From positions 1-56,234 of the forward strand of contig CAZMYR010000008.1 in assembly GCA_964570585.1 (NCBI GenBank): a DNA stretch of 56,234 nucleotides, given 5' to 3'. A program made the position numbers and the translations under genes. The notes beneath the pieces were generated by a model, which saw only the letters and a list, made by a program, of their open reading frames with translations, did no database searches and had not been told where the DNA came from. Of the stretch, positions 1 to 56,234 are shown one piece after another; the first letter of the stretch is position 1; each line of letters starts with the position of its first letter. The DNA comes from an uncultured Planctomycetia bacterium. Lineage in GTDB: Bacteria; Omnitrophota; Gorgyraeia; JABMRG01; JAFGKX01.

Positions 1-372
1 CGAAGGCGAGGAACAATGGTCAACCTCTAATACAAAATTCGCTCTTCTCTGGCCCCAGAATGTCCTGTAATGTAAGGGGTCAGAGACAATAGAGCCTTTT
101 ATGTATATTTTTGCTATGGTCTTATCTATCTGATTTGCTATATGATTGGAAGGAATAAAGGTAGAATTATAAAGATGAGCTGCGCCTAAAAATATTACTG
201 AAATCAGGATAGAAATTGTAAAAATCTTCCTGCTGCGACAATGGATAATAATGGAAAATATGATAGCGATAGCGGCGATTAATAGGGTGAGGGGAATAGA
301 AATTTCTATAAAAGAGGCGAGTAATATTCCGCAGGCAAGGCAAATAAAAGCTGCCAGAAGCGGTCTATTCAT
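1..372 (-). CDS. comEC: ComEC/Rec2 family competence protein, N-terminal part (runs off window; not in ORF track)
   Basis: Manual translation from ATG at 372: MNRPLLAAFICLACGILLASF... hydrophobic helices, then an OB-like IKGSIVSDP segment; open to position 1; overlaps the comEA stop. Confidence 0.75.
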   Translation of the reverse strand, partial: MNRPLLAAFICLACGILLASFIEISIPLTLLIAAIAIIFSIIIHCRSRKIFTISILISVIFLGAAHLYNSTFIPSNHIANQIDKTIAKIYIKGSIVSDPLHYRTFWGQRRANFVLEVDHCSSPS

Positions 373-727
373 CTTCAATTGTTATGAAATCTTTTATGCG
401 TTCGTACTTAGCCTTTCCTATCCCGGGAACCTTGGTAATCTCTTCGGGAAAACTAAAAAAGGCGTTTTCTTGTCGGTAGGCTACAATGTTTTTAGCAAGG
501 ACCGGGCCTATTCCTGACAATCGAGTAAGTTCTTCTGCGTCGGATGTATTTATATTTACCAAGCGTCCGGATAAGATTTTACTCTCAAGGTGTGCAGATT
601 CTTTTGCAATAGAGGAAGGGACAATTCTTATTTCCGGAAGATGGGCCTTTTTATAAAAGGAGACACTCAATCCAACAACAACGCATCCTAATAAAAAGAT
701 TATTATTAATCGCTCTTGCCTGCTCAT
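365..727 (-). CDS. comEA: ComEA family helix-hairpin-helix DNA-binding protein
   Basis: N-terminal TM anchor, VNINT..EEL..LSGIGP and VPGIGKAK HhH motifs; directly upstream of comEC. Confidence 0.85.
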   Translation of the reverse strand: MSRQERLIIIFLLGCVVVGLSVSFYKKAHLPEIRIVPSSIAKESAHLESKILSGRLVNINTSDAEELTRLSGIGPVLAKNIVAYRQENAFFSFPEEITKVPGIGKAKYERIKDFITIEDE

Positions 728-736
728 GTAACGGTG

Positions 737-2029
737 CTATTCTTTTGCAGCCTCAATCAGCAACGGCATTATCCCGATGCCGTTTATTGTACCGATAGAA
801 CCTTTCTTAGAATTTGATTCAGAAAAATTTTGCATTCCATCGGATTTTTTCGCATCTTTTATCAGCATAAACGGCACAGGGTCATCAGTATGGGCCTTCG
901 TCATGCAGGGGGTGGAATGGTCAGCGGTAACGGCGATTACCACATCTTCAAGATTAATATCAGGAATTAGTTTACCAAAGAAAAACTTATCGATAGCCTC
1001 TATGGAAGCTATTTTTCCTTTTATATCTCCGTCATGGGCTGGTTCATCAGGTCCTTTGATATGGATATAAAGTCCATCGTAGATTTTGATTGCCCGTTTA
1101 ACTTTTTTAGCACGCAGGATGTAATCTTTCTCTATATTGCCGGAAGGCGGGGGTATATCAACTACTTCCATCCCTGTTAAAAGGGCTATCCCTTTTTCAA
1201 CGGGCATCTCCACAAAGCAACCAAAACGCAGATTATAAAGCTCGCCTATCTTTGGAAATTTAGGAAGGTTACTCCCTGCGTCTCTGGAAAGTATAACATT
1301 TGCAGGCAGTTTGCCTTTATCAATCCTTTTTTTATTTACCTGAGAATTATTGAGCACAACTCTCGATTTTTCGGTAAATTCATTTATAAGCTCAGCGCTT
1401 AAATAACAAGTGGGGTCATTCTCTTTCCCTTCAACAGGCCTTGCTTTACCTAATACTTTTTCAAATTTAGGTAGGGCTATGCCAAAGGCGCCCTCTTTAG
1501 CATAAGCAGGATCTGTATTTGTTATATCGCCAGAAAGAATCCTATTCTTGCCTGCATAAATAACTAAAACTCCTCTATGTCCTATTGTATTTTTAAATAT
1601 AAAAGAGGCCGATTCTTTAAGCTTAACGTTGTTATTTATCTCATAAGATAATGCTGCTGCTTCTTCTGTAGATAGGTTGCGCCCGACTCTCCTATCCTTT
1701 ATCCTATCAGAGGACTCATCCTCCATTGTGGCAAAGTTAACCCTGAAAGCTAAATCCCCATCTTCGACCTTCAGGCCCTCTGCGTAAGATTCTAACGGGC
1801 CTCTGCCGGTGTAATATTTATGGGCGTCGTAGCCGAGAATGCTTATTACTGCAATATCTGACTCCGGAGCAATACCTTTACCAACTGTATATACACAACC
1901 CATCCTCGCTTTTTCCGCTAACATGTCCATATTAGGGGTAGCAGCTGCCTCAAGCGGGGTTTTGTTACCGATTTGAGGAATAGGCAAATCTCCCAAGCCA
2001 TCTAAAACGATATATAAAATCTTCTTCAT
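737..2029 (-). CDS. apgM: 2,3-bisphosphoglycerate-independent phosphoglycerate mutase (archaeal-type, AlkP superfamily)
   Basis: LDGLGD, KTPLEAAATPNMD, PESDIA, GPDEPAHDG, TADHSTP motifs. Confidence 0.9.
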   Translation of the reverse strand: MKKILYIVLDGLGDLPIPQIGNKTPLEAAATPNMDMLAEKARMGCVYTVGKGIAPESDIAVISILGYDAHKYYTGRGPLESYAEGLKVEDGDLAFRVNFATMEDESSDRIKDRRVGRNLSTEEAAALSYEINNNVKLKESASFIFKNTIGHRGVLVIYAGKNRILSGDITNTDPAYAKEGAFGIALPKFEKVLGKARPVEGKENDPTCYLSAELINEFTEKSRVVLNNSQVNKKRIDKGKLPANVILSRDAGSNLPKFPKIGELYNLRFGCFVEMPVEKGIALLTGMEVVDIPPPSGNIEKDYILRAKKVKRAIKIYDGLYIHIKGPDEPAHDGDIKGKIASIEAIDKFFFGKLIPDINLEDVVIAVTADHSTPCMTKAHTDDPVPFMLIKDAKKSDGMQNFSESNSKKGSIGTINGIGIMPLLIEAAKE

Positions 2030-2042
2030 TAAAATTTGGAAT

Positions 2043-2189
2043 TTATTTTCGTTTCTTTCTCGTTCTTAACTTTTTCTCATAACAAGAGGGGCAATTATAA
2101 ATAGCTTTAGCCAGAGTCTTATCATAGCCATCATCTATTACCACCCTTCTAACTTCCTTAGTCTCTTTGTGGCAGGTAGCGCATTTCAT
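2043..2189 (-). CDS. 48-aa CxxC...CxxC zinc-ribbon protein (not in ORF track)
   Basis: MKCATCHKETKEVRRVVIDDGYDKTLAKAIYNCPSCYEKKLRTRKKRK; AAAGGTG upstream of ATG; fills the gap before apgM. Confidence 0.7.
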   Translation of the reverse strand: MKCATCHKETKEVRRVVIDDGYDKTLAKAIYNCPSCYEKKLRTRKKRK

Positions 2190-2211
2190 CCGCACCTTTG
2201 TCCTTTTTCAT

Positions 2212-2260
2212 AAAAGAAAGGGCACAATCAAGCCTGCTTGACGGCAGTCAGGTGTGCCCT
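2212..2260 (-). terminator. Rho-independent terminator-like hairpin
   Basis: AGGGCACA...TGTGCCCT stem followed by TTCTTTT on the minus strand; the loop holds an imperfect CCTGACTGCCGTCAAGCAGG palindrome. Confidence 0.6.
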
Positions 2261-2297
2261 ACCAATTGTTAAAGGTGCCGTTCTTTTATTCCTTCTT

Positions 2298-2516
2298 TTA
2301 TTCCTTCTTTTCTTCCTTCTTTTCCTCTTTCTTAGCGGCGATTGAATCCTTTATCTCTGAGATGCCAGCTACCAAGGCAATCAGGCCGCCAAATACCAAA
2401 ATAGCCATTATAGAAAATTGAATGCCTAAAACCAAAGCTCTAGTCCACACAAAAAAGAGTATCACGCCAATAATTATTGCTGCTATTCCTCCAATTACAC
2501 TCAATACTTTACCCAT
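2298..2516 (-). CDS. Small two-TM membrane protein
   Basis: GGAGG RBS before MGKVLSV (start 2516); two hydrophobic helices and a KE-rich tail. Confidence 0.7.
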   Translation of the reverse strand: MGKVLSVIGGIAAIIIGVILFFVWTRALVLGIQFSIMAILVFGGLIALVAGISEIKDSIAAKKEEKKEEKKE

Positions 2517-2656
2517 TTTTCGCACCTCCAAATTTTTTGAAAAAAATTTTGTCCCGGGCATTACTAAAATCCGAACAAATGTGAGGATTTAATAATAGCG
2601 AGGAACCTCTCCACTCTTTAACCTGCCAAAGATTATAACAATCGCCTATCAAAAAA

Positions 2657-4021
2657 TCAAGCAAAATCTTTTGATAATCTTTTAGGCAGTGCCGTTGGAT
2701 ACTCACCGGTAAAACATGCCGTGCAAAATTCTTCTTTTGGCAATAACATAGATTCTAACATTCCCTCGAGGCTTAGGTATTTTAGGCTGTCTAAGCCGAT
2801 AAAATCCCTTACCCACTCCACAGAATGTCTGGATGCTATCAATTCTTTCTTTGTCGGAAAATCGATTCCGTAAAAGCATGGAAATCTCAACGGTGGACAG
2901 CTAACCCGCATATGGACTTCTTTTGCGCCAACTTCTCGCAATGTCTTCATCCTGGCCCTGCTTGTAGTCCCCCTCACAATAGAATCTTCTATAACAGCGA
3001 TACGTTTGCCCTTGATAACGTCTATTATAGGATTGAGTTTCACCCTCACTCTAAAATCTCTGACAAATTGCGAGGGATGAATAAAGGTCCTTCCTATGTA
3101 ATGATTTCTTATCATCCCCATCTCATAAGGAAGTTTTGATTCTTGTGCAAAACCAACTGCCGCATACGCACCTGAATCAAGGATAGGCATAGCAAAATCA
3201 CACTTCGCTGGGCATTCATAGGCAAGTTGTCTGCCTAAACGCTTGCGGGTTAAGTACACATTCCTGCTGAATATATTGCTGTCCGGCCTTGCAAAATAGA
3301 TATATTCAAAGATGCAAAATGAATGCGCCCTTTTGCGGAAAGGCTTAACAGAATTTAATCCATTTTTATTGATAAATACAATCTCGCCGGGGGCAATATC
3401 TCTCACGTATCTGGCGTGGACTAAATCCAGAGCGCAGGTCTCGCTCGCTAAAACATATGCTCCGTCAAGTTTGCCTAAACATAGAGGCCTAAATCCATGA
3501 GGATCTCGGGCCCCAATCAACGTATCGTTTATCATTATAGCCAATGAATAAGCGCCTTCAAGCTGCGACAGCGCTTCAACAACACTTTCTTTTATATCTC
3601 CTTTTTTAGATTTAGCTATAAGGTGAACTATGATTTCAGAATCCATCGTTGCCTTAAAAACACAACCTTCCTTCTTCATTGCCCGGCGTAACTCTAATGT
3701 ATTGGTAAGATTACCGTTATGAGAAAGAACAATATCGCCTTTTTTATGACTTAACAAAAACGGCTGTATATTCTTTTCCTGACTTGCGCCGGTGGTCGAA
3801 TAACGGACATGGCCGACACCTACGTTACCGCGCAAAGACCTGATAGCACTTTCATCAAAGACATCGCCGACTAAGCCCATACCTTTATGGCATCCCGTCT
3901 TTTTCCTGTTTCGGACAACTATTCCTGCGCTTTCTTCGCCACGATGTTGAAGCGCATATAGCCCCAGATGGGTAAGCCTGGCAGCCTCTTTATGACCATA
4001 TATTCCGAATATTCCGCACAT
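2657..4021 (-). CDS. purF: Amidophosphoribosyltransferase
   Basis: N-terminal MCGIFG nucleophile, QHRGEESAG, HVRYSTTG, EDSIVRGTT, CTACFTG. Confidence 0.97.
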   Translation of the reverse strand: MCGIFGIYGHKEAARLTHLGLYALQHRGEESAGIVVRNRKKTGCHKGMGLVGDVFDESAIRSLRGNVGVGHVRYSTTGASQEKNIQPFLLSHKKGDIVLSHNGNLTNTLELRRAMKKEGCVFKATMDSEIIVHLIAKSKKGDIKESVVEALSQLEGAYSLAIMINDTLIGARDPHGFRPLCLGKLDGAYVLASETCALDLVHARYVRDIAPGEIVFINKNGLNSVKPFRKRAHSFCIFEYIYFARPDSNIFSRNVYLTRKRLGRQLAYECPAKCDFAMPILDSGAYAAVGFAQESKLPYEMGMIRNHYIGRTFIHPSQFVRDFRVRVKLNPIIDVIKGKRIAVIEDSIVRGTTSRARMKTLREVGAKEVHMRVSCPPLRFPCFYGIDFPTKKELIASRHSVEWVRDFIGLDSLKYLSLEGMLESMLLPKEEFCTACFTGEYPTALPKRLSKDFA

Positions 4022-4030
4022 GATTAGTCG

Positions 4031-5842
4031 TTAGTTTTGAATTTTGAATTTTTTTAGATAAACCATCAAAATAGTGATTGCTGCCGGAGTAATGCCGGAT
4101 ATCCTGCTTGCCTGGCCTAGGTTCAGCGGTTTAAATTGCGAAAGTTTTTCTATAATCTCTAAAGAAAGCGCAGGGACTTTATTATAATCTAAATCATAAG
4201 GCAACTTTATCTTTTCTAAGTTCTTAAAACTTCTTACCTCGGATAGCTGCCTTTGGATAAAACCTGAATATTTTACTTCAATCTCGACTTCGCGAAACAC
4301 ATCATGACAATAATCTGACGGCAGATTCCTCTTTATATCCTCAATCTTAATCTCCGGCCTTTTGAGAAGCTGATAAAGGCTCATCATTTTACCGTTCTGT
4401 GAAATTTTGCTTTGCTTAAGATAATTTATACCCTGTTCAATCTTTGTCTGTTTGTCCAGGGTTTGTTCATGTTGGTGCTTATCTACCAATCCTATCTTGT
4501 AACCGATTTTGCGCAGACGTAAATCGGCATTGTCTTCACGCAAGATAAGTCTGTATTCAACTCGCGAGGTAAACATGCGATAGGGTTCATTTGTCCCTTT
4601 GGTTATTAAATCGTCGATTAAAACCCCGATATAACTTGTAGCTCTATCCAGAATCAAAGGCGGTTTATTCTTTACTCTTAAGGCAGCATTTATCCCTGCA
4701 ATTAACCCTTGAGCTGCTGCTTCTTCATAACCGGTGGTTCCGTTTATCTGGCCAGCTAAATATAAGTTGCGGACCAGTTTGCTCTCTAATGTCGGATATT
4801 CTTGGGTCGAATCTATCACATCATATTCTATTCCATAACCTGCCCGTTTAACTTTGACGTTTTCTAAACCGGGAATGGAATGAATAAAATCTACCTGTAC
4901 ATCTTCTGACAAAGCGGTGAAAAGCCCATTTGGATAATATTCATCTGTGTCTATGCCTTCAGGCTCTAAAAATATCTGATGTCTTTCATGATGGGGAAAT
5001 TTAACTATCTTGTCTTCAAGCGAAGGGCAATAGCGAACACTCGGGCTTTTAACCTTTCCGCTATAAAATGGGGTGTGGTTTAAATTGTTGCGAATGATGC
5101 TATGGGTTTTAGAATTGGTATAAGTAATATAGCACGGAACCTGTTTTATATCAAGGTGGTTTGTGGAAAAGGAAAAGGCTAAAGGCGGCTCATCCCCATT
5201 TTGTATCTGCATACGGGAAAAATCGATTGTTTTACCATCCAGCCGGGCGCTGGTACAGGTATTAAAACGCAATATGCGGAATCCTAAATCTCTTAAGGAA
5301 TTAGAGAATGCCTTGCTTGTCTTTTTCTCTTCAATTCTACCGCCGTCAAAACTTCTCATACCAATATAGATTAAACCATTTAGAAAAGTCCCAGGAGTTG
5401 CTATTACTGTTTTTGCTGATATTATCCGGCCTTTCTCAGTTTCTACCCCTTTAACTGTCTTTTCTTTAACTATTAATCTTACCGCTTCCCCTTCAATAAC
5501 TCCTAGATTCTTCTCATTTCTTACTACATGCTGCATATACAAAGAGTATCTTTTCCTATCCGCCTGTGCCCTGGATGACCAAACCGCAGGTCCTTTTGAG
5601 GTATTTAAGGTTCTGAATTGTATTCCGCAAGTATCTGTCGCCCGAGCCATTTCGCCGCCCAAGGCGTCAATCTCTTTAACTAACTGTCCTTTGCCTACTC
5701 CGCCAATTGCCGGATTGCAAGACATAAAACCAATTTTATCCAGGCTCAAGGTAATTAACAGGGTATGGCAGCCAATACGAGCACAAGCTAAAGCAGCTTC
5801 ACAACCTGCGTGCCCGCCGCCAACAACAATAACATCATACAT
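4031..5842 (-). CDS. mnmG: tRNA uridine-5-carboxymethylaminomethyl(34) synthesis enzyme MnmG (GidA); start taken at MYDVIV
   Basis: GGGHAGCEAA, MSCNPAIGG, RYCPSLEDK, GQINGTTGYEEAAAQG, MFTSRVEYRL, ASRISGITPA. Confidence 0.93.
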   Translation of the reverse strand: MYDVIVVGGGHAGCEAALACARIGCHTLLITLSLDKIGFMSCNPAIGGVGKGQLVKEIDALGGEMARATDTCGIQFRTLNTSKGPAVWSSRAQADRKRYSLYMQHVVRNEKNLGVIEGEAVRLIVKEKTVKGVETEKGRIISAKTVIATPGTFLNGLIYIGMRSFDGGRIEEKKTSKAFSNSLRDLGFRILRFNTCTSARLDGKTIDFSRMQIQNGDEPPLAFSFSTNHLDIKQVPCYITYTNSKTHSIIRNNLNHTPFYSGKVKSPSVRYCPSLEDKIVKFPHHERHQIFLEPEGIDTDEYYPNGLFTALSEDVQVDFIHSIPGLENVKVKRAGYGIEYDVIDSTQEYPTLESKLVRNLYLAGQINGTTGYEEAAAQGLIAGINAALRVKNKPPLILDRATSYIGVLIDDLITKGTNEPYRMFTSRVEYRLILREDNADLRLRKIGYKIGLVDKHQHEQTLDKQTKIEQGINYLKQSKISQNGKMMSLYQLLKRPEIKIEDIKRNLPSDYCHDVFREVEIEVKYSGFIQRQLSEVRSFKNLEKIKLPYDLDYNKVPALSLEIIEKLSQFKPLNLGQASRISGITPAAITILMVYLKKFKIQN

Positions 5843-5867
5843 CGTATTTAGGGACGTTCCCGGTTTC

Positions 5868-5925
5868 AAAGGGGAAAGTGTCCCCTTAATCGATTCTTTA
5901 CGCTTTGGGGGACATTTTCCTCTTT
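5868..5925. repeat. REP-like inverted repeat, GGGGACA family, copy 1
   Basis: AAAGGGGAAAGTGTCCCC (5868-5885) and GGGGACATTTTCCTCTTT (5908-5925); the left arm is 17/18 identical to 29798-29815. Confidence 0.7.
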
Positions 5926-5946
5926 GGTTTCAGAAACGTTCCTTTC

Positions 5947-7659
5947 CTAAGTTAAGGCTTTTAAAAGCTCAGTTGCGGGAAGGGTGTTAAGAATGTCTTT
6001 TTTGGTGAGCCAAGCTCGACGAGCTACTGAAACCGCAAAGCGCATATAATTAAGCTGCTCTAAGATATGGGCATCTGTAATTAAGACCAATTTTATTCCC
6101 ATCTTTGATGCTGCCATTGAGTTAACATCATCCAAATCCAGTCTTTGCGGATTGCCGTTTATCTCTATAGCTGTATTTGTTTCTTTAGCGTGTTTTAAGA
6201 CCGCCGGAATATCCACAGCATAAGGCTCTCTTGTGTTCAACAATCTGCCTGTCGGGTGAGCTAATACATCAGCATATTTATTATCCATGGCCTTAAGAAT
6301 CCTTTTAGTAATAAGCTCCTTAGATTGCTTAAAGCCGGTATGTACAGCAGCAAATACCACATCCAAATCTTTTAATACATCGTCGGAATAATCAAGGCTG
6401 CCATCCGAAAGTATATCAACTTCTGTGCCCTTTAAAACCTTAAGACCTTTCATCTTTTTATTTATTGCGTCAATCTCTTTATTTCTTTTGGCCAGATCTT
6501 TCTCGGACAATCCTCCTGCGACCTTAAGTGATTTTGAATGGTCACATATAGCCGCATATTCATAGCCTAAGTTTTTGCAAAATCGGGCTATCTCTTCGAT
6601 TGAATAAGAGCCGTCGCTCCATTCAGAATGCACGTGTAAATCCCCTTTTATATCTTTTAGTTGAACAAGGCTGGGTAATTTATTATTCATAGATGCCTCA
6701 ATCTCACCTTTGTCTTCTCGCAATTCAGGGGGTATTAGCTTAAGTCCGACTGAACTATAGACTTCTTCTTCGGTCTTTCCGCCAATCTTTTTATTTCCTC
6801 TTTGTTCAAATACGCCGTATTCATTGAGCTTTAATTTATTCTTTATCGCAAGTTCTCTTAAATGTATATTATGAGCCTTTGAGCCGGTAAAATAGCAAAG
6901 TGCAGCGCCATAAGATTCAGGGCTAACCACGCGCAGGTCGATCTGAATATTGTCCTTTGTCAATATAGAAGATTTAGTCTCGCCGTGAGCCAGAACCCTG
7001 CTGACTTGAGGCATATTTAGGAATGTATCCATTACATCTTTCGGTTTTTTAGAGGCGATGAGTATATCGAGATCTCTTATAGTCTCTCTCATTCTGCGGG
7101 TTGAGCCTGCCGGGCTTATCTTTTCTACAGATTTTTTATTCTTTAGATAATTTATTACAGATTCTACAATGGGAACTGCTTCGCCAAGCAGCATCCTTTC
7201 GGTGCTTTTCTCTAAGATTTTTATGCCTTCTAATATATTCTGCTCTGTCTTTTCTTTCAAATGGGGCAGCTTGCTAAGTTTATGAAGCTTTGCATATCTT
7301 TTTAATTTTTTAATGCTGTCTACTTTAAGCTCATCGTATAAAAGCTTGGCTGTTTTAGGGCCCACCCCCGAAACAGCCATAACCCCCAAAAGTCCCTTTG
7401 GAATGGATTTCTTTAGTTTCTGGTATGCTTTGAGAGAATCTGTTTTTAATATCTCGTTTATCTTTTCTGCTAAATCCTTTCCTATCCCCGGCAAAGTAGT
7501 AAGGGTATCATCTTTGGCATATTTGCGGACATCTTCGCTCATAGACCGCAGATTAACAGCTGCTTTACGATATGCCCTTATTTTAAAGGGATTCTCTCCC
7601 TGAAACTCAAGAATATCCGCTATATCTTCAAATATATCCGCTATCTTCTGGTTACTCAT
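5947..7659 (-). CDS. polX: DNA polymerase/3'-5' exonuclease PolX (PolX core plus PHP domain)
   Basis: NPFKIRAYRKAA, AGSTRR.RETIRDLD, YFTGSKAHN, GDLHVHSEWSDG, TDAH. Confidence 0.95.
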   Translation of the reverse strand: MSNQKIADIFEDIADILEFQGENPFKIRAYRKAAVNLRSMSEDVRKYAKDDTLTTLPGIGKDLAEKINEILKTDSLKAYQKLKKSIPKGLLGVMAVSGVGPKTAKLLYDELKVDSIKKLKRYAKLHKLSKLPHLKEKTEQNILEGIKILEKSTERMLLGEAVPIVESVINYLKNKKSVEKISPAGSTRRMRETIRDLDILIASKKPKDVMDTFLNMPQVSRVLAHGETKSSILTKDNIQIDLRVVSPESYGAALCYFTGSKAHNIHLRELAIKNKLKLNEYGVFEQRGNKKIGGKTEEEVYSSVGLKLIPPELREDKGEIEASMNNKLPSLVQLKDIKGDLHVHSEWSDGSYSIEEIARFCKNLGYEYAAICDHSKSLKVAGGLSEKDLAKRNKEIDAINKKMKGLKVLKGTEVDILSDGSLDYSDDVLKDLDVVFAAVHTGFKQSKELITKRILKAMDNKYADVLAHPTGRLLNTREPYAVDIPAVLKHAKETNTAIEINGNPQRLDLDDVNSMAASKMGIKLVLITDAHILEQLNYMRFAVSVARRAWLTKKDILNTLPATELLKALT

Positions 7660-7834
7660 CCACCTTTATCGCCTCTACTGGACAATCGCTTGCTACTTGT
7701 TTTACATCACACGATGATGTATCCTCAGATATAACCTTTGCTACGTCACCCTCAACTTTAAACACATTGGGGCAGGTGTTTTCACAAAGGCCACATCCTG
7801 TACATAATGATGCATCTACCGTAACTTTAGCCAT
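7652..7834 (-). CDS. Single-cluster ferredoxin
   Basis: CTGCGLC...CP and CPVEAI; GGAGG RBS before MAKVTV. Confidence 0.88.
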   Translation of the reverse strand: MAKVTVDASLCTGCGLCENTCPNVFKVEGDVAKVISEDTSSCDVKQVASDCPVEAIKVDE

Positions 7835-7846
7835 TTTCCACACCTC

Positions 7847-9067
7847 CTACAAATATATCACATCATCTTCATTATAAAGAGCCAAAGCCATAAGCATATG
7901 TTCCCTCATAAGCCTGGTTAGAAGAAAATTCCTCTTTATATGAGTTTTCCCATTATTAGCAAGCCTCTTTGCATATGCAGGGCTATGTAAAAGCTGCCTT
8001 ATCTGCATAGCCGCGCCTTCTATAGAATGGCAAAGTAACCCGCTGTATCTATGTTTTATCTGTAATGGTATTCCTCCGACAGCTGAGGCAACAACCGGTT
8101 TTTCCTTCCAGAGCGCTTCAGTTACAGTCAATGCAAATCCCTCTTTTATAGATTTTTGAATTATAACCGTACTCGCTCTTTGCAACGCATTAATATCCGT
8201 ATCGTTATGCTCAGGGGAAATAATAAGAGCATGAACATCCGGAACACCTTTTGCTCTTTCCATAACCTCTGCATATACCTTGTCTGTCTCAGGATCATCG
8301 GCTGCTCTATTGCCGGCCAATACCAATTGACAATCTATATATTTCTTTACCAGTTTAAATGCCTCTATTACGCCAATCGGGTCTTTTAGATAATCGTAAC
8401 GAGAGACCTGGCAGACTATGGGTTTGGTTTTGTCTATCCCATACTTCTCTAACACGCTATTAATTTCTCTCTGGCTTAAAGGCCTATTTTTATCACTTAA
8501 AGGGTCTATTGCGGGACAAACCAAAAACTGTGGTATATTCAAAGGCCTGGTAAATTTAGGGCTGGAAAATACAGAGGCATCGTATCTTTCTATAAATTGC
8601 AGCAAAAATCCCCACACCCTTTCATTTGGAACAGACACATCGATATGACATCGCCATATCCATTTTTCTCGATTTCTTTTTTCTATCAAGAATGCCGGTT
8701 GGGGGTCATGTATATATACAATATCACCGCGTATATTTATCTTTTTTATGTTACGTTCGCTAGTCTGCATATAAGTCTCGAAATCTTCATCTGTTATATG
8801 CTCTTCCCTTCCATGCAAAGCATTATGGAATTTTTTGGTAACATTGAAGAATTTTTTATCTCCTTCTATGACATCCCAGCAAACATCGACGCCCATTTCT
8901 TTAAAAAGAGGGACGATGCAATTTAACATTTCTGCTACGCCGCCTCCTGCCCTGGTAGAGTTGATATATTGTATCTTTTTTCCTTTAAGCTTTCCCCCTA
9001 CCAGCTTAAGTTCATCTATTATGCTGCTGCTAACTATATCCGAATAGTTTTTTAGGGTTGGTTTCAT
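7847..9067 (-). CDS. treT: GT4 glycosyltransferase, trehalose synthase TreT-like
   Basis: NSTRAGGGVAEML, HNALHG, IHDPQP, WRCHID, SRYDYLKDP, EGFALTVTEALWK. Confidence 0.85.
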   Translation of the reverse strand: MKPTLKNYSDIVSSSIIDELKLVGGKLKGKKIQYINSTRAGGGVAEMLNCIVPLFKEMGVDVCWDVIEGDKKFFNVTKKFHNALHGREEHITDEDFETYMQTSERNIKKINIRGDIVYIHDPQPAFLIEKRNREKWIWRCHIDVSVPNERVWGFLLQFIERYDASVFSSPKFTRPLNIPQFLVCPAIDPLSDKNRPLSQREINSVLEKYGIDKTKPIVCQVSRYDYLKDPIGVIEAFKLVKKYIDCQLVLAGNRAADDPETDKVYAEVMERAKGVPDVHALIISPEHNDTDINALQRASTVIIQKSIKEGFALTVTEALWKEKPVVASAVGGIPLQIKHRYSGLLCHSIEGAAMQIRQLLHSPAYAKRLANNGKTHIKRNFLLTRLMREHMLMALALYNEDDVIYL

Positions 9068-9078
9068 GTCTCTTTAAT

Positions 9079-9744
9079 TTAATCCATATTCCATTCAGGG
9101 CTATTCTTGATCATCTCTATTATCTTATCTCTTAATCCGACCAATGTATAAGTATAAGGGTCTAATTTATCTATTTTCTCCGCTAATTCGGGAAAATTCA
9201 AATCGAGCGTTATCCAATTTGAAAAATCATTTACGGCTTTTTCAAATTTTAACCTGGCGGCAAATATATGAAAATGTAAAGAATAAAGGGTTATTTTCTT
9301 GAGCGCTTCTACAAATTCGGCGAGATCATTCGCTCTATAAGGGATAGTAAAAACAAAACTGCGCGATTTGGTAAAATCAAACTCCTTTCCCGGCACAGCA
9401 CTTCTTATTTCTTGTATATCAAATAGATGGCCTTCGATAACCTCTATTATCTTCTCTCGTAATGCTCGAATAGTGTAATATTGGGATATATCTATGCTGC
9501 CTAATTTTTCTCCTAATACTTCGTCTCCGATAGTGTGAGTAACCCAATAGGCAAAAGCATTGGGCGGCTCGGGCGATGCAAATTGATGTTGCTGTAAAAA
9601 TACGTGGGTATGATAATATATTACAGAACCGGGGGCATCCTTTATGATATTTACCAGTTCTCTCAGGTTGCGCGCTTTGAGTCCTGTCGACTCCCTTAAT
9701 TCTACGTGGGAGTAAAAAGAGAATGGGACTTTTGCTTTCCTCAT
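9079..9744 (-). CDS. DUF5752 family protein (usual TreT partner)
   Basis: Duplicated YYH/HFH...NAFAYW/NDFSNW repeat; start at MRKAK directly after the upstream stop. Confidence 0.75.
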   Translation of the reverse strand: MRKAKVPFSFYSHVELRESTGLKARNLRELVNIIKDAPGSVIYYHTHVFLQQHQFASPEPPNAFAYWVTHTIGDEVLGEKLGSIDISQYYTIRALREKIIEVIEGHLFDIQEIRSAVPGKEFDFTKSRSFVFTIPYRANDLAEFVEALKKITLYSLHFHIFAARLKFEKAVNDFSNWITLDLNFPELAEKIDKLDPYTYTLVGLRDKIIEMIKNSPEWNMD

Positions 9745-9745
9745 A

Positions 9746-10171
9746 TTATTGCCCGGAAAGTTCCTTTTTTCTTTTAAGCAGCTCCATAGCATACTTTGAG
9801 GTAAAATTACCCATTTTCTCTTTTATTTCCTCTAACTTTTTATCTACTTCTTTTAGAGTCATCCTGTTTATCTTTTTTCTCTTTTTTTCGGCTGTAGCAG
9901 GTTTTTCTTCTTTAGGTTTTTCCGCCTTGGGCTTCTCTGTTTTTGGTTTTTCTTCTTTTGGCTTTTGTTCCTTCTTGGGTTCTTTCTCTTTTGGTTTCCC
10001 TTCTTCCCTCGGCTTTTCCTCTTTTTTTGGAAGCTCTTTCTTCTCTGGTTTAGTTTCTGCAGGCGGTATCTGTTCTTTCGGTTTCTCCTCCTTAGGTTTT
10101 TCTGCAGGTTTCTGTTCCTTTTTAACGCCTTCTTGCTTCTGTTGCTTTTCTTCAGGTTTTTCGTCCGGCAT
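9746..10171 (-). CDS. Hypothetical protein with an EKPKE low-complexity N-terminus and a short basic C-terminal domain
   Basis: AAAGGAG RBS before MPDEK; imperfect EKP repeats; C-terminal KKINRMTLKEV...SKYAMELLKRK. Confidence 0.7.
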   Translation of the reverse strand: MPDEKPEEKQQKQEGVKKEQKPAEKPKEEKPKEQIPPAETKPEKKELPKKEEKPREEGKPKEKEPKKEQKPKEEKPKTEKPKAEKPKEEKPATAEKKRKKINRMTLKEVDKKLEEIKEKMGNFTSKYAMELLKRKKELSGQ

Positions 10172-10262
10172 AAATTCTCCTTTCAATTTAGTCTTATAAT
10201 TTACGTCGTTTTAAAAAACTCCGTAAATTATGATTTCGTTGATTTTAGCACATATATTAATT

Positions 10263-10829
10263 CTATTGCAATAAGTTTTTCCCCAGGCTATAGGCCTTTT
10301 TTAGAAATTCCGGATGGTTAAATACGTCTTTTGCTTTTTCTAAACCTGTGCAAAATAACTCATCGGTATATTCAGCTTCTATAACTTCGAAGAAATTCCT
10401 GGTGATTTGTTTTGCATTTTGAAAAAAGTCTTCCCTGTCAGAGGCCTCAACGCAAATAAGCGCTGCTTTTGCCCTGTTTTTTCTTATTGACTCTTTAAGC
10501 ACTGTTTTCCGTTCCCAAAATGGCTGGCATCGGTCTATCATAATTTTAGCCTGAGCACTTAACGAACCAAAATATATTGGCGAGGCCAAAATTATCGCAT
10601 CTGCACCTTTAATCTTGGCCTCCACTTCTTGCATATCATCTTTTGCTGGAGATTCGCCAATTTTCCTTGCAGGATTTGACTCCCGCCAGGGAGAAATATT
10701 CAACGTATCCAGAATTATTGTTTCAGTGACACACCCTGTATCTTTTGCCCCTTTAAGCGCTTCTTGAAGTAAAATATGGCAATTTCCGTCTTTTCTGGGG
10801 CTTGCATTTATGCCTAATGCTCGCATCAT
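10263..10829 (-). CDS. Flavodoxin/iron-sulfur-flavoprotein-like NADPH-dependent FMN reductase
   Basis: SPRKDGN phosphate loop, ASPIYFGSLSAQAKIMIDR; the Cys cluster motif is absent. Confidence 0.85.
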   Translation of the reverse strand: MMRALGINASPRKDGNCHILLQEALKGAKDTGCVTETIILDTLNISPWRESNPARKIGESPAKDDMQEVEAKIKGADAIILASPIYFGSLSAQAKIMIDRCQPFWERKTVLKESIRKNRAKAALICVEASDREDFFQNAKQITRNFFEVIEAEYTDELFCTGLEKAKDVFNHPEFLKKAYSLGKNLLQ

Positions 10830-10832
10830 TCC

Positions 10833-12044
10833 CTATTCCACAATAGGCCTTAGTTTTAACGGCTTAAAGGTGTATCCCGATTTCTCATCCGGTATCTTTG
10901 CCACCGGCTCTGTGAGTAAAAATTTTCCTTTTTTAATCCACCTTTTTAAAGCATTGGCTATTTCAAGTGCTTTCGGATAACTCGAAAGCCCGCCTGTCGG
11001 TATTTCTTTTCTTTTTATAAAAATCTTGCCGCTTCTAAGCTGGGCATAGTTTACTTCGCCAAGATTTCTTTTGTTGCCTTCGGGGTAATCTCTGCTGTAA
11101 TCTACTATCTTGGTAAAAATCTCCTCATCCTTTATGGCAGTATACCGGCAAACCTGCTCATTTAAAATAGGTATAGGAATTCCGATACCAACTGTTAATG
11201 TTGCTCCATAGCCAAGCATAGAGACCCCTATAAGCCAGCCGGATTTCATCTGTTTTAAATCTCCGATAACAGCAAGTGTGCCTGCCGGCACTCGGGGAAC
11301 TCCGCTCTTTCTCCTTAAAACTTTCGGATTATGCTGAGTGCCATGCCAGGCAACATAACCTATGCCTCCTCCTAAAAATATCTTTGTTCCGACTCCGATT
11401 GTTTCATAATATGGGTCATTAAGGAGCGGGGAAAGTTGTCCGGCAGAGCAGTAGTTTGCATTTCCTAAGTTCGGCCTTAACACCCCCATATAAGTATAGA
11501 TAGGCCTGTCTTTGTGAAGATTGACAGCTACATCGTAGTTTTGATAGGCATTTCTGGGATTAAACAACACTGCCTCATTGAGGTCTTTTATATTTATATA
11601 AGTTTCCAATTTTTTACCGGGATAGCAATCAGTGCCATAGGCAGTAGCTATTAATTTTAGGTCTTTGCCTGAAACTAAATCTTCAATTACATGCCCTCCT
11701 CCATAATTGAACTCGCCGGGAAATACCTTATTGCGTGGGTCATCATCAGGAAGGGCGTTAGCGCCAATAATAAGGTCTGCTGCTGCAAGGCCGGTGTAAG
11801 CCGGGACACCGTTTATACAAACTCTGCCGCCGCCAAGTTTTATCTTTGGCTTTGCGTGGCCTATATTAATATAGGCTGCTGAAGAACACATTGGCCCGAA
11901 AGTGCCTGTTGTTACAACATCAACCTCTTTTGCGGCCTTTTTTGGCCCTTTTTTCTCTACAATGTCGATTATCTCTTCAGCAGTAACTACAACTGCCTTT
12001 CCTTTTTTTATTCTTTCATTTATCTCTTTTATTGTCTTTGCCAT
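10833..12044 (-). CDS. Homocysteine biosynthesis protein (MA1821/DUF39, aspartate-semialdehyde sulfurtransferase family)
   Basis: KTIKEINERIKKG, VDVVTTGTFGPMCSS, YGTDCYP, NPRNAYQNY, YMGVL; adjacent to cysK. Confidence 0.88.
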   Translation of the reverse strand: MAKTIKEINERIKKGKAVVVTAEEIIDIVEKKGPKKAAKEVDVVTTGTFGPMCSSAAYINIGHAKPKIKLGGGRVCINGVPAYTGLAAADLIIGANALPDDDPRNKVFPGEFNYGGGHVIEDLVSGKDLKLIATAYGTDCYPGKKLETYINIKDLNEAVLFNPRNAYQNYDVAVNLHKDRPIYTYMGVLRPNLGNANYCSAGQLSPLLNDPYYETIGVGTKIFLGGGIGYVAWHGTQHNPKVLRRKSGVPRVPAGTLAVIGDLKQMKSGWLIGVSMLGYGATLTVGIGIPIPILNEQVCRYTAIKDEEIFTKIVDYSRDYPEGNKRNLGEVNYAQLRSGKIFIKRKEIPTGGLSSYPKALEIANALKRWIKKGKFLLTEPVAKIPDEKSGYTFKPLKLRPIVE

Positions 12045-12061
12045 CTTTTCTCCTTTACTCC

Positions 12062-12979
12062 TTAAAACAATTCCGTGCTAAGGTACCTTTCGCCAGTATC
12101 GGGCAAAATCACTACTATAAGCCTACTTTTATATTCTGCCCTTTGCGCAAGCTCTAATGCCGCCCATACTGCTGCTCCCGATGATATACCAGCCAGGATA
12201 CCCTCTTCTTTTATGAGTCTGCGGGTTGTCTCTATGGCATCCGCATTCTTTACTTTTATTATCTCATCTATCATCTTTACATCAAGAACATCAGGAACAA
12301 ATCCTGCTCCGATGCCTTGTATCTTGTGCAAACCTGCTGAACTACCCGATAAAACCGCTGAGTCAAATGGCTCAACTGCAATAGCCTTAAATGATGGTTT
12401 ACGCTTCTTTATTACTTGAGCAATCCCTGTTATTGTGCCACCTGTGCCTACACCAGCTACTATCGCATCTACTTTGCCGTCTGTATCTTTCCATATCTCT
12501 TTAGCGGTAGCCTTTCGATGAATTTCAGGATTTGTTTCATTTTTAAACTGCTGCAGCATAAAGTAATTCTTATTTGTTTTAACCAACCCCTGAGCCTTTT
12601 TAATTGCACCCTTCATCCCATCCTTACCAGGCGTTAATACCAACTCAGCGCCAAAGGCCTTAAGCAAGGTTTTTCTTTCGGCACTCATTGTCTCAGGCAT
12701 TGTTAAAATTAACTTATATCCTCTGGCTGCGCACACAAATCCCAAAGCTATCCCTGTATTCCCGCTGGTAGGCTCAACTATTACTGTGCCAGAATTAATC
12801 AAACCCTTTTTCTCGGCATCTTCAATCATAGCAACGCCTATCCTATCTTTTATGCTTCCACTGGGATTGAAAAACTCCAATTTAGCCACCACTGTAGCTT
12901 TAAGCCCTTTTGTAATCTTATTTAATTTAACTAAAGGGGTATTTCCTGTTAATTTTGTTATATCCTTGGCAATTTTCAC
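12062..12979 (-). CDS. cysK: Cysteine synthase A
   Basis: NPSGSIKDR (PLP Lys), [33 protein letters not shown]; GTG start. Confidence 0.96.
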
Positions 12980-13021
12980 TGTTATGCTTCCTTAAATTTG
13001 CGCCGGAAACCTTAAAAATTC

Positions 13022-13052
13022 AAAAAAGCAACCTCGCCGAGAGGAGATTGCT
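13022..13052 (-). terminator. Rho-independent terminator, probably the original tRNA-operon terminator displaced by the island
   Basis: AGCAATCTC-8nt-GAGGTTGCT followed by TTTTTT on the minus strand, 13 bp outside the att repeat. Confidence 0.7.
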
Positions 13053-13064
13053 CATACCGCTATC

Positions 13065-13094
13065 CTAAATTAACTGGCGGGGACGATGGGATTC
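13065..13094. repeat. att site (left direct repeat; duplicated 3' end of tRNA-Asp)
   Basis: CTAAATTAACTGGCGGGGACGATGGGATTC, identical to 28870-28899. Confidence 0.95.
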
Positions 13095-13163
13095 AATCCC
13101 CACTTTTCGCAACCATTCTACCTGTCGTCGATAATTTTGTCAATCTTTATCTCTCTTTGAAAG

Positions 13164-13185
13164 AACGTAACAAAATCGTAACAAA
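13164..13185. repeat. Putative integrase arm-type sites, left
   Basis: AACGTAACAAAATCGTAACAAA tandem; the same tandem recurs at 28751-28774. Confidence 0.7.
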
Positions 13186-13186
13186 T

Positions 13187-13486
13187 CTAAGTTCCTATTA
13201 AGTTATTGACTACGCTAACAATAGTACAAATAACAATTATAAGCGTTAACACAATATTTGTTCTTGCTAATCGAGTATTACCTTTCGCTATGATTTCATT
13301 TGAATCTTTTAATTTAATAATGCTATCCGTCAATGCTTCTTTGAATATCCCGATTTCATCAGACATAAATCTTGCTACTTTTGATAATAAAATCGGGGCA
13401 AGTTTTTGCTCTTCTGGTGCTGTTGCAATCATACCTAGCCTTCTTTGAATCTCTTCAATTGCTAATTTACTATAATCTTCTGACAT
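13187..13486 (-). CDS. Small protein with a C-terminal TM helix
   Basis: AAAAGGAGG RBS before MSEDY; coiled-coil-like body, hydrophobic C-terminus. Confidence 0.7.
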   Translation of the reverse strand: MSEDYSKLAIEEIQRRLGMIATAPEEQKLAPILLSKVARFMSDEIGIFKEALTDSIIKLKDSNEIIAKGNTRLARTNIVLTLIIVICTIVSVVNNLIGT

Positions 13487-13507
13487 AAACAACCTCCTTT
13501 TTGATGT

Positions 13508-13536
13508 ATTATATCCTATCTATCTAATTTTTCCAA
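13508..13536 (-). promoter_or_regulatory. Sigma70-like promoter for the small membrane gene, overlapping the integrase 3' end
   Basis: TTGGAA-17bp-TATAAT on the minus strand. Confidence 0.55.
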
Positions 13537-14586
13537 CTTTTTAATCTTCTTATTTACTTCAGGCCTAAATATGTGGGCATAACCTTCTGTAGTCCTTAAT
13601 TCTGTATGCCTCATCTGCTCCATTACCTCTCTTGTATTTAACCCTGCATTGAATAAATAACTACAATGGGTATGCCTGAGCTCATGTATTGTGCTTATAC
13701 TGTCAATATTGGCCTTCTGCAATATTGCCTTTAATCTTCTAATGATCTTCCTTGTTCTAAAACCAAACGCTTCTCCATTTTCTGTTGTAAAAACATATTC
13801 ACCCTTACTCTTCGTTTTAAGCGCTTCTAAAAGCTTTTTAAGGCTATCATGGATACTAACATAGTCCGGTTTTTTCTTGCATTTCGGTTTCATAATCCAT
13901 AACACATTATTCTCAAAATCAATATCTTGCCATTTCAGCTTTATAAGCTCTGTAAATCTAAGGCCGGTGTGGATAAATGTATAAAATATGGGATAGTAAT
14001 GAGGATATTCTCTTTTTGCTATTTTCATAAATCGCTGATATTCCTCTGGAGAAAGGGCATTTTTCTGCTTTGCGTCATTGACTTCTAGTTTCTTGCATCC
14101 TTTAGCAGGATTTTGCTTCATAAGATTATGGCTTATTGCAAAATTAAATTGTGTAATGAGATTTTTAAGATGATTATTGCAAGTGTTGGCCCTATCCTGT
14201 TTTACTTCTCTTAAATATGTAATATATCTGTCTATTAAGGCAGTATTAATATCTGATAAAAGGCCTACCCCTATAATACCTAAAAAACGTCCAAACTCAT
14301 TAACAACGCTTTTATGTGATTTAAAAGTCTCATAAGGGTATCGTGCTTTATAATGCTTTAAGAACTCGCCGGTGAAATAGGTATACGGCATATCACTTAC
14401 GACCTTTTCACCTTCCTGTAATGTCCTGTATTCAGTAATACGAGTTAGGAGCTTCTTTCTTGCTAGCTCTTTATCATCCGTTTTGCTGCTCTCTTGCCTG
14501 CGTTTACCACTGGCGTCATAATACCACATCCACCAAACAGAGCTGTCTTTTCTTCTGTATATATCACCAAACTTTTTCGCTGTCAT
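13516..14586 (-). CDS. int: Tyrosine recombinase/integrase
   Basis: N-terminal arm-binding WWMWYYDASGKRR; TGLRFTEL, HELRHT, QMRH, EGYAH catalytic set. Confidence 0.95.
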   Translation of the reverse strand: MTAKKFGDIYRRKDSSVWWMWYYDASGKRRQESSKTDDKELARKKLLTRITEYRTLQEGEKVVSDMPYTYFTGEFLKHYKARYPYETFKSHKSVVNEFGRFLGIIGVGLLSDINTALIDRYITYLREVKQDRANTCNNHLKNLITQFNFAISHNLMKQNPAKGCKKLEVNDAKQKNALSPEEYQRFMKIAKREYPHYYPIFYTFIHTGLRFTELIKLKWQDIDFENNVLWIMKPKCKKKPDYVSIHDSLKKLLEALKTKSKGEYVFTTENGEAFGFRTRKIIRRLKAILQKANIDSISTIHELRHTHCSYLFNAGLNTREVMEQMRHTELRTTEGYAHIFRPEVNKKIKKLEKLDR

Positions 14587-14755
14587 TGCCTCTTACGGTC
14601 TCCTTTACTGCTCTATCAACTTCACCTAAAATAAATCTTGGCTTTCCATTAAACCTATAATAGGGTATCTTATCCTTGCTCACATAATAGTAAACCGTGC
14701 CTGTTGGCAATCCTATAAACTCTGCTACCTCTTTTACTCCTACATATTTTCTCAT
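14564..14755 (-). CDS. xis: Excisionase-like HTH_17 protein
   Basis: YVGVKEVAEFIGLPTGTVYYYVSKDKIPYYRFNGKPRF; AAAGGGG RBS; overlaps the int start. Confidence 0.8.
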   Translation of the reverse strand: MRKYVGVKEVAEFIGLPTGTVYYYVSKDKIPYYRFNGKPRFILGEVDRAVKETVRGNDSEKVW

Positions 14756-14779
14756 TATTTCCCCTTTCTGAACAACTGG

Positions 14780-14795
14780 CTTGACAACTGTCAAG
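14780..14795. promoter_or_regulatory. Palindromic operator upstream of xis-int
   Basis: CTTGACA-AC-TGTCAAG; same arms as the palindrome at 15013-15032. Confidence 0.7.
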
Positions 14796-14813
14796 ATTTA
14801 GATTAAAAAAATA

Positions 14814-14993
14814 TTATATAACCTCTTCCTTTTTCAAAATTTTCAGGTACGCTTTTGAAATATTTGATCTTCCTCTAATCCATCTATTGAGCGTACCATC
14901 CGGAATTCCTATTTGTTTTGCGAATTCCCACTGACGGAGGTTATGTTTTCTCATATAATCTTCTATCTTCGCAAGTATTTCCTTTTCCGTCAT
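14814..14993 (-). CDS. 59-aa XRE-family HTH regulator (not in ORF track)
   Basis: MTEKEILAKIEDYMRKHNLRQWEFAKQIGIPDGTLNRWIRGRSNISKAYLKILKKEEVI; classic XRE pattern. Confidence 0.85.
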   Translation of the reverse strand: MTEKEILAKIEDYMRKHNLRQWEFAKQIGIPDGTLNRWIRGRSNISKAYLKILKKEEVI

Positions 14994-15001
14994 CTGAATC
15001 T

Positions 15002-15032
15002 ATTATACCACTGACTTGACAATTGTCAAGTC
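15002..15032 (-). promoter_or_regulatory. Consensus promoter with an overlapping perfect 20-bp palindromic operator
   Basis: TTGACA-16bp-TATAAT with extended -10 TG; GACTTGACAATTGTCAAGTC at 15013-15032; -10 lies 8 nt from the ATG. Confidence 0.8.
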
Positions 15033-15102
15033 TTTTTTTGAAAAAATTTCCGTTTTCTAGGCAGAGAAGTATGAATAATTTTGGAGGAAAGTTGAAACTT
15101 TC

Positions 15103-16251
15103 TTAAAAAAGAATACTCTTCAAAAATAGTAAAGAATCTATAATTCTGAATTTTAGCTTCCTATTAATTTTTATTTTTTCGGAATAACGCTCTTCTTTTC
15201 TAGTTGGAACTTTAGGATTTATCCACTTCTCATCTGTTAATTCTTCAAATGCCTTAACAATTTCTTCTCTGCGAAACTTAAAATATTTCCATTCATTTAT
15301 ATAATTTACTACATCATCTACAGAACCAACTTCTCCACTTGACACAAGAGATGCCCAAGCTAATAATACTGAAGATAAAAGTTCTATTTTTTGCAGAGGA
15401 AATTTACTTAAGAAGGTTACAACATGTGTTATTACATTTCTAGCAAAATTTAAATCTAAATTTAATTCTTCAATTGCTTTCAACCATTTAGTTTCATCTA
15501 GAATAATAAGATCTGATTTTGACAAGGTAGGGGATGCATCTCTAACAAATAAACCTTCTAACCTATCTATATTGAAATTCAAGTTATAGTCATAAGGACC
15601 TAATTTATATTTTTTAAATTTTAATTCAATAGGAAGGCCCGCCATTTGAGAAAAAAATGCTATTTTTTGTAAAAGCAATCGGCCTATTGGGACCTCGGGA
15701 GAGAAAATTTCTCTAGCTATGCGTACCATTTCTCCTGTATAAACAGACGCTTTAGTTAATTTAATTTTGTCAATTTTCTTAAATGGATTCTTCCTAGGAA
15801 TACGGTCTCCTGTCTCTAAAGGCTCATAAAGTTCTATATCTATTGGGAGATTCGAAAGATGTTCAATAATTAGTTTTTTTACCTTGTTCCAATCCAATCC
15901 ACCCATGCCGCAACCTAAAGGAGGAATAGCGATAGAAGTAATGTTCCATTTTTTATAGTTATTAACTAAAGAAGTAAGGCCTTCTTCAATAAATTCATAT
16001 TTAGAGGGCCCTTTCCAATTATCTTTTGTAGGAAAACATAATATCTGCAAATGCAGATCTTTATATAAGTACAAATGCCCTTTGCTTAGCTCTCCCCTTT
16101 TACAAGCTTTTGCATATTCTTTATACATCTCGGGGAATCGATATCTGAACTCTTTAGCTAGGCCTTTCCCCATGATTCCTACGCAGTTTACAGTCGCAAC
16201 AAGCGTCTGCACTTTAGACCTAAATATGTCTCCTTTAATAAATTTAATCAT
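15103..16251 (-). CDS. darG: DarG antitoxin (macro-domain DNA ADP-ribosyl glycohydrolase plus C-terminal domain)
   Basis: GDIF...VATVNCVGIMGKGLAKEFR, FPTKDNWK, IPPLGCGMGGLDW macro motifs; YKLGPY and ELLSSV in the C-domain; 4-bp overlap with darT. Confidence 0.9.
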   Translation of the reverse strand: MIKFIKGDIFRSKVQTLVATVNCVGIMGKGLAKEFRYRFPEMYKEYAKACKRGELSKGHLYLYKDLHLQILCFPTKDNWKGPSKYEFIEEGLTSLVNNYKKWNITSIAIPPLGCGMGGLDWNKVKKLIIEHLSNLPIDIELYEPLETGDRIPRKNPFKKIDKIKLTKASVYTGEMVRIAREIFSPEVPIGRLLLQKIAFFSQMAGLPIELKFKKYKLGPYDYNLNFNIDRLEGLFVRDASPTLSKSDLIILDETKWLKAIEELNLDLNFARNVITHVVTFLSKFPLQKIELLSSVLLAWASLVSSGEVGSVDDVVNYINEWKYFKFRREEIVKAFEELTDEKWINPKVPTRKEERYSEKIKINRKLKFRIIDSLLFLKSILF

Positions 16252-16862
16252 TGGTAATAATATGCAGGAACTACAAATATTTTTTTGTGGACGTCATGAG
16301 CTCTTAATATCTCTTCGGCATGCTTTCTTATACTATTATTATATACCACAATAGCTATAACTTTGTCCAGTGATATTTGGTGGAGCTTTAAAACCTCGGC
16401 TTGTTTTTTACGCTTTGCCTCATCAGATTCTCCCCAGTAATGCACGCTCGCTGCTTTTAAATCGACCTTATTAACATTTTTACGGCCTTGGTAGAATTTA
16501 GTTTGATTTGCCCTAGCATTTCCATCTGTAAACCACGTTGTATCTTCAAAAATTATATTCCAATTGATTAACAAGTAGATTATTTTCTCCTGCGCTATAC
16601 CCTTTCGTCTTAATGCTAATAACATAGGGGGACGTGCACCAAAGAAAGCAGGAACACAATCATGTAAATAGTAGCTTGTACCCGGAACAACAATACGGCT
16701 CCTGGCTCTCTGGATATCATCACTTGAAACATCCTCGTATTTAATTTTTGCAGATATAATTTTATTTTTTGATAATAAACCTCTTCTTAATATACCCGGT
16801 AAGTTATTTATGTGTGTTATATGAAACAGTGCCCCATTTTTTAATACAAAACGGATTGCCAT
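16248..16862 (-). CDS. darT: DarT toxin (DUF4433 ssDNA ADP-ribosyltransferase)
   Basis: FHITHINNLPGIL..GLLS, LHDCVPAFF, PPML, FTDGNA, KKQAEVL with the catalytic Glu. Confidence 0.9.
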   Translation of the reverse strand: MAIRFVLKNGALFHITHINNLPGILRRGLLSKNKIISAKIKYEDVSSDDIQRARSRIVVPGTSYYLHDCVPAFFGARPPMLLALRRKGIAQEKIIYLLINWNIIFEDTTWFTDGNARANQTKFYQGRKNVNKVDLKAASVHYWGESDEAKRKKQAEVLKLHQISLDKVIAIVVYNNSIRKHAEEILRAHDVHKKIFVVPAYYYQ

Positions 16863-16888
16863 AATTCTGAATTGGAAAATCGTTTAAT

Positions 16889-17116
16889 CTAATCTTTGGA
16901 ATAGCAATTAATCTTTTCTTTTATCCAATTCCAGCCGGGATTGTAGTAATTAGTAAACGATTTAAAATTGTCTTTTAGCCACTCGTAATAATCATCTTCA
17001 ATATATTCACAAAAAGTCTCAACAAAAACATTTTCAGAAATATCCTCTGGAACCTTAATTCCTATATCTTCAAAACTTTCTTCTAAAAATTCTTTTACAA
17101 CTTGTCTGTCTAACAT
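16889..17116 (-). CDS. Small acidic, aromatic-rich hypothetical protein
   Basis: GGAGG RBS; 75 aa; 26 bp upstream of darT. Confidence 0.7.
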   Translation of the reverse strand: MLDRQVVKEFLEESFEDIGIKVPEDISENVFVETFCEYIEDDYYEWLKDNFKSFTNYYNPGWNWIKEKINCYSKD

Positions 17117-17353
17117 TTTTTAATCCTCCAACGCATTAAATGCTAATTTGTCTTTTCTAACCCTAATTTGGTGCCATCCTACTTGGGGCCACCCCGCAAT
17201 CTTAATTCAGCCCACTCCGCTATTTCAACCTTTCTTCTACCCTGCGTCCAGTTTCAAAAAGGGACAGGTTGGTTTAAGAAGCCTGCTAGCAGGCGGGTAT
17301 CCCTACAGGGTCTTCCTTTGTTTTCCAAAAAAACAGAAACATACTCTTTTCAT

Positions 17354-18214
17354 CTAATGATCTTTTGTTTTATAAAACTCTTCTATCGTCTTTGATATAA
17401 CTGTACTGTCATGAGTATTACCGAGGTGACTTTTAAACATATCAAATACTTCTGACCAATTCTTATACTTTTCCAAAATAGCTGGTTGACATCCTGGTAT
17501 AAATAATCCTAATATTTTGTAGTTAGAATCGCTTGTATTATAAAGTAATAAACTGCCGCAATCGCCAAAAGCTCCATTAATATCTACATGAAAGCCACGA
17601 AAGAATCTCTCATGCATATCCTTAAAGGCCAAATCCTTATTTTTTATTATAATATCTTCTCCAAGTTTGCCTTCTAAAATTTTGCAAAATCTAGGAATAA
17701 TATCTTTGTTAACTTGTCCACCGGGATAACCTATTATTACCATTTTTTTATCATAGTCTATGAGGTTACTTTCTTCTCCCTGTAATAATACATCATAATT
17801 AATAAATTTATCCTTTAAACTTTGAAGTTTCTTCTCCTGTGTTATCTCTATCCCACACATATCGTTCATTCTTAAATAAGTTTCTTTAAGTAGGACCCCT
17901 TCTATTTCTTTCACGTTATTAGAGACATAGGGAATTGTTACTTTTTGATTATCAATATATATTTGAAAACCATCGGGATCGCCTAGCTCTTTATGAATAC
18001 CATGCTTTGCAGTAATAAGGAATAGCCTCTCTTCAGTATTTTGTCTGCGTCTTATTATAAAACCGTTCAAGCCGCCCATAGCTTTGCCGTTAAATATCGG
18101 CTTAACAATTACTATTGTTTTTTTAAAATCTTCGATGGTATAGGCATAAGAAATGTGCGACAGCACAAGTAGTAACATACAGAAAAATATCGTGGTTAGC
18201 TTATTTATTTTCAT
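17354..18214 (-). CDS. Secreted chymotrypsin-fold protease-like protein with Cys at the nucleophile position
   Basis: Signal peptide ending SYA; ITAKH (H71), D118, IIGYP, GDCGS (C219). Confidence 0.7.
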   Translation of the reverse strand: MKINKLTTIFFCMLLLVLSHISYAYTIEDFKKTIVIVKPIFNGKAMGGLNGFIIRRRQNTEERLFLITAKHGIHKELGDPDGFQIYIDNQKVTIPYVSNNVKEIEGVLLKETYLRMNDMCGIEITQEKKLQSLKDKFINYDVLLQGEESNLIDYDKKMVIIGYPGGQVNKDIIPRFCKILEGKLGEDIIIKNKDLAFKDMHERFFRGFHVDINGAFGDCGSLLLYNTSDSNYKILGLFIPGCQPAILEKYKNWSEVFDMFKSHLGNTHDSTVISKTIEEFYKTKDH

Positions 18215-18326
18215 ATTTAATCAAAAAAGTATGCTTCTATTATTGCCAATAAAACTTGAATTTGTCAAAAAATAGAAACATGCCCTTTTTCTACTTATCG
18301 TACATACCCCTTTTTATAAAATTTAA

Positions 18327-21104
18327 TTATATTCCTGTTCTGCGTGGTATTGCGTATCTATACTGTCTTACTTGAAAGGCTCTTTCTCCTCCTTCGAGTT
18401 CTAGCACTTTAGCACAGACGTTTTCGTCTGCAAAAGTTCCCGAAGTTTCTATGGAACATTTGGATTTAGATTCTACCGGGTCGTTTCTAACTTTTATCAG
18501 AAGTTCTGCATCAGCAAGCACAGGAATATTCGCATTATGTGATATAAGAAGAGTCTGGCGTTCGGTTTTTGAATCAAGTATTTTTGGCACTATTTTATTA
18601 ACAATATAGCTGTATCCGAGCTCATCTTCTGGCTGGTCGATTATAAGAGGCTCGTCTCTCACCATCAATGCCAAAGTTAAAATTGCAGAGCTCTGTTCTC
18701 CTGGTGAGAGCTCAGTTGTTAAATCTGCAAACACATTAGTTCCTTCGCGTTTAACGCTAATTTTGGGAATTGGCTCTAGATCAAAAACCTGAAGTTTGTG
18801 GAGAGACTTTATAGCACCTATAACGGTACACAAAACTTGTTGAGTATTATCAGTAATTCTGCAAGTTTCACAGAGCGTTGATGTTTTACCGTCTCCTTTT
18901 CTAAATTGCCCACTATTAGCAATTGCTTCCAGAAGTTGACCCGGAGAAATATTCTTAACTAAAAGGGTCAGCTGCTCGTCTCGTTTCTGTAATTTTCTAT
19001 CTTGAGAGGCTATTTCGGAGTAAATGCCTTTCATCAATTCTAAAAATGGGAGAAAACTAGGCTTTTCTAACTTAATCTGAATGTCGGGTCCTATAAACTT
19101 GTTAAGTTCGTCTATTTTGGATTTTCGTGAATCATTAATTACTGTACAGACTTGCCAAAATTGTTTTAGCAATGAATCTCTTGTTTGGTTCAGGCTTCTT
19201 ATTTGTTCTTCAGCATCCTTCAGCTTGGGTAAATCGTGTTTTTCTATTGCGTTGACTTGTGTTTGCAGTGTTCCTATTTTTTTTAGGAGTTGTTCTGGCG
19301 ATTCAAATCCTTTCTTCCTTAATGTTTTTGTTACATCTTTTTTGTGAGTATCATATTGAGTATCCCAATCCTGCAATAGCGGTGTTAATGATTTTTGTAG
19401 ACTTAAAAAGGCTGCGTTGATTTGACTTATCGCTGAAGAGACAGCTTTATTATAGTCGACGACAGCATCAGAAATGGATTTAAGTATTTTTGGTTGTACA
19501 ATTTCTTTCTTTTTGTATTCTGGTGATGGTATTGTTAGTTCATTTTTTAGTTCTTCCTGTGAAGATGCTTTTTCTTCAAATCCTTCAATAGCTGAGGTGA
19601 TATCTTCTATTATTCCCCTAGTATTTTCCCACAGATCGTTATCGGTTTCTTTTAAGTGCTCTTTATTTTGCTTTAATTCTTTCTTAAGGTCTTTTAAGCT
19701 GCCGACAGATCCAGTGAGCTTTTCCTTTTCATTGTATAGGTCAGCAAGGGACTCTGCATTCTGTTCTAAATTTCGTTTGAGTTCTTCTTTCTTTTTCCTT
19801 TGTTCTGAGAGACCCGCTAAATCGTCAATTAGAGAAAGTTGGGATTGCACGCTTTTACGTAATACACCAACGTGCCCTTGGCTGTAGATTTCTGGCAAAA
19901 ACGTAGTTTCTTCAGGCTCGGTGACGGGAATCAGTTCATCATTGGCTTCGTCATATTCAAAGACTTCGGGGCTACTATTGATTTCTATAATGTTCTCATC
20001 CATGTTATATTCAGGCACAAATTTTCTGTAGATACAGTACGTTTTATCATTTTTGGTAACGTACAAATTTACTTCGCCTTCTGGTTGGAGAATTGCGTTC
20101 AGTCGCCTTATTAAAAGGTCAAGCTCCTCTTGCCTGTTAATGCTCAAAACAGACAGGTCTCTTCCAAGAGCAAAGCTGATGAAATCAAAAACTGCTGTTT
20201 TACCCGAATGATTTTCTCCAAAAATGCATGTTAGTTCCTGCGAAAAGCTAATTTTTAAACCATCGAAAAATCCTCCCTTTGCTGTAAGACCGAGCAGTTT
20301 ATATTTTTTGTTTTTATCGGGCTTTAGCCGTGAAATACACGTTCTTGGCTCACAGGTTACTTGTCTGAGGCCGCGCACAGTTCGGCTACCAAGCTTAAGC
20401 CAGGTGCTTCCATTATTTATGTCGGCGGCGCATTTAACTTCGCCTGCGTTGATTGGAGACAATGAATAATCTGTTGAGGAGATTTTTGTGGCAGGTGTAC
20501 TTAAAAGGATGTACCTGTTATGCCAGGCGCCGTTATAGTGTCCAATAAATTTAACTTTATCTTCTGGGATTTGAATTAGGCCGATATTTCCTGATTCTAG
20601 CCAAGTCATTTTAGTAGCTATTTTTCTTGCACTATCAAGAAATCCTATATTTTCGGAAAAGGGATGAGGAACTATGGTTATTCCCTTGTTATCTGTTATG
20701 TCAGTTAGAACTTGGGAACATGTTTTATCTTTTACGGGAGTTTTATCAGAACCCTTGACTGGAATCTTCAGCGTTCCAAGAAAATGCGTCTGTTTTATTT
20801 CATCGAAATCTTCATCAAATATAGCTAGGATATGAGCCCCTTCTTCCAGGGTAATTTCAATACCCGGAAGAATGACAAGATCGGCCCCCTTTTTTTTCTT
20901 GACCGCATCTTGTACAAGTTTAACAAATTGGAAAGTGTTATGATCAGTAACAGCTATTAATGATATTCCCGCTTCAATTGCTTTTTCGACTATTTCGTCA
21001 GGATTTTGCCCTTTTGCATGCACATGCAAATTAACCTTGTACCACTGTGCACCAACTTTATTATCGAGGAAATACCGTAAATCAATTAATCTTTCTATAG
21101 TCAT
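18327..21104 (-). CDS. PHP phosphoesterase-ABC/SMC-like ATPase fusion (TrlF family; Ppl-like anti-phage protein)
   Basis: LHVH, VTDHN, GIEI, PHP motifs; Walker A GENHSGKT, coiled coil, LSPGE signature, IIDQPEDEL, ISHNANIPV. Confidence 0.85.
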   Translation of the reverse strand: MTIERLIDLRYFLDNKVGAQWYKVNLHVHAKGQNPDEIVEKAIEAGISLIAVTDHNTFQFVKLVQDAVKKKKGADLVILPGIEITLEEGAHILAIFDEDFDEIKQTHFLGTLKIPVKGSDKTPVKDKTCSQVLTDITDNKGITIVPHPFSENIGFLDSARKIATKMTWLESGNIGLIQIPEDKVKFIGHYNGAWHNRYILLSTPATKISSTDYSLSPINAGEVKCAADINNGSTWLKLGSRTVRGLRQVTCEPRTCISRLKPDKNKKYKLLGLTAKGGFFDGLKISFSQELTCIFGENHSGKTAVFDFISFALGRDLSVLSINRQEELDLLIRRLNAILQPEGEVNLYVTKNDKTYCIYRKFVPEYNMDENIIEINSSPEVFEYDEANDELIPVTEPEETTFLPEIYSQGHVGVLRKSVQSQLSLIDDLAGLSEQRKKKEELKRNLEQNAESLADLYNEKEKLTGSVGSLKDLKKELKQNKEHLKETDNDLWENTRGIIEDITSAIEGFEEKASSQEELKNELTIPSPEYKKKEIVQPKILKSISDAVVDYNKAVSSAISQINAAFLSLQKSLTPLLQDWDTQYDTHKKDVTKTLRKKGFESPEQLLKKIGTLQTQVNAIEKHDLPKLKDAEEQIRSLNQTRDSLLKQFWQVCTVINDSRKSKIDELNKFIGPDIQIKLEKPSFLPFLELMKGIYSEIASQDRKLQKRDEQLTLLVKNISPGQLLEAIANSGQFRKGDGKTSTLCETCRITDNTQQVLCTVIGAIKSLHKLQVFDLEPIPKISVKREGTNVFADLTTELSPGEQSSAILTLALMVRDEPLIIDQPEDELGYSYIVNKIVPKILDSKTERQTLLISHNANIPVLADAELLIKVRNDPVESKSKCSIETSGTFADENVCAKVLELEGGERAFQVRQYRYAIPRRTGI

Positions 21105-21176
21105 ATTTTTCTTCCTTACTTCCTTAACTCATACAAAGAAACCCATTCGTCAGGGGCGCGTTCACATGTCCATACT

Positions 21177-24100
21177 TTATGTATCATAATTCTCAACAAT
21201 TTTTATTTCCTTATCTGCAAGACCATATAATTTATAGACCATCTTATCGATTTGTTGTTCATAATTATAGACTTTGTCTTGCTTTTCAGTATTTTCAAAA
21301 TAATCATCTGATTTGGCAATTTCCAAAATTTTATCGACGATTTCTACAAACGGTCTTTTTTGGAATTTTGATGTTATTGGGGCCGGGAGATTATTTATCA
21401 TATCCTTTGTAAAGTTGATGCCTTCATTGTAACTCGATGCCTGATATTTTTCCTTTATAAAAAAAGATGCTAATTTACTATTTAAAATGGATAATAAAAA
21501 TTTTAACTCATTTATATCATCATGGGCAACGATTAAAGTTGACTTTCCCGGTATAACATTTCCATCAAAATCTAAACAAGCATCCAGCAAAGTCAATCCT
21601 TTTATTATTATTTTAAATCCTACTGATTTTTTTGCATAAGAACTTTTAAATAAATTAAAAAAATCTTGTTTATTTACAATTGGATAAAGATATTTATTCT
21701 TTAAATAAGTCATTTCTTGACTGCCCCATTTTGATGCATATTTCCCAATTGTTCCTGTATTTATTATTTTCAGGTGTTTATTTCTATCAAACTTATTTTT
21801 TGATAACTCTTTGATAAGTGGTTTTAATTTATAAGCATCGGATGTCGCACACGCACTTTCGCAATTAAATGAATCAAATATTTTATTAGGAATGGCTCCC
21901 ATCTTAATTAGAAGGTCTAGATTATTAGAAAACAGAAAATCAAGTGCAAAGGGAGGTTTTAATATTTTTTTATTTAACTCTTTCTTAAAAACAATTTGAT
22001 TATTTTCAAAATTAAATATTTTTAACTTTTCACAGCAGTTTTGTTTAAAAAATGATATTATAGAATCGACTTTTGAACTTTCGAATATCTCTCTACCAGC
22101 TTTAAAAATAGTATATATATTTTTAATTGTATATTTTCTAAGTTCATCTCCAAAAGGTTTTGATATCCATTTGTCAGGAGTAATGAAGGTTAATACACCG
22201 TTCGTATTCAAAATTCTAAAGCCAAGTTCAAAAAAAGCTATGTAAATATCCCAATTCCCCTTTGTCATCGTATAAGTTTTAACAATATGTTCACGAAGGG
22301 CTATCTGTCCGCTATTGACCATTCTCTCAGAATCAATATATGGTGGATTAGCAATAACTATATCAAACCCTCTTTTCACCCCAAACATCCACTCTGGACC
22401 AAACCATCCACAAGAATCGAATGAGAATGGATCCCATTGGCACAGTTTAAGGGTCCGGGAATCCTTCACTCCCCAGTTTAAACTATGTTTAAACATTCTA
22501 CTCTGAGTCTCTCTAAATTTCTTTTCAACTGCCTCTTTTTCTTCACCATAACTTCTTAAGTATTCATCGCGAAGATTCTTTAGCAAATCTATGTCGTCGG
22601 TAGCTTCAAACAGGGTTTGTTGTGCTTCTTTTTTTGGTAATCCTACAAGGCTATTTGCGCAAACAAACTTAAACTCCAAATTTGGAAGCGGTTCTATGCC
22701 TCTATTCTCTTTTGAATCATCCACTTTGTCATCCACAATCAGGGATAAGAAAAATCGCAATTTTGAAATATCTACAGCGATCGGTTGAATATCAATCCCA
22801 TAAATAGAACTTTGAATAATACCAAGCTTATGCACATAATCCCAATTTTGCTGTTTAAGTTTCTTTTCAAGTTCCTTTTTCAAGAGTTTATTGTCTATTT
22901 GTGCTAATTTTTTAATAAGCCACTTTCTAGATTCAGGATCAATTTTTTGCAGAATCAAAAGCATCTTTTGAAGTATTCCTATGGGAAAAGCCCCACTCCC
23001 GCAAGCAGGATCAATGATTTTTATAGTATCTAATGCATTAAGTACTTTGTCTTTCTCGGAATCTGTTAAATCAACTTGTTCTTGTTCATAGGCAAGTAAA
23101 GAAGCTATTTTATCCTCACGTAACTTTGCCTTATTAAGCAAATAGTGCTTGAGGCTTTCATCAACCATATATTCTACAATGGGTCTAGGTGTATAATAGC
23201 TTCCGGTAGCTTTCCTCGCTGTTTCGCCTGTTTCAGGGTTAATTTCTGCTAATAAATTCTCAAAAATTCTACCAAGCATTTCAGGTTCTATTGCAAGTTC
23301 AACATCCATAGATGTATTTTCATCAATAGTAAAATTATAGGTTTCGAAAATCTCAAATAGATCTTCAAACCATTCGTCTGGTATTTTCAGCGTATTAATA
23401 TGTTTTGAAATTCCAAGTGGGCCGGGATCAAAAAAATCATGAATGTGTGGCGTAAAAAGACCGCCGTTTAGGAAAGGAATTTTTGCCCAAAGACTATTGC
23501 GATGCTCCTTTCTACGTTTATCAATCGGCGTATTTAGAACTTCGAAAAAGAGAGGCTCCAATACTTTATGATAATAAGCTTTATTTTTTGGAATTACTTC
23601 TGATGATAATAACCTTTCTGGCAGTAGAGAAACGCCAGCACTGGAACGTTTTTTCTTTAAAAACCAACAAAAAACCAACCTTCCAATTAATCTGACCGAA
23701 AATTCTTTCTTTAATGTATCGTCAGAAGTTGATGGCAATCGGAGGCTACCTTTTTCGTCGAACTGAGTTCTACCAATAGTTCTTTTCCCTCCCGCTAACT
23801 TTGTAAAAAGAATGGCTATCCGTGTATAGAACTCCTTATTGACTACTTCTATAGAAAACCTATTTTTTAGGTCTTCGAAATCCTTAACCCTACCTAATTT
23901 AAGTAAGTATTCTTCAGGAGTATGAGTTTTTGTGTCCGGGCCTAAAAAGAAAGAATATCTACGAGGATTAGAGTATTCTTTCTTAACTCTCCGCCCTTCC
24001 TCCCACTTTAAATCGATAGTAACAAGCGATAACCTATAGTTAGATGAATTTTTAGAGATAAACAGAATTAATGCTTTTTTTACACCATATTGTGATAGGA

Positions 24101-24335
24101 AGCGAAAAGAATCTCTAGAAAGGGAAACTCGAGGGTCATTCTCTGACCGATGCTTTGCCTCATATACAGATAGGTCGAGAGAGGGCACTTCCCCTAGTTT
24201 AGTAATGTTTTCGATGAAGTGAGTCTGAAAATTAATTTCGATCTTCTCTTTGCAAGATTCAAAGTCCTCCGGCAAGAAATAGCTTTGGAAAAAATCTACA
24301 TAACCATCTAAATTATAAGGTGCCTTAAAATTCAT
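21177..24335 (-). CDS. Large N6-adenine DNA methyltransferase with C-terminal target-recognition domain (Eco57I/type IIG-like)
   Basis: GSYYTP, DPACGSGAF, GIDIQ, NPPY motifs; TaqI_C-like C-terminus. Confidence 0.9.
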   Translation of the reverse strand: MNFKAPYNLDGYVDFFQSYFLPEDFESCKEKIEINFQTHFIENITKLGEVPSLDLSVYEAKHRSENDPRVSLSRDSFRFLSQYGVKKALILFISKNSSNYRLSLVTIDLKWEEGRRVKKEYSNPRRYSFFLGPDTKTHTPEEYLLKLGRVKDFEDLKNRFSIEVVNKEFYTRIAILFTKLAGGKRTIGRTQFDEKGSLRLPSTSDDTLKKEFSVRLIGRLVFCWFLKKKRSSAGVSLLPERLLSSEVIPKNKAYYHKVLEPLFFEVLNTPIDKRRKEHRNSLWAKIPFLNGGLFTPHIHDFFDPGPLGISKHINTLKIPDEWFEDLFEIFETYNFTIDENTSMDVELAIEPEMLGRIFENLLAEINPETGETARKATGSYYTPRPIVEYMVDESLKHYLLNKAKLREDKIASLLAYEQEQVDLTDSEKDKVLNALDTIKIIDPACGSGAFPIGILQKMLLILQKIDPESRKWLIKKLAQIDNKLLKKELEKKLKQQNWDYVHKLGIIQSSIYGIDIQPIAVDISKLRFFLSLIVDDKVDDSKENRGIEPLPNLEFKFVCANSLVGLPKKEAQQTLFEATDDIDLLKNLRDEYLRSYGEEKEAVEKKFRETQSRMFKHSLNWGVKDSRTLKLCQWDPFSFDSCGWFGPEWMFGVKRGFDIVIANPPYIDSERMVNSGQIALREHIVKTYTMTKGNWDIYIAFFELGFRILNTNGVLTFITPDKWISKPFGDELRKYTIKNIYTIFKAGREIFESSKVDSIISFFKQNCCEKLKIFNFENNQIVFKKELNKKILKPPFALDFLFSNNLDLLIKMGAIPNKIFDSFNCESACATSDAYKLKPLIKELSKNKFDRNKHLKIINTGTIGKYASKWGSQEMTYLKNKYLYPIVNKQDFFNLFKSSYAKKSVGFKIIIKGLTLLDACLDFDGNVIPGKSTLIVAHDDINELKFLLSILNSKLASFFIKEKYQASSYNEGINFTKDMINNLPAPITSKFQKRPFVEIVDKILEIAKSDDYFENTEKQDKVYNYEQQIDKMVYKLYGLADKEIKIVENYDT

Positions 24336-24338
24336 AAC

Positions 24339-27300
24339 TTAAATTAGCTCTTCTGATAAAATTAACGACTCTTTGCCCTCTTCGATCTTCCTTTCTCTCT
24401 CGATAATATCCAAAAGATATCTATGCGGGACTTCTTTTTGTAGATGCTTAACAGCATCATTAATATTTTTAAATTCAACTGCCCGTATAATTTTCGCATA
24501 TCTATCAGGCAAACTATCCAATTTTTTTAACACATGCAAAAGATCCTCTAGGTAATCTATCTTCTTGGGTAACTTTGATTTTAAGGCCTCGACTTTGCTT
24601 ATTGCTTCCTGCTTTCCGCGATCTAAAGCCACTTCTTTTATCTGAGAAAATAGTTTTTCTTTAACCTTTTGGTATATGTCATCAAATGATTCGCTCGTTT
24701 TTTCTGCCTCTTCCGAAATCTTTGCTTCAAATAATCTAAGAGCTTCATGTACACTTAAAGATATGGGCTCTTCTACTTTAGAACCAAACTTGAATGCATG
24801 CTCCTCACCCTTTTTCCCAAAAATGACTACGCCCTTTTTATCTTTTTTCTGAGTTCGTTTAATCCTAGCTCTTCTTGATATCTTCATAACCTCTTTAATA
24901 AGTTCAGGTTGCGATTTACGCAATTTCTTTATAAAATTCTCATATTGTGTTTCCGGCGATAATTCTTCTTGAGCACTAAGTGCGTCTTGGAATTGTTTGA
25001 CAAAGAATGACTGAAGTTCCTCATCTTTTGTAAGCACTTTTGTATCCTCACCAAAAAGAGCGTGAACCATTGCTAATTTCAAAGTAGAAATCTGCCTAAC
25101 TCTTGTTTCTCTTTCGCCTGTAGCCGTTGGGAAAAAGTTATAAATAAAAAGCTCATCAAATACCTTTTTGTTAATACGGTTAATGCGTCCGACCCGCTGG
25201 ATCACTCTGGTTGGATTATAGGGAATATCGTAATTAAAAATTATGCCTGCTCTATGCAAGTTAAACCCTTCAGATATTGCATCAGTAGCTATTAATACAT
25301 CATATTCATTTTTCTGGGTTCTAAAACCAGCATCGAAATTTTCTTTTATAGTTCTTTTATTTTTTTCACTAGCGTCAGTTGCTGAATATTTAAAGACTCT
25401 TGTTCCATCTTTTAATTCTTTAAATAAGTACTCAGCTGTATCAGCAAATTCAGTAAAAACCACTATCTTCCTTTCAGGATCTTTTTTTAGCTTTTCTTTC
25501 ACTATTCCAGAAAAATGTTTGAGTTTCGGATCCTCGGGAAACCCCTTCCCAAACCATTTCTTGCGAATGTCCTTAAGAGTTTTGATATCCTTTTTTACGT
25601 CATCAATAAATGCCTTTCTCACTTCTTTTTTATCAATAAGCCATAGACCTTTTTCTTTATATTCCTCTAGTTCCTTATCGAAAATAAGATCCCTGAGCTC
25701 CTCGTCAATATCTTCACCAACGGTCTCTAAAAGGGAATCTAAATCGGGCAATTTTCCACTCTTGTAAATAGGAATCTTGCCTAGTTTCTCATACCATTCA
25801 CATATAAGTTCGGATTGATAAATAATAGAATCCAGGGTTCTCTGAAATGCATAAATTGAACTCTCAAAACGGCGGACAAGTAGACGCCTCATGAACAAAG
25901 CCAAGTTAATCTGTGATTGGCGCAATAGGTTTTCGTCAACGCCCATTTCCCGGGCAATCCTTTCCCGGTATTTCTCAAAGTTTTTGATATAACTTGTTGG
26001 TTTATATCGAGCGCCTATAAAACCTTCTTCCTCTTCATCTTCAGGAGCAATAGTTTCAAGGGTTTCTTCGTAAAGATCGCTTAAATCCTCTAAATCATAG
26101 TCTAAAAGCTCTGGGGGATTAACCACGGGAAAGGATATTTTTTTACGCCTCAAATCTTCTCTGTATTCATCTATCCCTTCAAGGTCCAAACGAGAACGAC
26201 GTATTACTAAAGGCGAAATAATATCACGGATTTCCTCTGCAACTTTCTTTACACGTTCTGCAATAGCCGCAGCGCTTTCTTTCTTCGTCTTCTGTATTTC
26301 TTTGATTTGTTTGTATTCGGCAACAAGTTTTTTAAATTGGTAGGATAAGTTGTCAACGGTCTGGATAGTCGACCTAGTTGGTATCTGGAATAACTTAATC
26401 ATTGAAAAAACATCTTGGGGACGATTATTAAAAGGGGTAGCCGACAATAGCATAATTTTATTGCGCTGGCAAAGTTTATGTAGATTTGCGTAATCAATTG
26501 TTAGCTCATTCCTATATTTATGCGCTTCATCAATAATAATTAACTTTTCTTCTTCCTGATTATTTTCTTCCAGAGCTTGTTCAATTTTGCCGCTACTATA
26601 TACCTTAGCATGGAATTCAAAATCATATCTATAGTCGTCCCATTGCGCCTTTAGGTGAGGTGGAACAATTATAATAGATTTGAGGTTAAGATTATGTGCT
26701 ACGGCAGAAGCAATAATACTTTTTCCCAGCCCAACGACATCCGCTATAATAACACCATCGTGTCTTTGCAGTATGTCTATTGTTCTTTTGATCGCATCTT
26801 CTTGGTATTTTAGATTTACATATTGTCCTCTTGTAATCTCAGCAGGTAATTTCAAGAAATCCTTTTTATGTTCGGCAAAATATTCTTCTAATACCCTTAC
26901 ATACATCAAAAAAGGTTTAGGCACTTTATCAATCCAAACTTTTTCAACAACATTATATAGGAACCCTTCAATGTTATCTTTATCTACAATAGTGACTGCT
27001 TTTTTCCACAATTCATCGAAAATTTTATATGCCTCATTATAATTGTGCTTATCTCTTGAGATTATATTTATCTCAAACTGTCCTCTTAGTCCAGCTCTTG
27101 TAAAATTGCTAGACCCAGTAATAATAGTACCGGGATATTCACCGCCCTGATTGAATTCTTTCTTATTCTCAAAAATATACAATTTGGCATGATTTGGCTG
27201 AAGTGTTTTCTTGATTTCTAACGATCCATCTTTTATTTTCTTGAGGAATAGCCTAAATGCCTCCTGCTTCTCTTTTGAATCAAAAAAGTCAGTATCATTG

Positions 27301-27584
27301 AAAAGACTGATAAGAGATTTATAGTAATCATCCCGCAGCTTCCCTCTAGGGCCACTTACTTCCTGAATGATTTCTACCTCTTTAATCTTGTTAGCTAAAT
27401 CATGCTCAATCTCTAAGCCAACCAGAATCTTTATTTCTTTATCCTCAACTCGTTTATATATCTCTTCAAATCCGGAGAAATAGAAGTAACCTATCAAAAA
27501 ATAAAGCTTGCGGGAAGAAGGAAGAATGTTGTTTACAACATCTGCAAGTAGCCTCTTTTGGTTTGTTATAAATTGAATACTCAT
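24339..27584 (-). CDS. PLD-nuclease-SNF2 helicase fusion
   Basis: HAKLYI and GSSNFT (PLD); ADVVGLGKS, DEAH, SAT, FTEFADTA, TDAISEGFNL, QRVGRINR (SF2 motifs). Confidence 0.9.
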   Translation of the reverse strand: MSIQFITNQKRLLADVVNNILPSSRKLYFLIGYFYFSGFEEIYKRVEDKEIKILVGLEIEHDLANKIKEVEIIQEVSGPRGKLRDDYYKSLISLFNDTDFFDSKEKQEAFRLFLKKIKDGSLEIKKTLQPNHAKLYIFENKKEFNQGGEYPGTIITGSSNFTRAGLRGQFEINIISRDKHNYNEAYKIFDELWKKAVTIVDKDNIEGFLYNVVEKVWIDKVPKPFLMYVRVLEEYFAEHKKDFLKLPAEITRGQYVNLKYQEDAIKRTIDILQRHDGVIIADVVGLGKSIIASAVAHNLNLKSIIIVPPHLKAQWDDYRYDFEFHAKVYSSGKIEQALEENNQEEEKLIIIDEAHKYRNELTIDYANLHKLCQRNKIMLLSATPFNNRPQDVFSMIKLFQIPTRSTIQTVDNLSYQFKKLVAEYKQIKEIQKTKKESAAAIAERVKKVAEEIRDIISPLVIRRSRLDLEGIDEYREDLRRKKISFPVVNPPELLDYDLEDLSDLYEETLETIAPEDEEEEGFIGARYKPTSYIKNFEKYRERIAREMGVDENLLRQSQINLALFMRRLLVRRFESSIYAFQRTLDSIIYQSELICEWYEKLGKIPIYKSGKLPDLDSLLETVGEDIDEELRDLIFDKELEEYKEKGLWLIDKKEVRKAFIDDVKKDIKTLKDIRKKWFGKGFPEDPKLKHFSGIVKEKLKKDPERKIVVFTEFADTAEYLFKELKDGTRVFKYSATDASEKNKRTIKENFDAGFRTQKNEYDVLIATDAISEGFNLHRAGIIFNYDIPYNPTRVIQRVGRINRINKKVFDELFIYNFFPTATGERETRVRQISTLKLAMVHALFGEDTKVLTKDEELQSFFVKQFQDALSAQEELSPETQYENFIKKLRKSQPELIKEVMKISRRARIKRTQKKDKKGVVIFGKKGEEHAFKFGSKVEEPISLSVHEALRLFEAKISEEAEKTSESFDDIYQKVKEKLFSQIKEVALDRGKQEAISKVEALKSKLPKKIDYLEDLLHVLKKLDSLPDRYAKIIRAVEFKNINDAVKHLQKEVPHRYLLDIIERERKIEEGKESLILSEELI

Positions 27585-27683
27585 AATATCTCCAAATTGT
27601 TTATTCGTCCTCGCTTCAATAAATTCCTCTAAATCCTCCTGTTTAATCCGCCATTTACCGATTTTCGTAGCTTTAATTTCTTT
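27585..27683 (-). pseudogene. C-terminal remnant of a second HTH_17 gene, in frame with the helicase start
   Basis: KEIKATKIGKWRIKQEDLEEFIEARTNK; no in-frame start, TAG upstream. Confidence 0.6.
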
Positions 27684-27846
27684 TACCTTGGTTTTTTCTC
27701 CAATCTTCTATCTCCTCAGTATCAAATCTCCACTGGTCGCCAACTTTAAAGCCCGGGATTTTACCGGCCCGGGCTAGTCTTTTTACTGTATAGGGGTGAA
27801 CCCTTAGGTATTTTGCGATTTCTTCCGCAGTATAGGTTCCAGTCAT
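27673..27846 (-). CDS. 57-aa excisionase-family HTH_17 protein (not in ORF track)
   Basis: MTGTYTAEEIAKYLRVHPYTVKRLARAGKIPGFKVGDQWRFDTEEIEDWRKNQGKRN; AAGGAG RBS. Confidence 0.85.
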   Translation of the reverse strand: MTGTYTAEEIAKYLRVHPYTVKRLARAGKIPGFKVGDQWRFDTEEIEDWRKNQGKRN

Positions 27847-27953
27847 TGTGGTACTAACTCCTTATGGGCGGGTGTTCAAGATGTGTCGTATTATATCACC
27901 CCCTTTTAATGTTGGCAACCTTTTTTTGGCTACTTGTCTGGCCGCAGCACGAC

Positions 27954-28199
27954 TTACGAAAACTTCTTGCTCCAGTAGTATTCAGATATTTTGATTGAGA
28001 TTGCTTCACTGCGTTCGCAATGACGACAATTAGGTTTTTTTCGCTTAATTTTAGCAATCCAGGCTTTGGGGAACCAGTTTTTTTGTTTGTTAAACATAAC
28101 CAAAATGGCTTTTGGGGTTTCTTTGATAAGGATAACGTCTATCCAGATGTAGTCATAGAAACCTATTGGGGTATTGAGGTGTTGGAATATGTTAAACAT
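27954..28199 (-). CDS. Hypothetical protein with an embedded repeat
   Basis: Overlaps the upstream stop; ETPKAILV..WFPK motif typical of phage/mobile small proteins; RHCERSEAIS is repeat-derived. Confidence 0.6.
   Translation of the reverse strand: MFNIFQHLNTPIGFYDYIWIDVILIKETPKAILVMFNKQKNWFPKAWIAKIKRKKPNCRHCERSEAISIKISEYYWSKKFS
27997..28025. repeat. Half copy of a GTCATTGCGAG...GCAATC-type palindromic element
   Basis: CGTCATTGCGAACGCAGTGAAGCAATCTC on the minus strand. Confidence 0.65.
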
Positions 28200-28638
28200 G
28201 CGCTTTCCTTCTCCTTTCTAACTGCTTTGCGGCTTGTTTTATCCATGCTGGGGGTTCTATGCGGGGAATGGATTGTTGGTTTTTTGTTCGCGGCCAGAGG
28301 CCGCTCCTACGGATCTGCTTTACTTCTAATCTATCTACCGGGAGGTCCTGCAATTCTACCCATATTTTGGGTTTTTTGTTTTTGTGGCCTTTGACCATTT
28401 CCTTTTGCACTGTTATAAGGCCCATATCTTGCAATTCCTGCCTTGCTTTACATATAGTAGCGCTTGATAGGCCGGTTGTTTCTTTTAGTGCTTCTATACC
28501 GTAGCAGCTTCTGCCATCAATGCCGCCAGATAGAACATATAAAATGTATAATTTTGCTGCTGAAGCTGACATTTGTTTTAAAAAGCCAAGATTTTTAAGG
28601 TCTCGGTCTATCCAGTCAAATGGGTAAAATTTTCTCAT
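28192..28638 (-). CDS. Winged-HTH protein, possible replication initiator of the element
   Basis: AAKLYILY...LKETTGLSSATICKARQELQDMGLITV wHTH pattern; first gene after the att; AT-rich upstream region. Confidence 0.6.
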   Translation of the reverse strand: MRKFYPFDWIDRDLKNLGFLKQMSASAAKLYILYVLSGGIDGRSCYGIEALKETTGLSSATICKARQELQDMGLITVQKEMVKGHKNKKPKIWVELQDLPVDRLEVKQIRRSGLWPRTKNQQSIPRIEPPAWIKQAAKQLERRRKAHV

Positions 28639-28750
28639 TTTATTTCAATATATATTTCTATAGTATAGAGGTTTTAAAATTTAAAAAATGCTATGCTTAA
28701 AGCTGTTTTTAGATTTTAAAAAATGCTTTGGTGGGTAGGTGGAAATGGCA

Positions 28751-28774
28751 AAAACGTAACAAAACGTAACAAAA
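28751..28774. repeat. Putative integrase arm-type sites, right
   Basis: AAAACGTAAC x2 followed by AAAA; same orientation as 13164-13185. Confidence 0.7.
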
Positions 28775-28869
28775 ATGGTAGAATTATCAAGATTTTCAAG
28801 GAAATAAAAAACCCCACCTACCGTCATTATCGACGATAAGTAGGGTTTTGTGCTTAAAACTGCTTCCCT

Positions 28870-28899
28870 CTAAATTAACTGGCGGGGACGATGGGATTC
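28870..28899. repeat. att site (right direct repeat, includes the tRNA-Asp 3' end)
   Basis: Identical to 13065-13094. Confidence 0.95.
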
Positions 28900-28958
28900 G
28901 AACCCACGATCTATAGATCGACAGTCTATCGCTTTAAGCCGTGCTAAGCTACGTCCCC
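28880..28958 (-). tRNA. tRNA-Asp (GUC)
   Basis: GGGGACG/CGTCCCC acceptor stem, ATAGA-CTGTCGA-TCTAT anticodon arm, TTCGAAT T-loop, encoded CCA. Confidence 0.95.
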
Positions 28959-28967
28959 TTTTATGTC

Positions 28968-29044
28968 TGGTGGGCGGTGCAGGACTCGAACCTGCGACCC
29001 CCTGCGTGTAAAGCAGATGTTCTAGCCAACTGAACTAACCGCCC
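28968..29044 (-). tRNA. tRNA-Val (UAC)
   Basis: GGGCGGT acceptor strand, TCTGC-TTTACAC-GCAGG anticodon arm, TTCGAGT T-loop, encoded CCA. Confidence 0.95.
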
Positions 29045-29083
29045 GGGAATTTTGCTACGCAAAATTTACTAATGGCTTCTCAA

Positions 29084-29112
29084 ATTATACTTTATATAAT
29101 ACTGTTTGTCAA
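29084..29112 (-). promoter_or_regulatory. Sigma70 promoter of the tRNA-Val/Asp operon
   Basis: TTGACA-17bp-TATAAT exact consensus. Confidence 0.85.
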
Positions 29113-29122
29113 TCTGTATCGA

Positions 29123-29773
29123 TTATTTCGCTTTTATACTCAAACTATGCGCACATCTTATCGGTTCAGGCAGGCGATATTTTCCCACACAGGAGGCAAT
29201 AATATCCTTTGCTTCCTTAATACTAACCAAATGGCCTGGCGAGATAAATACAGGCTTTACATTATCCCTTGTTCGCAAAACGCATCCTAAAACTTTTCCT
29301 ATTTTAGGATCAATCAGATATGAAAAATCTCCCTTTTTCTCTCCTACCTTCTCATATTCTCCCCAGAGACGACTCTTGGCGCATCCAATGGTGGGAGTAT
29401 TCAATATCACGCCCATATGCGAGGCAATGCCTAATTGTTTTGGGTGCGCAATGCCCTGTCCGTCAAAAACAAGAACATCCGGCTTTAATCTAAGCTGATA
29501 AAATAATTTTTCTAAAGCCGGGCCTTCTCTAAAAGTTAAAAATCCCGGGATATAAGGAAAGTCAATTTTTCTTCTAAGGGTTTTTTCTTCTAAAAGTTGC
29601 GGGTCAGGATAACTAAATACACATATAGCTGCTATGCAAACATCGTCTGTAAAGCCCACATCGCAGGCAGCTATTCTCTTTATTCTTTTGCCTAACCTTT
29701 TTATCTTTACTTTATTTCTTAAAGTTTCCTGAACTGCTTTTGCTTCTTTTATAGTAACGGGCCATTTTTTCAT
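29123..29773 (-). CDS. nfi: Endonuclease V
   Basis: IAACDVGF, FPYIPGFLTFREGP, FDGQGIAHP, TIGCAKS, PVFISPGH, RLPEP; true start MKKW at 29773. Confidence 0.95.
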   Translation of the reverse strand: MKKWPVTIKEAKAVQETLRNKVKIKRLGKRIKRIAACDVGFTDDVCIAAICVFSYPDPQLLEEKTLRRKIDFPYIPGFLTFREGPALEKLFYQLRLKPDVLVFDGQGIAHPKQLGIASHMGVILNTPTIGCAKSRLWGEYEKVGEKKGDFSYLIDPKIGKVLGCVLRTRDNVKPVFISPGHLVSIKEAKDIIASCVGKYRLPEPIRCAHSLSIKAK

Positions 29774-29780
29774 GGTATAT

Positions 29781-29855
29781 GCACCGTTTGGGAAAACAAA
29801 GGGGCAAGTGTCCCCGCAAAGGGGACATTTGCTACTTTGTTTTCCCAAACGGTGC
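29781..29855. repeat. 75-bp REP-like palindrome, GGGGACA family, copy 2
   Basis: 35-bp arms with 3 mismatches around a GCAAA loop. Confidence 0.85.
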
Positions 29856-30281
29856 TATTCTTAAATTATAAACAAATTCCTCCTGCTGTGGTGTAAAGCC
29901 GACCCAGGGGTGTTTTTCCTCAATTAGATTGACCGCTTCTTGAATATTCATTCCCCTTTTTACCAATATGGCTATTGCAACTAAAGGAGAGCGTCCGCAA
30001 CCATTTTGGCAATGTATCAAAATCTTTTTACCCTTATCTAAAAAAGGCTCAATAAAATTAAATATTTCCTTTAGTTGTTTTGCGATGGGGGAATATCGGT
30101 CATCCACCTTTATATTTAAAAAATCTATATTATATTTTTTAAGAAGCTCTGCATTGTCACAGTATTCTGAACGCACATCCACCATTGCTTCTATATCCTC
30201 TTCTTTTATCTGAGGTATATCTTCGTCCAAAAAAGCTCCTCCTACAGCAATCTGTTCATTAATCCAGGATATGTTAAGCAT
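29832..30281 (-). CDS. Dual-specificity protein phosphatase
   Basis: HCQNGCGRS (CX5R) active site. Confidence 0.88.
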   Translation of the reverse strand: MLNISWINEQIAVGGAFLDEDIPQIKEEDIEAMVDVRSEYCDNAELLKKYNIDFLNIKVDDRYSPIAKQLKEIFNFIEPFLDKGKKILIHCQNGCGRSPLVAIAILVKRGMNIQEAVNLIEEKHPWVGFTPQQEEFVYNLRIAPFGKTK

Positions 30282-30367
30282 ATTATACCTATAAAATTAT
30301 CATAATATAATAACATAATATAGGAAAATTTTAAAAAGAAAAACTAAAATAGGAAAGGTTTGGGAGG

Positions 30368-30988
30368 TTACTTATTTAAGGCGCAAATTACTACAAAACC
30401 GCCTTTTCCGAATCCGCGCTTTGGAATTTCTACTCTTTTTATTTTATCGGGGAAATCAAAAATTGCCTGCCAGAAAGAGAAATTGCTGAAATGTTGTTTT
30501 TTTAGTAAATTTACTATTCCTTTTGCTGAGAAAAACCTTGCAGCTTTATAAAATTTACTCTTTTTCTTTTGATAATACTTACCCAAAAAACTATTCTTAT
30601 CAACAATGCCAATTATGATTCTGCCGTTTTCCTTAAGGACCCTTTTAGATTCTGCTATGACCTTTTCAGGATCATTTACAAAACAGATGGTAATAGCAAT
30701 AAGAGCATAATCAAATTCATTATTGCCAAAAGGTAAGTTTTCACCGTAAGCGACCTCTGTCTTTATGCCGCGTCTTTTTGCGATCTTTAGCATCTTAGCT
30801 GAGGGATCTATGCCATAACGAATGCCCAAGCGAGAAGCAAACCTACCTGTGCCAACGCCTATTTCCAAACCCTTACCTTTTTTTGGCAAGACTTTTTTTA
30901 TCGCCTCAACTTCGGAAAGGTAGGCAAATCTGTTTCTCCCATACCAGGCATCGTATTCCTTATAGTATTTATTAAAGAGATTTCTCAC
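30368..30988 (-). CDS. Class I SAM-dependent methyltransferase
   Basis: LEIGVGTGRF, GIDPS, GENLPF; GTG start assumed. Confidence 0.88.
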   Translation of the reverse strand: MRNLFNKYYKEYDAWYGRNRFAYLSEVEAIKKVLPKKGKGLEIGVGTGRFASRLGIRYGIDPSAKMLKIAKRRGIKTEVAYGENLPFGNNEFDYALIAITICFVNDPEKVIAESKRVLKENGRIIIGIVDKNSFLGKYYQKKKSKFYKAARFFSAKGIVNLLKKQHFSNFSFWQAIFDFPDKIKRVEIPKRGFGKGGFVVICALNK

Positions 30989-31353
30989 AGGTCTAATTTT
31001 CCCCACCAGCCGTCATAGAATCTTTTTAGATGTTCGTAGAATTCTTTATCCATGGTAGCCTTTTTAACATCACTCTCTTTGAAAGAGTATCTATAAGATG
31101 CGCAATAGTTCAAAAGCACATCTCTGGCGTGGGTCATCCTTTTAAATATCTCCTCAGACTCTTTTTTGTCTTTGCCTTTGTGTTTATCCCGCACCTTTTT
31201 GTCTTTCTCCTGAATATCATAAAAGGTGCGGGATTTATCCGGATGATGCTTAAATGCAAGTTTCTTATAAGCCTCCTTTATTTCATGCAAAGTAGCTTCT
31301 TCACCTAAATCTAATAATTTCCTGGCTTCGTCTATTTGCTTAAAAGTAATCAT
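30985..31353 (-). CDS. J-domain (DnaJ-related) protein
   Basis: ARKLLDL..ATLHEIKEAYKKLAFKHHPDK; start at MITFK. Confidence 0.85.
   Translation of the reverse strand: MITFKQIDEARKLLDLGEEATLHEIKEAYKKLAFKHHPDKSRTFYDIQEKDKKVRDKHKGKDKKESEEIFKRMTHARDVLLNYCASYRYSFKESDVKKATMDKEFYEHLKRFYDGWWGKLDL
31186..31234. repeat. Palindromic element inserted in frame in the J-domain gene
   Basis: ATCCCGCACCTTTT / AAAAGGTGCGGGAT perfect 14-bp arms; flanking GGATAAA duplication. Confidence 0.75.
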
Positions 31354-31372
31354 ATTAAACCTCTTGTTTTTA

Positions 31373-31579
31373 TTAAAGGGGACAAGTTCCTGTAGGGCAA
31401 CTCTGGCCGGAAAAACTCGGTTTACCACCGGAATTTCCTACATTAAAAGAGCCCAATGTCTTCTCAATATTTTTGCTATCGCACTTCCTGCATTTAAATT
31501 CTATCTTTTCAGAAGTCATTCCTACTAACAAATCAAACTTTTCGCCGCAGTCTTTGCATAGATAAGTATAGACAGGCAT
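31373..31579 (-). CDS. FmdB-family zinc-ribbon protein, copy 1
   Basis: MPVYTYLCKDCG...CRKCDS...CPTGTCP. Confidence 0.85.
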   Translation of the reverse strand: MPVYTYLCKDCGEKFDLLVGMTSEKIEFKCRKCDSKNIEKTLGSFNVGNSGGKPSFSGQSCPTGTCPL

Positions 31580-31619
31580 AGTTTATTCACCTCCAATTTT
31601 TGCTTTTTAAAATAAGGAA

Positions 31620-32558
31620 TCAAAGCATCAATTTCCTTATGTAAAATTTTTTATCTTTATATCTTACCTTTATTAATCTATTTTCGTTTATTAACTTATC
31701 GATTATGCTCCAGTTTCTTTTAGCCTTTGCTAAAAATTCGTTTACAGCTTCTTCCCTCATTGGATGCACTGAGGTAATGCTTAATAAGTCCTCTTCAACA
31801 TTTCCTGTAAATGCAAAAGCATTGCCTTCATAGCCGATAAGATATTCTGTGCTGATAAGCTTTTCATTAAAGACCTGATATGCTGTATTTAGGATGTGTT
31901 CTGCTGCGGGTTTTACCCATTTTTCTGCCGGTGGCCTGGTTGGGATAGAGATATAACTCCTTTTGGTTTCTAAGCCGGCTATGAAATTAGCAATTCTTGT
32001 TACTTCTTCTATATGACTATTAATATCTTGAATAAGCATAGTTTCTGTTGCTAATTCGCCATTGAAAATGTGCGAAAATTGCGATATGCCCTGTAATATT
32101 TTATTAAGTTGCAAAGATTTGTGCGGTCTATCAATCCTATGCCAAATATCTCCACTTACAGCGTCAATTTTTAAAGAGACCCAATCAGCCTTGCATAAAT
32201 CATCCTGGATATCCTCCTGCCATATAAGAGAAGCATTTGAAATAACCGCAATTTTAATACCCAATGGTTTAAGCATCTTTATCGCTTTACCAAGGTTGAT
32301 ATCTAAAATAGGTTCTCCGTCAGGAATGAAAGTCAGATAATCTATAGGTTCCCTTTGCTTTTTAGCGCCTTCTATTTTTTTCTTAACTTCTTTTAATATT
32401 TCTTCCGGTTTATAAAATTCATTTCTATTAACCCGCATATTTGACGTTCTTCCCAGCTGGCAATAAATACAGGAATACGTGCAAATTTTTGGGGGGATAT
32501 TATTTATACCTAAACTGTGTCCTAAGCGCCTCGACGGAACCGGGCCAAATGCTATCAT
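31620..32558 (-). CDS. Radical SAM protein (TYW1-like, function unknown)
   Basis: FGPVPSRRLGHSLG, CTYSCIYC, DGEP. Confidence 0.88.
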   Translation of the reverse strand: MIAFGPVPSRRLGHSLGINNIPPKICTYSCIYCQLGRTSNMRVNRNEFYKPEEILKEVKKKIEGAKKQREPIDYLTFIPDGEPILDINLGKAIKMLKPLGIKIAVISNASLIWQEDIQDDLCKADWVSLKIDAVSGDIWHRIDRPHKSLQLNKILQGISQFSHIFNGELATETMLIQDINSHIEEVTRIANFIAGLETKRSYISIPTRPPAEKWVKPAAEHILNTAYQVFNEKLISTEYLIGYEGNAFAFTGNVEEDLLSITSVHPMREEAVNEFLAKAKRNWSIIDKLINENRLIKVRYKDKKFYIRKLML

Positions 32559-32679
32559 TTTCCTTCTTCCTCGTTACAGTTATTCATCTATTATTTGTTA
32601 TGTAAACCATCCATAAAAAGGTAAAATTGCTAAATCTCTATCGTCTGCCCAGCGGCTATACGAATAAAATTATTTTTAT

Positions 32680-33270
32680 TTATTTTTTGCTGAAATTTAA
32701 ATTCTGCCAGTCTTTTTTTATCGATTCCAACAACCCATGGGTTCTTAGCGCTGCAGCTGGATGGAACATCGGAATTATTTTTATATCTCTATTTGGATTA
32801 AATAGATCTCCGGTGGTAACACAAAAAACTTGTCCATGAATCTCCGAGATTCTTTTTTTGGGCAGATTATATTTCCCAAGGGTGTATTGTGCCGCTATAG
32901 AACCTAAAGGAATAATTGTCTCCGGCTTTATTATCTCTATTTGTCTATCAAGATATACGCAACAGCTAGCTATTTCCTCCTGCCCTATTGAGTAAGTAGG
33001 GGCATGGCATTTTATAATATTAGTTATATAAAGTGATTCTCTGTTTAATTTAGCCAATCCTAAAAGCTCATTTAAAAAATTGCCTGAGGGGCCAATAAAT
33101 AATTTCCCTGTTGAATTCTCTTCTTCCCCGGGAGATAATCCTATTAACATAATTTTGGCATTATTTTTCCCTTCTGCAAATACGGATTTATCTCTAAATT
33201 TATAGAGTTTACATTTTTCGCAAGTTTCTACTGCCTCCCGGATTTCGTTTAAATCGTTTAAATTCATCAT
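32680..33270 (-). CDS. udg: Fe-S uracil-DNA glycosylase (family 4-like)
   Basis: CEKC, GLSPGEEE, FIGPSG, TNIIKC, HPAAAL. Confidence 0.88.
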   Translation of the reverse strand: MMNLNDLNEIREAVETCEKCKLYKFRDKSVFAEGKNNAKIMLIGLSPGEEENSTGKLFIGPSGNFLNELLGLAKLNRESLYITNIIKCHAPTYSIGQEEIASCCVYLDRQIEIIKPETIIPLGSIAAQYTLGKYNLPKKRISEIHGQVFCVTTGDLFNPNRDIKIIPMFHPAAALRTHGLLESIKKDWQNLNFSKK

Positions 33271-33767
33271 GCGCCTTCAAAAAATCTTCCTATTATTTTT
33301 CTGTGGGAAGAAAATGGGATATATGGCAAAGATTCTCTGCTAAAAAATCTCGCAGCTTTCAATTCCCTATTCAACGAAAGGCGAGTTTTATAAACATTAA
33401 CCTCATAGCCAATAACAAGGAGAGAGCCATAATATCTAGTTTTTTGAGCATAAACACTTATTAATCTTTTAATTTTACCCTTTATTCCTGTCTCTTCTTC
33501 TAACTCTCTCAAACACGCGAATTCAGGAGTTTCACCCGATTCAATAAAACCTCCAGGTAACGCCCATTTATTTATGCCTGGTTCGAGGTTCCTTTTCGTT
33601 ATAAGTATTTTACCTTCTCTGCCTTTCGCCACGCATGCCGCAACAGGTAAAGGATTCCCATAGTATATCCAACCGCATTTTTGACAAACTAATCTTTTCC
33701 GGCCATCTACTTGCCCCTTGCGCAAATAATATCTGCATATAGGGCAAAATTTAAACGCCTGCTTCAT
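33267..33767 (-). CDS. NUDIX hydrolase with N-terminal zinc ribbon
   Basis: CPIC...CQKC; Nudix box GGFIESGETPEFACLRELEEETG. Confidence 0.9.
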   Translation of the reverse strand: MKQAFKFCPICRYYLRKGQVDGRKRLVCQKCGWIYYGNPLPVAACVAKGREGKILITKRNLEPGINKWALPGGFIESGETPEFACLRELEEETGIKGKIKRLISVYAQKTRYYGSLLVIGYEVNVYKTRLSLNRELKAARFFSRESLPYIPFSSHRKIIGRFFEGA

Positions 33768-33815
33768 TATTCCTGGTATACTCCGTCATCTGAACAGATA
33801 AAATCTTCCATTTTT

Positions 33816-34184
33816 TTAACGCATTCCCCCTCTGGCTACCTTGTTGTCTTTATCAACAACGACGATTTTTTGTTTTATTTTTACTGCCTCGCTATAACCG
33901 GTAAATACATATGAAATAATACAAAGGATATCTCCTGTTTCTCCCAACCTTGCTGCCGGACCGTATAAAGCAATAGTCCCCGAATTTTCTTCTTCTTCGA
34001 TAACATACGTTTCAAATCTTTGGCCATTGTTGAAATTCAAAACTTGTACTTTTTCTCCCGGTATAATATCGCTTTTTAATAAAAGAGCTTTATCTATGCC
34101 AATGCTCCCGCTATAATACAATTCTTTTTTAGTAATTGTCGCTCCATGGATCTTCGAGTTAAGTATTTGCTTAAAAATTGCCAT
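33816..34184 (-). CDS. panD: Aspartate 1-decarboxylase
   Basis: [17 protein letters not shown] (G-S cleavage site), [17 protein letters not shown]. Confidence 0.93.
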
Positions 34185-34193
34185 AATATTTCC

Positions 34194-34988
34194 TCATTTC
34201 GTTACGAAAGCATTTATTACCATAAAAACAGCAGCAACTAGAGTAGTATAAGCAAATATTTTCTTAAGGCGCACAGGGTTTGTTCTAATAGATATTTTAC
34301 CGCCTAATAGACCGCCAATTGCTGCAACACAGGTTACTGGAATAGCCAAAGCAGGATTGAAATCACCGGCTATGGCATGGCCTGTAAATCCCATTAACGC
34401 TGTTGCAGCTACCATAGCAGAAGATGTGCCAATAGCTATTCTCATGGGGACGCCGCAGGCTAACACCATAAAAGGTATTTTAAAGCTACCTCCGGAAATT
34501 CCAATCATCCCTGCGAAAAAACCTACAGTAGCGGTAATAGGGATAGCCATCCAGAAATTTACCCTATAATTATACTCGCCAAAAGAACGATTCCAATAAC
34601 CAAATCGTCTTTTACCATAACTAACATATTCTTTAACCGGACCCAGCATAAAAAAAGCTGCTAATGCTAAAAGAAAAGCAAATAGAAACTTTAAATAACA
34701 CCCTGCAAAATAATGGGCGAGATATCCGCCAATAAAAGCCATAATATCTGTAGGAGGGTCTATCGCCAGGGCAAGTTTCCAATCAACTGTCTTGTATTTA
34801 TGGAAAACCAGAGTAGCAACGATAGCTGTCATCATTAAAATTAGTTGCGCGCTTGTTGCAGCTATATTCATCGAAGCTCCAGAAGCGATTAATACAGGAA
34901 CATAAAAATTACCACCTCCTCGGCCTACCATTGACATTAAAACGGCTAATACAAATATAACGGATGAAGTTATTGCTATTTTTATCAT
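34194..34988 (-). CDS. Sulfite exporter TauE/SafE family
   Basis: GRGGG.FYVP and GISGGSFKIP repeats; multi-TM. Confidence 0.88.
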   Translation of the reverse strand: MIKIAITSSVIFVLAVLMSMVGRGGGNFYVPVLIASGASMNIAATSAQLILMMTAIVATLVFHKYKTVDWKLALAIDPPTDIMAFIGGYLAHYFAGCYLKFLFAFLLALAAFFMLGPVKEYVSYGKRRFGYWNRSFGEYNYRVNFWMAIPITATVGFFAGMIGISGGSFKIPFMVLACGVPMRIAIGTSSAMVAATALMGFTGHAIAGDFNPALAIPVTCVAAIGGLLGGKISIRTNPVRLKKIFAYTTLVAAVFMVINAFVTK

Positions 34989-35032
34989 TTAAGCTTTATC
35001 AAATATTCCGCACTGGATTAATTATAACTTTT

Positions 35033-35869
35033 TTATTTTTTATCAATTTTCAAGTAATCTGTAACCCTATTCATTATTTCATTCATAATCTTTGCGGTTT
35101 GGGTCTCTCGCTTAAAATGGATAAATGGTTGGCCTGAATCTCCGGATTTTACCATTTCAGGTTCAACCGGAATTCTCCCTAAGAATGGCACGCCTAAATC
35201 CGAAGCTGCTTTCTCGCCTCCACCTATTCCAAACAAATCTATTTCTCTTTTACAGTGAGGGCATATAAAACCGCTCATATTTTCAATTATTCCCACAACA
35301 GGCACCTTTAATTGCTTTGCGAATAAAACACTCTTGCGAGAATCTAAAATAGCAACATCTTGAGGGGTAGTAACAATTATTGCGCCGTTTATATCCGGAA
35401 TAAGCTGACAGACACTTAATGGCTCATCACCCGTTCCCGGAGGAGAATCAACGATTAAATAATCTAATTTACCCCAGTTAACATCGGCTAAAAACTGCTT
35501 TATGGTCAACATTTTTAAAGGGCCCCTCCAGATTACAGGTTGGTCTTGATTCTCCAAAATCAAAGCAAGGCTTACTGCACCTAAATTAGGTAAAACCTGG
35601 ACAGGTTCTATTCCTGAATCGGACCCTATAAGCCTTTTCCCTTCAATCCCTAACATCTTGGCAATATTAGGGCCGTGAATATCCGCATCCAGAATGCCAA
35701 CCTTATTTCCTTTAATGGCCAAAGCATATGCTAAATTAACCGCTACAGTGGTTTTGCCAACGCCGCCTTTTCCGCTAATTACAATTAATTTATTTTTTAT
35801 TCTCGATAAATTATCTTTAAGGCGTTTATCTTGCTCTAATTGCTGCTTTTTTCTTTCTGCCTCTTGCAT
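35033..35869 (-). CDS. mrp: Mrp/NBP35 (ApbC) Fe-S carrier ATPase
   Basis: [40 protein letters not shown]. Confidence 0.93.
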
Positions 35870-36015
35870 AAATAACTATCTCCTGACAATGCTGACTAGT
35901 TAATACTTATAAATTTGTTTTATTATAATCATTTTAAGCTATAAATCTCTAAAGTGGCTTTTCTGAGATTAACCATCGATAATCTTCCTTTGGCTTCCGT
36001 TTTTGGTTCCTGTAA

Positions 36016-36621
36016 CTAATCAATAAATATATTCCATAAGTCCTTAGGTATTCCTACAGCTATAAACTCTCTTCTTAAATCAGCAAAATTTCGTGAATCT
36101 ACACACCCAAATGAAAGGGTAATCTTTCCCTCAAGATAAGTTTTTACGGCAATACCGCCGCAAATTGGCATCATACCGGGCAATAAAACATCCAAATTCT
36201 TACCTGTACGCCTCTGATATAGTCTTGTTAAATTCATAATTTCCTGAGCAGAAGTATATGCCATGATTAGGTCTGGTATACCTTCAGTGTTTAATCCTAT
36301 GTATTTAAAGGGTTTCCTAAAGCGTGGAGCTCGTGAAAGCATTGATTTTAAGTTTGCTATTGAGGCCTGGGTTTTGCTTCGGCATATTTCTAAAAGCCTT
36401 TTTTTGTCGGGCTCCCAGCCAAAGGCATATTGGGCGCCGAGACAGGAAATGCTATCCTTATCTAAAATAATAGGTTGAATTATAGCCTTTTTTGTTGCTT
36501 CACAGAACATTACATTTTTCAATCTTATAACTTCTTTTAATTTCGGCTTTTCTTTATAAAACTTTACCTTAATCCAATGACTTCCAAACTTATCGGAAAA
36601 TCTCCAGTTAATACGATCCAT
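36016..36621 (-). CDS. DUF169 family protein
   Basis: FCEA, SCLGA, PICG, SFGCVDSR Cys pattern. Confidence 0.75.
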   Translation of the reverse strand: MDRINWRFSDKFGSHWIKVKFYKEKPKLKEVIRLKNVMFCEATKKAIIQPIILDKDSISCLGAQYAFGWEPDKKRLLEICRSKTQASIANLKSMLSRAPRFRKPFKYIGLNTEGIPDLIMAYTSAQEIMNLTRLYQRRTGKNLDVLLPGMMPICGGIAVKTYLEGKITLSFGCVDSRNFADLRREFIAVGIPKDLWNIFID

Positions 36622-36696
36622 TTCTTTCCTTTCTTTATTTTATATAGTTATTTAAGTTCTTTCCATCTTTTGCGCTGGCAATTGAAATAATTATAT

Positions 36697-37194
36697 TTAT
36701 ACCTTTCTTAAGAAAATTGCTTTATTCGGGCATGCTCTAACGCATTCACCGCATCCCGTGCACAGTGCTGCGTCAACTCCGGCAATATCATTCACTGTAA
36801 TTGCTCTTTGAGGACAAACATTAACACAAACACCGCAACCTGTACATTTAATTTCATCGATAATGGCTTTTAAAGCTGTTGATTTTGACGGTTCTTGTTT
36901 GTCCTCCTCGTTTAAATTTCCGTAAGGAAATTTGGGGAGGATGCTTTTTTTCGCTAATTCATCAATCCGCTTAAGGACCATATCCAGTTGTTGTTTAAGC
37001 TGCTGTGATTGTTGTTTGAGCATTTCTAATTCTTGTTCTTTTAAAACCGGCTGGGTGAAATTTTGTCGGGGTTGATTCGGAGAAACAGGCCATCCCTGAT
37101 ACATCCTTCCTCTACCGCGGCTTTTTCCAAATCCTCCTCTTCCACCGCCACTTGGCCCTTGTCCAAATGAACCAATTCCATCTCCAAATGCCAT
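36697..37194 (-). CDS. Gly-rich/coiled-coil (DUF5320-like) protein fused to a 2[4Fe-4S] ferredoxin
   Basis: GDGIGSFGQGP N-terminus, EQELEMLKQQ coiled coil, CTGCGVCVNVCP and CTGCGECVRACP. Confidence 0.85.
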   Translation of the reverse strand: MAFGDGIGSFGQGPSGGGRGGFGKSRGRGRMYQGWPVSPNQPRQNFTQPVLKEQELEMLKQQSQQLKQQLDMVLKRIDELAKKSILPKFPYGNLNEEDKQEPSKSTALKAIIDEIKCTGCGVCVNVCPQRAITVNDIAGVDAALCTGCGECVRACPNKAIFLRKV

Positions 37195-37492
37195 TTTTTA
37201 ACCTCTTTCGATAAATAGCTCGTTCTTTATAAACAACCAAATTAGCTCACTGCGCTCGCTACTTTATGGCCGTATGGGAATTTTTGAAATTCCCATACCA
37301 CAAGAAAATTGCCTTTAGCGATAACTCTAATGCGATTTTCGCAGTAGTATAGTATTGAAAGTATTTATACTTTTACCATCAAAAAAACAAAACATTCCTG
37401 ATAGGCAAAATTTTTCATAAAATCCCTAGGTTCAAAACGATACCGTCAAATTGTTCTATCTTTCGGCATCTGTTTTTCTCTCTCCTAAATAT

Positions 37493-37891
37493 TTATTTTT
37501 TCTCAGACTTCGCAGCAGATTCAATTTCTTTTATGCGCTCGTTTATGGAGCTAATATCTTCCTGCATAGCTTTGGCTTGCTCCCTAAGCATATCTGCTTC
37601 CTGTTGAGGGGCCATTTGTGGAATATACGGATTTCCATACGGCGTTCCGTAATAACTTCCTGCATACGGTGCTCCGTAATAACCCGCTCCGTATGGATAC
37701 GCCCATCGATTCCGGCCATGTCCTCTGCCCCAACCGTAACCTCCGCCCCAGCCACGGCCAAATCCAAACCCCCAACCTCCGCCTGGAATCGGATTCATAT
37801 AACCGGGTACAGGGTAACCAGCACAGTAACCTGCAGCACGACCTGTCATTGGTCCCAATCCAGCAGGACCAGTTCCATCTCCGCCTGGCAT
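37493..37891 (-). CDS. DUF5320 family protein, copy 1
   Basis: MPGGDGTGPAGLGPMTGRAAGYCAGY; G/Y/P-rich middle; C-terminal coiled coil; GGAGG RBS. Confidence 0.85.
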   Translation of the reverse strand: MPGGDGTGPAGLGPMTGRAAGYCAGYPVPGYMNPIPGGGWGFGFGRGWGGGYGWGRGHGRNRWAYPYGAGYYGAPYAGSYYGTPYGNPYIPQMAPQQEADMLREQAKAMQEDISSINERIKEIESAAKSEKK

Positions 37892-37908
37892 CGTAATCAC
37901 CTCCTCTT

Positions 37909-37948
37909 TAGCTTGAAGCTGGAAGGATTTCCTTCCAGCTTCAAGCTA
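37909..37948. repeat. Perfect 18-bp-arm intergenic hairpin
   Basis: TAGCTTGAAGCTGGAAGG-ATTT-CCTTCCAGCTTCAAGCTA. Confidence 0.8.
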
Positions 37949-37961
37949 TTAGATTACCATA

Positions 37962-38570
37962 TTACTTATCTCTTACAAATAAAAGGGGGAATATAATATC
38001 GCTTACGCAACAAGGTATCCAGACCGCAAGGAATAAAAATGAAAAAATAACTATATAGGAAAACCAGTTCAGGCTACCTCCCATAGCCATAATAATATGA
38101 AACAGTGATGCCCAGGTGCTTAATAGAACATGGCCTGCATGAGGGAACTTTGTCGTCGGCCTGAAATATGCTATAGCTACTCCCAATATAGCTAAAGGAT
38201 TTACCAACCACCATTTTTCAATAAAACCTATATGGATACCCCTGTTTGGCATCTTAAGCAAAACCTCTCCTAAATAAGGAATTAATGAATCGCTTAGAGT
38301 AGCAATTCCTATCGAGCCTACATAACCAATGATGAGCAAAATCAAAAGATTGCATTTGGTTTTCAGGCGGCCGCATTTATGAAGCTCATACATAGACGCA
38401 GTAACCAGCGCACTTAAAATAACATGCATTGGATGAAGTATATAAAAAATATTGTAAGAAGCTTTAGAAGATACCTTCTGAAAAAGTACCATAATGACTA
38501 TTCCTGTAATGGCTCCGAAAATAGTAAATGGGGCGTGATTTTTTAATTCTATAGAAATTTGCTTAAACAT
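37962..38570 (-). CDS. His-containing multi-TM membrane protein (possible metal transporter)
   Basis: HAPFT, HPMHV, PHAGHV intramembrane His; CCVSD. Confidence 0.7.
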   Translation of the reverse strand: MFKQISIELKNHAPFTIFGAITGIVIMVLFQKVSSKASYNIFYILHPMHVILSALVTASMYELHKCGRLKTKCNLLILLIIGYVGSIGIATLSDSLIPYLGEVLLKMPNRGIHIGFIEKWWLVNPLAILGVAIAYFRPTTKFPHAGHVLLSTWASLFHIIMAMGGSLNWFSYIVIFSFLFLAVWIPCCVSDIIFPLLFVRDK

Positions 38571-38578
38571 TTTCTCCC

Positions 38579-39442
38579 TTATAATTTTTTTAAAACCATA
38601 CTTGCTAATTTACAGCCGATATGCTCGGCAATAACAGGGCACTTAGCTTTAAATAAAAAATATATAGGCCTTCTTTCCTCACTCAGCGTTTCGTAATTGC
38701 CCTGGCCTTTGCTTATGATAAGTTTGGCATTTTTGTATAATTTAAGGAATTCCCTTGTGCAATATCTTAAGATTGTCCCCGGGGCATCGGAACCGCTTGG
38801 AATAACCCGCGCTATCTTATTTATACCGCAAGTTATAGCATCTTCCATTAATGCGTCATTTATTGCCGGTTTGCTTCTCACAACATAAATTATTTTTTTG
38901 CCAAGTTTATTAAGCTGCTCTATTAAAATCCTATCAAAAACAACCTCACCGGCATTATCCCCAATATATAATATCTTTTTTGCCTTTTTTACATCCTTTT
39001 TAAAATGCGCATAGTCAAATATTTTTTTATCGGCTTTTTTAAAATTTTCCTTAAATAATTTATCGAGCTCCTTTTCTATATTTAGGGAACTCTTTACGCC
39101 GTAATCTATGACATTTCCTGCTATGGCAATCTCAACAGCGGTTAAAAGTTTATCTTTTGCTCTCTTTACCTTTTCTTTTAACTCCGGATATAATGCTAAG
39201 GCAAGTTTATTGCTTTTATCTTTTATTTGCTCAAACGGGTCGGATTTTTGTGTTTTCTCTCTTATAATTCCGTATATGATACGCGCCATTGCCGGCGGCG
39301 TTGAATCAAGCGGAAAGTCTGCAATTGCCCTTGAAACTTCGTCTATTATTGCTTTCTGAGTAATTTCATCAGCGCCTGCAAGTTTTCCTGCATCAAGCGC
39401 CTGTTTTAAAAAACATGGGATACAATCTAAATATGTTTTCAT
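38579..39442 (-). CDS. DUF89/ARMT1-like damage-control phosphatase
   Basis: CIPC, AGNVIDYG, DNAGE, NDA, KGQGNYETL, KAKC. Confidence 0.9.
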   Translation of the reverse strand: MKTYLDCIPCFLKQALDAGKLAGADEITQKAIIDEVSRAIADFPLDSTPPAMARIIYGIIREKTQKSDPFEQIKDKSNKLALALYPELKEKVKRAKDKLLTAVEIAIAGNVIDYGVKSSLNIEKELDKLFKENFKKADKKIFDYAHFKKDVKKAKKILYIGDNAGEVVFDRILIEQLNKLGKKIIYVVRSKPAINDALMEDAITCGINKIARVIPSGSDAPGTILRYCTREFLKLYKNAKLIISKGQGNYETLSEERRPIYFLFKAKCPVIAEHIGCKLASMVLKKL

Positions 39443-39458
39443 TTCTATAAATTATTAG

Positions 39459-39551
39459 GACGCAGATTTTCGCAGATACACGCAGATTATTTTTTAAAAT
39501 TATTAAATGCCTTATATTTAAAACCCTGGAAATCTGCGTTCATCTGCGTCC
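39459..39551. repeat. CGCAGAT tandem/inverted repeat element
   Basis: Three 10-bp-spaced CGCAGAT units (39461-39487) facing two ATCTGCG units (39532-39548). Confidence 0.7.
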
Positions 39552-39589
39552 AAAAAAAGGAAATTCCTATACTATAAATTTACCTCTGT

Positions 39590-39796
39590 CTATTTTAGAT
39601 TTTTATCAATTGTTCCATCCGGCAGCATATTATCGGGATGGTATAACCCTTCTTCTTCCATCTTTTTTCTTACGCAATTTGGATTATTGCTCCAGCAATA
39701 ATCCTGGACCCATCTTTTATCAAGCTTCCCTTGTTCATAAAATCTTTTAAGAGGGCAGACAGCAAACCACTTGCAAACATTTTTATCGTTCATGGC
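39590..39796 (-). CDS. Small Cys-rich conserved hypothetical protein
   Basis: CKWFAVCP...YC..CVRKKMEE..HPDNMLPDG; start at MNDKN overlapping the upstream stop. Confidence 0.75.
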   Translation of the reverse strand, partial: AMNDKNVCKWFAVCPLKRFYEQGKLDKRWVQDYCWSNNPNCVRKKMEEEGLYHPDNMLPDGTIDKNLK

Positions 39797-40437
39797 TGTA
39801 TTTGCTTCCTTGCTAATAAAATCCAATGGCACTTCTCTTTATAATTTTTGATTTCATACCCTAACCCGTGAAAATAAGAATAAATATAATCTCTTCCCAT
39901 TCCAACGTCCCGGTGTACTCTACCCTCTTGCCTATGAACAGCGTTTACTATTTTCATTCCCCTTTTATTAAAATCTGCTAAGATAAGCTTGCCATCAGCG
40001 CATAAAACCCTATCCGTTTCTAAAAGAAGTGCATTAATGTTGTCTATATGGTGAAATAAATTCACAATAACTACATTTTTAAAACTGCTATCCGTAAAAG
40101 TCAAGGATTTTCCGTCCATTACATAAAATTTAACGTTAGAAAGAACATTTTCATAAGCAAGATTTAAAGCCGCTATCTTTAACGCCTCTTTGTCTTTATC
40201 TACTGAAATGAATTTATATCCGGATTTTGCCAGAATCAGGGTTGCATGTCCATTGCCGGCGCCGATTTCTAAAATGTTACCCTGCAGTGGATATGCTTTT
40301 GTTAATATGAATTCTCTTACTTTTGTAAAATCAAGACCTTTTCTTTTATAAACTGACATTCGTTCACTAAAGTGTTTGTGATTCTCTTTGATATCTTCAT
40401 CAGTTAGTTTTGGTATATATTCACTTTTGTAGTTCAT
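39790..40437 (-). CDS. Class I SAM-dependent methyltransferase
   Basis: ILEIGAGNG motif I; VMDG; NLFHH. Confidence 0.85.
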   Translation of the reverse strand: MNYKSEYIPKLTDEDIKENHKHFSERMSVYKRKGLDFTKVREFILTKAYPLQGNILEIGAGNGHATLILAKSGYKFISVDKDKEALKIAALNLAYENVLSNVKFYVMDGKSLTFTDSSFKNVVIVNLFHHIDNINALLLETDRVLCADGKLILADFNKRGMKIVNAVHRQEGRVHRDVGMGRDYIYSYFHGLGYEIKNYKEKCHWILLARKQIQP

Positions 40438-41314
40438 TCCAGATTTTAATAATTTCTTTTTTGGCTTTTCCGTCCGGATATTCTATTATTGTCTTGCCTT
40501 CTACCAGTGCCTTTACTATAGATTCATCAAAACTCACTTTACCGATAAGCTGGATATTGTTATCTTTGCAATATTTTTCTATATTTTTTGTCATCTCCAT
40601 ATTTAAATCATATTTATTTACAACGAGTTTGACTAAAATCCCAAAATGTTTAGCTACACCTATAACTCTATCTGCATCATGCAGGCCTGATAAAGTAGGT
40701 TCGGTTACCACCAATGCGCAATCTATGCCTGAAATAGATGCAATAACCGGACAACCAATCCCCGGAGCGCCATCTACGATAACCCAATCCAAATTTTGTC
40801 TTTCCGCTATCTCTTTTGCTTTTTTCCTTACCAGAGTAACGAGTTTGCCTGAATTTTCCTCTGCTATCCCAAGTTTTGCATGTACCATTGGTCCATATTT
40901 TGTATCGGATATAAACCACTCACCGGATATGTTCTCCTTCATCTGGATTGCTCCGACAGGACAAATATAGCTGCAGACAGCGCATCCTTCACAGGAGATA
41001 GGGTTTATATTAATCCCCACACCAAAATTTTTGGTGTGGGGATTAATCTCATCGTTATTTTTTGAAATTGCCGAAAATCGGCAAACCTCAATACATTTTT
41101 CGCACTTTGTGCATTTTTCTTTATCTATAATTGCGGCTTTACCGCCTTTAAATTCCTGCCTTTGCTTTATATCGGGATGCAAAAGAAGGTGTAAATCGGC
41201 TGCGTCAACATCACAATCAGCCATTACTTTATTTTTAGCTAAAGCCGCAAAAGCGGCTGTAATTACAGTCTTACCGGTTCCGCCTTTACCGCTTATTATG
41301 ACTATCTGCTTCAT
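40421..41314 (-). CDS. MinD-superfamily P-loop ATPase with inserted ferredoxin (COG1149), copy B
   Basis: SGKGGTGKT, DCDVDAADLH, two CxxCxxC..CP motifs, ENSGKLV, DGAPGIGCP, VTEPT. Confidence 0.9.
   Translation of the reverse strand: MKQIVIISGKGGTGKTVITAAFAALAKNKVMADCDVDAADLHLLLHPDIKQRQEFKGGKAAIIDKEKCTKCEKCIEVCRFSAISKNNDEINPHTKNFGVGININPISCEGCAVCSYICPVGAIQMKENISGEWFISDTKYGPMVHAKLGIAEENSGKLVTLVRKKAKEIAERQNLDWVIVDGAPGIGCPVIASISGIDCALVVTEPTLSGLHDADRVIGVAKHFGILVKLVVNKYDLNMEMTKNIEKYCKDNNIQLIGKVSFDESIVKALVEGKTIIEYPDGKAKKEIIKIWNELQK
41009..41047. repeat. 39-bp palindrome inserted in frame in the ATPase ferredoxin domain
   Basis: ATTAATCCCCACACCAAAATTTTTGGTGTGGGGATTAAT; encodes INPHTKNFGVGIN. Confidence 0.85.
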
Positions 41315-41319
41315 TGCGA

Positions 41320-42078
41320 TTAAAACCTATAAGATAAATTTCTCTTGTGTAAAATCATCCCCAAAAATAAAAATATGGCTGTGGATATGAATAGAATACC
41401 TAAACTAAAACCGATTGGAAACTGGTGTTCTTCATGAAAGCTATATCGTAAAATATCAACGGTATAGGTCAGGGGAGAAAACCTGGCAATTAATTTTCCC
41501 AGCCCGGGCAATTTATTAAAGGATATAAATATCCCGCTTATAAAAACAAGGGGCAGACGAACTAAATTAGACAGCATCATTATATTAGAAGGATTATCCG
41601 TAGCCGGTGAAGAAAGCAGGATTCCCAAACAAGAAAAACTGAGACTGGATAAAGTTACCCCGGCTATTAAAATAATCAGGCTCTTTAAACCGATCAAAAC
41701 AAAAGGAATGCTAAAAAGAAAAAGGACTAAAGTAACTCCTACGCCAAAAAGAAAACTTGCCAATGCATCTCCTAAAAGGATAAACTCTAAAGAAACCGGG
41801 CAGCTGATAAGTCTCTCTAAAGTGCGAAGCCTGGTCTCCCATGGTGTAATTATCGGGCCAACAGAAGAAGAGGTAAAAAAGACTGCTATGGCAAGCACTA
41901 CTGGCAACAGAGAGGTAAAAGGCATATTTTTACCCAGAAAAAATGCAAGAAAAAGAAAACAGGGAAAGATAAGGCCATAAATGAGAACAGGGGCTTTTAG
42001 ATAATAGATATTTATATCTTTCTTGGTTATTGCCCAAGCACTCTTAATTTGACTAAAAAGAGGGTTTTTTTCTTTCAT
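41320..42078 (-). CDS. ABC-2 type exporter permease
   Basis: Six TM segments; LERL..P, FISGIF, SPLTY. Confidence 0.88.
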   Translation of the reverse strand: MKEKNPLFSQIKSAWAITKKDINIYYLKAPVLIYGLIFPCFLFLAFFLGKNMPFTSLLPVVLAIAVFFTSSSVGPIITPWETRLRTLERLISCPVSLEFILLGDALASFLFGVGVTLVLFLFSIPFVLIGLKSLIILIAGVTLSSLSFSCLGILLSSPATDNPSNIMMLSNLVRLPLVFISGIFISFNKLPGLGKLIARFSPLTYTVDILRYSFHEEHQFPIGFSLGILFISTAIFLFLGMILHKRNLSYRF

Positions 42079-43015
42079 AATCCCAACCTTTATGTTCTTC
42101 GGTAATCTTGATGAAAACCTCTTCTAGATCCGGACCCAAGGTATTCAGACTAATAATTTTTAATCCTCTTTCTTTGGAAAAATCCAAAACTTTTGCTACT
42201 AACTCATCTGGGTTGTTGGTATAAAGTTTAAATTTATCGCCGGTTTTTTGCAACTTATTTACGTATCCTATTTTTGCCAAATTACCTTCATCTTTTATAG
42301 GTACATTAAATACTACTTCAATTACCTGGACGGATTGAAATTCTTTTTTTAGATTTTTCGGGCTATCAATGGTAGCAATCAGGCCGTGGTCAATAATAGC
42401 AATTCGATGGCAAAGTTCATCTGCTTCCTGAATATTATGTGTAGACAAAAATATAGTAATACCTTCGTTGTTGAATTTAGAAATCATTTCTCTAATGAGA
42501 CGTCTACTAGAAACATCCAGCCCTGAGGTTGGCTCATCGAGAAAAAGAAGTTGCGGGTTATGGATTAAGGCCATACCCAAAAGCAACTTTTGCTTCATCC
42601 CTTTAGAAAATACCTTAACTTTTTCGTCTTTTCTATCATATAGATTGAAAATTTCAAGGAGTTCACCGGCCTTTTTGACTCTGTTCTGTTTAGAAACCCC
42701 GTATAACTGTCCGGTTAGCATCAGATTATCCCAGGCGCTCAAATCAGTATAAGCATTGGCCATCTCTGGAACAACGCCAATTCCGGATTTGGCATGAAAG
42801 GCTCGCCGCTCAATATCGAAGCCCATAACTTTTGCCGAACCAGAGGTTGGCGCAATAACACCGGTTAGAATCCTTTGAGTTGTTGTCTTGCCCGCGCCAT
42901 TTGGGCCTAAAAAGCCAAAGATTTTCCCCTTCTCAACCTGAAAGTCAATATTATTAACTGCCAGAACACCCGGATATTGTTTAGTTAAACCTCTAACTTC
43001 AATAGCCAAATTCAT
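42053..43015 (-). CDS. ABC exporter ATP-binding protein (DrrA-like)
   Basis: GPNGAGKTT, FSKGMKQ, LDEPTSGLD, STH. Confidence 0.93.
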   Translation of the reverse strand: MNLAIEVRGLTKQYPGVLAVNNIDFQVEKGKIFGFLGPNGAGKTTTQRILTGVIAPTSGSAKVMGFDIERRAFHAKSGIGVVPEMANAYTDLSAWDNLMLTGQLYGVSKQNRVKKAGELLEIFNLYDRKDEKVKVFSKGMKQKLLLGMALIHNPQLLFLDEPTSGLDVSSRRLIREMISKFNNEGITIFLSTHNIQEADELCHRIAIIDHGLIATIDSPKNLKKEFQSVQVIEVVFNVPIKDEGNLAKIGYVNKLQKTGDKFKLYTNNPDELVAKVLDFSKERGLKIISLNTLGPDLEEVFIKITEEHKGWDYERKKPSF

Positions 43016-43860
43016 TCTTTCTTTAATTTATTGATATAATCCTGTATCGATTTAAATAAATCCCTAAATTTTTGTTTATATTCCGGAAATTCCTCAACGA
43101 TAAGCCTACCTTTCGAATAAGCCGTGGCTATTTCTTTCTTAAAAGGAATTTTCATTAATACTGGTATATTTTCCTTATCACAATAGGCTTCTGTTTTTTT
43201 ATTTCCTAAATCGGAGCGATTAACAACAACACCAAATGGTATTTTAAGTTTTCTTAAAACTTCAACTGCCAAAGTTAAATCATATAAACCAAAAGGGGTC
43301 GGTTCTGTAACCAATATACAAAAATCACTTCCTTTTACCGCTTCTATTACAGGACAGGATGTTCCCGGCGGAACATCGATAATAACTGTTCTGGTCGGAT
43401 TTATATATTTTTTAACCTCTCTTATTAAAGGGGGCGACATAACCTCGCCAATATTTAATTTGCCATGTATAAATTGCATACTATTAACATTGCCAACTTC
43501 GATTAAGCCGATTTCTCTTCCTTCTTCTGAAATAGCGCCTTGAGGACAAAGGAGCATACATCCGCCGCAACTATGGCATAATTCAGGAAATATTAAAACT
43601 TTGTCTTTTAAAACAGCAATGGCATTATACTGGCAAACTTCCTGGCACTTGCCGCAAAAATTACATTTTCCTTTATTTATCTTTGGTACAGGTACACCAA
43701 TCTTATATTTGCTCTTAATGGCTGGCTTAAGAAAAATATGAGCATTTGGTTCTTCTACATCGCAATCTAAGAATTGGGTATTTTTTATAGACAAGGCAAG
43801 ATTGACAGCTACAGTGGTCTTTCCTGTGCCGCCTTTTCCGCTGGCAACTGAGATAATCAT
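43012..43860 (-). CDS. MinD-superfamily P-loop ATPase with inserted ferredoxin (COG1149), copy A
   Basis: SGKGGTGKT, DCDVEEPN, CNFCGKC, CHSCGGC, DVPPGTSCP, VTEPTPFG. Confidence 0.9.
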   Translation of the reverse strand: MIISVASGKGGTGKTTVAVNLALSIKNTQFLDCDVEEPNAHIFLKPAIKSKYKIGVPVPKINKGKCNFCGKCQEVCQYNAIAVLKDKVLIFPELCHSCGGCMLLCPQGAISEEGREIGLIEVGNVNSMQFIHGKLNIGEVMSPPLIREVKKYINPTRTVIIDVPPGTSCPVIEAVKGSDFCILVTEPTPFGLYDLTLAVEVLRKLKIPFGVVVNRSDLGNKKTEAYCDKENIPVLMKIPFKKEIATAYSKGRLIVEEFPEYKQKFRDLFKSIQDYINKLKKE

Positions 43861-43878
43861 ATTTTTATTATTACTTTA

Positions 43879-44103
43879 TTATTGCCGTATCATCTTTGAG
43901 CCGCATTTTTGGCACGTCATGTTATAACAAGGTACACCTACTTTGTGAGGGGCTTTTGCTCCGCAGCTAGGACAGACACAATCGCCGCTGGGGCCTGCTC
44001 CCGGGCGATTACCACCCATTCTGCCTCGGCCACCGCCTCTACCCATACCTCTTCCTGTTCCCGGCCCTCCTCCAAATGGTCCTGTTCCATCTCCTCCTGG
44101 CAT
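43879..44103 (-). CDS. Gly-rich DUF5320-like peptide with C-terminal CxCxxC..CxxC zinc ribbon
   Basis: MPGGDGTGP...GDCVCPSCG...CQKCGSKM; GGAGG RBS. Confidence 0.8.
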   Translation of the reverse strand: MPGGDGTGPFGGGPGTGRGMGRGGGRGRMGGNRPGAGPSGDCVCPSCGAKAPHKVGVPCYNMTCQKCGSKMIRQ

Positions 44104-44114
44104 TTTTTCCTCCT

Positions 44115-44288
44115 TTATCCTGGAAGCGAAATTGCTTCATTTGGACACTCATTTACACAAGCGCCACACTCTATGCATTCATCATTGATAACCGCTTTTT
44201 CATCCATTATCTTTATAGCATCAACCGGACACACTTCAATACATCTATTACACGCGGTGCATTTCTCTTTATCTACAATAGCAGCCAT
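44115..44288 (-). CDS. 57-aa 2[4Fe-4S] ferredoxin (not in ORF track)
   Basis: MAAIVDKEKCTACNRCIEVCPVDAI...CIECGACVNECPNEAISLPG. Confidence 0.92.
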   Translation of the reverse strand: MAAIVDKEKCTACNRCIEVCPVDAIKIMDEKAVINDECIECGACVNECPNEAISLPG

Positions 44289-44291
44289 ATT

Positions 44292-44834
44292 TCATTCCTC
44301 CGTTTCCTTATTTTTTTCCAACTCTTCAATCTTTTGGATAATTTGCCTAAGTTGCTCCTGCATTGCCTTAGCCTGTTCTTTTAACATCTTAACTTCATCC
44401 TCTTTACCGGCTGGTTTAGGCTCTGCTTGAGGTGCTTGCCTTAAGCCAATTCCTCTTCCTCCACCCATACTTCCTAACCCAAATTTTGAACTCACAGTTG
44501 CGCCCTGTGTTGAGTTAAATTCACCTTTTTTATATTTTTCTACTGCTTCTTTTATTGGGCCTGAAATTCCTGTTATAATTTCAACTCCGGCTGCTTGCAA
44601 TGTCTGAAATGCATTAGGGCCGACATTTCCTGTTAAAACTGCTTTGATGCCTTTACCTGCAACAAGCTGTCCTGATACAACACCGGCGCCACCCATAGCA
44701 GATACACTGGGATTTTCAACTGCTTCAAATTCTAATGTATCCGGATCTACGATGATGAAATATTGGCATCTGCCAAACCGTGGGTCAACCTGGGAATCTA
44801 AATTGTCTCCTTGTGAACTTATGCATATCTTCAT
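44292..44834 (-). CDS. NifB/NifX-family protein with C-terminal DUF5320-type coiled coil
   Basis: DPRFGRCQYF, GNVGPNAF; tail EDEVKMLKEQAKAMQEQL. Confidence 0.88.
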   Translation of the reverse strand: MKICISSQGDNLDSQVDPRFGRCQYFIIVDPDTLEFEAVENPSVSAMGGAGVVSGQLVAGKGIKAVLTGNVGPNAFQTLQAAGVEIITGISGPIKEAVEKYKKGEFNSTQGATVSSKFGLGSMGGGRGIGLRQAPQAEPKPAGKEDEVKMLKEQAKAMQEQLRQIIQKIEELEKNKETEE

Positions 44835-44850
44835 ATTTTAGTCCCTTCTT

Positions 44851-45231
44851 TTAATCTGGGTGTTCGCACTCTGTCTTATCTACGCCATAACCTCTGCCTG
44901 CACCTGGCCTGCATAGGTTTTCTCCACCTTCAAGAGTGCCTTTCAGGATTTTATCTATTGTCTCATCTATAGTGCCGGTAATTCCTACTACTACCTCTAT
45001 TCCCTGCTCTGTAAATAAACCAGACGCTCTTTGTCCCATAGCTCCGGCAATAATAGCAGTCACTCCTCTTTCATGTAGAAATTGTGGCAAAAATCCAGGG
45101 TGATGCCCTGGATTATCGATAGTTTCTTTATTTATTAATTTCCCATCTTCAATTTCTACAATTGTAAAGGAGGGACAGCGCCCAAAATGGGCAGATACAA
45201 AACTTCCCTCTGTAGATATGGCTATTTTCAA
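44851..45231 (-). CDS. NifB/NifX-family protein
   Basis: SAHFGRCPSF, NPGHHPG, GAMGQRA. Confidence 0.88.
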   Translation of the reverse strand: MKIAISTEGSFVSAHFGRCPSFTIVEIEDGKLINKETIDNPGHHPGFLPQFLHERGVTAIIAGAMGQRASGLFTEQGIEVVVGITGTIDETIDKILKGTLEGGENLCRPGAGRGYGVDKTECEHPD

Positions 45232-45381
45232 AACCTACCTCCAAACTTTGCAAAGCCCCTCATATACATTCGGGACTTCGTCCCCAATTCACCCTCGCCA
45301 TAACTTTAGCGAAGGATGAAACAAAATTTATCCCGAACGGCGCTTTTCCATTTACAATGTAGAAAAGCACCGGGGGACTAT

Positions 45382-45816
45382 TTATCCCTGCTGTTTTTCT
45401 TTCTTAGCTGCAGATTCCAGTTCCTTTATGCGCTCGTTGATTGCTTTCATTTCATCCTGCATTGCTTTGGCTTCATCTTTCAGCATATCTGATTCTTGCT
45501 GTGGAGTTATCTGCGGGTCATATGGATTAGCGCCATATGGATTAACACCATATGCTCCATATGGGGAAGCATATGGATAGCCACCATATGGATAACCATA
45601 ACCAGCTCCCCAGCCAAAACCTCTGCCCAAGCCACGGCCTCTGCCACGACCCCAGCCACGGCCAAAGCCGAACCCACGACCAAAACCACGGCCAAAACCG
45701 CCTCTTCCGGAAATTGGATTCATATAGCCTGGTACAGGATATCCAGCGCAATAACCTGCAGCCCTACCTGTCATTGAACCTAAGCCTGCCGGTCCTGTTC
45801 TATCTCCTCCTGGCAT
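45382..45816 (-). CDS. DUF5320 family protein, copy 2
   Basis: MPGGDRTGPAGLGSMTGRAAGYCAGY; GRG and GYP repeats; coiled coil. Confidence 0.85.
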   Translation of the reverse strand: MPGGDRTGPAGLGSMTGRAAGYCAGYPVPGYMNPISGRGGFGRGFGRGFGFGRGWGRGRGRGLGRGFGWGAGYGYPYGGYPYASPYGAYGVNPYGANPYDPQITPQQESDMLKDEAKAMQDEMKAINERIKELESAAKKEKQQG

Positions 45817-45849
45817 CTTAAACACCCCCTTTCGTTACTGTCATATTAT

Positions 45850-45864
45850 TGAAAATCATTTTCA
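45850..45864. promoter_or_regulatory. Fur-box-like 7-1-7 palindrome
   Basis: TGAAAAT-C-ATTTTCA between fur and the DUF5320 gene. Confidence 0.7.
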
Positions 45865-45880
45865 TTAAATAAACCAAAAA

Positions 45881-46369
45881 TTATTTCTCTCTACATTTAT
45901 CGCATAGCCCAAGAAATTGTATCCGATGGTCTGTTATCTTAAAATTATATCTTTTAGAAAGGGCATCTTCTGTCTTATCTATTAGATCCTTTTCTTCACT
46001 GATAAAATCTGTATAATCGATGACTCTTCCGCAATTGGTGCATATTAGATGATGGTGATGCCTGGCCCCTTTTGGCCCTACAGCTAATTCATACCTTGCC
46101 TTTCCATCCCCGATATCAAATTTAAAAACGATACCCATATCAACCAGGAGCTCAAGTGTCCTATATACTGTTGTTAAACCGATTCCAGGATATGCCTTAT
46201 GGGCCTTCATATAAACATCCTCTGCGCTCAGGTGTTCATTTGTCTCGCTTAAAACCCTCAATATTTCCTGGCGTGGTATAGTTACCCTATATCCATTACC
46301 TCTGAAGCGCCCATGCCACCAAGGAGGACCAAATCCACCTTTTCCAAATCCGCCCATTCCTCTTGGCAT
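45881..46369 (-). CDS. fur: Fur family transcriptional repressor with a Gly-rich N-terminal extension
   Basis: HLSAEDVY, GLTTVYRTL, HHHHLICTNCG, GLCDKC; AAGGAG RBS before MPRG. Confidence 0.9.
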   Translation of the reverse strand: MPRGMGGFGKGGFGPPWWHGRFRGNGYRVTIPRQEILRVLSETNEHLSAEDVYMKAHKAYPGIGLTTVYRTLELLVDMGIVFKFDIGDGKARYELAVGPKGARHHHHLICTNCGRVIDYTDFISEEKDLIDKTEDALSKRYNFKITDHRIQFLGLCDKCREK

Positions 46370-46385
46370 CCTAATCACTCCTTAT

Positions 46386-46440
46386 TGATAATGATTTCCA
46401 TTTCCATTATAAGTATACACAATAAAACAGATTTTGTCAA
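46386..46440 (-). promoter_or_regulatory. Sigma70 promoter with a downstream Fur box
   Basis: TTGACA-17bp-TATACT (46440-46412); TGATAAT-G-ATTTCCA at 46386-46400 between the promoter and RBS. Confidence 0.75.
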
Positions 46441-46498
46441 GAGGGAAAAATGGGATGCACAAAACCAGCATTGTTAACTAAATTCCATAATCGGTATT

Positions 46499-46963
46499 TT
46501 AACTATCCTTTTTAGGCTCTACCTTTATTTCAGGGAGGACTTTCACTTTAGACTTTACTGAATTAGAAATAAGGCAATTCTTCTCGGAAAGTTCTATAAG
46601 TTCTTTTACCATTTCGGCTTTGTCGCTTGAAGCAACCGTAACTTTGGGCTTGACCTTAATCGCGGAAAATATAAATTGATTCTCTGCTCTCTCTAAAACC
46701 CCTTCAGTTTCGCTTTCATAACTTAAAAATTCTACACTTTTTCTCTCCGCATAATATAAAAAGGTTGTCATAATGCAGGAATTAACTGAAGCAACAAAAA
46801 GTTCCTCTGGCGTCCAAATACCCGCATGACCTCGAAATTGAGGCGGAGTGGCTACTGCAATATCGGGTTTATCTAAAGATGAAAGAAAGCCTCTCTTAGC
46901 GCTATGCCATTTGATATAGGTTCTATAGACAAATTTTTTTGCCTTCCGTTTTATCTGACTCAC
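46499..46963 (-). CDS. OsmC/Ohr family protein
   Basis: PPQFRG, WTPEELFVASVNSC, CLISNSVK. Confidence 0.85.
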   Translation of the reverse strand: MSQIKRKAKKFVYRTYIKWHSAKRGFLSSLDKPDIAVATPPQFRGHAGIWTPEELFVASVNSCIMTTFLYYAERKSVEFLSYESETEGVLERAENQFIFSAIKVKPKVTVASSDKAEMVKELIELSEKNCLISNSVKSKVKVLPEIKVEPKKDS

Positions 46964-46978
46964 TTCTTCTCTCCTTAG

Positions 46979-47143
46979 CTATTTCATCAAAGCAAAAAAC
47001 AATCCCAAAATTGCCCCATATAAAGCACCGCTATAAGGATTACTGGTTAAAGGACAGGTTCCGCTTGAACATTTGCCAAAATAACCAATAAAACATCCAA
47101 TTGCGCCTCCTATAATTACTCCAATGACAATTCTCAATAACAT
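46979..47143 (-). CDS. 54-aa two-TM protein with CxxGTCP (DUF6132-like; not in ORF track)
   Basis: MLLRIVIGVIIGGAIGCFIGYFGKCSSGTCPLTSNPYSGALYGAILGLFFALMK. Confidence 0.8.
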   Translation of the reverse strand: MLLRIVIGVIIGGAIGCFIGYFGKCSSGTCPLTSNPYSGALYGAILGLFFALMK

Positions 47144-47153
47144 ACGGATTCCC

Positions 47154-47681
47154 CTATTTTAAAAGTTTTTCAATCTCGCGTTCAAAAACCTCAATAGAAG
47201 TAAAGCCTATGAATTTTTTAACTATATTCTTATTTTTGTCAATAATAAAAGTGGTAGGGATATATCTAATACCGCCATAGCTTTCGGTTATTTCATAATT
47301 ACCTATTGCGATAAGATAATTTACCCTTATATTCCGGCAAAATCTTTTTACCCCTTCTATATTACCTCTATCCAGACTTACGCCAATTATTACTAATCCC
47401 TTATCTCTGTATTTATTATACAGCTTAACAAAATCAGGGATTTCTTCCCGACAGGGCGGACAATACGTAGCCCAGAAATCAAGGATAATTACTTTACCTT
47501 TAAAATCAGAGAGCCTTAAGCTTTTTCCTTCAAGACTCGGCAATACAAAATCGGGTGCACTCTGATTTAAGCTCTCCTTTTCTAATTCAGCTGCCTGTGA
47601 ATTCAGCGGCTTTCCCCAATTAGCAATTAGAAAAATAAAACACCCTAACGCAATTAAGACTCCTATTAGTTTTCTTCGCAT
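47154..47681 (-). CDS. TlpA/ResA-family thiol-disulfide oxidoreductase
   Basis: N-terminal anchor, APDFVL, FWATYCPPC, IPTTFII. Confidence 0.9.
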   Translation of the reverse strand: MRRKLIGVLIALGCFIFLIANWGKPLNSQAAELEKESLNQSAPDFVLPSLEGKSLRLSDFKGKVIILDFWATYCPPCREEIPDFVKLYNKYRDKGLVIIGVSLDRGNIEGVKRFCRNIRVNYLIAIGNYEITESYGGIRYIPTTFIIDKNKNIVKKFIGFTSIEVFEREIEKLLK

Positions 47682-47694
47682 CTCTTACCTCCAC

Positions 47695-48381
47695 TCAAAA
47701 ACTCGAAACCATAATTCCTATCCCTATAACAATGAGTAAAATTCCGCTTACAACTGAGATGGGTTTAAGATACCTTTTTACCTTTGAAAATAGGCCTAAC
47801 ATATATCCTAGGCCCATACTCAAAAGAAAAAATGGTAGCCCCAGCCCCAAAGAATAGAAACTTAAGAGTAATACGCCTTTAACTAAGCTATCTTTGGTAG
47901 CAGCCAACATGAGTATACCGCCTAATATGGGCCCAACGCAAGGTGTCCAACCAAAGCCAAAAACCATGCCTACTAAAAAGGAGCCAAATTTAGTCACAGG
48001 TTTACTTCCAAGGTGGAGTTTTTTCTCATACTGTAAAAACCTTATATTAAATAAACCGCTAATATGCAATCCAAAAAAGATAACTATTAATCCACCGATT
48101 ATTTTTATTATCTTCTGCTTGGCAAATAAAAATGAACCTAAAAAAGTAGCTGATGCGCCTAAAATAACAAAAACTATGGAAAAGCCTAAGATAAATAACA
48201 AACTTTCAGGCAAAACGGCCTTCACCTTCTCAGAATACTTCTCTTTAGGTTTACTCAGTTCCTCAACCGAAGACCCGGTTATGAAACAGACATACGCAGG
48301 GATAAGAGGCAATATGCATGGTGAAAAAAATGATAAAAGACCTGCGCCAAAAGCAGTTAAAATCTGCAGAATATCGGTCAT
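47695..48381 (-). CDS. ccdA: CcdA/DsbD-type transmembrane electron transporter
   Basis: SFFSPCILPLIP and GWTPCVGPIL. Confidence 0.92.
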   Translation of the reverse strand: MTDILQILTAFGAGLLSFFSPCILPLIPAYVCFITGSSVEELSKPKEKYSEKVKAVLPESLLFILGFSIVFVILGASATFLGSFLFAKQKIIKIIGGLIVIFFGLHISGLFNIRFLQYEKKLHLGSKPVTKFGSFLVGMVFGFGWTPCVGPILGGILMLAATKDSLVKGVLLLSFYSLGLGLPFFLLSMGLGYMLGLFSKVKRYLKPISVVSGILLIVIGIGIMVSSF

Positions 48382-48397
48382 TTTTAATAAACCTCTT

Positions 48398-48610
48398 CTA
48401 GAAACAAGTAGGGCAGGTACCTGTTGGACAGCTCAATCCCGAAGAACTAGCTTTGCTACCAGAGCTTCCCACGCTGAATGCTCCAAGGAGTTTCTCGATA
48501 TTTTTGTTTCCACACTTCTTGCATATGAGCTCTACTTTTTCAGAAGTTACTCCTATCAGCAAATCAAATTTTTCACCGCAATCTTTACAAGCATAAGTAT
48601 AAATAGGCAT
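48398..48610 (-). CDS. FmdB-family zinc-ribbon protein, copy 2
   Basis: MPIYTYACKDCG...CKKCG...CPTGTCPTC. Confidence 0.85.
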   Translation of the reverse strand: MPIYTYACKDCGEKFDLLIGVTSEKVELICKKCGNKNIEKLLGAFSVGSSGSKASSSGLSCPTGTCPTCF

Positions 48611-48655
48611 AATTTTCCCTCGTTACTATTTCTTGAGATTTATATCTATCCCTGA

Positions 48656-48982
48656 TTAAATATGGGGTTCAATTCTGGAAACAAGTTCTGTCTTGGGAAC
48701 TACGCCTATAATCTTATCTACTACTTCGCCATTTTTAAAAATAGCCAACGTAGGTATACTCATAATGCCGTATTCTGAAGCCGTCCTGGGAGCTTCATCC
48801 ACATTTACCTTGCACACCTTCAGCCTCCCCTGGTATTCCTGGGCAATTTGCTCAACTGCCGGGGCAACCATATAACAGGGCGCACACCACACAGCCCAAA
48901 AATCCACTAAAGTTGGAATTGCTGAATCTAACACCTCCTCTTTAAAATTTGCGTCATTTACTTTAACTTCCATCTCTTCCAT
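48656..48982 (-). CDS. trxA: Thioredoxin
   Basis: [17 protein letters not shown]; GGAGG RBS before MEEMEV (start 48982). Confidence 0.92.
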
Positions 48983-49155
48983 CTCTTCCTCCTTTCCTTT
49001 TGTATCCTTTGTTTCTCTATCAAGCGTCGATATCTCCTCTTCAACTTTTTCTCTATTTTTTCGCCTTGCACTCCTTATAATATATAAGAGCAAACGTACT
49101 TTATTCCTTACATGTCCTATCATAACTGCCTTATTTTAAAGCCGCTGCTAATAAT

Positions 49156-49818
49156 CTAATTTATTTCAAGCTTTATTGATTTAAGCAACTTAATATATGA
49201 GCTAAAGAAAAAATACTCTTCAAAGTTGCCGAATCGCCTTCTACTCAATATCCCTTTCCAATCTTTTTTAATGAAATCAAAGGCATAGGCACATTCAATA
49301 ATTTTAAAAGGAACCCTCAAATAAAAAGGCATTTTAGAATAAGAGAATTCGTTATAATCTAAAATAAAAAAACTCCCGCTATCCTTTAATACTTTGTAAA
49401 TATTTTCTATAATTGATTCTCTGACACTCTGTGGAAACCCATGGAGCAGGAAAGAAATAAAAACCTTATCAAATTTTTTCTCAAAAGGTAGGGGTTGGTC
49501 AATCCTTCCATAGATAATTTTAGCATTTGGAAAATTGGCACACTTTTTCTTAAACTGGGAAACCATCTCTTGGGATATGTCAGTTCCAATTAATTCTCCT
49601 TCTTTTGAGAGATATTTCATCATTAAACAGGCATTTCTGCCGGTACCTGCTCCTAAATCAAGTATCCTATCGACAGGCCTAATTTTCATCAATTTAATAA
49701 CCTCTTCTATGAACGATGAATATTTTCCAAATGATATAATATTCATTAATTCATCATAATATCTTGCAGTAAATCCTTTAGTTTCAACTTTTGATTCAGG
49801 ATAATAATTACCCATCAA
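49156..49818 (-). CDS. Class I SAM-dependent methyltransferase (UbiE-like)
   Basis: ILDLGAGTG, GTDIS, SFLLHG, ILDY. Confidence 0.88.
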   Translation of the reverse strand: MMGNYYPESKVETKGFTARYYDELMNIISFGKYSSFIEEVIKLMKIRPVDRILDLGAGTGRNACLMMKYLSKEGELIGTDISQEMVSQFKKKCANFPNAKIIYGRIDQPLPFEKKFDKVFISFLLHGFPQSVRESIIENIYKVLKDSGSFFILDYNEFSYSKMPFYLRVPFKIIECAYAFDFIKKDWKGILSRRRFGNFEEYFFFSSYIKLLKSIKLEIN

Positions 49819-49894
49819 ATTTATATATCACCTTTTGAACTTTCCCGCCCCGTAGTTAAAATTTCTTCTTCCGAAGTATTTTCCAACCATTGTT

Positions 49895-50046
49895 TATCTC
49901 TTCCTCGCTTTTTAACAGATAGTCCTTCTCACCCGCATAAATCGGCACCTTTAGCCAGTTCTCCGGGAGGTACAAATGGGACAGGCATAATCCTTACTAT
50001 ACGCACACCATGGATTATATGCCTTATTAAAATCAAGAATCCATTT
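49895..50046 (-). pseudogene. DUF1684-like C-terminal fragment with two +1 frameshifts
   Basis: WILDFNKAYNPWCAYSKDYAC[fs]PFVP[fs]PENWLKVPIYAGEKDY reconstructed by removing one C from each of two C-runs. Confidence 0.75.
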
Positions 50047-50054
50047 ATTAGTCT

Positions 50055-50339
50055 TTATTCCGGAATTTTATCCACTACTTCATGCTTTGCCAGAAGGTCA
50101 TCCTCGGTAAGCAAAATATAATCTTCTCCTTCTATCTTTACCTCTGTTCCCGCAAATTCTTTATAGATTATGTGATCACCAACCGCAACCTCATCAGTTG
50201 CGTCTTTTGCTACCGCAATGACTTTACCTTCCTGAAGTTTTTCTCTGGCAGTATCAGGAAGATATATACCACCGGATGTCTTCTCTTTAGCCTCAAAACG
50301 CTTCATTAAAATACGCCCATTAATTGGTCGTAGTTTCAT
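50055..50339 (-). CDS. groES: Co-chaperonin GroES (no groEL nearby)
   Basis: LRPINGRIL, TSGGIYLPDTA.EK, GKVIAV, EFAGTEVKIEGEDY. Confidence 0.9.
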   Translation of the reverse strand: MKLRPINGRILMKRFEAKEKTSGGIYLPDTAREKLQEGKVIAVAKDATDEVAVGDHIIYKEFAGTEVKIEGEDYILLTEDDLLAKHEVVDKIPE

Positions 50340-50354
50340 ACTATCACCTCCGTT

Positions 50355-50978
50355 CTAGTTTGAAAGAAGCCTATCAATCTTTGCCTGGTCAAAACCTACC
50401 ACTAAACGCCCATCAATATCAATCTGAGGTACTGCCATTTGGCCGCTACGTCGGACTAACCTTTCGGCTGCATGCTGGTCATGGGATATGTCTATATCCC
50501 TAAAACTAACACCCCGACGCCGCAAGTAGGCCTTGGCAGTTCCACACGCAGGACAGCCTGGCCCGCTATACACAATCACCCGGTGAGAAATCCCTCCTTC
50601 CGCTTTCTTGTGCCGTAAAGGATGTGCCCCAAGAAGAATACGAGCATAGAATTGCGCGCTTTCAACTCCTTCGATTCGCCGGGATACCTCTCCCTTCTTC
50701 AATGCTAAGACTGCGGGAACATTTTCAACTCCGAACTGTTTATGTACTCCCTTCACTTTTTCTACATCAATAACATAAATAGGTATCTCTTCATTTTCTT
50801 TGCTAAAACTTTCAAGTTCAGCCAGAGCCCGTTTTGCAGCAGAAGAAAAATTTGCATAAAATACCAAAATCAAAAACTCCTTATGTTTCTCTTGCGCTTG
50901 CTCAAGATGCTTATGCTCCTTTATCCATTCAATCACTGTGTTTACTTCCCTATAAAATTTTGAATCTGAATTCCCCAA
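50355..50978 (-). CDS. Cys-less thioredoxin-fold domain fused to a glutaredoxin (YruB/NrdH-like)
   Basis: FYANFSSAA in place of WCxxC, VENVP cis-Pro loop; C-terminal CPAC, GQMAVPQI, GFD. Confidence 0.85.
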   Translation of the reverse strand: MGNSDSKFYREVNTVIEWIKEHKHLEQAQEKHKEFLILVFYANFSSAAKRALAELESFSKENEEIPIYVIDVEKVKGVHKQFGVENVPAVLALKKGEVSRRIEGVESAQFYARILLGAHPLRHKKAEGGISHRVIVYSGPGCPACGTAKAYLRRRGVSFRDIDISHDQHAAERLVRRSGQMAVPQIDIDGRLVVGFDQAKIDRLLSN

Positions 50979-51886
50979 TGCTGCCCCAACATAGGATGAA
51001 CGAACCCTCCTCCACCCAAAGCAAGAATTTTGAATTTATACTTTTTTTGTAAGTCCATAAGAAGTCTTGAGGCGTAATCATAGGCCCCTTTAGTTAATTG
51101 CATATTGGAGATAGTGCATTCTTTGGAACCATCTACCCCTATCTGTAGAATTAGAATTTCTGGAACAAAATCTTTGATTAGCTCAGAAACCTGATTAAAT
51201 TTTGAAATAAATTCGGTATCATCACAAAGGGAAGAGAGCGGAAAATTTCTATTGAATCCTTTTCCTTCATCCTCCCCAATTTCATTTTCGTATCCACTCC
51301 TAAATGGATAAAATGTAGCTGGGTCTTGGTGAAAGGAAATAGTATAAACCTTAGAATCATTATAAAAAGCCCGCTGGGTGCCATCACCATGATGGGCATC
51401 ATAATCAACTACCATAATTTTGTTTATATTTTTTCTTTTAAGTAAGTAATTAGCCGCAACGGCTATATCGTTAAATATACAAAAGCCCCTGCCTCTATTC
51501 TCAAAGGCGTGGTGCCAACCTCCACAAATGTTTATACCCACCATAAACGAATTATTATCCATAATAGAATCCACTGCTGCAACTGAAGCACTCACACTCA
51601 ATAAAACAATATCATAAATGCCTTTAACTCCAGGGACCTCCTCGCCAAAAGAGCCCTGACCAGTTCTGCTAACCTCCTGAACCTTTTCTATATAATCAGA
51701 GGTATGAAAAAGGTTGATAATCTCTTTAGATATCAGTTTGGGCTCTTTTATGGTAAGATTACCCAATAGATTCATTTTCTTAAACTCTTCCAATGCTTTC
51801 CCATACCGGTCTCCTTTCATAGGATGGCCGTAACCAAAATCCAATTTTTTAAAATCATCACTATAAACCAATATCACATTATTCAT
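50942..51886 (-). CDS. Histone deacetylase family (AcuC-like) protein
   Basis: HPM, GGWHHA, GFCIFND, DAHHGDG, SFHQ, QIGVD, GGGGF. Confidence 0.88.
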   Translation of the reverse strand: MNNVILVYSDDFKKLDFGYGHPMKGDRYGKALEEFKKMNLLGNLTIKEPKLISKEIINLFHTSDYIEKVQEVSRTGQGSFGEEVPGVKGIYDIVLLSVSASVAAVDSIMDNNSFMVGINICGGWHHAFENRGRGFCIFNDIAVAANYLLKRKNINKIMVVDYDAHHGDGTQRAFYNDSKVYTISFHQDPATFYPFRSGYENEIGEDEGKGFNRNFPLSSLCDDTEFISKFNQVSELIKDFVPEILILQIGVDGSKECTISNMQLTKGAYDYASRLLMDLQKKYKFKILALGGGGFVHPMLGQHWGIQIQNFIGK

Positions 51887-52031
51887 ACACCGGTCTAATT
51901 CTAATTAACTCAACAGCTTTTTAAATAAATAGAGAATAACCGCCAAATGTTAAGATATTAAGGATTGTGTCATAATAGGCTGCTACAAATCTTTCAGTTT
52001 CAACTTTTGATTCAGGATAATAATTACCAAT
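51887..52031 (-). pseudogene. 5' fragment of a paralogue of the 49156-49818 methyltransferase
   Basis: GNYYPESKVETERFVAAYYDTILNILTFGGYSLFI*KAVELIRIRPV; ATG changed to ATT, internal stop; 33 bp identical to 49780-49812. Confidence 0.8.
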
Positions 52032-52051
52032 AAAATTTAATATTTGTCCCT

Positions 52052-52315
52052 TTACGAATTTTTTATCTCTTTTTCATATTCAGGAAAATATCCTCTAATA
52101 ATTTTTAAATTGAAACTGGAAAGAATTGATTCTTTCGGCTCTCTCTCCAACAAAAACTGAAAAGATTTCTTTACCAACTCTTCTTTAGCTATCTCACCAT
52201 TGGTCAATTTTTGATAATATTCATCATCTAATTCCACATTATGTTCGGTTTTAAAACCTTTCTCATCTACGATTACTAAAAAAACATTCGCATTTTTCTT
52301 TTTGACTTCAATCAT
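52052..52315 (-). CDS. Conserved hypothetical protein
   Basis: GGAG RBS; FQFLLEREPKESILSSF..I..YFPEYE motif. Confidence 0.75.
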   Translation of the reverse strand: MIEVKKKNANVFLVIVDEKGFKTEHNVELDDEYYQKLTNGEIAKEELVKKSFQFLLEREPKESILSSFNLKIIRGYFPEYEKEIKNS

Positions 52316-52365
52316 TTAAAGTCTCTCCTTTTATACTTTAATCGCTTTTTTATCGAATAATAAAA

Positions 52366-52929
52366 CTATCTTAAAATCAACCCGTATTTTTCTTGCTTAT
52401 CTTTCTCCTCTATTACCTCATTGATATTCTCTTTTATCATCTCAATCGCCTGCTTAATTGTTTCTTCTCTAATAACTGCGCAAACAAACTTATCTTTCAG
52501 TCTAACGATATTAGGACCGAACATTTTCCCTGCTACAACATCGATATTCTCTAAAACAGACGCTGTTGCCTTAGCCTTGCCGGGATCACCGTGAATCCTT
52601 GATTCATCTTCTTTGTATTTTACATTTTCTCTATTTTCTTCAAAAGCAAATTCTCCGTTTGCATATTTCCATACCTGAAAATATTTAGACATCCCTACAT
52701 GGTCACCCGATTTTATCCTTTTACCGTCATCTGTCCCTATAGCAATTAATAATTCCTGTTTAATCTCCTTGGCCGCCTTTTGCGGACAACTCTCTATACA
52801 CAATTTGCAATTTATACATTTGTCCTGGTCAATTATGGCTATGCCGTCTTTAACAAAAATGGCATCAGCCGGACAGCCCTTTACACAAATTCCGCATCCA
52901 ACACACCTATTTTTACTTATGTTTATCAT
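52366..52929 (-). CDS. 2[4Fe-4S] ferredoxin fused to a NifB/NifX-like domain
   Basis: CVGCGICVKGCP, CINCKLCIESCP; HVGMSKYF, FGPNI. Confidence 0.85.
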   Translation of the reverse strand: MINISKNRCVGCGICVKGCPADAIFVKDGIAIIDQDKCINCKLCIESCPQKAAKEIKQELLIAIGTDDGKRIKSGDHVGMSKYFQVWKYANGEFAFEENRENVKYKEDESRIHGDPGKAKATASVLENIDVVAGKMFGPNIVRLKDKFVCAVIREETIKQAIEMIKENINEVIEEKDKQEKYGLILR

Positions 52930-52987
52930 CTTGTTTTTTAATCTCCTTACGAAATTTCAAATAAGGGCATTTATTTAAAATCTGCTT

Positions 52988-53344
52988 TTACCACCCTCTT
53001 CTGTTTCTTCTACCTCCTATCCTTCTGCCCATGCCCATACCTCTGCCTCTACCTTGGTCCGTAAGTTGTCTTCCACCTATACCTCCGTCTATTCTCATAC
53101 TGCTTCCTTGGCTAAATTTCGCATTAAACCCTGTCCTTATATCCTCTCTGCTAGGCTTCCCTATCCTATTCTCACCCTCAATAATAATACTATCTTTAGG
53201 ACAAACCCTTGCAGCGTCCTCTAAACAATCTGCGGTGTCATTTTTTATTTTTGCCTTCCCACCTACCATCTCTATCCCTTGTGGACATATATTAGCGCAA
53301 ACTCCACAACCAATACAACTACTTTCATCTATTCTTGCCTTCAT
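52988..53344 (-). CDS. Ferredoxin with a Gly/Arg-rich tail
   Basis: CIGCGVCANICP...CP; GRGRGMGMGRRIGGRRNRRGW. Confidence 0.82.
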   Translation of the reverse strand: MKARIDESSCIGCGVCANICPQGIEMVGGKAKIKNDTADCLEDAARVCPKDSIIIEGENRIGKPSREDIRTGFNAKFSQGSSMRIDGGIGGRQLTDQGRGRGMGMGRRIGGRRNRRGW

Positions 53345-53377
53345 TTTAAAGTCGTCTCCTTTATTTTTTTCTCTTGC

Positions 53378-53791
53378 CTATTTCGATGCTTCAATTAATT
53401 TTATAATTCTTTGGCAACCCTCAGAAAGGCCACTGTGAAATTCCGCATCCTCAGGCAACGCTTGTTTAACAAACTCTTTAGTAAAAGGTAAATAATTTAT
53501 AGCGGTTTTGCCTTCTTTAACAAAAGCTATTATCTGTTTAGGCTGTAACAATACAGCTGCTCTTTCTACATTTCTTTCTATAGACTTATATGACCTTCTA
53601 AAGCTGCATACTACAATCTGGTATAGCTGAAAATTATCATCTACATCAACGCCACGGTTTTTGTACTCTTTCTTCATATCAAAGATTTGCCGAATGCCAA
53701 AATTAAATTGTCCCGCATTTTTCTTTAAGCTCTCTATAAATTCCTGAATAGACTTTTTGGTTGTTGCACTGAAAAGATTCTTTTTCTCCAT
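53378..53791 (-). CDS. DUF302-like domain protein
   Basis: Alpha/beta pattern with a single Cys (IVVCS) and LQPKQIIAF; weak recognition. Confidence 0.55.
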   Translation of the reverse strand: MEKKNLFSATTKKSIQEFIESLKKNAGQFNFGIRQIFDMKKEYKNRGVDVDDNFQLYQIVVCSFRRSYKSIERNVERAAVLLQPKQIIAFVKEGKTAINYLPFTKEFVKQALPEDAEFHSGLSEGCQRIIKLIEASK

Positions 53792-53805
53792 TTTTTCCCC
53801 CTGAA

Positions 53806-54396
53806 TTATCCTCTCCCTTTATATTTTTTAATTAATTCATTTTTATAATTTTCCCAGGTGCTATTTTCTTTTTTATAACGGATGCGCAAAGTAACGTCTC
53901 TGAATACATCCACATCTATATAGAACTGCTTCAAGTCTTTAGGTTTTTCAAAAGTTACAATATAATGTTTTGTAGCGTTGGGTGCTACTTTAAAAGTAAT
54001 AGGAGTCTCATCATTTGCTTTAAGTTTCTCTTCCAGTTCATCTTCAATATACATTGCAATTTCCTCGTTTGCTGAATAACGTCTATTACCAGGAGAAGCA
54101 AAAGTATATGATGGCATTAACTGCACACTGTATTCATTATCATTTCTATAATGGAACATAAACACTAAGTACTTCTCTGCGTGGAAAAACAAAGGCTTAT
54201 ATTCGTAATCGGGGCAAAAAGCCCAATCTGCTTTTATCCCCTTATGAGTTATCCCTTTATTATTTTCTCTTGTATCTGTCATAAAATGCGCTTTTGCATG
54301 AATCGCTTCACTCCCCTTTACTAAAAATAAAGATATACCTATAATAAAAGGCGCCAAGACAATTACTAAAGCTATAATTATAGAACGAACTTTCAT
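53806..54396 (-). CDS. Hypothetical membrane-anchored protein
   Basis: N-terminal TM helix then a beta-rich soluble domain. Confidence 0.65.
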   Translation of the reverse strand: MKVRSIIIALVIVLAPFIIGISLFLVKGSEAIHAKAHFMTDTRENNKGITHKGIKADWAFCPDYEYKPLFFHAEKYLVFMFHYRNDNEYSVQLMPSYTFASPGNRRYSANEEIAMYIEDELEEKLKANDETPITFKVAPNATKHYIVTFEKPKDLKQFYIDVDVFRDVTLRIRYKKENSTWENYKNELIKKYKGRG

Positions 54397-54407
54397 TTTT
54401 CCCCCTT

Positions 54408-55502
54408 TTAATGCTGAGGTTTTAAAAACGCTCCTCTTTCAAGCCATTTAAAAGTCCCAAATACAACAGTTATCCAAATTATTATTACTAATGTATTTAA
54501 AGTTATCAGCATCCCATGTAAAAAATGGGTTGCTACACATTTAGCCAAAAGGCCGGTAGCAACAACAAATGCCTCAAAAGGGAATGTATAAGCCCACCAA
54601 CCGAAAACCAGCGGGTGGCTCTTCATTTTAAGGTAGTTGTGAAACAAAATAATTACCAGGATTAACCACCAAAAGGAAAACCCCCATAGCGCAGAGGCAA
54701 CTATCTTTACAAGAGGAAACACAGACATAAAGTTTATTCCGAATAAGCTCCCATGCGAGGCTTCGATTGCTTGTATAAATTTTATTAAAAAAATTACTAT
54801 AATAGCCGTTGGCGCTATCCCTACCATGGCAGTGGGCGCCAACCCGCCTTCCGGCATGCCATGATAGATGTAGCGGTGCCACACTGCTGCGCCAACAAAC
54901 AAAAAATTCAGAATTCCTACGCCCAATGCTATCATAGAAATCACAAATAATACAGGAGCCAAACTCGTCTCTGCCCAGTAAACATCCATAGAGCAGGCCC
55001 CAAGTACAGGGATTATAAGATGGGACACAGGAGGGATAAACCAGGAGAAATTCGCGTGCTCGTGCTTAACGCCTTCACTTAGAAACTGTGTTCGGACCAA
55101 CAAGAAACCGAAGGTAAAAATCCCAATAACGCCTAAAAAGAAAAAGACTATACTTAAATGATAGGCAAACCACGGGCCAAAAAGCATAGGGCCAAGTTTG
55201 TTGGTGCCTGTCCCGGCCAGGATGAAACAGATAGGCATGGTAGGAAAGAAGTTACCTCTGATTGGATGTTGTAAATCTTTCTTGATTTCTTCCGGATACA
55301 TAAAAAATCTTAGTGTCCAGGGGATTAAAAATGCAACCAACATTACTGTAGTCAATAAATAAAATCCCAAACCCACATATAATAAAGGAGAAAAAGGCCT
55401 GGCAACCTCCGAGGATAACTGCATTGTAATACATATAGCCGCGGTACCCATAACTGCAGCGCCCCATTCCGGTCCAAAATTCTTAATAATTCTTCTAAAC
55501 AT
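54408..55502 (-). CDS. TDT (TehA/SLAC1) family transporter
   Basis: WGAAVMGT, NFFPT, WFIPPV, GWWAYTFP; about 10 TM segments. Confidence 0.9.
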   Translation of the reverse strand: MFRRIIKNFGPEWGAAVMGTAAICITMQLSSEVARPFSPLLYVGLGFYLLTTVMLVAFLIPWTLRFFMYPEEIKKDLQHPIRGNFFPTMPICFILAGTGTNKLGPMLFGPWFAYHLSIVFFFLGVIGIFTFGFLLVRTQFLSEGVKHEHANFSWFIPPVSHLIIPVLGACSMDVYWAETSLAPVLFVISMIALGVGILNFLFVGAAVWHRYIYHGMPEGGLAPTAMVGIAPTAIIVIFLIKFIQAIEASHGSLFGINFMSVFPLVKIVASALWGFSFWWLILVIILFHNYLKMKSHPLVFGWWAYTFPFEAFVVATGLLAKCVATHFLHGMLITLNTLVIIIWITVVFGTFKWLERGAFLKPQH

Positions 55503-56076
55503 CTTCTGCCTCCTGTGTTTTTTTGGTTTTAAAATTTAATATATAACATTCATTATAATAATTATCATGAAGGCATTTTTTAAAAAATCTATCTCTTAAA
55601 ATGAATCCTGCAGTCTCTATTTCTTTTATAACATCTTCTAACCCCAAAGAGGCCAGCTCCATTAAAGGGGAATCTTTTTTATAATGTTTAGGATAAAGAG
55701 AAAGAAATCCCGTTGGTTTCAGTAACCGATAAGCTTCGTCATAAATTATTTTTCTATTTTTTTCATAATGGACAACATCGTAAGCTAAAACAGCATCTAC
55801 GGAACTATCTTCTAAAGATACTTTGGTATTTCCTTCAATTAACTCTATATTTTTTAAGCCAAATTGTCCTATTGTTTTTTCTGATTCACGCAAAACATCC
55901 TTATCTTTATCAAAGGCATATACTTTACCTTCCGCGCCTACCACTTTTGCCGCAGGGATTGTGTAGTGTCCTTCGCCACAGCCAAAATCTAAAACAATAT
56001 CTTTCCTTTTAACCCCGATACTTTTAAAGAATAATTCCCCGTCTTTCTCTACCCATTTCCTGATATTGTCTTTCAT
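55495..56076 (-). CDS. Class I SAM-dependent methyltransferase
   Basis: VLDFGCGEGHY, VYAFD, YDVVH. Confidence 0.88.
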   Translation of the reverse strand: MKDNIRKWVEKDGELFFKSIGVKRKDIVLDFGCGEGHYTIPAAKVVGAEGKVYAFDKDKDVLRESEKTIGQFGLKNIELIEGNTKVSLEDSSVDAVLAYDVVHYEKNRKIIYDEAYRLLKPTGFLSLYPKHYKKDSPLMELASLGLEDVIKEIETAGFILRDRFFKKCLHDNYYNECYILNFKTKKTQEAEDV

Positions 56077-56092
56077 ATTCCCCCAAATGCAC

Positions 56093-56234
56093 TTATGCTA
56101 CTTTGTCTAAAATTCCGTCCACTGAAATTGAGTGTAAATGAAAACCCAATTCTTTTGCCGGGTCCGCACCTAAGGCAAGCCCGAGAAGTTGGGAATAAAG
56201 AATTACAGGCAAATTATATTGTTTGTTATGCTCC
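56093..56234 (-). CDS. hdrB: Heterodisulfide reductase subunit B-like protein, C-terminal end (not in ORF track)
   Basis: ...YNLPVILYSQLLGLALGADPAKELGFHLHSISV...; only the last 46 aa are visible. Confidence 0.65.
   Translation of the reverse strand, partial: EHNKQYNLPVILYSQLLGLALGADPAKELGFHLHSISVDGILDKVA

Follow-up and report, generated by a model that had tools for sequence, protein, structure and literature searches.

A predicted exported chymotrypsin-fold protease with a cysteine nucleophile, encoded on a bacterial defence island

The gene described here (P0001) lies in the window, by which we mean the whole 56,234-nucleotide stretch of DNA that was analysed, on a 15.8-kb island integrated in tRNA-Asp. 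In the reading that we favour and consider rather probable, its product is an exported His-Asp-Cys endopeptidase of clan PA, carried as stand-alone island cargo, with a conflict function at the envelope as the best guess. By its sequence and its predicted structure, the protein appears to found a new and very rare bacterial family. Searches among about 15 billion proteins, one of them an exhaustive phmmer run, yielded a family of three sequences, in which the two relatives, P0002 and P0003, are 45% and 41% identical to P0001. Clustering at 90% identity leaves three clusters, each a singleton. All three sequences are metagenomic.

In the textbooks, a cysteine nucleophile in a chymotrypsin-fold protease is the mark of an RNA virus, and to our knowledge all the cysteine families of clan PA are viral. 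MEROPS divides this clan into 9 cysteine and 14 serine families (PMC7804941). A survey of the literature outside subscription journals found neither bacterial GDCG proteases nor bacterial clan PA cysteine proteases. The features on which our description rests are collected in Table 1.

Table 1. Positions in the window of the protease gene, its proposed functional residues and the surrounding island features.
Feature	Position	Strand	Remarks
P0001 CDS, predicted exported chymotrypsin-fold Cys protease, 286 aa	17354..18214	-	ORF and translation, ATG start
Putative Sec-type signal peptide, codons 1-24, MKINKLTTIFFCMLLLVLSHISYA before YT	18143..18214	-	n, h and c regions; cleavage site putative
His71 codon CAT (mature His47), proposed general base, motif LFLITAKHG	18002..18004	-	family-invariant
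Asp118 codon GAT (mature Asp94), proposed third triad member	17861..17863	-	invariant; assigned by topology
GDCGS, residues 217-221, proposed nucleophile and oxyanion-hole glycines	17552..17566	-	invariant
Cys219 codon TGC (mature C195)	17558-17560	-	TGC in 3/3 family genes
Invariant block S262-H-x-G-x-T-H-D-S-T-V-I273	17396..17431	-	final beta strand of barrel 2; C-terminal helix follows
Distal att repeat, copy of tRNA-Asp 3' end	13065..13100	.	36-nt direct repeat, 94% identical to 28870-28905
Proximal att repeat, overlaps 3' end of tRNA-Asp (28880-28958, -)	28870..28905	.	direct repeat
Island tyrosine integrase	13516..14586	-	Pfam Phage_integrase 2.5e-26
Ppl (PHP and SMC-like ATPase), upstream neighbour	18327..21104	-	PADLOC 2.1e-29; Pfam PHP, AAA_23, SMC_N
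DarT, downstream neighbour	16248-16862	-	PADLOC 1.6e-46
DarG, downstream neighbour	15103-16251	-	PADLOC 4.1e-85
Sigma-70-like promoter candidate TTGACA-18 nt-AATAAT	18239..18268	-	112-nt gap after Ppl; consensus match only

The preliminary description of this DNA had reported an open reading frame with a signal peptide, the motifs ITAKH, IIGYP and GDCG, and the residues H71, D118 and C219 (codon TGC). The translation bears out each of these placements, with ITAKH at residues 67-71, NDMCG at 117-121, IIGYP at 160-164 and GDCG at 217-220; Asp118 follows His71 by 47 residues. No Shine-Dalgarno sequence was seen before the ATG of the gene, and several other genes of the window likewise have none. 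The signal peptide named in that description recurs as an export-type N-terminal segment in all three homologues, as judged by inspection and hydropathy: each has a positively charged n-region, an h-region of 10-15 residues, and a c-region with either a lipobox or a small residue at both -1 and -3. The N-terminus of P0001 reads MKINK, LTTIFFCMLLLVL and SHISYA, and contains two lysines. The 12-residue stretch with the highest hydrophobicity in the protein lies at residues 6-18 (Kyte-Doolittle 2.7), and the candidate cleavage site (SYA then YT) has a small residue at each of -1 and -3. In each of the three proteins the N-terminal segment is the peak of hydrophobicity, with 2-3 K/R ahead of it, and the candidate cleavage sites are SYA/Y, TFA/L and the lipobox IIS/C. 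This lipobox (IISC) is that of P0002 and occupies the corresponding place there. AlphaFold2 (AF2) renders the signal segment of P0001 as a helix with a pLDDT of about 80. From these features we infer that the protein is exported.

We modelled mature P0001 with AF2 on the three-sequence alignment. The model (pLDDT 68.8, pTM 0.75) comprises 12 strands followed by a C-terminal helix, arranged as two six-stranded beta barrels plus the helix in the manner of clan PA. Its confidence is uneven: 56 residues fall below a pLDDT of 50, among them the stretch 74-93 that leads up to the Asp and the stretch 218-239 that follows the nucleophile strands; prediction without the alignment gave a pLDDT of 36 and was unusable. 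A Foldseek search of the PDB listed 50 matches, all of them clan PA proteases. The best was hepatitis A virus 3C (E 7.6e-6, TM 0.59-0.62 on the target), and the others included the TEV protease, FMDV 3C, V8, Esp, ETA, DegP/DegS/HtrA1, chymase and thrombin. The same search against BFVD gave 147 matches at E<=1e-3 with picorna-like polyproteins on top, and the listed matches from the two databases, again all clan PA, reach a probability of 1.00 and E-values down to 1e-7. Structure prediction and fold search together support a chymotrypsin (clan PA) fold for P0001.

As far as strand topology can tell, the model places His, Asp and Cys in the canonical clan PA order and loop positions. In mature numbering, H47 comes after strand C1 (37-45), as His57 does in chymotrypsin, D94 directly before strand F1 (95-100), and C195 before the penultimate strand pair (strand E2); a strand at 242-245 is followed by a helix at 246-260. 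The invariant block from S262 to I273 is a signature of the family in the three-sequence alignment and possibly forms part of the substrate pocket.

The listed structural matches are best for the viral 3C and 3C-like proteases (MEROPS C3, C4 and C37), which are likewise double beta-barrels. They have in common with P0001 the order His-acid-Cys and a G-x-C-G nucleophile turn, after which come a strand, a turn and another strand, of the pattern h-h-G-h. The earlier label "viral 3C-type" is right for the nucleophile, since the G-x-C-G motif of picornains is present as an invariant GDCGS, but it does not extend to membership in the picornain family. Pfam Peptidase_C3 (PF00548) gave no match to P0001 at E<=10, and its match to P0003 (E 0.02), in which GDCGS falls at the end of the profile, reached 15.3 bits where the cut-off is 22 and covered only the last 37 profile positions. 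Similarity to calicivirin (MEROPS C37) was not significant either: the best alignment, between GDCG of P0001 and GDCG...VIGVH of the norovirus protease, whose GDCG is the catalytic Cys motif, had an E-value of 0.15 over 29 residues and set F238 opposite the His of the viral IGVH. The S1 His of the 3C motif G-x-H, about 18 residues after the Cys, is Phe or Tyr throughout the P0001 family (F238; LGLF, IGIY, VGMF). The proteins differ further in the two conserved linker helices of P0001 and in the roughly 40 additional residues that it has between its last two strands. Whereas the viral enzymes are parts of an RNA-virus polyprotein, P0001 is cellular and chromosomal, an ORF of its own that carries a predicted signal peptide and lies on a DNA island of a bacterium. 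The sequence links between the two are weak (E 0.02-0.15), though located at the expected motifs, and do not show a common descent more recent than the clan itself.

Among cellular proteases, the S1B family (V8/GluV8, Esp, the exfoliative toxins and Spl) resembles P0001 in consisting of secreted single-domain clan PA enzymes of about 200-250 residues that are often found on mobile elements. Its structural matches to the model have Foldseek E-values of 1e-4 to 2e-3. P0001 also carries T-A/N-K-H and a GYP at the first strand of barrel 2, motifs that we take to be S1B-like; on this comparison, its ITAKH and GYP are at least as close to the bacterial S1B serine proteases as to 3C. The nucleophile, however, is Cys rather than Ser, and GYP is absent from P0003, where IIGYP is deleted. 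The GDSG of S1 proteases occurs in none of the three family members, all of which have the Cys, and the Pfam models Trypsin and Trypsin_2 matched none of them at E<=10. HtrA, DegP and DegS are, like P0001, exported clan PA envelope proteases by our assignment (Foldseek E 6e-4 to 2e-3), but P0001 has no PDZ domain and, again, Cys in place of Ser. In hhalign comparisons with E. coli DegP, DegQ and DegS, the sole local match set the His71 motif on the catalytic-His motif, at a non-significant probability of 0.15%; the global mode was meaningless.

In sequence searches, no protease family matched P0001 significantly. A word-index homologue search (with the single sequence, with the full alignment at E<=1 and with the mature alignment at E<=10) recovered the family members alone. 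When the alignment was used to scan loci in GTDB genomes, in IMG/VR and in JGI metagenomes, no relative was detected, and tblastn against phage and plasmid records gave just chance matches to phosphoglycerate mutase. A degenerate DNA pattern for H-x-G-x-THDSTVI found an identical copy of this region of the window (L005), one chance Psychrobacter match without an ORF, and nothing else. No Pfam, NCBIfam, PHROGs or PADLOC model matched P0001, and every match to it among PDB sequences had E>0.01.

Turning to the genomic context, the setting in a defence island, which had been proposed from the sequence at the outset, is corroborated by the att repeats and integrase that flank DarTG, Ppl and a pair formed by a type IIG-like methylase and an HKD-Snf2 helicase; PADLOC matches confirm the two neighbours, Ppl and DarTG, by name. 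The TTGACA promoter candidate proposed for the gene is present as well. Read in the direction of transcription (18268..18239), it agrees with the consensus at 11/12 positions, more closely than any other site in 16800-18450, and the total of 9 promoter-like sites is not above the shuffle expectation of 7.0 +/- 2.1. The 237-nt gap at 17117-17353 contains no structured RNA or terminator (fold z-score 0.0) and no Rfam match. Elsewhere, the locus L004 has an island backbone gene in common with the window, at 64% amino-acid identity. One relative of P0001 lies inside a related island and the other, P0003, adjoins tRNA-Tyr, both on contigs shorter than 4 kb. No conserved neighbour was found across the three family loci. 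Membrane proteins near P0002 and P0003 were considered as a partner gene and rejected, being unrelated to each other and to the genes of the window.

This context leaves room for the same exported clan PA cysteine protease to have a role outside defence, as an accessory fitness factor that travels as mobile-element cargo and serves in nutrient supply, in remodelling of the surface or matrix, or in interaction with a host or with competitors. We regard this as a possibility to be taken seriously, if not one to be expected. The S1B exoproteases V8, Esp and ETA belong to the best structural matches, the LITAKH and GYP motifs are presumably S1B-like, and non-defence cargo is routine on islands, with the exfoliative toxins, Spl and Esp as S1B precedents on mobile elements; in addition, P0001 has neither a conserved defence partner nor a PADLOC match. 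Against this, all other cargo genes are defence genes in the one locus with long context, and the extreme rarity and rapid divergence of the family are what one would sooner expect of conflict genes. A conflict role at the envelope, suggested already in the preliminary description, either in excluding phages and other mobile elements or in attacking competitors, is our speculative guess from the genomic context of the three loci.

It also has to be asked whether the protein is an enzyme at all. It could be a pseudoprotease acting as a dead binding protein, or a serine protease could have acquired the Cys by recent mutation or seem to have it through an artefact; both AGC and TCC are a single step away from TGC, and the activity is predicted from sequence and model. 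The conservation of the family makes either version very improbable. Both relatives have GDCGS and none has GDSG, and the Cys is encoded by TGC in P0001, P0002 and P0003, three genes whose products differ in more than 55% of their residues. Since the relatives keep this codon while the flanking Gly codons differ synonymously, Cys219 is not an error; an independent JGI contig, 100% identical to this region of the window over 2841 nt, has the same codon and no Ser codon there. In the family alignment (n=3), 28% of the columns are invariant, and H71, D118, G217, D218, C219, G220 and S221 are all among them. A rough estimate puts the chance of joint invariance of H71, D118 and GDCGS at 1.5e-4, and the motifs exceed chance. 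Invariance of the His, the Asp and the whole GDCGS turn at this level of divergence is the pattern expected of a working active site, and we infer catalytic activity through H71-D118-C219.

Trypsin-like proteases recur as partners of defence effectors (PMC12799240; bioRxiv 10.1101/2025.09.03.673762), and on this precedent P0001 might be an accessory component of Ppl or DarTG and act, for instance, by activating or degrading one of their parts. The gene is on the same strand as both, separated by 112 nt from Ppl ahead of it and by 237 nt from a small ORF that precedes DarT. Known anti-phage modules with trypsin-like proteases (trypsin-MBL, nuclease-protease pairs, the CARD-trypsin of gasdermin systems and the retron XI RT-protease) likewise place clan PA enzymes in defence contexts, and PADLOC found in P0002, though not in P0001 or P0003, a weak match to the protease part of the retron XI RT-protease (E 0.003). 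Those modules, however, are cytoplasmic serine proteases fused to or paired with a sensor and the effector that they cleave, whereas P0001 is a stand-alone cysteine protease, predicted to be exported, with no conserved partner. The partner proteases in the literature are cytoplasmic, too, while all three family members have a predicted export signal; neither relative adjoins Ppl or DarTG, P0001 has its own promoter candidate, and PADLOC finds Ppl and DarTG each complete alone. We therefore disfavour the accessory reading and give it hardly any credence.

Least credible of all is a caspase-like (clan CD) protease using H71 and C120, which could appeal to profile matches with the p20 of caspase-1 and caspase-4 (residues 35-89, FLITAKHG on the catalytic-His motif FLVFMSHG, E 0.08-0.4) and to the 49-residue spacing of H71 and C120, similar to caspase His-Cys, but those matches lack significance, C120 varies within the family (in P0003 this position is Trp and the next one Cys) and follows no hydrophobic strand, and we rejected this reading on the fold, the AF2 model being an all-beta double barrel whose listed Foldseek matches are clan PA and include no caspase or other clan CD protease.

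Under the favoured reading, an exported clan PA cysteine protease, P0001 would be a small, single-domain endopeptidase that uses a thiol nucleophile instead of the Ser usual in cellular enzymes of this fold. It would be made with a Sec signal peptide and then exported, and its relative P0002 would be lipid-anchored. The mature chain would begin about 9 residues ahead of the first beta strand, with no obvious propeptide, and the site of action would be the periplasm, the cell surface or the outside of the cell. There, His71, oriented by Asp118, would deprotonate Cys219, and the resulting thiolate would attack the scissile bond in a 3C-like course, while backbone NH groups in the G-D-C-G turn would provide the oxyanion hole. 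Judging by its many Fe-S proteins of kinds typical of anaerobes, the host looks like an anaerobe, and in such a setting an exported thiol enzyme may stay reduced. The gene would be stand-alone cargo that has a promoter candidate of its own and lacks a conserved partner, and its product may exert a conflict function at the envelope by cleaving a specific exposed protein.

A bolder version of this proposal, which we consider improbable as it stands, makes P0001 a one-gene, envelope-level immunity or exclusion factor of a mobile defence island that, at the cell surface or in the periplasm, cleaves a protein of incoming phages or mobile elements or the receptor that these use and, at the same time, the first cellular clan PA cysteine family, with a nucleophile either independent of that of 3C or ancestrally related to it.

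The family is tiny (n=3) and its link to a phenotype only speculative, which tempers what can be built on it. Even so, a conserved family of exported bacterial His-Asp-Cys proteases would mean that cellular lineages, too, have made and kept the Ser/Cys switch in the chymotrypsin fold. It would offer a non-viral system for the chemistry of that switch and would bear on the origin of the 3C-like proteases. If P0001 protects its host at the envelope, it would represent a new kind of one-gene defence.

The open reading frame of P0001, the putative exported cysteine protease, and all residues named for it in the preliminary description were found in translation at the positions claimed, and its proposed neighbours, Ppl and DarTG, were recovered by PADLOC and also by Pfam. 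Searches of Pfam, NCBIfam, PADLOC and PHROGs gave no model match for P0001, and a single-sequence search matched no PDB sequence. An exhaustive phmmer search of 1.84 billion representatives of ~15 billion proteins returned only two relatives, P0002 and P0003, to which three word-index searches, two of them run with the family profile as query and less strict thresholds, added none. Each of the three proteins is a singleton in its 90%-identity cluster. Scanning GTDB genomes, IMG/VR and JGI metagenomes yielded nothing beyond a JGI contig (L005) that matches the window region without a single difference over 2841 nt.

Features of the P0001 gene, its island and its relatives (positions in the window)
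Feature	Position	Strand	Detail	Evidence
P0001 ORF	17354-18214	-	ATG start, 286 aa	ORF translation
ITAKH, residues 67-71	18002-18004 (H71 codon)	-		translation
NDMCG, residues 117-121	17861-17863 (D118 codon)	-		translation
IIGYP, residues 160-164		-		translation
GDCG, residues 217-220	17558-17560 (C219 codon)	-	TGC	translation
Promoter-like site TTGACA-18-AATAAT	18268..18239	-	11/12 consensus positions	
Ppl			flanks P0001 gene	PADLOC 2e-29, Pfam
DarT			flanking side of P0001 gene	PADLOC 1.6e-46, Pfam
DarG			flanking side of P0001 gene	PADLOC 4e-85, Pfam
Tyrosine integrase	13516-14586		island end far from tRNA-Asp	
HTH_17 excisionase-like gene	27673-27846		tRNA end of island	
81-aa backbone ORF	27954-28199		tRNA end of island	
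Winged-helix gene	28192-28638		tRNA end of island	
P0002			282 aa, 45% identity	phmmer
P0003			318 aa, 41% identity	phmmer

Invariant columns make up 28% of the three-way alignment. They include H71 (within RxFLITAxHG), D118 and the complete turn G217-D-C-G-S221, so that GDCG is kept in both relatives; further invariant blocks are GEDI (185-188), FRGF (205-208) and the C-terminal SHxGxTHDSTVI. An earlier caveat, that TGC lies one base from serine codons, is settled by the genes themselves. Since the codon at the Cys219 position is TGC in all three, amid differing flanking glycine codons (GGC/GGG/GGA and GGC/GGT/GGA), comparison of the sequences marks the cysteine as a long-kept feature and rules out a misread base or a recent change from serine.

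AlphaFold2 gave no usable model from the single P0001 sequence (pLDDT 36); when given an alignment of the three mature proteins, it produced a model (pLDDT 68.8, pTM 0.75) whose two sets of six strands are separated by two linker helices and followed by a C-terminal helix. In mature numbering (full-length minus 24), the low-confidence stretches are 74-93, just before the aspartate, and 218-239, where ~40 inserted residues precede the last strand. A Foldseek search of the PDB found 24 matches at E<=1e-3; of the 50 matches listed, all 50 were chymotrypsin-fold (clan PA) proteases. The best was hepatitis A virus 3C (E 7.6e-6, TM 0.59-0.62 on target), followed in order of E-value, among others, by TEV protease, a Gemella IgA1 protease (trypsin-like domain), V8, Esp and FMDV 3C, and then by DegP, DegS, HtrA1, exfoliative toxin A, chymase and thrombin. 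Among predicted viral structures, 147 matched at E<=1e-3, with picorna-like polyproteins at the top.

The proposed triad reads H47, D94 and C195 in mature numbering, the last number agreeing with chymotrypsin Ser195 by coincidence. In the model, H47 comes after strand 37-45, D94 is at the start of strand 95-100 and C195 lies ahead of the strand pair 197-202/208-215, and the three occupy the canonical His57, Asp102 and Ser195 positions of the predicted strand topology. Structure prediction thus bears out a chymotrypsin fold with His, Asp and Cys in canonical strand order, and, as far as fold and motif go, the molecular interpretation first proposed is supported. Weak sequence signals agree with a clan PA fold: the family profile aligned GDCGSLLLY...YKIVGLF to GDCGCPYIY...YVVIGVH of norovirus protease (E 0.15), P0003 touched the end of Pfam Peptidase_C3 below threshold (E 0.02), and P0002 touched the protease part of retron XI in PADLOC (E 0.003). 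A caspase-like (clan CD) reading was considered because the N-terminal half matched caspase-1 and caspase-4 p20 in a profile search, with FLITAKHG aligned on FLVFMSHG, and because C120 lies 49 residues downstream of H71; it was rejected, as these matches are not significant (E 0.08-0.4), C120 is not invariant (Trp in P0003), and the model is all-beta, with no caspase-like structure among the Foldseek matches listed.

P0001 begins with MKINK-LTTIFFCMLLLVL-SHISYA/YT (slash, predicted cleavage), which has two lysines, small residues at -1 and -3 and, by hydropathy, the 12-residue stretch with the highest hydrophobicity anywhere in the protein. All three proteins start with 2-3 K/R, followed by their own most hydrophobic segment. 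Cleavage sites resembling A-x-A are predicted in P0001 (SYA/Y) and P0003 (TFA/L), and P0002 is probably a lipoprotein because its N-terminal segment bears the lipobox IIS/C. P0003 as called has 26 extra N-terminal residues; GGAGG stands just before M27, and a start there would restore the N-terminus of its relatives. The sequences appear to leave no room for a propeptide, since a conserved ED(Y/F)KK block and the first strand come directly after the predicted cleavage site.

The proposed mode of action resembles that of viral 3C-type cysteine proteases, but the P0001 family is no member of MEROPS C3 or C37: it stays below the Pfam threshold and lacks the G-x-H motif and the polyprotein context. 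Secreted S1B proteases are of similar size, are exported and have comparable T-A-K-H and GYP motifs, whereas P0001 has no serine nucleophile and no Trypsin HMM match; unlike HtrA, it has no PDZ domain. Recently described trypsin-like modules of defence systems differ in being cytoplasmic, using serine and being paired with an effector that they cleave. To our knowledge, the cysteine families of clan PA are all viral. The clan comprises 9 cysteine and 14 serine families in MEROPS (PMC7804941). A literature search of incomplete coverage found no bacterial counterparts. At the level of predicted fold and motif, the evidence supports a new, very small bacterial clan PA family that combines a cysteine nucleophile with an export signal.

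Turning to genomic context, the 3' end of tRNA-Asp recurs in a 36-nt direct repeat (13065-13100 and 28870-28905, 94% identity between the copies). Because of this repeat, the tyrosine integrase and the excisionase-like gene, the P0001 gene is assigned on sequence grounds to a 15.8-kb integrative island (13065-28905), whose G+C is 29-37%, compared with ~39-43% for flanking DNA on the side of the integrase. The remaining cargo is all defence according to PADLOC: DarTG, Ppl, a type IIG-like methylase/restriction protein and an HKD-Snf2 helicase. The TTGACA noted earlier as a candidate promoter was found upstream of P0001, with AATAAT after an 18-nt spacer; it is the best promoter-like site of the region, in which the total of such sites is not above shuffle expectation.

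Several other island features were observed. At 21177-27584, the methylase/restriction protein (1052 aa; PADLOC REase_MTase_IIG, 1e-79) lies directly downstream of the 1081-aa HKD(PLD)-Snf2 helicase, which matches PADLOC candidate system C3a139 'HKD+Snf2' (7e-37) and DrmD; this two-gene module falls outside the named defence systems. A strongly acidic 75-aa ORF without a signal peptide (16889-17116, minus strand), 26 nt upstream of DarT, matched no family in Pfam or PADLOC and may be a DarTG operon member, a small regulator or mimic. The 237-nt gap 3' of the protease gene (17117-17353) contains a G+C-rich patch with the palindrome GCCTGCTAGCAGGC; it has no Rfam match, its predicted folding is no better than that of shuffled sequence, and the plus-strand ORFs 17148-17357 and 17168-17395 look spurious.

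The start of the P0002 contig (L004 107-343) is homologous to window 27954-28211, which holds the 81-aa backbone ORF (64% aa and 75% nt identity), and an HTH_3 gene and a weakly HTH_17-like gene are found on the same contig. Because of this shared backbone ORF and the HTH genes, P0002 is read as cargo of an element related to the window island. It adjoins a 358-aa LAGLIDADG-domain protein and a 309-aa membrane protein, cargo differing from that of the window island, and the comparison points to related islands exchanging cargo. P0003 lies 177 nt after tRNA-Tyr (L001 182-267), counted from M27, and is followed after 13 nt by a 215-aa polytopic membrane protein (L001 1336-1983) that has no family match and is unrelated to the one near P0002. 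Neither Ppl nor DarTG is present beside P0002 or P0003 on these contigs, and no neighbour is common to the three loci. With its own candidate promoter and an export signal that sets it apart from its cytoplasmic neighbours, the P0001 gene looks like a self-contained module.

The flanks (1-12979 and 29100-56234), with genes nearly all on the minus strand, encode PurF, MnmG, PolX, archaeal-type iPGM, a TreT-like trehalose synthase, a methanogenesis marker 16-like protein, Endo V, a UDG and several CbiA/ParA-ferredoxin fusion proteins. At 31620-32558 (minus strand), immediately beyond the island, a protein of the radical-SAM type matches the prokaryotic viperin model weakly (46.5 bits, cut-off 180); it probably belongs to the ordinary radical-SAM enzymes. 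Many Fe-S proteins are encoded by the host, along with other anaerobic markers, and it looks like an anaerobic bacterium; no protease relative turned up in the scan of GTDB representative genomes.

We propose that P0001 would be exported by Sec and its signal peptide removed (with lipidation in P0002), and that the mature enzyme would be an endopeptidase whose site of action is the periplasm, the cell surface or the exterior. As in 3C-like proteases, His71, oriented by Asp118, would activate Cys219, and the backbone amides of GDCG would stabilise the oxyanion. C219 should be a free thiol, since the family alignment has no invariant cysteine partner, and the Fe-S proteins and anaerobic markers suggest a host that would let an exported thiol enzyme stay reduced. 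An aromatic residue sits where 3C enzymes have their S1 histidine; from this and the invariant THDS strand, a specificity other than their Gln/Glu preference may be expected.

Our best guess at its role, a speculative one drawn solely from gene company, family rarity and divergence, is that it serves in conflict at the envelope, where it would either keep out phages or other mobile elements or attack competitors. Nearly as likely is a role as an ordinary accessory exoprotease among mobile-element cargo, by analogy with S1B proteases, which mobile elements often carry. Known from three metagenomic sequences only, the P0001 family is a real oddity of enzyme evolution.

Follow-up and report, generated by a model that had tools for sequence, protein, structure and literature searches.

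The orange-protein (ORP) gene cluster of Desulfovibrio encodes a multiprotein complex that has been purified and whose function is still unclear (PMC6345978, PMC8359166). In vitro, Orp3/Orp4 receive Fe-S from MrpORP, and Orp8 co-purifies with Orp3 and Orp4 (PMC6345978). The regulator OrpR carries two signatures, C-x8-C-x3-C and GAFTDA (PMC8359166, PMC4641369). In IssA, a NifX-like domain is followed by a thioferrate-binding tail, cationic and rich in Gly and aromatic residues; this tail has 70 residues, among them 15 Gly, 14 aromatic and 7 cationic ones, and a pI of 10.7 (PMC5524996).

Here, a stretch of 56,234 nucleotides (the window) was analyzed, and an operon was delineated on a single strand from 46440 to about 35033 (Table 1). 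It is very probably an ORP-type gene cluster that is headed by Fur and autoregulated. Its products are two NifX-like cluster carriers, one of the orange-protein type, ferredoxins, the tagged Cys-ribbon protein tZ, two MinD-class ATPases, an Mrp/NBP35-type Fe-S donor, two DUF5320 proteins and accessory proteins.

Relation to the ORP cluster and conserved gene order

A preliminary description of this DNA had proposed an undescribed complex. This novelty has to be withdrawn, as the cluster belongs to the wider Desulfovibrio ORP family. The NifX domain of NifX2cc matches the orange protein 2WFB (2.3e-20), and the NifX domains of the window match the NCBIfam MrpORP model. COG1149a and COG1149b share the build of Orp3/Orp4, with an inserted ferredoxin domain. 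Relatives in Deltaproteobacteria and Zixibacteria have an OrpR-type sigma-54 activator in place of Fur. Indeed, PAS-sigma54-HTH activators lie directly upstream in four loci, with C-x8-C-x3-C at about residues 52-65 and with GAFTDA in three of the four (GAFTNA in L058). These OrpR-type activators tie the cluster to the Desulfovibrio ORP complex. Two differences were noticed: ORP clusters have OrpR whereas the window has none, and the Mrp protein of the window stands alone whereas Desulfovibrio MrpORP is fused to a NifX domain. Gene order and the OrpR-headed loci in other genomes suggest that DUF5320 may correspond to Orp7 and tZ to Orp5.

The gene order [Fur]-DUF5320-NifX1-NifX2-[Fd]-tZ-COG1149a-COG1149b-[DUF169/Mrp/c80/DUF89/MTase] is conserved on one strand in 80 loci, each from a different species, that together represent more than 15 phyla of anaerobes; 85 loci were compared for synteny. 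The ORP-type gene cluster family is widespread and anaerobe-specific. The modules had been expected to occur together across genomes, and this is what was found: within 6 kb, NifX was present in 98%, the paired COG1149 ATPases in 83% and tZ in 78% of the 41 loci whose sequence continues for 6 kb or more past DUF5320. As the 80 loci compared were those nearest to the query DUF5320, these percentages are skewed in favor of the window's relatives. Among the accessory genes, DUF89 was found in 37% and Mrp in 34% (within 6 kb), and a class I SAM methyltransferase in 24% of loci. The small protein c80 matched no Pfam family in a profile search, and the His-rich membrane protein matched no family in Pfam and NCBIfam searches. 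The ABC transporter genes between the two COG1149 genes are an insertion outside the conserved core; ABC genes are rare in related loci. As judged by synteny, the functional neighborhood extends past 36697-46369 to at least 35033, including DUF169 and Mrp, and probably spans 33816 to 46963. The perfect inverted repeat before the ferredoxin fusion occurs only once in the window.

Table 1. Features of the operon and its control region, in order of decreasing coordinate
Feature	Position	Strand	Description
Sigma-70-type promoter	46412..46440	-	TTGACA, 17 nt, TATACT; upstream of fur
Fur box 1	46386..46400		7-1-7 inverted repeat (TGATAATGATTTCCA), 1 mismatch to TGAWAATNATTWTCA; between -10 hexamer and fur ribosome-binding site
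Fur-family regulator	45881..46369	-	27-residue N-terminal extension (MPRGMGGFGKGGFGPPWWHGRFRGNGY); PF01475, 117.5 bits
Fur box 2	45850..45864		Perfect 7-1-7 palindrome (TGAAAATCATTTTCA), 0 mismatches; 17 nt past fur stop, 34 nt ahead of DUF5320a start
DUF5320a	45382..45816	-	N-module 1-34 (invariant Cys23), Gly/Arg/aromatic spacer 35-103, C-terminal helix 105-143
NifX1	44851..45231	-	Single-domain NifB/NifX-like (TM1816 type), HFGRC motif, Cys/His-rich C-terminus; PF02579, 85.2 bits
NifX2cc	44292..44834	-	Orange-protein/MTH1175-type NifX domain 1-108, GRG spacer, DUF5320 helix 145-176; PF02579, 87.2 bits
Ferredoxin	44115..44288	-	57 aa, 2x[4Fe-4S]; Fer4, Fer4_7 matches
tZ	43879..44103	-	MPGGDGTGP tag, GRG spacer, 6-Cys/1-His ribbon CxCPxCG..H..G.PC....CPxCG
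COG1149a	43012..43860	-	MinD/ParA-class P-loop ATPase, inserted 2x[4Fe-4S] ferredoxin domain (Orp3/Orp4 architecture); CbiA, ParA, Fer4 matches
ABC transporter ATPase	42053..43015	-	PF00005
ABC-2 permease	41320..42078	-	PF01061; same insertion as ABC transporter ATPase
COG1149b	40421..41314	-	Second MinD/ferredoxin ATPase; CbiA, ParA, Fer4 matches; synteny
Class I SAM methyltransferase	39790..40437	-	Recurrent accessory; Methyltransf_11
c80	39590..39832	-	Small Cys-rich protein, recurrent accessory; homologues in 13 loci; start codon uncertain
DUF89/ARMT1-like phosphatase	38579..39442	-	Metal-dependent, recurrent accessory; PF01937, 258 bits
His-rich polytopic membrane protein	37962..38570	-	202 aa, recurrent accessory; homologues in 10 loci
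DUF5320b	37493..37891	-	DUF5320a paralogue, 70-72% identical (alignment); identical three-part build
Inverted repeat	37272..37298		Perfect, 12-nt arms (GTATGGGAATTT caa AAATTCCCATAC); in 298-bp gap before ferredoxin fusion
ccFd	36697..37194	-	Degenerate tag + GRG spacer 1-50, DUF5320 helix 53-83, 2x[4Fe-4S] ferredoxin 110-160; Fer4 families
DUF169 (COG2043) protein	36016..36621	-	Recurrent accessory; PF02596, 87 bits; synteny
Weak Fur-box-like site	35923..35937		2 mismatches; overlaps promoter-like site before Mrp gene; weak evidence
Mrp/NBP35 (ApbC-type) ATPase	35033..35869	-	Fe-S carrier, stand-alone, without NifX fusion; PF10609, 324 bits

DUF5320 ends on carriers and ferredoxins

By profile matching, the N-terminal tag and the helix noted previously correspond to the conserved N- and C-terminal parts of one uncharacterized family, DUF5320 (Pfam PF17253, gathering threshold 27 bits), with a Gly/Arg/aromatic spacer in between. 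The whole profile was matched by 45382-45825 (86.3 bits, 3.5e-24, in two matched stretches, best 1-54) and by 37493-37900 (80.4 bits, 2.3e-22, profile 1-99). The recurrence of one coiled coil on NifX and ferredoxin was borne out: the helix half was matched by the NifX fusion 44292-44834 (32.6 bits, 1.9e-07, profile 32-99) and the ferredoxin fusion 36697-37194 (30.0 bits, 1.2e-06, profile 35-99), the latter also with the helix HMM (E-value 3e-08). The 74-aa protein tZ (43879-44103) matched profile positions 1-39 only and stayed below the threshold (21.5 bits, 5e-04), though its first nine residues are the tag.

The starts reported before are present on the minus strand: MPGGDGTGP at 37891 and 44103, MPGGDRTGP at 45816, MAFGDGIGS at 37194 and MPRGMGG at 46369. 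The ATG codons at 45816 and 46369 each have a Shine-Dalgarno sequence 7-8 nt upstream, and therefore the Met-Pro starts are true N-termini. The nine-residue tag is real but was drawn too short, since the conserved N-module covers about 34 residues (MPGGDGTGPxGxGPMTGRAAGYCAGYxVPGYxNP, Cys invariant). MAFGDGIGS is a degenerate copy on the ferredoxin fusion, but was not detected by the N-module HMM, and MPRGMGG is not a variant of the tag; it opens an extension of its own, conserved as (MP)..GPPWWHGRFRG(C)GY in 31 of 42 non-redundant operon-heading Fur proteins. Of 6523 family representatives, the best 150 nearly all have the tag at residue 1. The tag is common to two otherwise unrelated families, DUF5320 and tZ, and is disordered when modeled alone (AF2), its invariant residues notwithstanding. 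Tandem N-modules and N-only variants also occur. In the AF2 model of DUF5320a, residues 1-100 have a pLDDT of about 40 and a single helix (105-143) reaches 85-92. At 90% identity the tZ family falls into 667 clusters, and C42, C44, C47, H53, C59, C64 and C67 are invariant; AF2 places residues 41-74 at pLDDT 81-88 and predicts residues 1-40 as disordered. The gene directly after tZ is COG1149a in 17 of 42 cases and Mrp in two.

A heptad pattern is visible in the DUF5320 helix, and the signature (E/Q)E..(M/L)LK.QA..(M/L)..Q(L/I)..I..RI.ELE is common to all three carrier types across phyla. NifX2cc-type fusions recur in many homologues, and in six loci, from other phyla, NifX, spacer, helix and 2x[4Fe-4S] ferredoxin form one polypeptide. 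NifX1, which matches PDB 1T3V and 1O13 at about 3e-14, is elsewhere joined with NifX2 in a single chain of about 265 aa. The NifX-helix-ferredoxin fusions are classical gene-fusion evidence that the parts work together. The 57-aa ferredoxin holds the same position in seven related loci; in three others a ferredoxin gene directly follows the DUF5320 gene, and the tails there are cationic Gly/Arg instead of the helix. No sign of co-evolution that would indicate hetero-pairing was seen in the helices, because those of the same locus (identity 0.41) are barely more alike than those of different loci (0.375). The chances that the helix is a tether joining the carriers are about even.

Fur control and the question of storage

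The promoter matches the consensus at 11 of 12 positions and is the top-scoring one in 33500-47200. An equivalent of Fur box 1 lies about 25-40 nt ahead of the fur start in most related loci, and a Fur-type box is found 17-36 nt past the fur stop. Across loci, the DNA upstream of fur and between fur and DUF5320 (17 kb) holds 64 Fur boxes vs 50 in 565 kb elsewhere, a 42-fold enrichment. The best NCBIfam model for the Fur paralogue is Bacillus-type Fur (137.6 bits vs a cutoff of 220), and the protein scores below the equivalog cutoff of each of the Fur, PerR and Zur models. The metal sensed is probably Fe(II). The boxes lie just past the promoter, before any structural gene begins, so that a classical metal-loaded Fur repressor would lead to induction at metal scarcity, although the unusual N-terminal extension could alter this regulatory logic. 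De-repression by scarcity would point to a machine for cluster assembly, salvage or transport and away from a store that fills when metal is abundant.

Storage had been one of the preliminary proposals. DUF5320, tZ and the tailed NifX proteins and ferredoxins would then coat and nucleate a polyanionic Fe-S polymer, e.g. thioferrate, in a granule or condensate for Fe/S, to be mobilized later by the ATPases and Mrp. The precedent of IssA stands (PMC5524996). The DUF5320 spacers (G 34-36%, FWY 23-27%, R+K 7-12%, pI 9.6-10.3; for DUF5320a G 36%, FWY 23%, R+K 12%, pI 10.3) resemble the chemistry of its tail, and NifX2 matches the IssA-type model protein MTH1175 (PDB 1EO1, 9.7e-21). The IssA study also noted an uncharacterized clade from mesophiles, "IssX", whose tails are Gly-rich and of high pI (PMC5524996). 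Five protein types of these clusters carry cationic tails, NifX-like proteins and ferredoxins of related loci have bare cationic G/R tails, and sulfur-globule proteins (PF17228) give a weak compositional match (E 0.005). However, IssA is produced only at abundant Fe and sulfide, the opposite of the scarcity expression implied by Fur boxes in the promoter region under classical Fur. In Desulfovibrio alaskensis G20, the orp-region homologues Dde_3197-3199 co-vary in expression with feoA and flavodoxin, markers of iron starvation (PMC10533852). The tail of NifX2cc has few aromatic residues (5%) and an acidic helix at its end, and IssA forms particles without any other protein (PMC5524996) whereas about 10 conserved partners are found here. 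We consider storage unlikely.

A putative machine for metal-sulfur clusters

A quite improbable alternative is that tag and helix merely spread by duplication and domain shuffling within one operon, the proteins acting singly, e.g. as a homo-oligomeric chaperone or a Fur modulator, with helices that only homo-oligomerize. The two DUF5320 proteins are indeed close paralogues, the tandem and N-only modules show active shuffling, within-locus co-variation of the helices is absent, and the Fur N-extension resembles the spacer in chemistry. However, the helix signature is kept on three carrier types across phyla and the tag on two families, and this conservation argues that purifying selection acts on a function they have in common; the repeated independent NifX-helix-Fd and NifX1-NifX2 fusions point to physical cooperation.

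McdB, MinE and ParB are a model for partners that combine a disordered N-terminal activating peptide with a coiled coil. A positioning or cell-division system, in which COG1149a/b and Mrp would be spatial organizers, DUF5320 and tZ their partners and the Fe-S domains only redox sensors, is very improbable: the strictly N-terminal conserved disordered peptide, low-complexity stretch and helix of DUF5320, the frequent location of tZ directly upstream of COG1149a, the cell-morphology/division phenotype linked to ORP genes and MrpORP at one cell pole (PMC6345978, PMC8359166) would fit, but the division role is called hypothetical and unclear by its own authors (PMC8359166), the likeness to McdB, MinE and ParB is one of analogy, the conserved partners are all metallocluster carriers, donors or ferredoxins, a metal sensor controls the operon, and the fusion partners of the helix are NifX and ferredoxin and no cytoskeletal or DNA-binding domain.

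On balance, we favor a Fur-repressed machine that assembles and moves metal-sulfur clusters, with the helix tethering its carriers. While the sensed metal is plentiful, Fur on the box past the promoter and on the box before DUF5320 would keep the operon off, and scarcity would de-repress it. The C-terminal helix (∼35 residues) would serve as an oligomerization handle, bringing the orange-protein-type NifX carrier, ferredoxin and DUF5320 into one assembly; other lineages would reach the same outcome with NifX, helix and ferredoxin in one chain. The Gly/Arg/aromatic spacers might act as polycationic disordered arms for anionic, non-covalently bound metal-sulfide species, by analogy with the IssA tail, which holds thioferrate, and the orange protein, which holds [S2MoS2CuS2MoS2]3-; such polyanion binding is possible, if somewhat less than probable. 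The strictly N-terminal disordered tag might be a docking peptide that presents the tZ Cys ribbon or the DUF5320 scaffold to a partner shared by both. The likeliest partners would be the P-loop ATPases COG1149 and Mrp, as proteins that load or move clusters. Docking onto these ATPases, suggested by gene adjacency and by the analogues ParB, MinE and McdB, is a doubtful assignment. Not described before in this family are the modules of DUF5320, the tZ proteins, the subfamily of Fur and the fusions.

DUF5320 modules in the operon and in related loci

The window carries an autoregulated Fur operon of the orange-protein (ORP) family, in which the modules of DUF5320, an uncharacterised Pfam family (PF17253), are spread over several carrier proteins. 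Every gene of the region lies on the minus strand.

Genes of the Fur-headed operon in order of transcription
Feature	Position	Strand	Remarks
Fur-family regulator	45881-46369	-	N-terminal extension; position 1 in transcription order
DUF5320a	45382-45825	-	full PF17253 member; follows fur
NifX1	after DUF5320a	-	TM1816 type
NifX2cc (NifX2 + spacer + helix)	44292-44834	-	orange-protein/MTH1175 type
2x[4Fe-4S] ferredoxin	between NifX2cc and tZ	-	57 aa
tZ	43879-44103	-	tagged 6-Cys protein, 74 aa
COG1149a	43012-43860	-	MinD-class ATPase with inserted ferredoxin domain; CbiA/ParA + two Fer4
ABC-2 exporter pair	between COG1149a and COG1149b	-	outside the conserved core
COG1149b	40421-41314	-	second MinD/ferredoxin ATPase; CbiA/ParA + two Fer4
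SAM methyltransferase	after COG1149b	-	accessory
Small Cys protein c80	after the methyltransferase	-	no family match
DUF89/ARMT1-like phosphatase	38579-39442	-	accessory
His-rich membrane protein	between DUF89 and DUF5320b	-	no family match
DUF5320b	37493-37900	-	full PF17253 member
ccFd (spacer + helix + ferredoxin)	36697-37194	-	degenerate tag
DUF169	between ccFd and Mrp	-	accessory
Mrp/NBP35	35033-35869	-	stand-alone, 278 aa
TauE, PanD	after Mrp; PanD at 33816-34184	-	peripheral

The preliminary description had named an N-terminal tag and a coiled coil as two portable modules. The N-termini in question are all present on the minus strand (MPGGDGTGP at 37891 and 44103, MPGGDRTGP at 45816, MAFGDGIGS at 37194 and MPRGMGG at 46369), and ribosome-binding sites in front of the ATGs at 45816 and 46369 indicate that these two are true starts. 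The two modules proved to be the conserved ends of one family, DUF5320. At a gathering threshold of 27 bits, DUF5320a and DUF5320b are matched in full (86.3 and 80.4 bits), and NifX2cc and ccFd are matched above threshold at model positions 32-99 (32.6 bits) and 35-99 (30.0 bits), respectively. The protein tZ matches positions 1-39 only and, with 21.5 bits, is not a formal member, even though "DUF5320 family protein" is the NCBI name of some of its relatives. Within the model the tag occupies positions 1-39 and the helix positions ~60-99.

Pfam treats DUF5320 as a single domain of unknown function. In the window, by contrast, it falls into three separable parts (N-module, spacer and helix), which are found independently on NifX, ferredoxin and Cys-ribbon proteins. 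In an alignment of 50 DUF5320 members, an N-module of ~34 residues (MPGGDGTGPxGxGPMTGRAAGYCAGYxVPGYxNP) with an invariant Cys precedes a Gly/Arg/aromatic spacer, which varies in length, and the conserved helix comes last. AlphaFold2 modelled residues 1-100 of DUF5320a as disordered (pLDDT ~40) and residues 105-143 as a single confident helix (pLDDT 85-92), and all four helices of the window show a heptad pattern. The family amounts to at least 7000 clusters at 90% identity, and when 1.84 billion representatives were searched with a profile, 6523 clusters at 50% identity were obtained. The match starts at residue 1 in almost all of the best 150 of these 6523 representatives, and longer representatives (184-288 aa) that looked like fusions with new domains were rejected as mis-called starts or tandem N-modules, so that the tag is strictly N-terminal. 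Two tandem N-modules occur in some DUF5320 proteins of the numbered related loci (L009, L041 and L054 (P0009, P0041, P0054), L020:9495, L024:9223 and L033:8331). Here MPxFDGTGP...GYC is followed by MPxGDxTGP...GYCAGY, and the second copy, though internal, retains Met-Pro.

In tZ the tag is joined by a GRG spacer to a six-Cys ribbon. This family comprises 667 clusters at 90% identity, with invariant residues both in the tag (M1, P2, G4, G8, P9) and in the ribbon (C42, C44, P45, C47, H53, C59, C64, C67). In the structural model the ribbon has a pLDDT of 81-88 and the tagged half is disordered. A Foldseek search of the ribbon against the PDB gave no significant match (best E 0.6), the hits being generic zinc-ribbon/rubredoxin-knuckle modules.

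Related loci were collected from five contigs with close homologues and from 80 species-level loci. Their hosts include Omnitrophota, Planctomycetota, Atribacterota, Clostridia, WOR-3, Zixibacteria, Chloroflexota, Deltaproteobacteria and Spirochaetes among the bacteria, as well as Archaea and others. A same-strand gene order recurs, [Fur]-DUF5320-NifX1-NifX2-[Fd]-tZ-COG1149a-COG1149b-[DUF169]-[Mrp]-[c80]-[DUF89]-[methyltransferase]-[membrane protein]. Neighbours were counted in 41 loci whose sequence continues for 6 kb or more downstream of DUF5320; these are the loci nearest to the query, which biases the percentages towards relatives of the window. DUF5320 is accompanied by NifX in 98%, COG1149 in 83% and tZ in 78% of them, which bears out the proposed co-occurrence and functional linkage of the modules, and by Fur in 49%, DUF89 in 37% and Mrp in 34%.

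The modules are combined in several ways. Across the loci we counted 88 proteins with N-module and helix, 39 with tag or N-module and Cys ribbon (tZ), and 21 with one or more N-modules lacking the helix, often in tandem with a bare GRG/Trp tail. Other proteins join NifX or ferredoxin to the helix, and in six loci (L024, L032, L053, L056, L058, L078) NifX, spacer, helix and 2x[4Fe-4S] ferredoxin form one chain. Judged by their architecture, NifX2cc and ccFd of the window would be in effect two halves of this chain, each with its own helix. Among the closest homologues of NifX2cc, NifX with a helix is common, and NifX1-NifX2 fusions of ~265 aa occur. A separate, direct ferredoxin-NifX fusion (two Fer4 + PF02579) without coiled coil is encoded at 52366-52929, a third way of joining the two domains in this genome.

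Several further features of the window were recorded. The unusually long gap of 298 bp that separates DUF5320b from ccFd holds a perfect inverted repeat (GTATGGGAATTT caa AAATTCCCATAC; 37272-37298) with arms of 12 nt; it is the only copy in the window and may act as an operator or as an RNA hairpin. A candidate terminator after DUF5320a (hairpin 45371-45390) was discarded, as it is a plus-strand prediction whose G-U pairs are mismatches on the coding strand. Directly upstream of fur lies a thiol-redox block (46499-50978; OsmC, DUF6132, AhpC/TSA redoxin, DsbD_TM/CcdA, Zn_ribbon_8, thioredoxin and a Grx-Trx fusion), and OsmC again adjoins the cluster in L002, L009, L013, L022 and L024. PanD and the DUF89-family phosphatase recur nearby (L001, L024, L036, L078); it is pure speculation that this links the cluster to low-molecular-weight thiols of the pantetheine or CoA type, which could mobilise Fe-S species. 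A low-GC (33-36%) defence island at 13500-28000 adjoins tRNA-Asp and tRNA-Val (28880-29044) and encodes DarG (15103-16251), DarT (16248-16862), a Ppl-like PHP+SMC ATPase (18327-21104), a Type IIG restriction-modification enzyme (21177-24335) and an HKD+Snf2 helicase (24339-27584).

The Fur regulator and its paired operators

Of all promoter-like sequences in the region, the best match (TTGACA, 17 nt, TATACT; 46440-46412) precedes fur. A 7-1-7 inverted repeat with one mismatch, a Fur box, is located at 46386-46400 between the -10 hexamer and the ribosome-binding site of fur, and a perfect 7-1-7 box (TGAAAATCATTTTCA; 45850-45864) between fur and DUF5320a. This two-box arrangement recurs in most Fur-headed loci. 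Indeed, across the loci we found 64 boxes in 17 kb at the two positions compared to 50 in 565 kb elsewhere, a 42-fold enrichment.

The regulator itself matches PF01475 with 117.5 bits, contains HHHHxxCxxC and CxxC motifs and has its cognate inverted repeats in its own promoter region. In the fold with these motifs and in autoregulation it resembles the Fur/PerR/Zur proteins of Firmicutes. In B. subtilis the 7-1-7 Fur consensus is TGATAAT-N-ATTATCA, from which the window operator TGAAAAT-N-ATTTTCA differs at one position per half-site. Unlike the Firmicutes proteins, the window Fur scores below all NCBIfam equivalog cutoffs and is thus assigned to none of Fur, PerR or Zur, and it bears a conserved N-terminal extension. 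The latter had been taken for a variant of the tag, but it is a separate element, GPPWWHGRFRG(C)GY, that contains no tag copy and is present in 31 of 42 non-redundant operon-heading Fur proteins (with the Cys in 15). Its chemistry is like that of the Gly/Arg/aromatic spacers, in the window as in the Fur genes of L004-L082. This Fur appears to be dedicated to the DUF5320/ORP-type operon.

With a classical metal-loaded repressor, boxes at the promoter imply expression under metal scarcity. In a published data set on D. alaskensis G20, Dde_3197-3199 of the orp region vary in parallel with feoA and flavodoxin (PMC10533852), which fits scarcity-induced expression. An Rfam scan of the window for a riboswitch or other RNA naming a metal (e.g. 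the Moco riboswitch) returned only two tRNAs, and a literature search for Fur regulons with NifX-like genes found none. A Fur-box-like 7-1-7 repeat with one mismatch (55553-55567) lies ~50 nt upstream of a SLAC1/TehA-like anion channel gene (54408-55502), which may be a further member of the regulon of this Fur paralogue.

Relation to the ORP complex of Desulfovibrio

The ORP complex of D. vulgaris contains Orp3 and Orp4, MinD-like ATPases with two [4Fe-4S] motifs each, the small Fe-S protein Orp5, the orange protein Orp8 and Orp9 (MrpORP). These proteins form one physical complex, demonstrated only in Desulfovibrio, in which Mrp passes Fe-S to the ATPases (PMC6345978). The sigma-54 activator OrpR controls orp5-orp4-orp3 and orp7-orp8-orp9 and senses redox via a [4Fe-4S] cluster on C52, C61 and C65; the function of the complex has been unclear since its discovery (PMC8359166).

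The window shares with this system an orange-protein-type NifX carrier, a paralogous pair of MinD-type ATPases, an Mrp/NBP35 Fe-S donor and the restriction to anaerobes; a small Cys-rich protein ahead of the ATPase pair, tZ, is a candidate counterpart of Orp5. Residues 2-108 of NifX2 match the D. gigas orange protein 2WFB (2.3e-20), a single-domain NifX of the Orp8 type, and MTH1175 (E 9.7e-21). Both ATPases have the CbiA/ParA and two-Fer4 composition of Orp3 and Orp4, a likeness of architecture only; a solved structure of a COG1149 ATPase was not found. The gene orders also correspond, with tZ-COG1149a-COG1149b matching orp5-orp4-orp3 and DUF5320-NifX-Mrp matching orp7-orp8-orp9. From gene order we infer that Orp7 may be equivalent to DUF5320 and Orp5 to tZ, which is encoded before the ATPase pair and has six invariant Cys.

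Four Fur-less loci (Zixibacteria L020, Desulfobacterales L058, Deltaproteobacteria L081 and L083) have a PAS-sigma54-HTH activator directly upstream. All four activators carry C-x8-C-x3-C at ~52-65, three the GAFTDA motif, which is listed for DVU2106 (PMC4641369), with GAFTNA in L058, and HTH_8 was detected in three at the threshold used. Judged by these signatures, the four loci count as orp clusters in which DUF5320 and tZ are present.

The differences concern control and gene fusion. The window has a Fur-family repressor with two operators and one co-directional operon, whereas Desulfovibrio orp uses sigma-54 with OrpR and two divergent operons. MrpORP is a fusion of Mrp/NBP35 with a C-terminal NifX-like Di-Nase domain, whereas Mrp and NifX are separate in the window; here the NCBIfam MrpORP model NF041136 hits only the separate NifX proteins (102 and 37 bits at a cutoff of 450). 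Fused Mrp-NifX forms of 389-433 aa are found in the related loci L020, L055, L067 and L079. We did not find DUF5320 modules, a tag on the Cys protein or the accessory genes discussed in the ORP papers (PMC6345978, PMC8359166).

The assembly had been considered undescribed; instead, it belongs to the known ORP family. What is new is the Fur-controlled ORP-type cluster and the placement of DUF5320 inside the orange-protein cluster family. No description was found of the division of DUF5320 into three parts, of the family that combines tag and Cys ribbon, of the NifX-helix-ferredoxin fusions or of the Fur subfamily with paired operators.

Possible functions of the cluster

A literature search on COG1149, COG1433 and MTH1175 added only the paper on IssA (PF2025) of Pyrococcus furiosus, a thioferrate iron-sulfur storage protein with a NifX-like domain and a disordered tail. 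Of the 70 residues of the tail, 15 are Gly, 14 aromatic and 7 cationic (pI 10.7); it is proposed to wrap anionic thioferrate, the particles measure 20-300 nm, and IssA has uncharacterised relatives named "IssX" (PMC5524996). The NifX of the window carries the same type of globular domain (IPR003731/PF02579) followed by a disordered cationic Gly-rich tail, and the DUF5320 spacers (G 34-36%, FWY 23-27%, R+K 7-12%, pI 9.6-10.3) are like the IssA tail in composition and pI. However, whereas IssA has the aromatic-rich cationic segment on the NifX chain itself, in the window this segment is carried for the most part by DUF5320, a protein of its own. In the NifX2cc tail G makes up 22% and R+K 12% but FWY only 5%, and this tail ends, unlike that of IssA, in an acidic coiled-coil helix; the window proteins also have many conserved partners. 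Bare cationic Gly/Arg tails (e.g. GRGQGRGQGRGGGRGCGGGGRG) without helix end ferredoxins and NifX-like proteins of related loci (L024:7465-7860, L041:10507-10989, L060:8116-8517, L060:9061-9501, L064:3250-3690, L070:10592-11029), which makes the polycationic tail a third recurring element of the cluster. A secreted sulfur-globule protein was rejected: a signal peptide is lacking and the PF17228 match is compositional only, below threshold.

We propose that metal scarcity would lift Fur repression, which argues for cluster assembly, salvage or trafficking and not for a depot. The helix would tether NifX carriers, ferredoxin and DUF5320 to each other, as the fusions and a helix signature common to the carrier types suggest. 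The cationic spacers would hold anionic, non-covalently bound metal-sulfide species, as IssA and the orange protein do, the two relatives that have been characterised. The free N-terminal tag would dock onto a common partner, most plausibly the P-loop ATPases, since the tZ gene lies directly before COG1149a in 17 of 42 cases and directly before Mrp in 2 of 42; ParB, MinE and McdB offer an analogy.

One rival explanation is shared ancestry of the modules without any assembly. It is favoured by the helices, which are not clearly more alike within a locus than between loci (identity 0.41 and 0.375, respectively), so that no clear signal of co-evolution emerged; on the other side stand the fusions that suggest tethering. 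Storage, suggested in the preliminary description together with a possible condensate, would be IssA-like and draws on the spacer chemistry, but neither idea accords well with the Fur logic: IssA depends on excess Fe and sulfide, and the Fur boxes suggest the opposite, induction under scarcity. A positioning or division role is a further rival to assembly, salvage or trafficking. Two other candidates were rejected. A RiPP precursor was suggested by the conserved leader, the variable Gly-rich core and the nearby ABC exporter, methyltransferase and radical SAM, but conservation extends to the C-terminal helix, the ABC genes are an insertion particular to the window, and every conserved partner is a cluster carrier. 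An encapsulin or microcompartment targeting peptide was dismissed, as shell genes are missing from the window and from the 85 loci.

A more far-reaching reading, which we consider improbable when all its parts are taken together, is that the Gly/Arg/aromatic segments of DUF5320, tZ, NifX, ferredoxin and Fur are a handle for one polyanionic, linear metal sulfide, e.g. thioferrate or thiometallate, in a helix-built particle that would be a mesophilic multi-protein counterpart of IssA. MinD/Mrp-class ATPases would recognise their clients via the MPxGDGTGP peptide at the free N-terminus and load or unload the particle, and Fur would sense the particle state via WWHGRFRG(C)GY, instead of or besides free Fe(II). 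If true, DUF5320 would act as scaffold for a bacterial metal-sulfur organelle or condensate of a new kind, and the long-unexplained ORP complex would gain a function.

DUF5320 is a large family on which a search for DUF5320 and PF17253 found no relevant paper, and its placement offers an entry into the ORP complex. The operator pair and the dedicated Fur paralogue make the inducing signal testable, the strictly N-terminal docking-type peptide common to two families is an experimental handle, and the fusion partners of the helix, NifX and ferredoxin, predict binding partners; the spacers share the chemistry of the only known thioferrate-binding tail. If the cluster builds or salvages Fe-S or heterometal sulfides upon iron limitation, it would constitute a widespread, anaerobe-specific layer beside ISC, SUF and NIF in Omnitrophota, Planctomycetota, Atribacterota, Clostridia, Chloroflexota and sulfate reducers.
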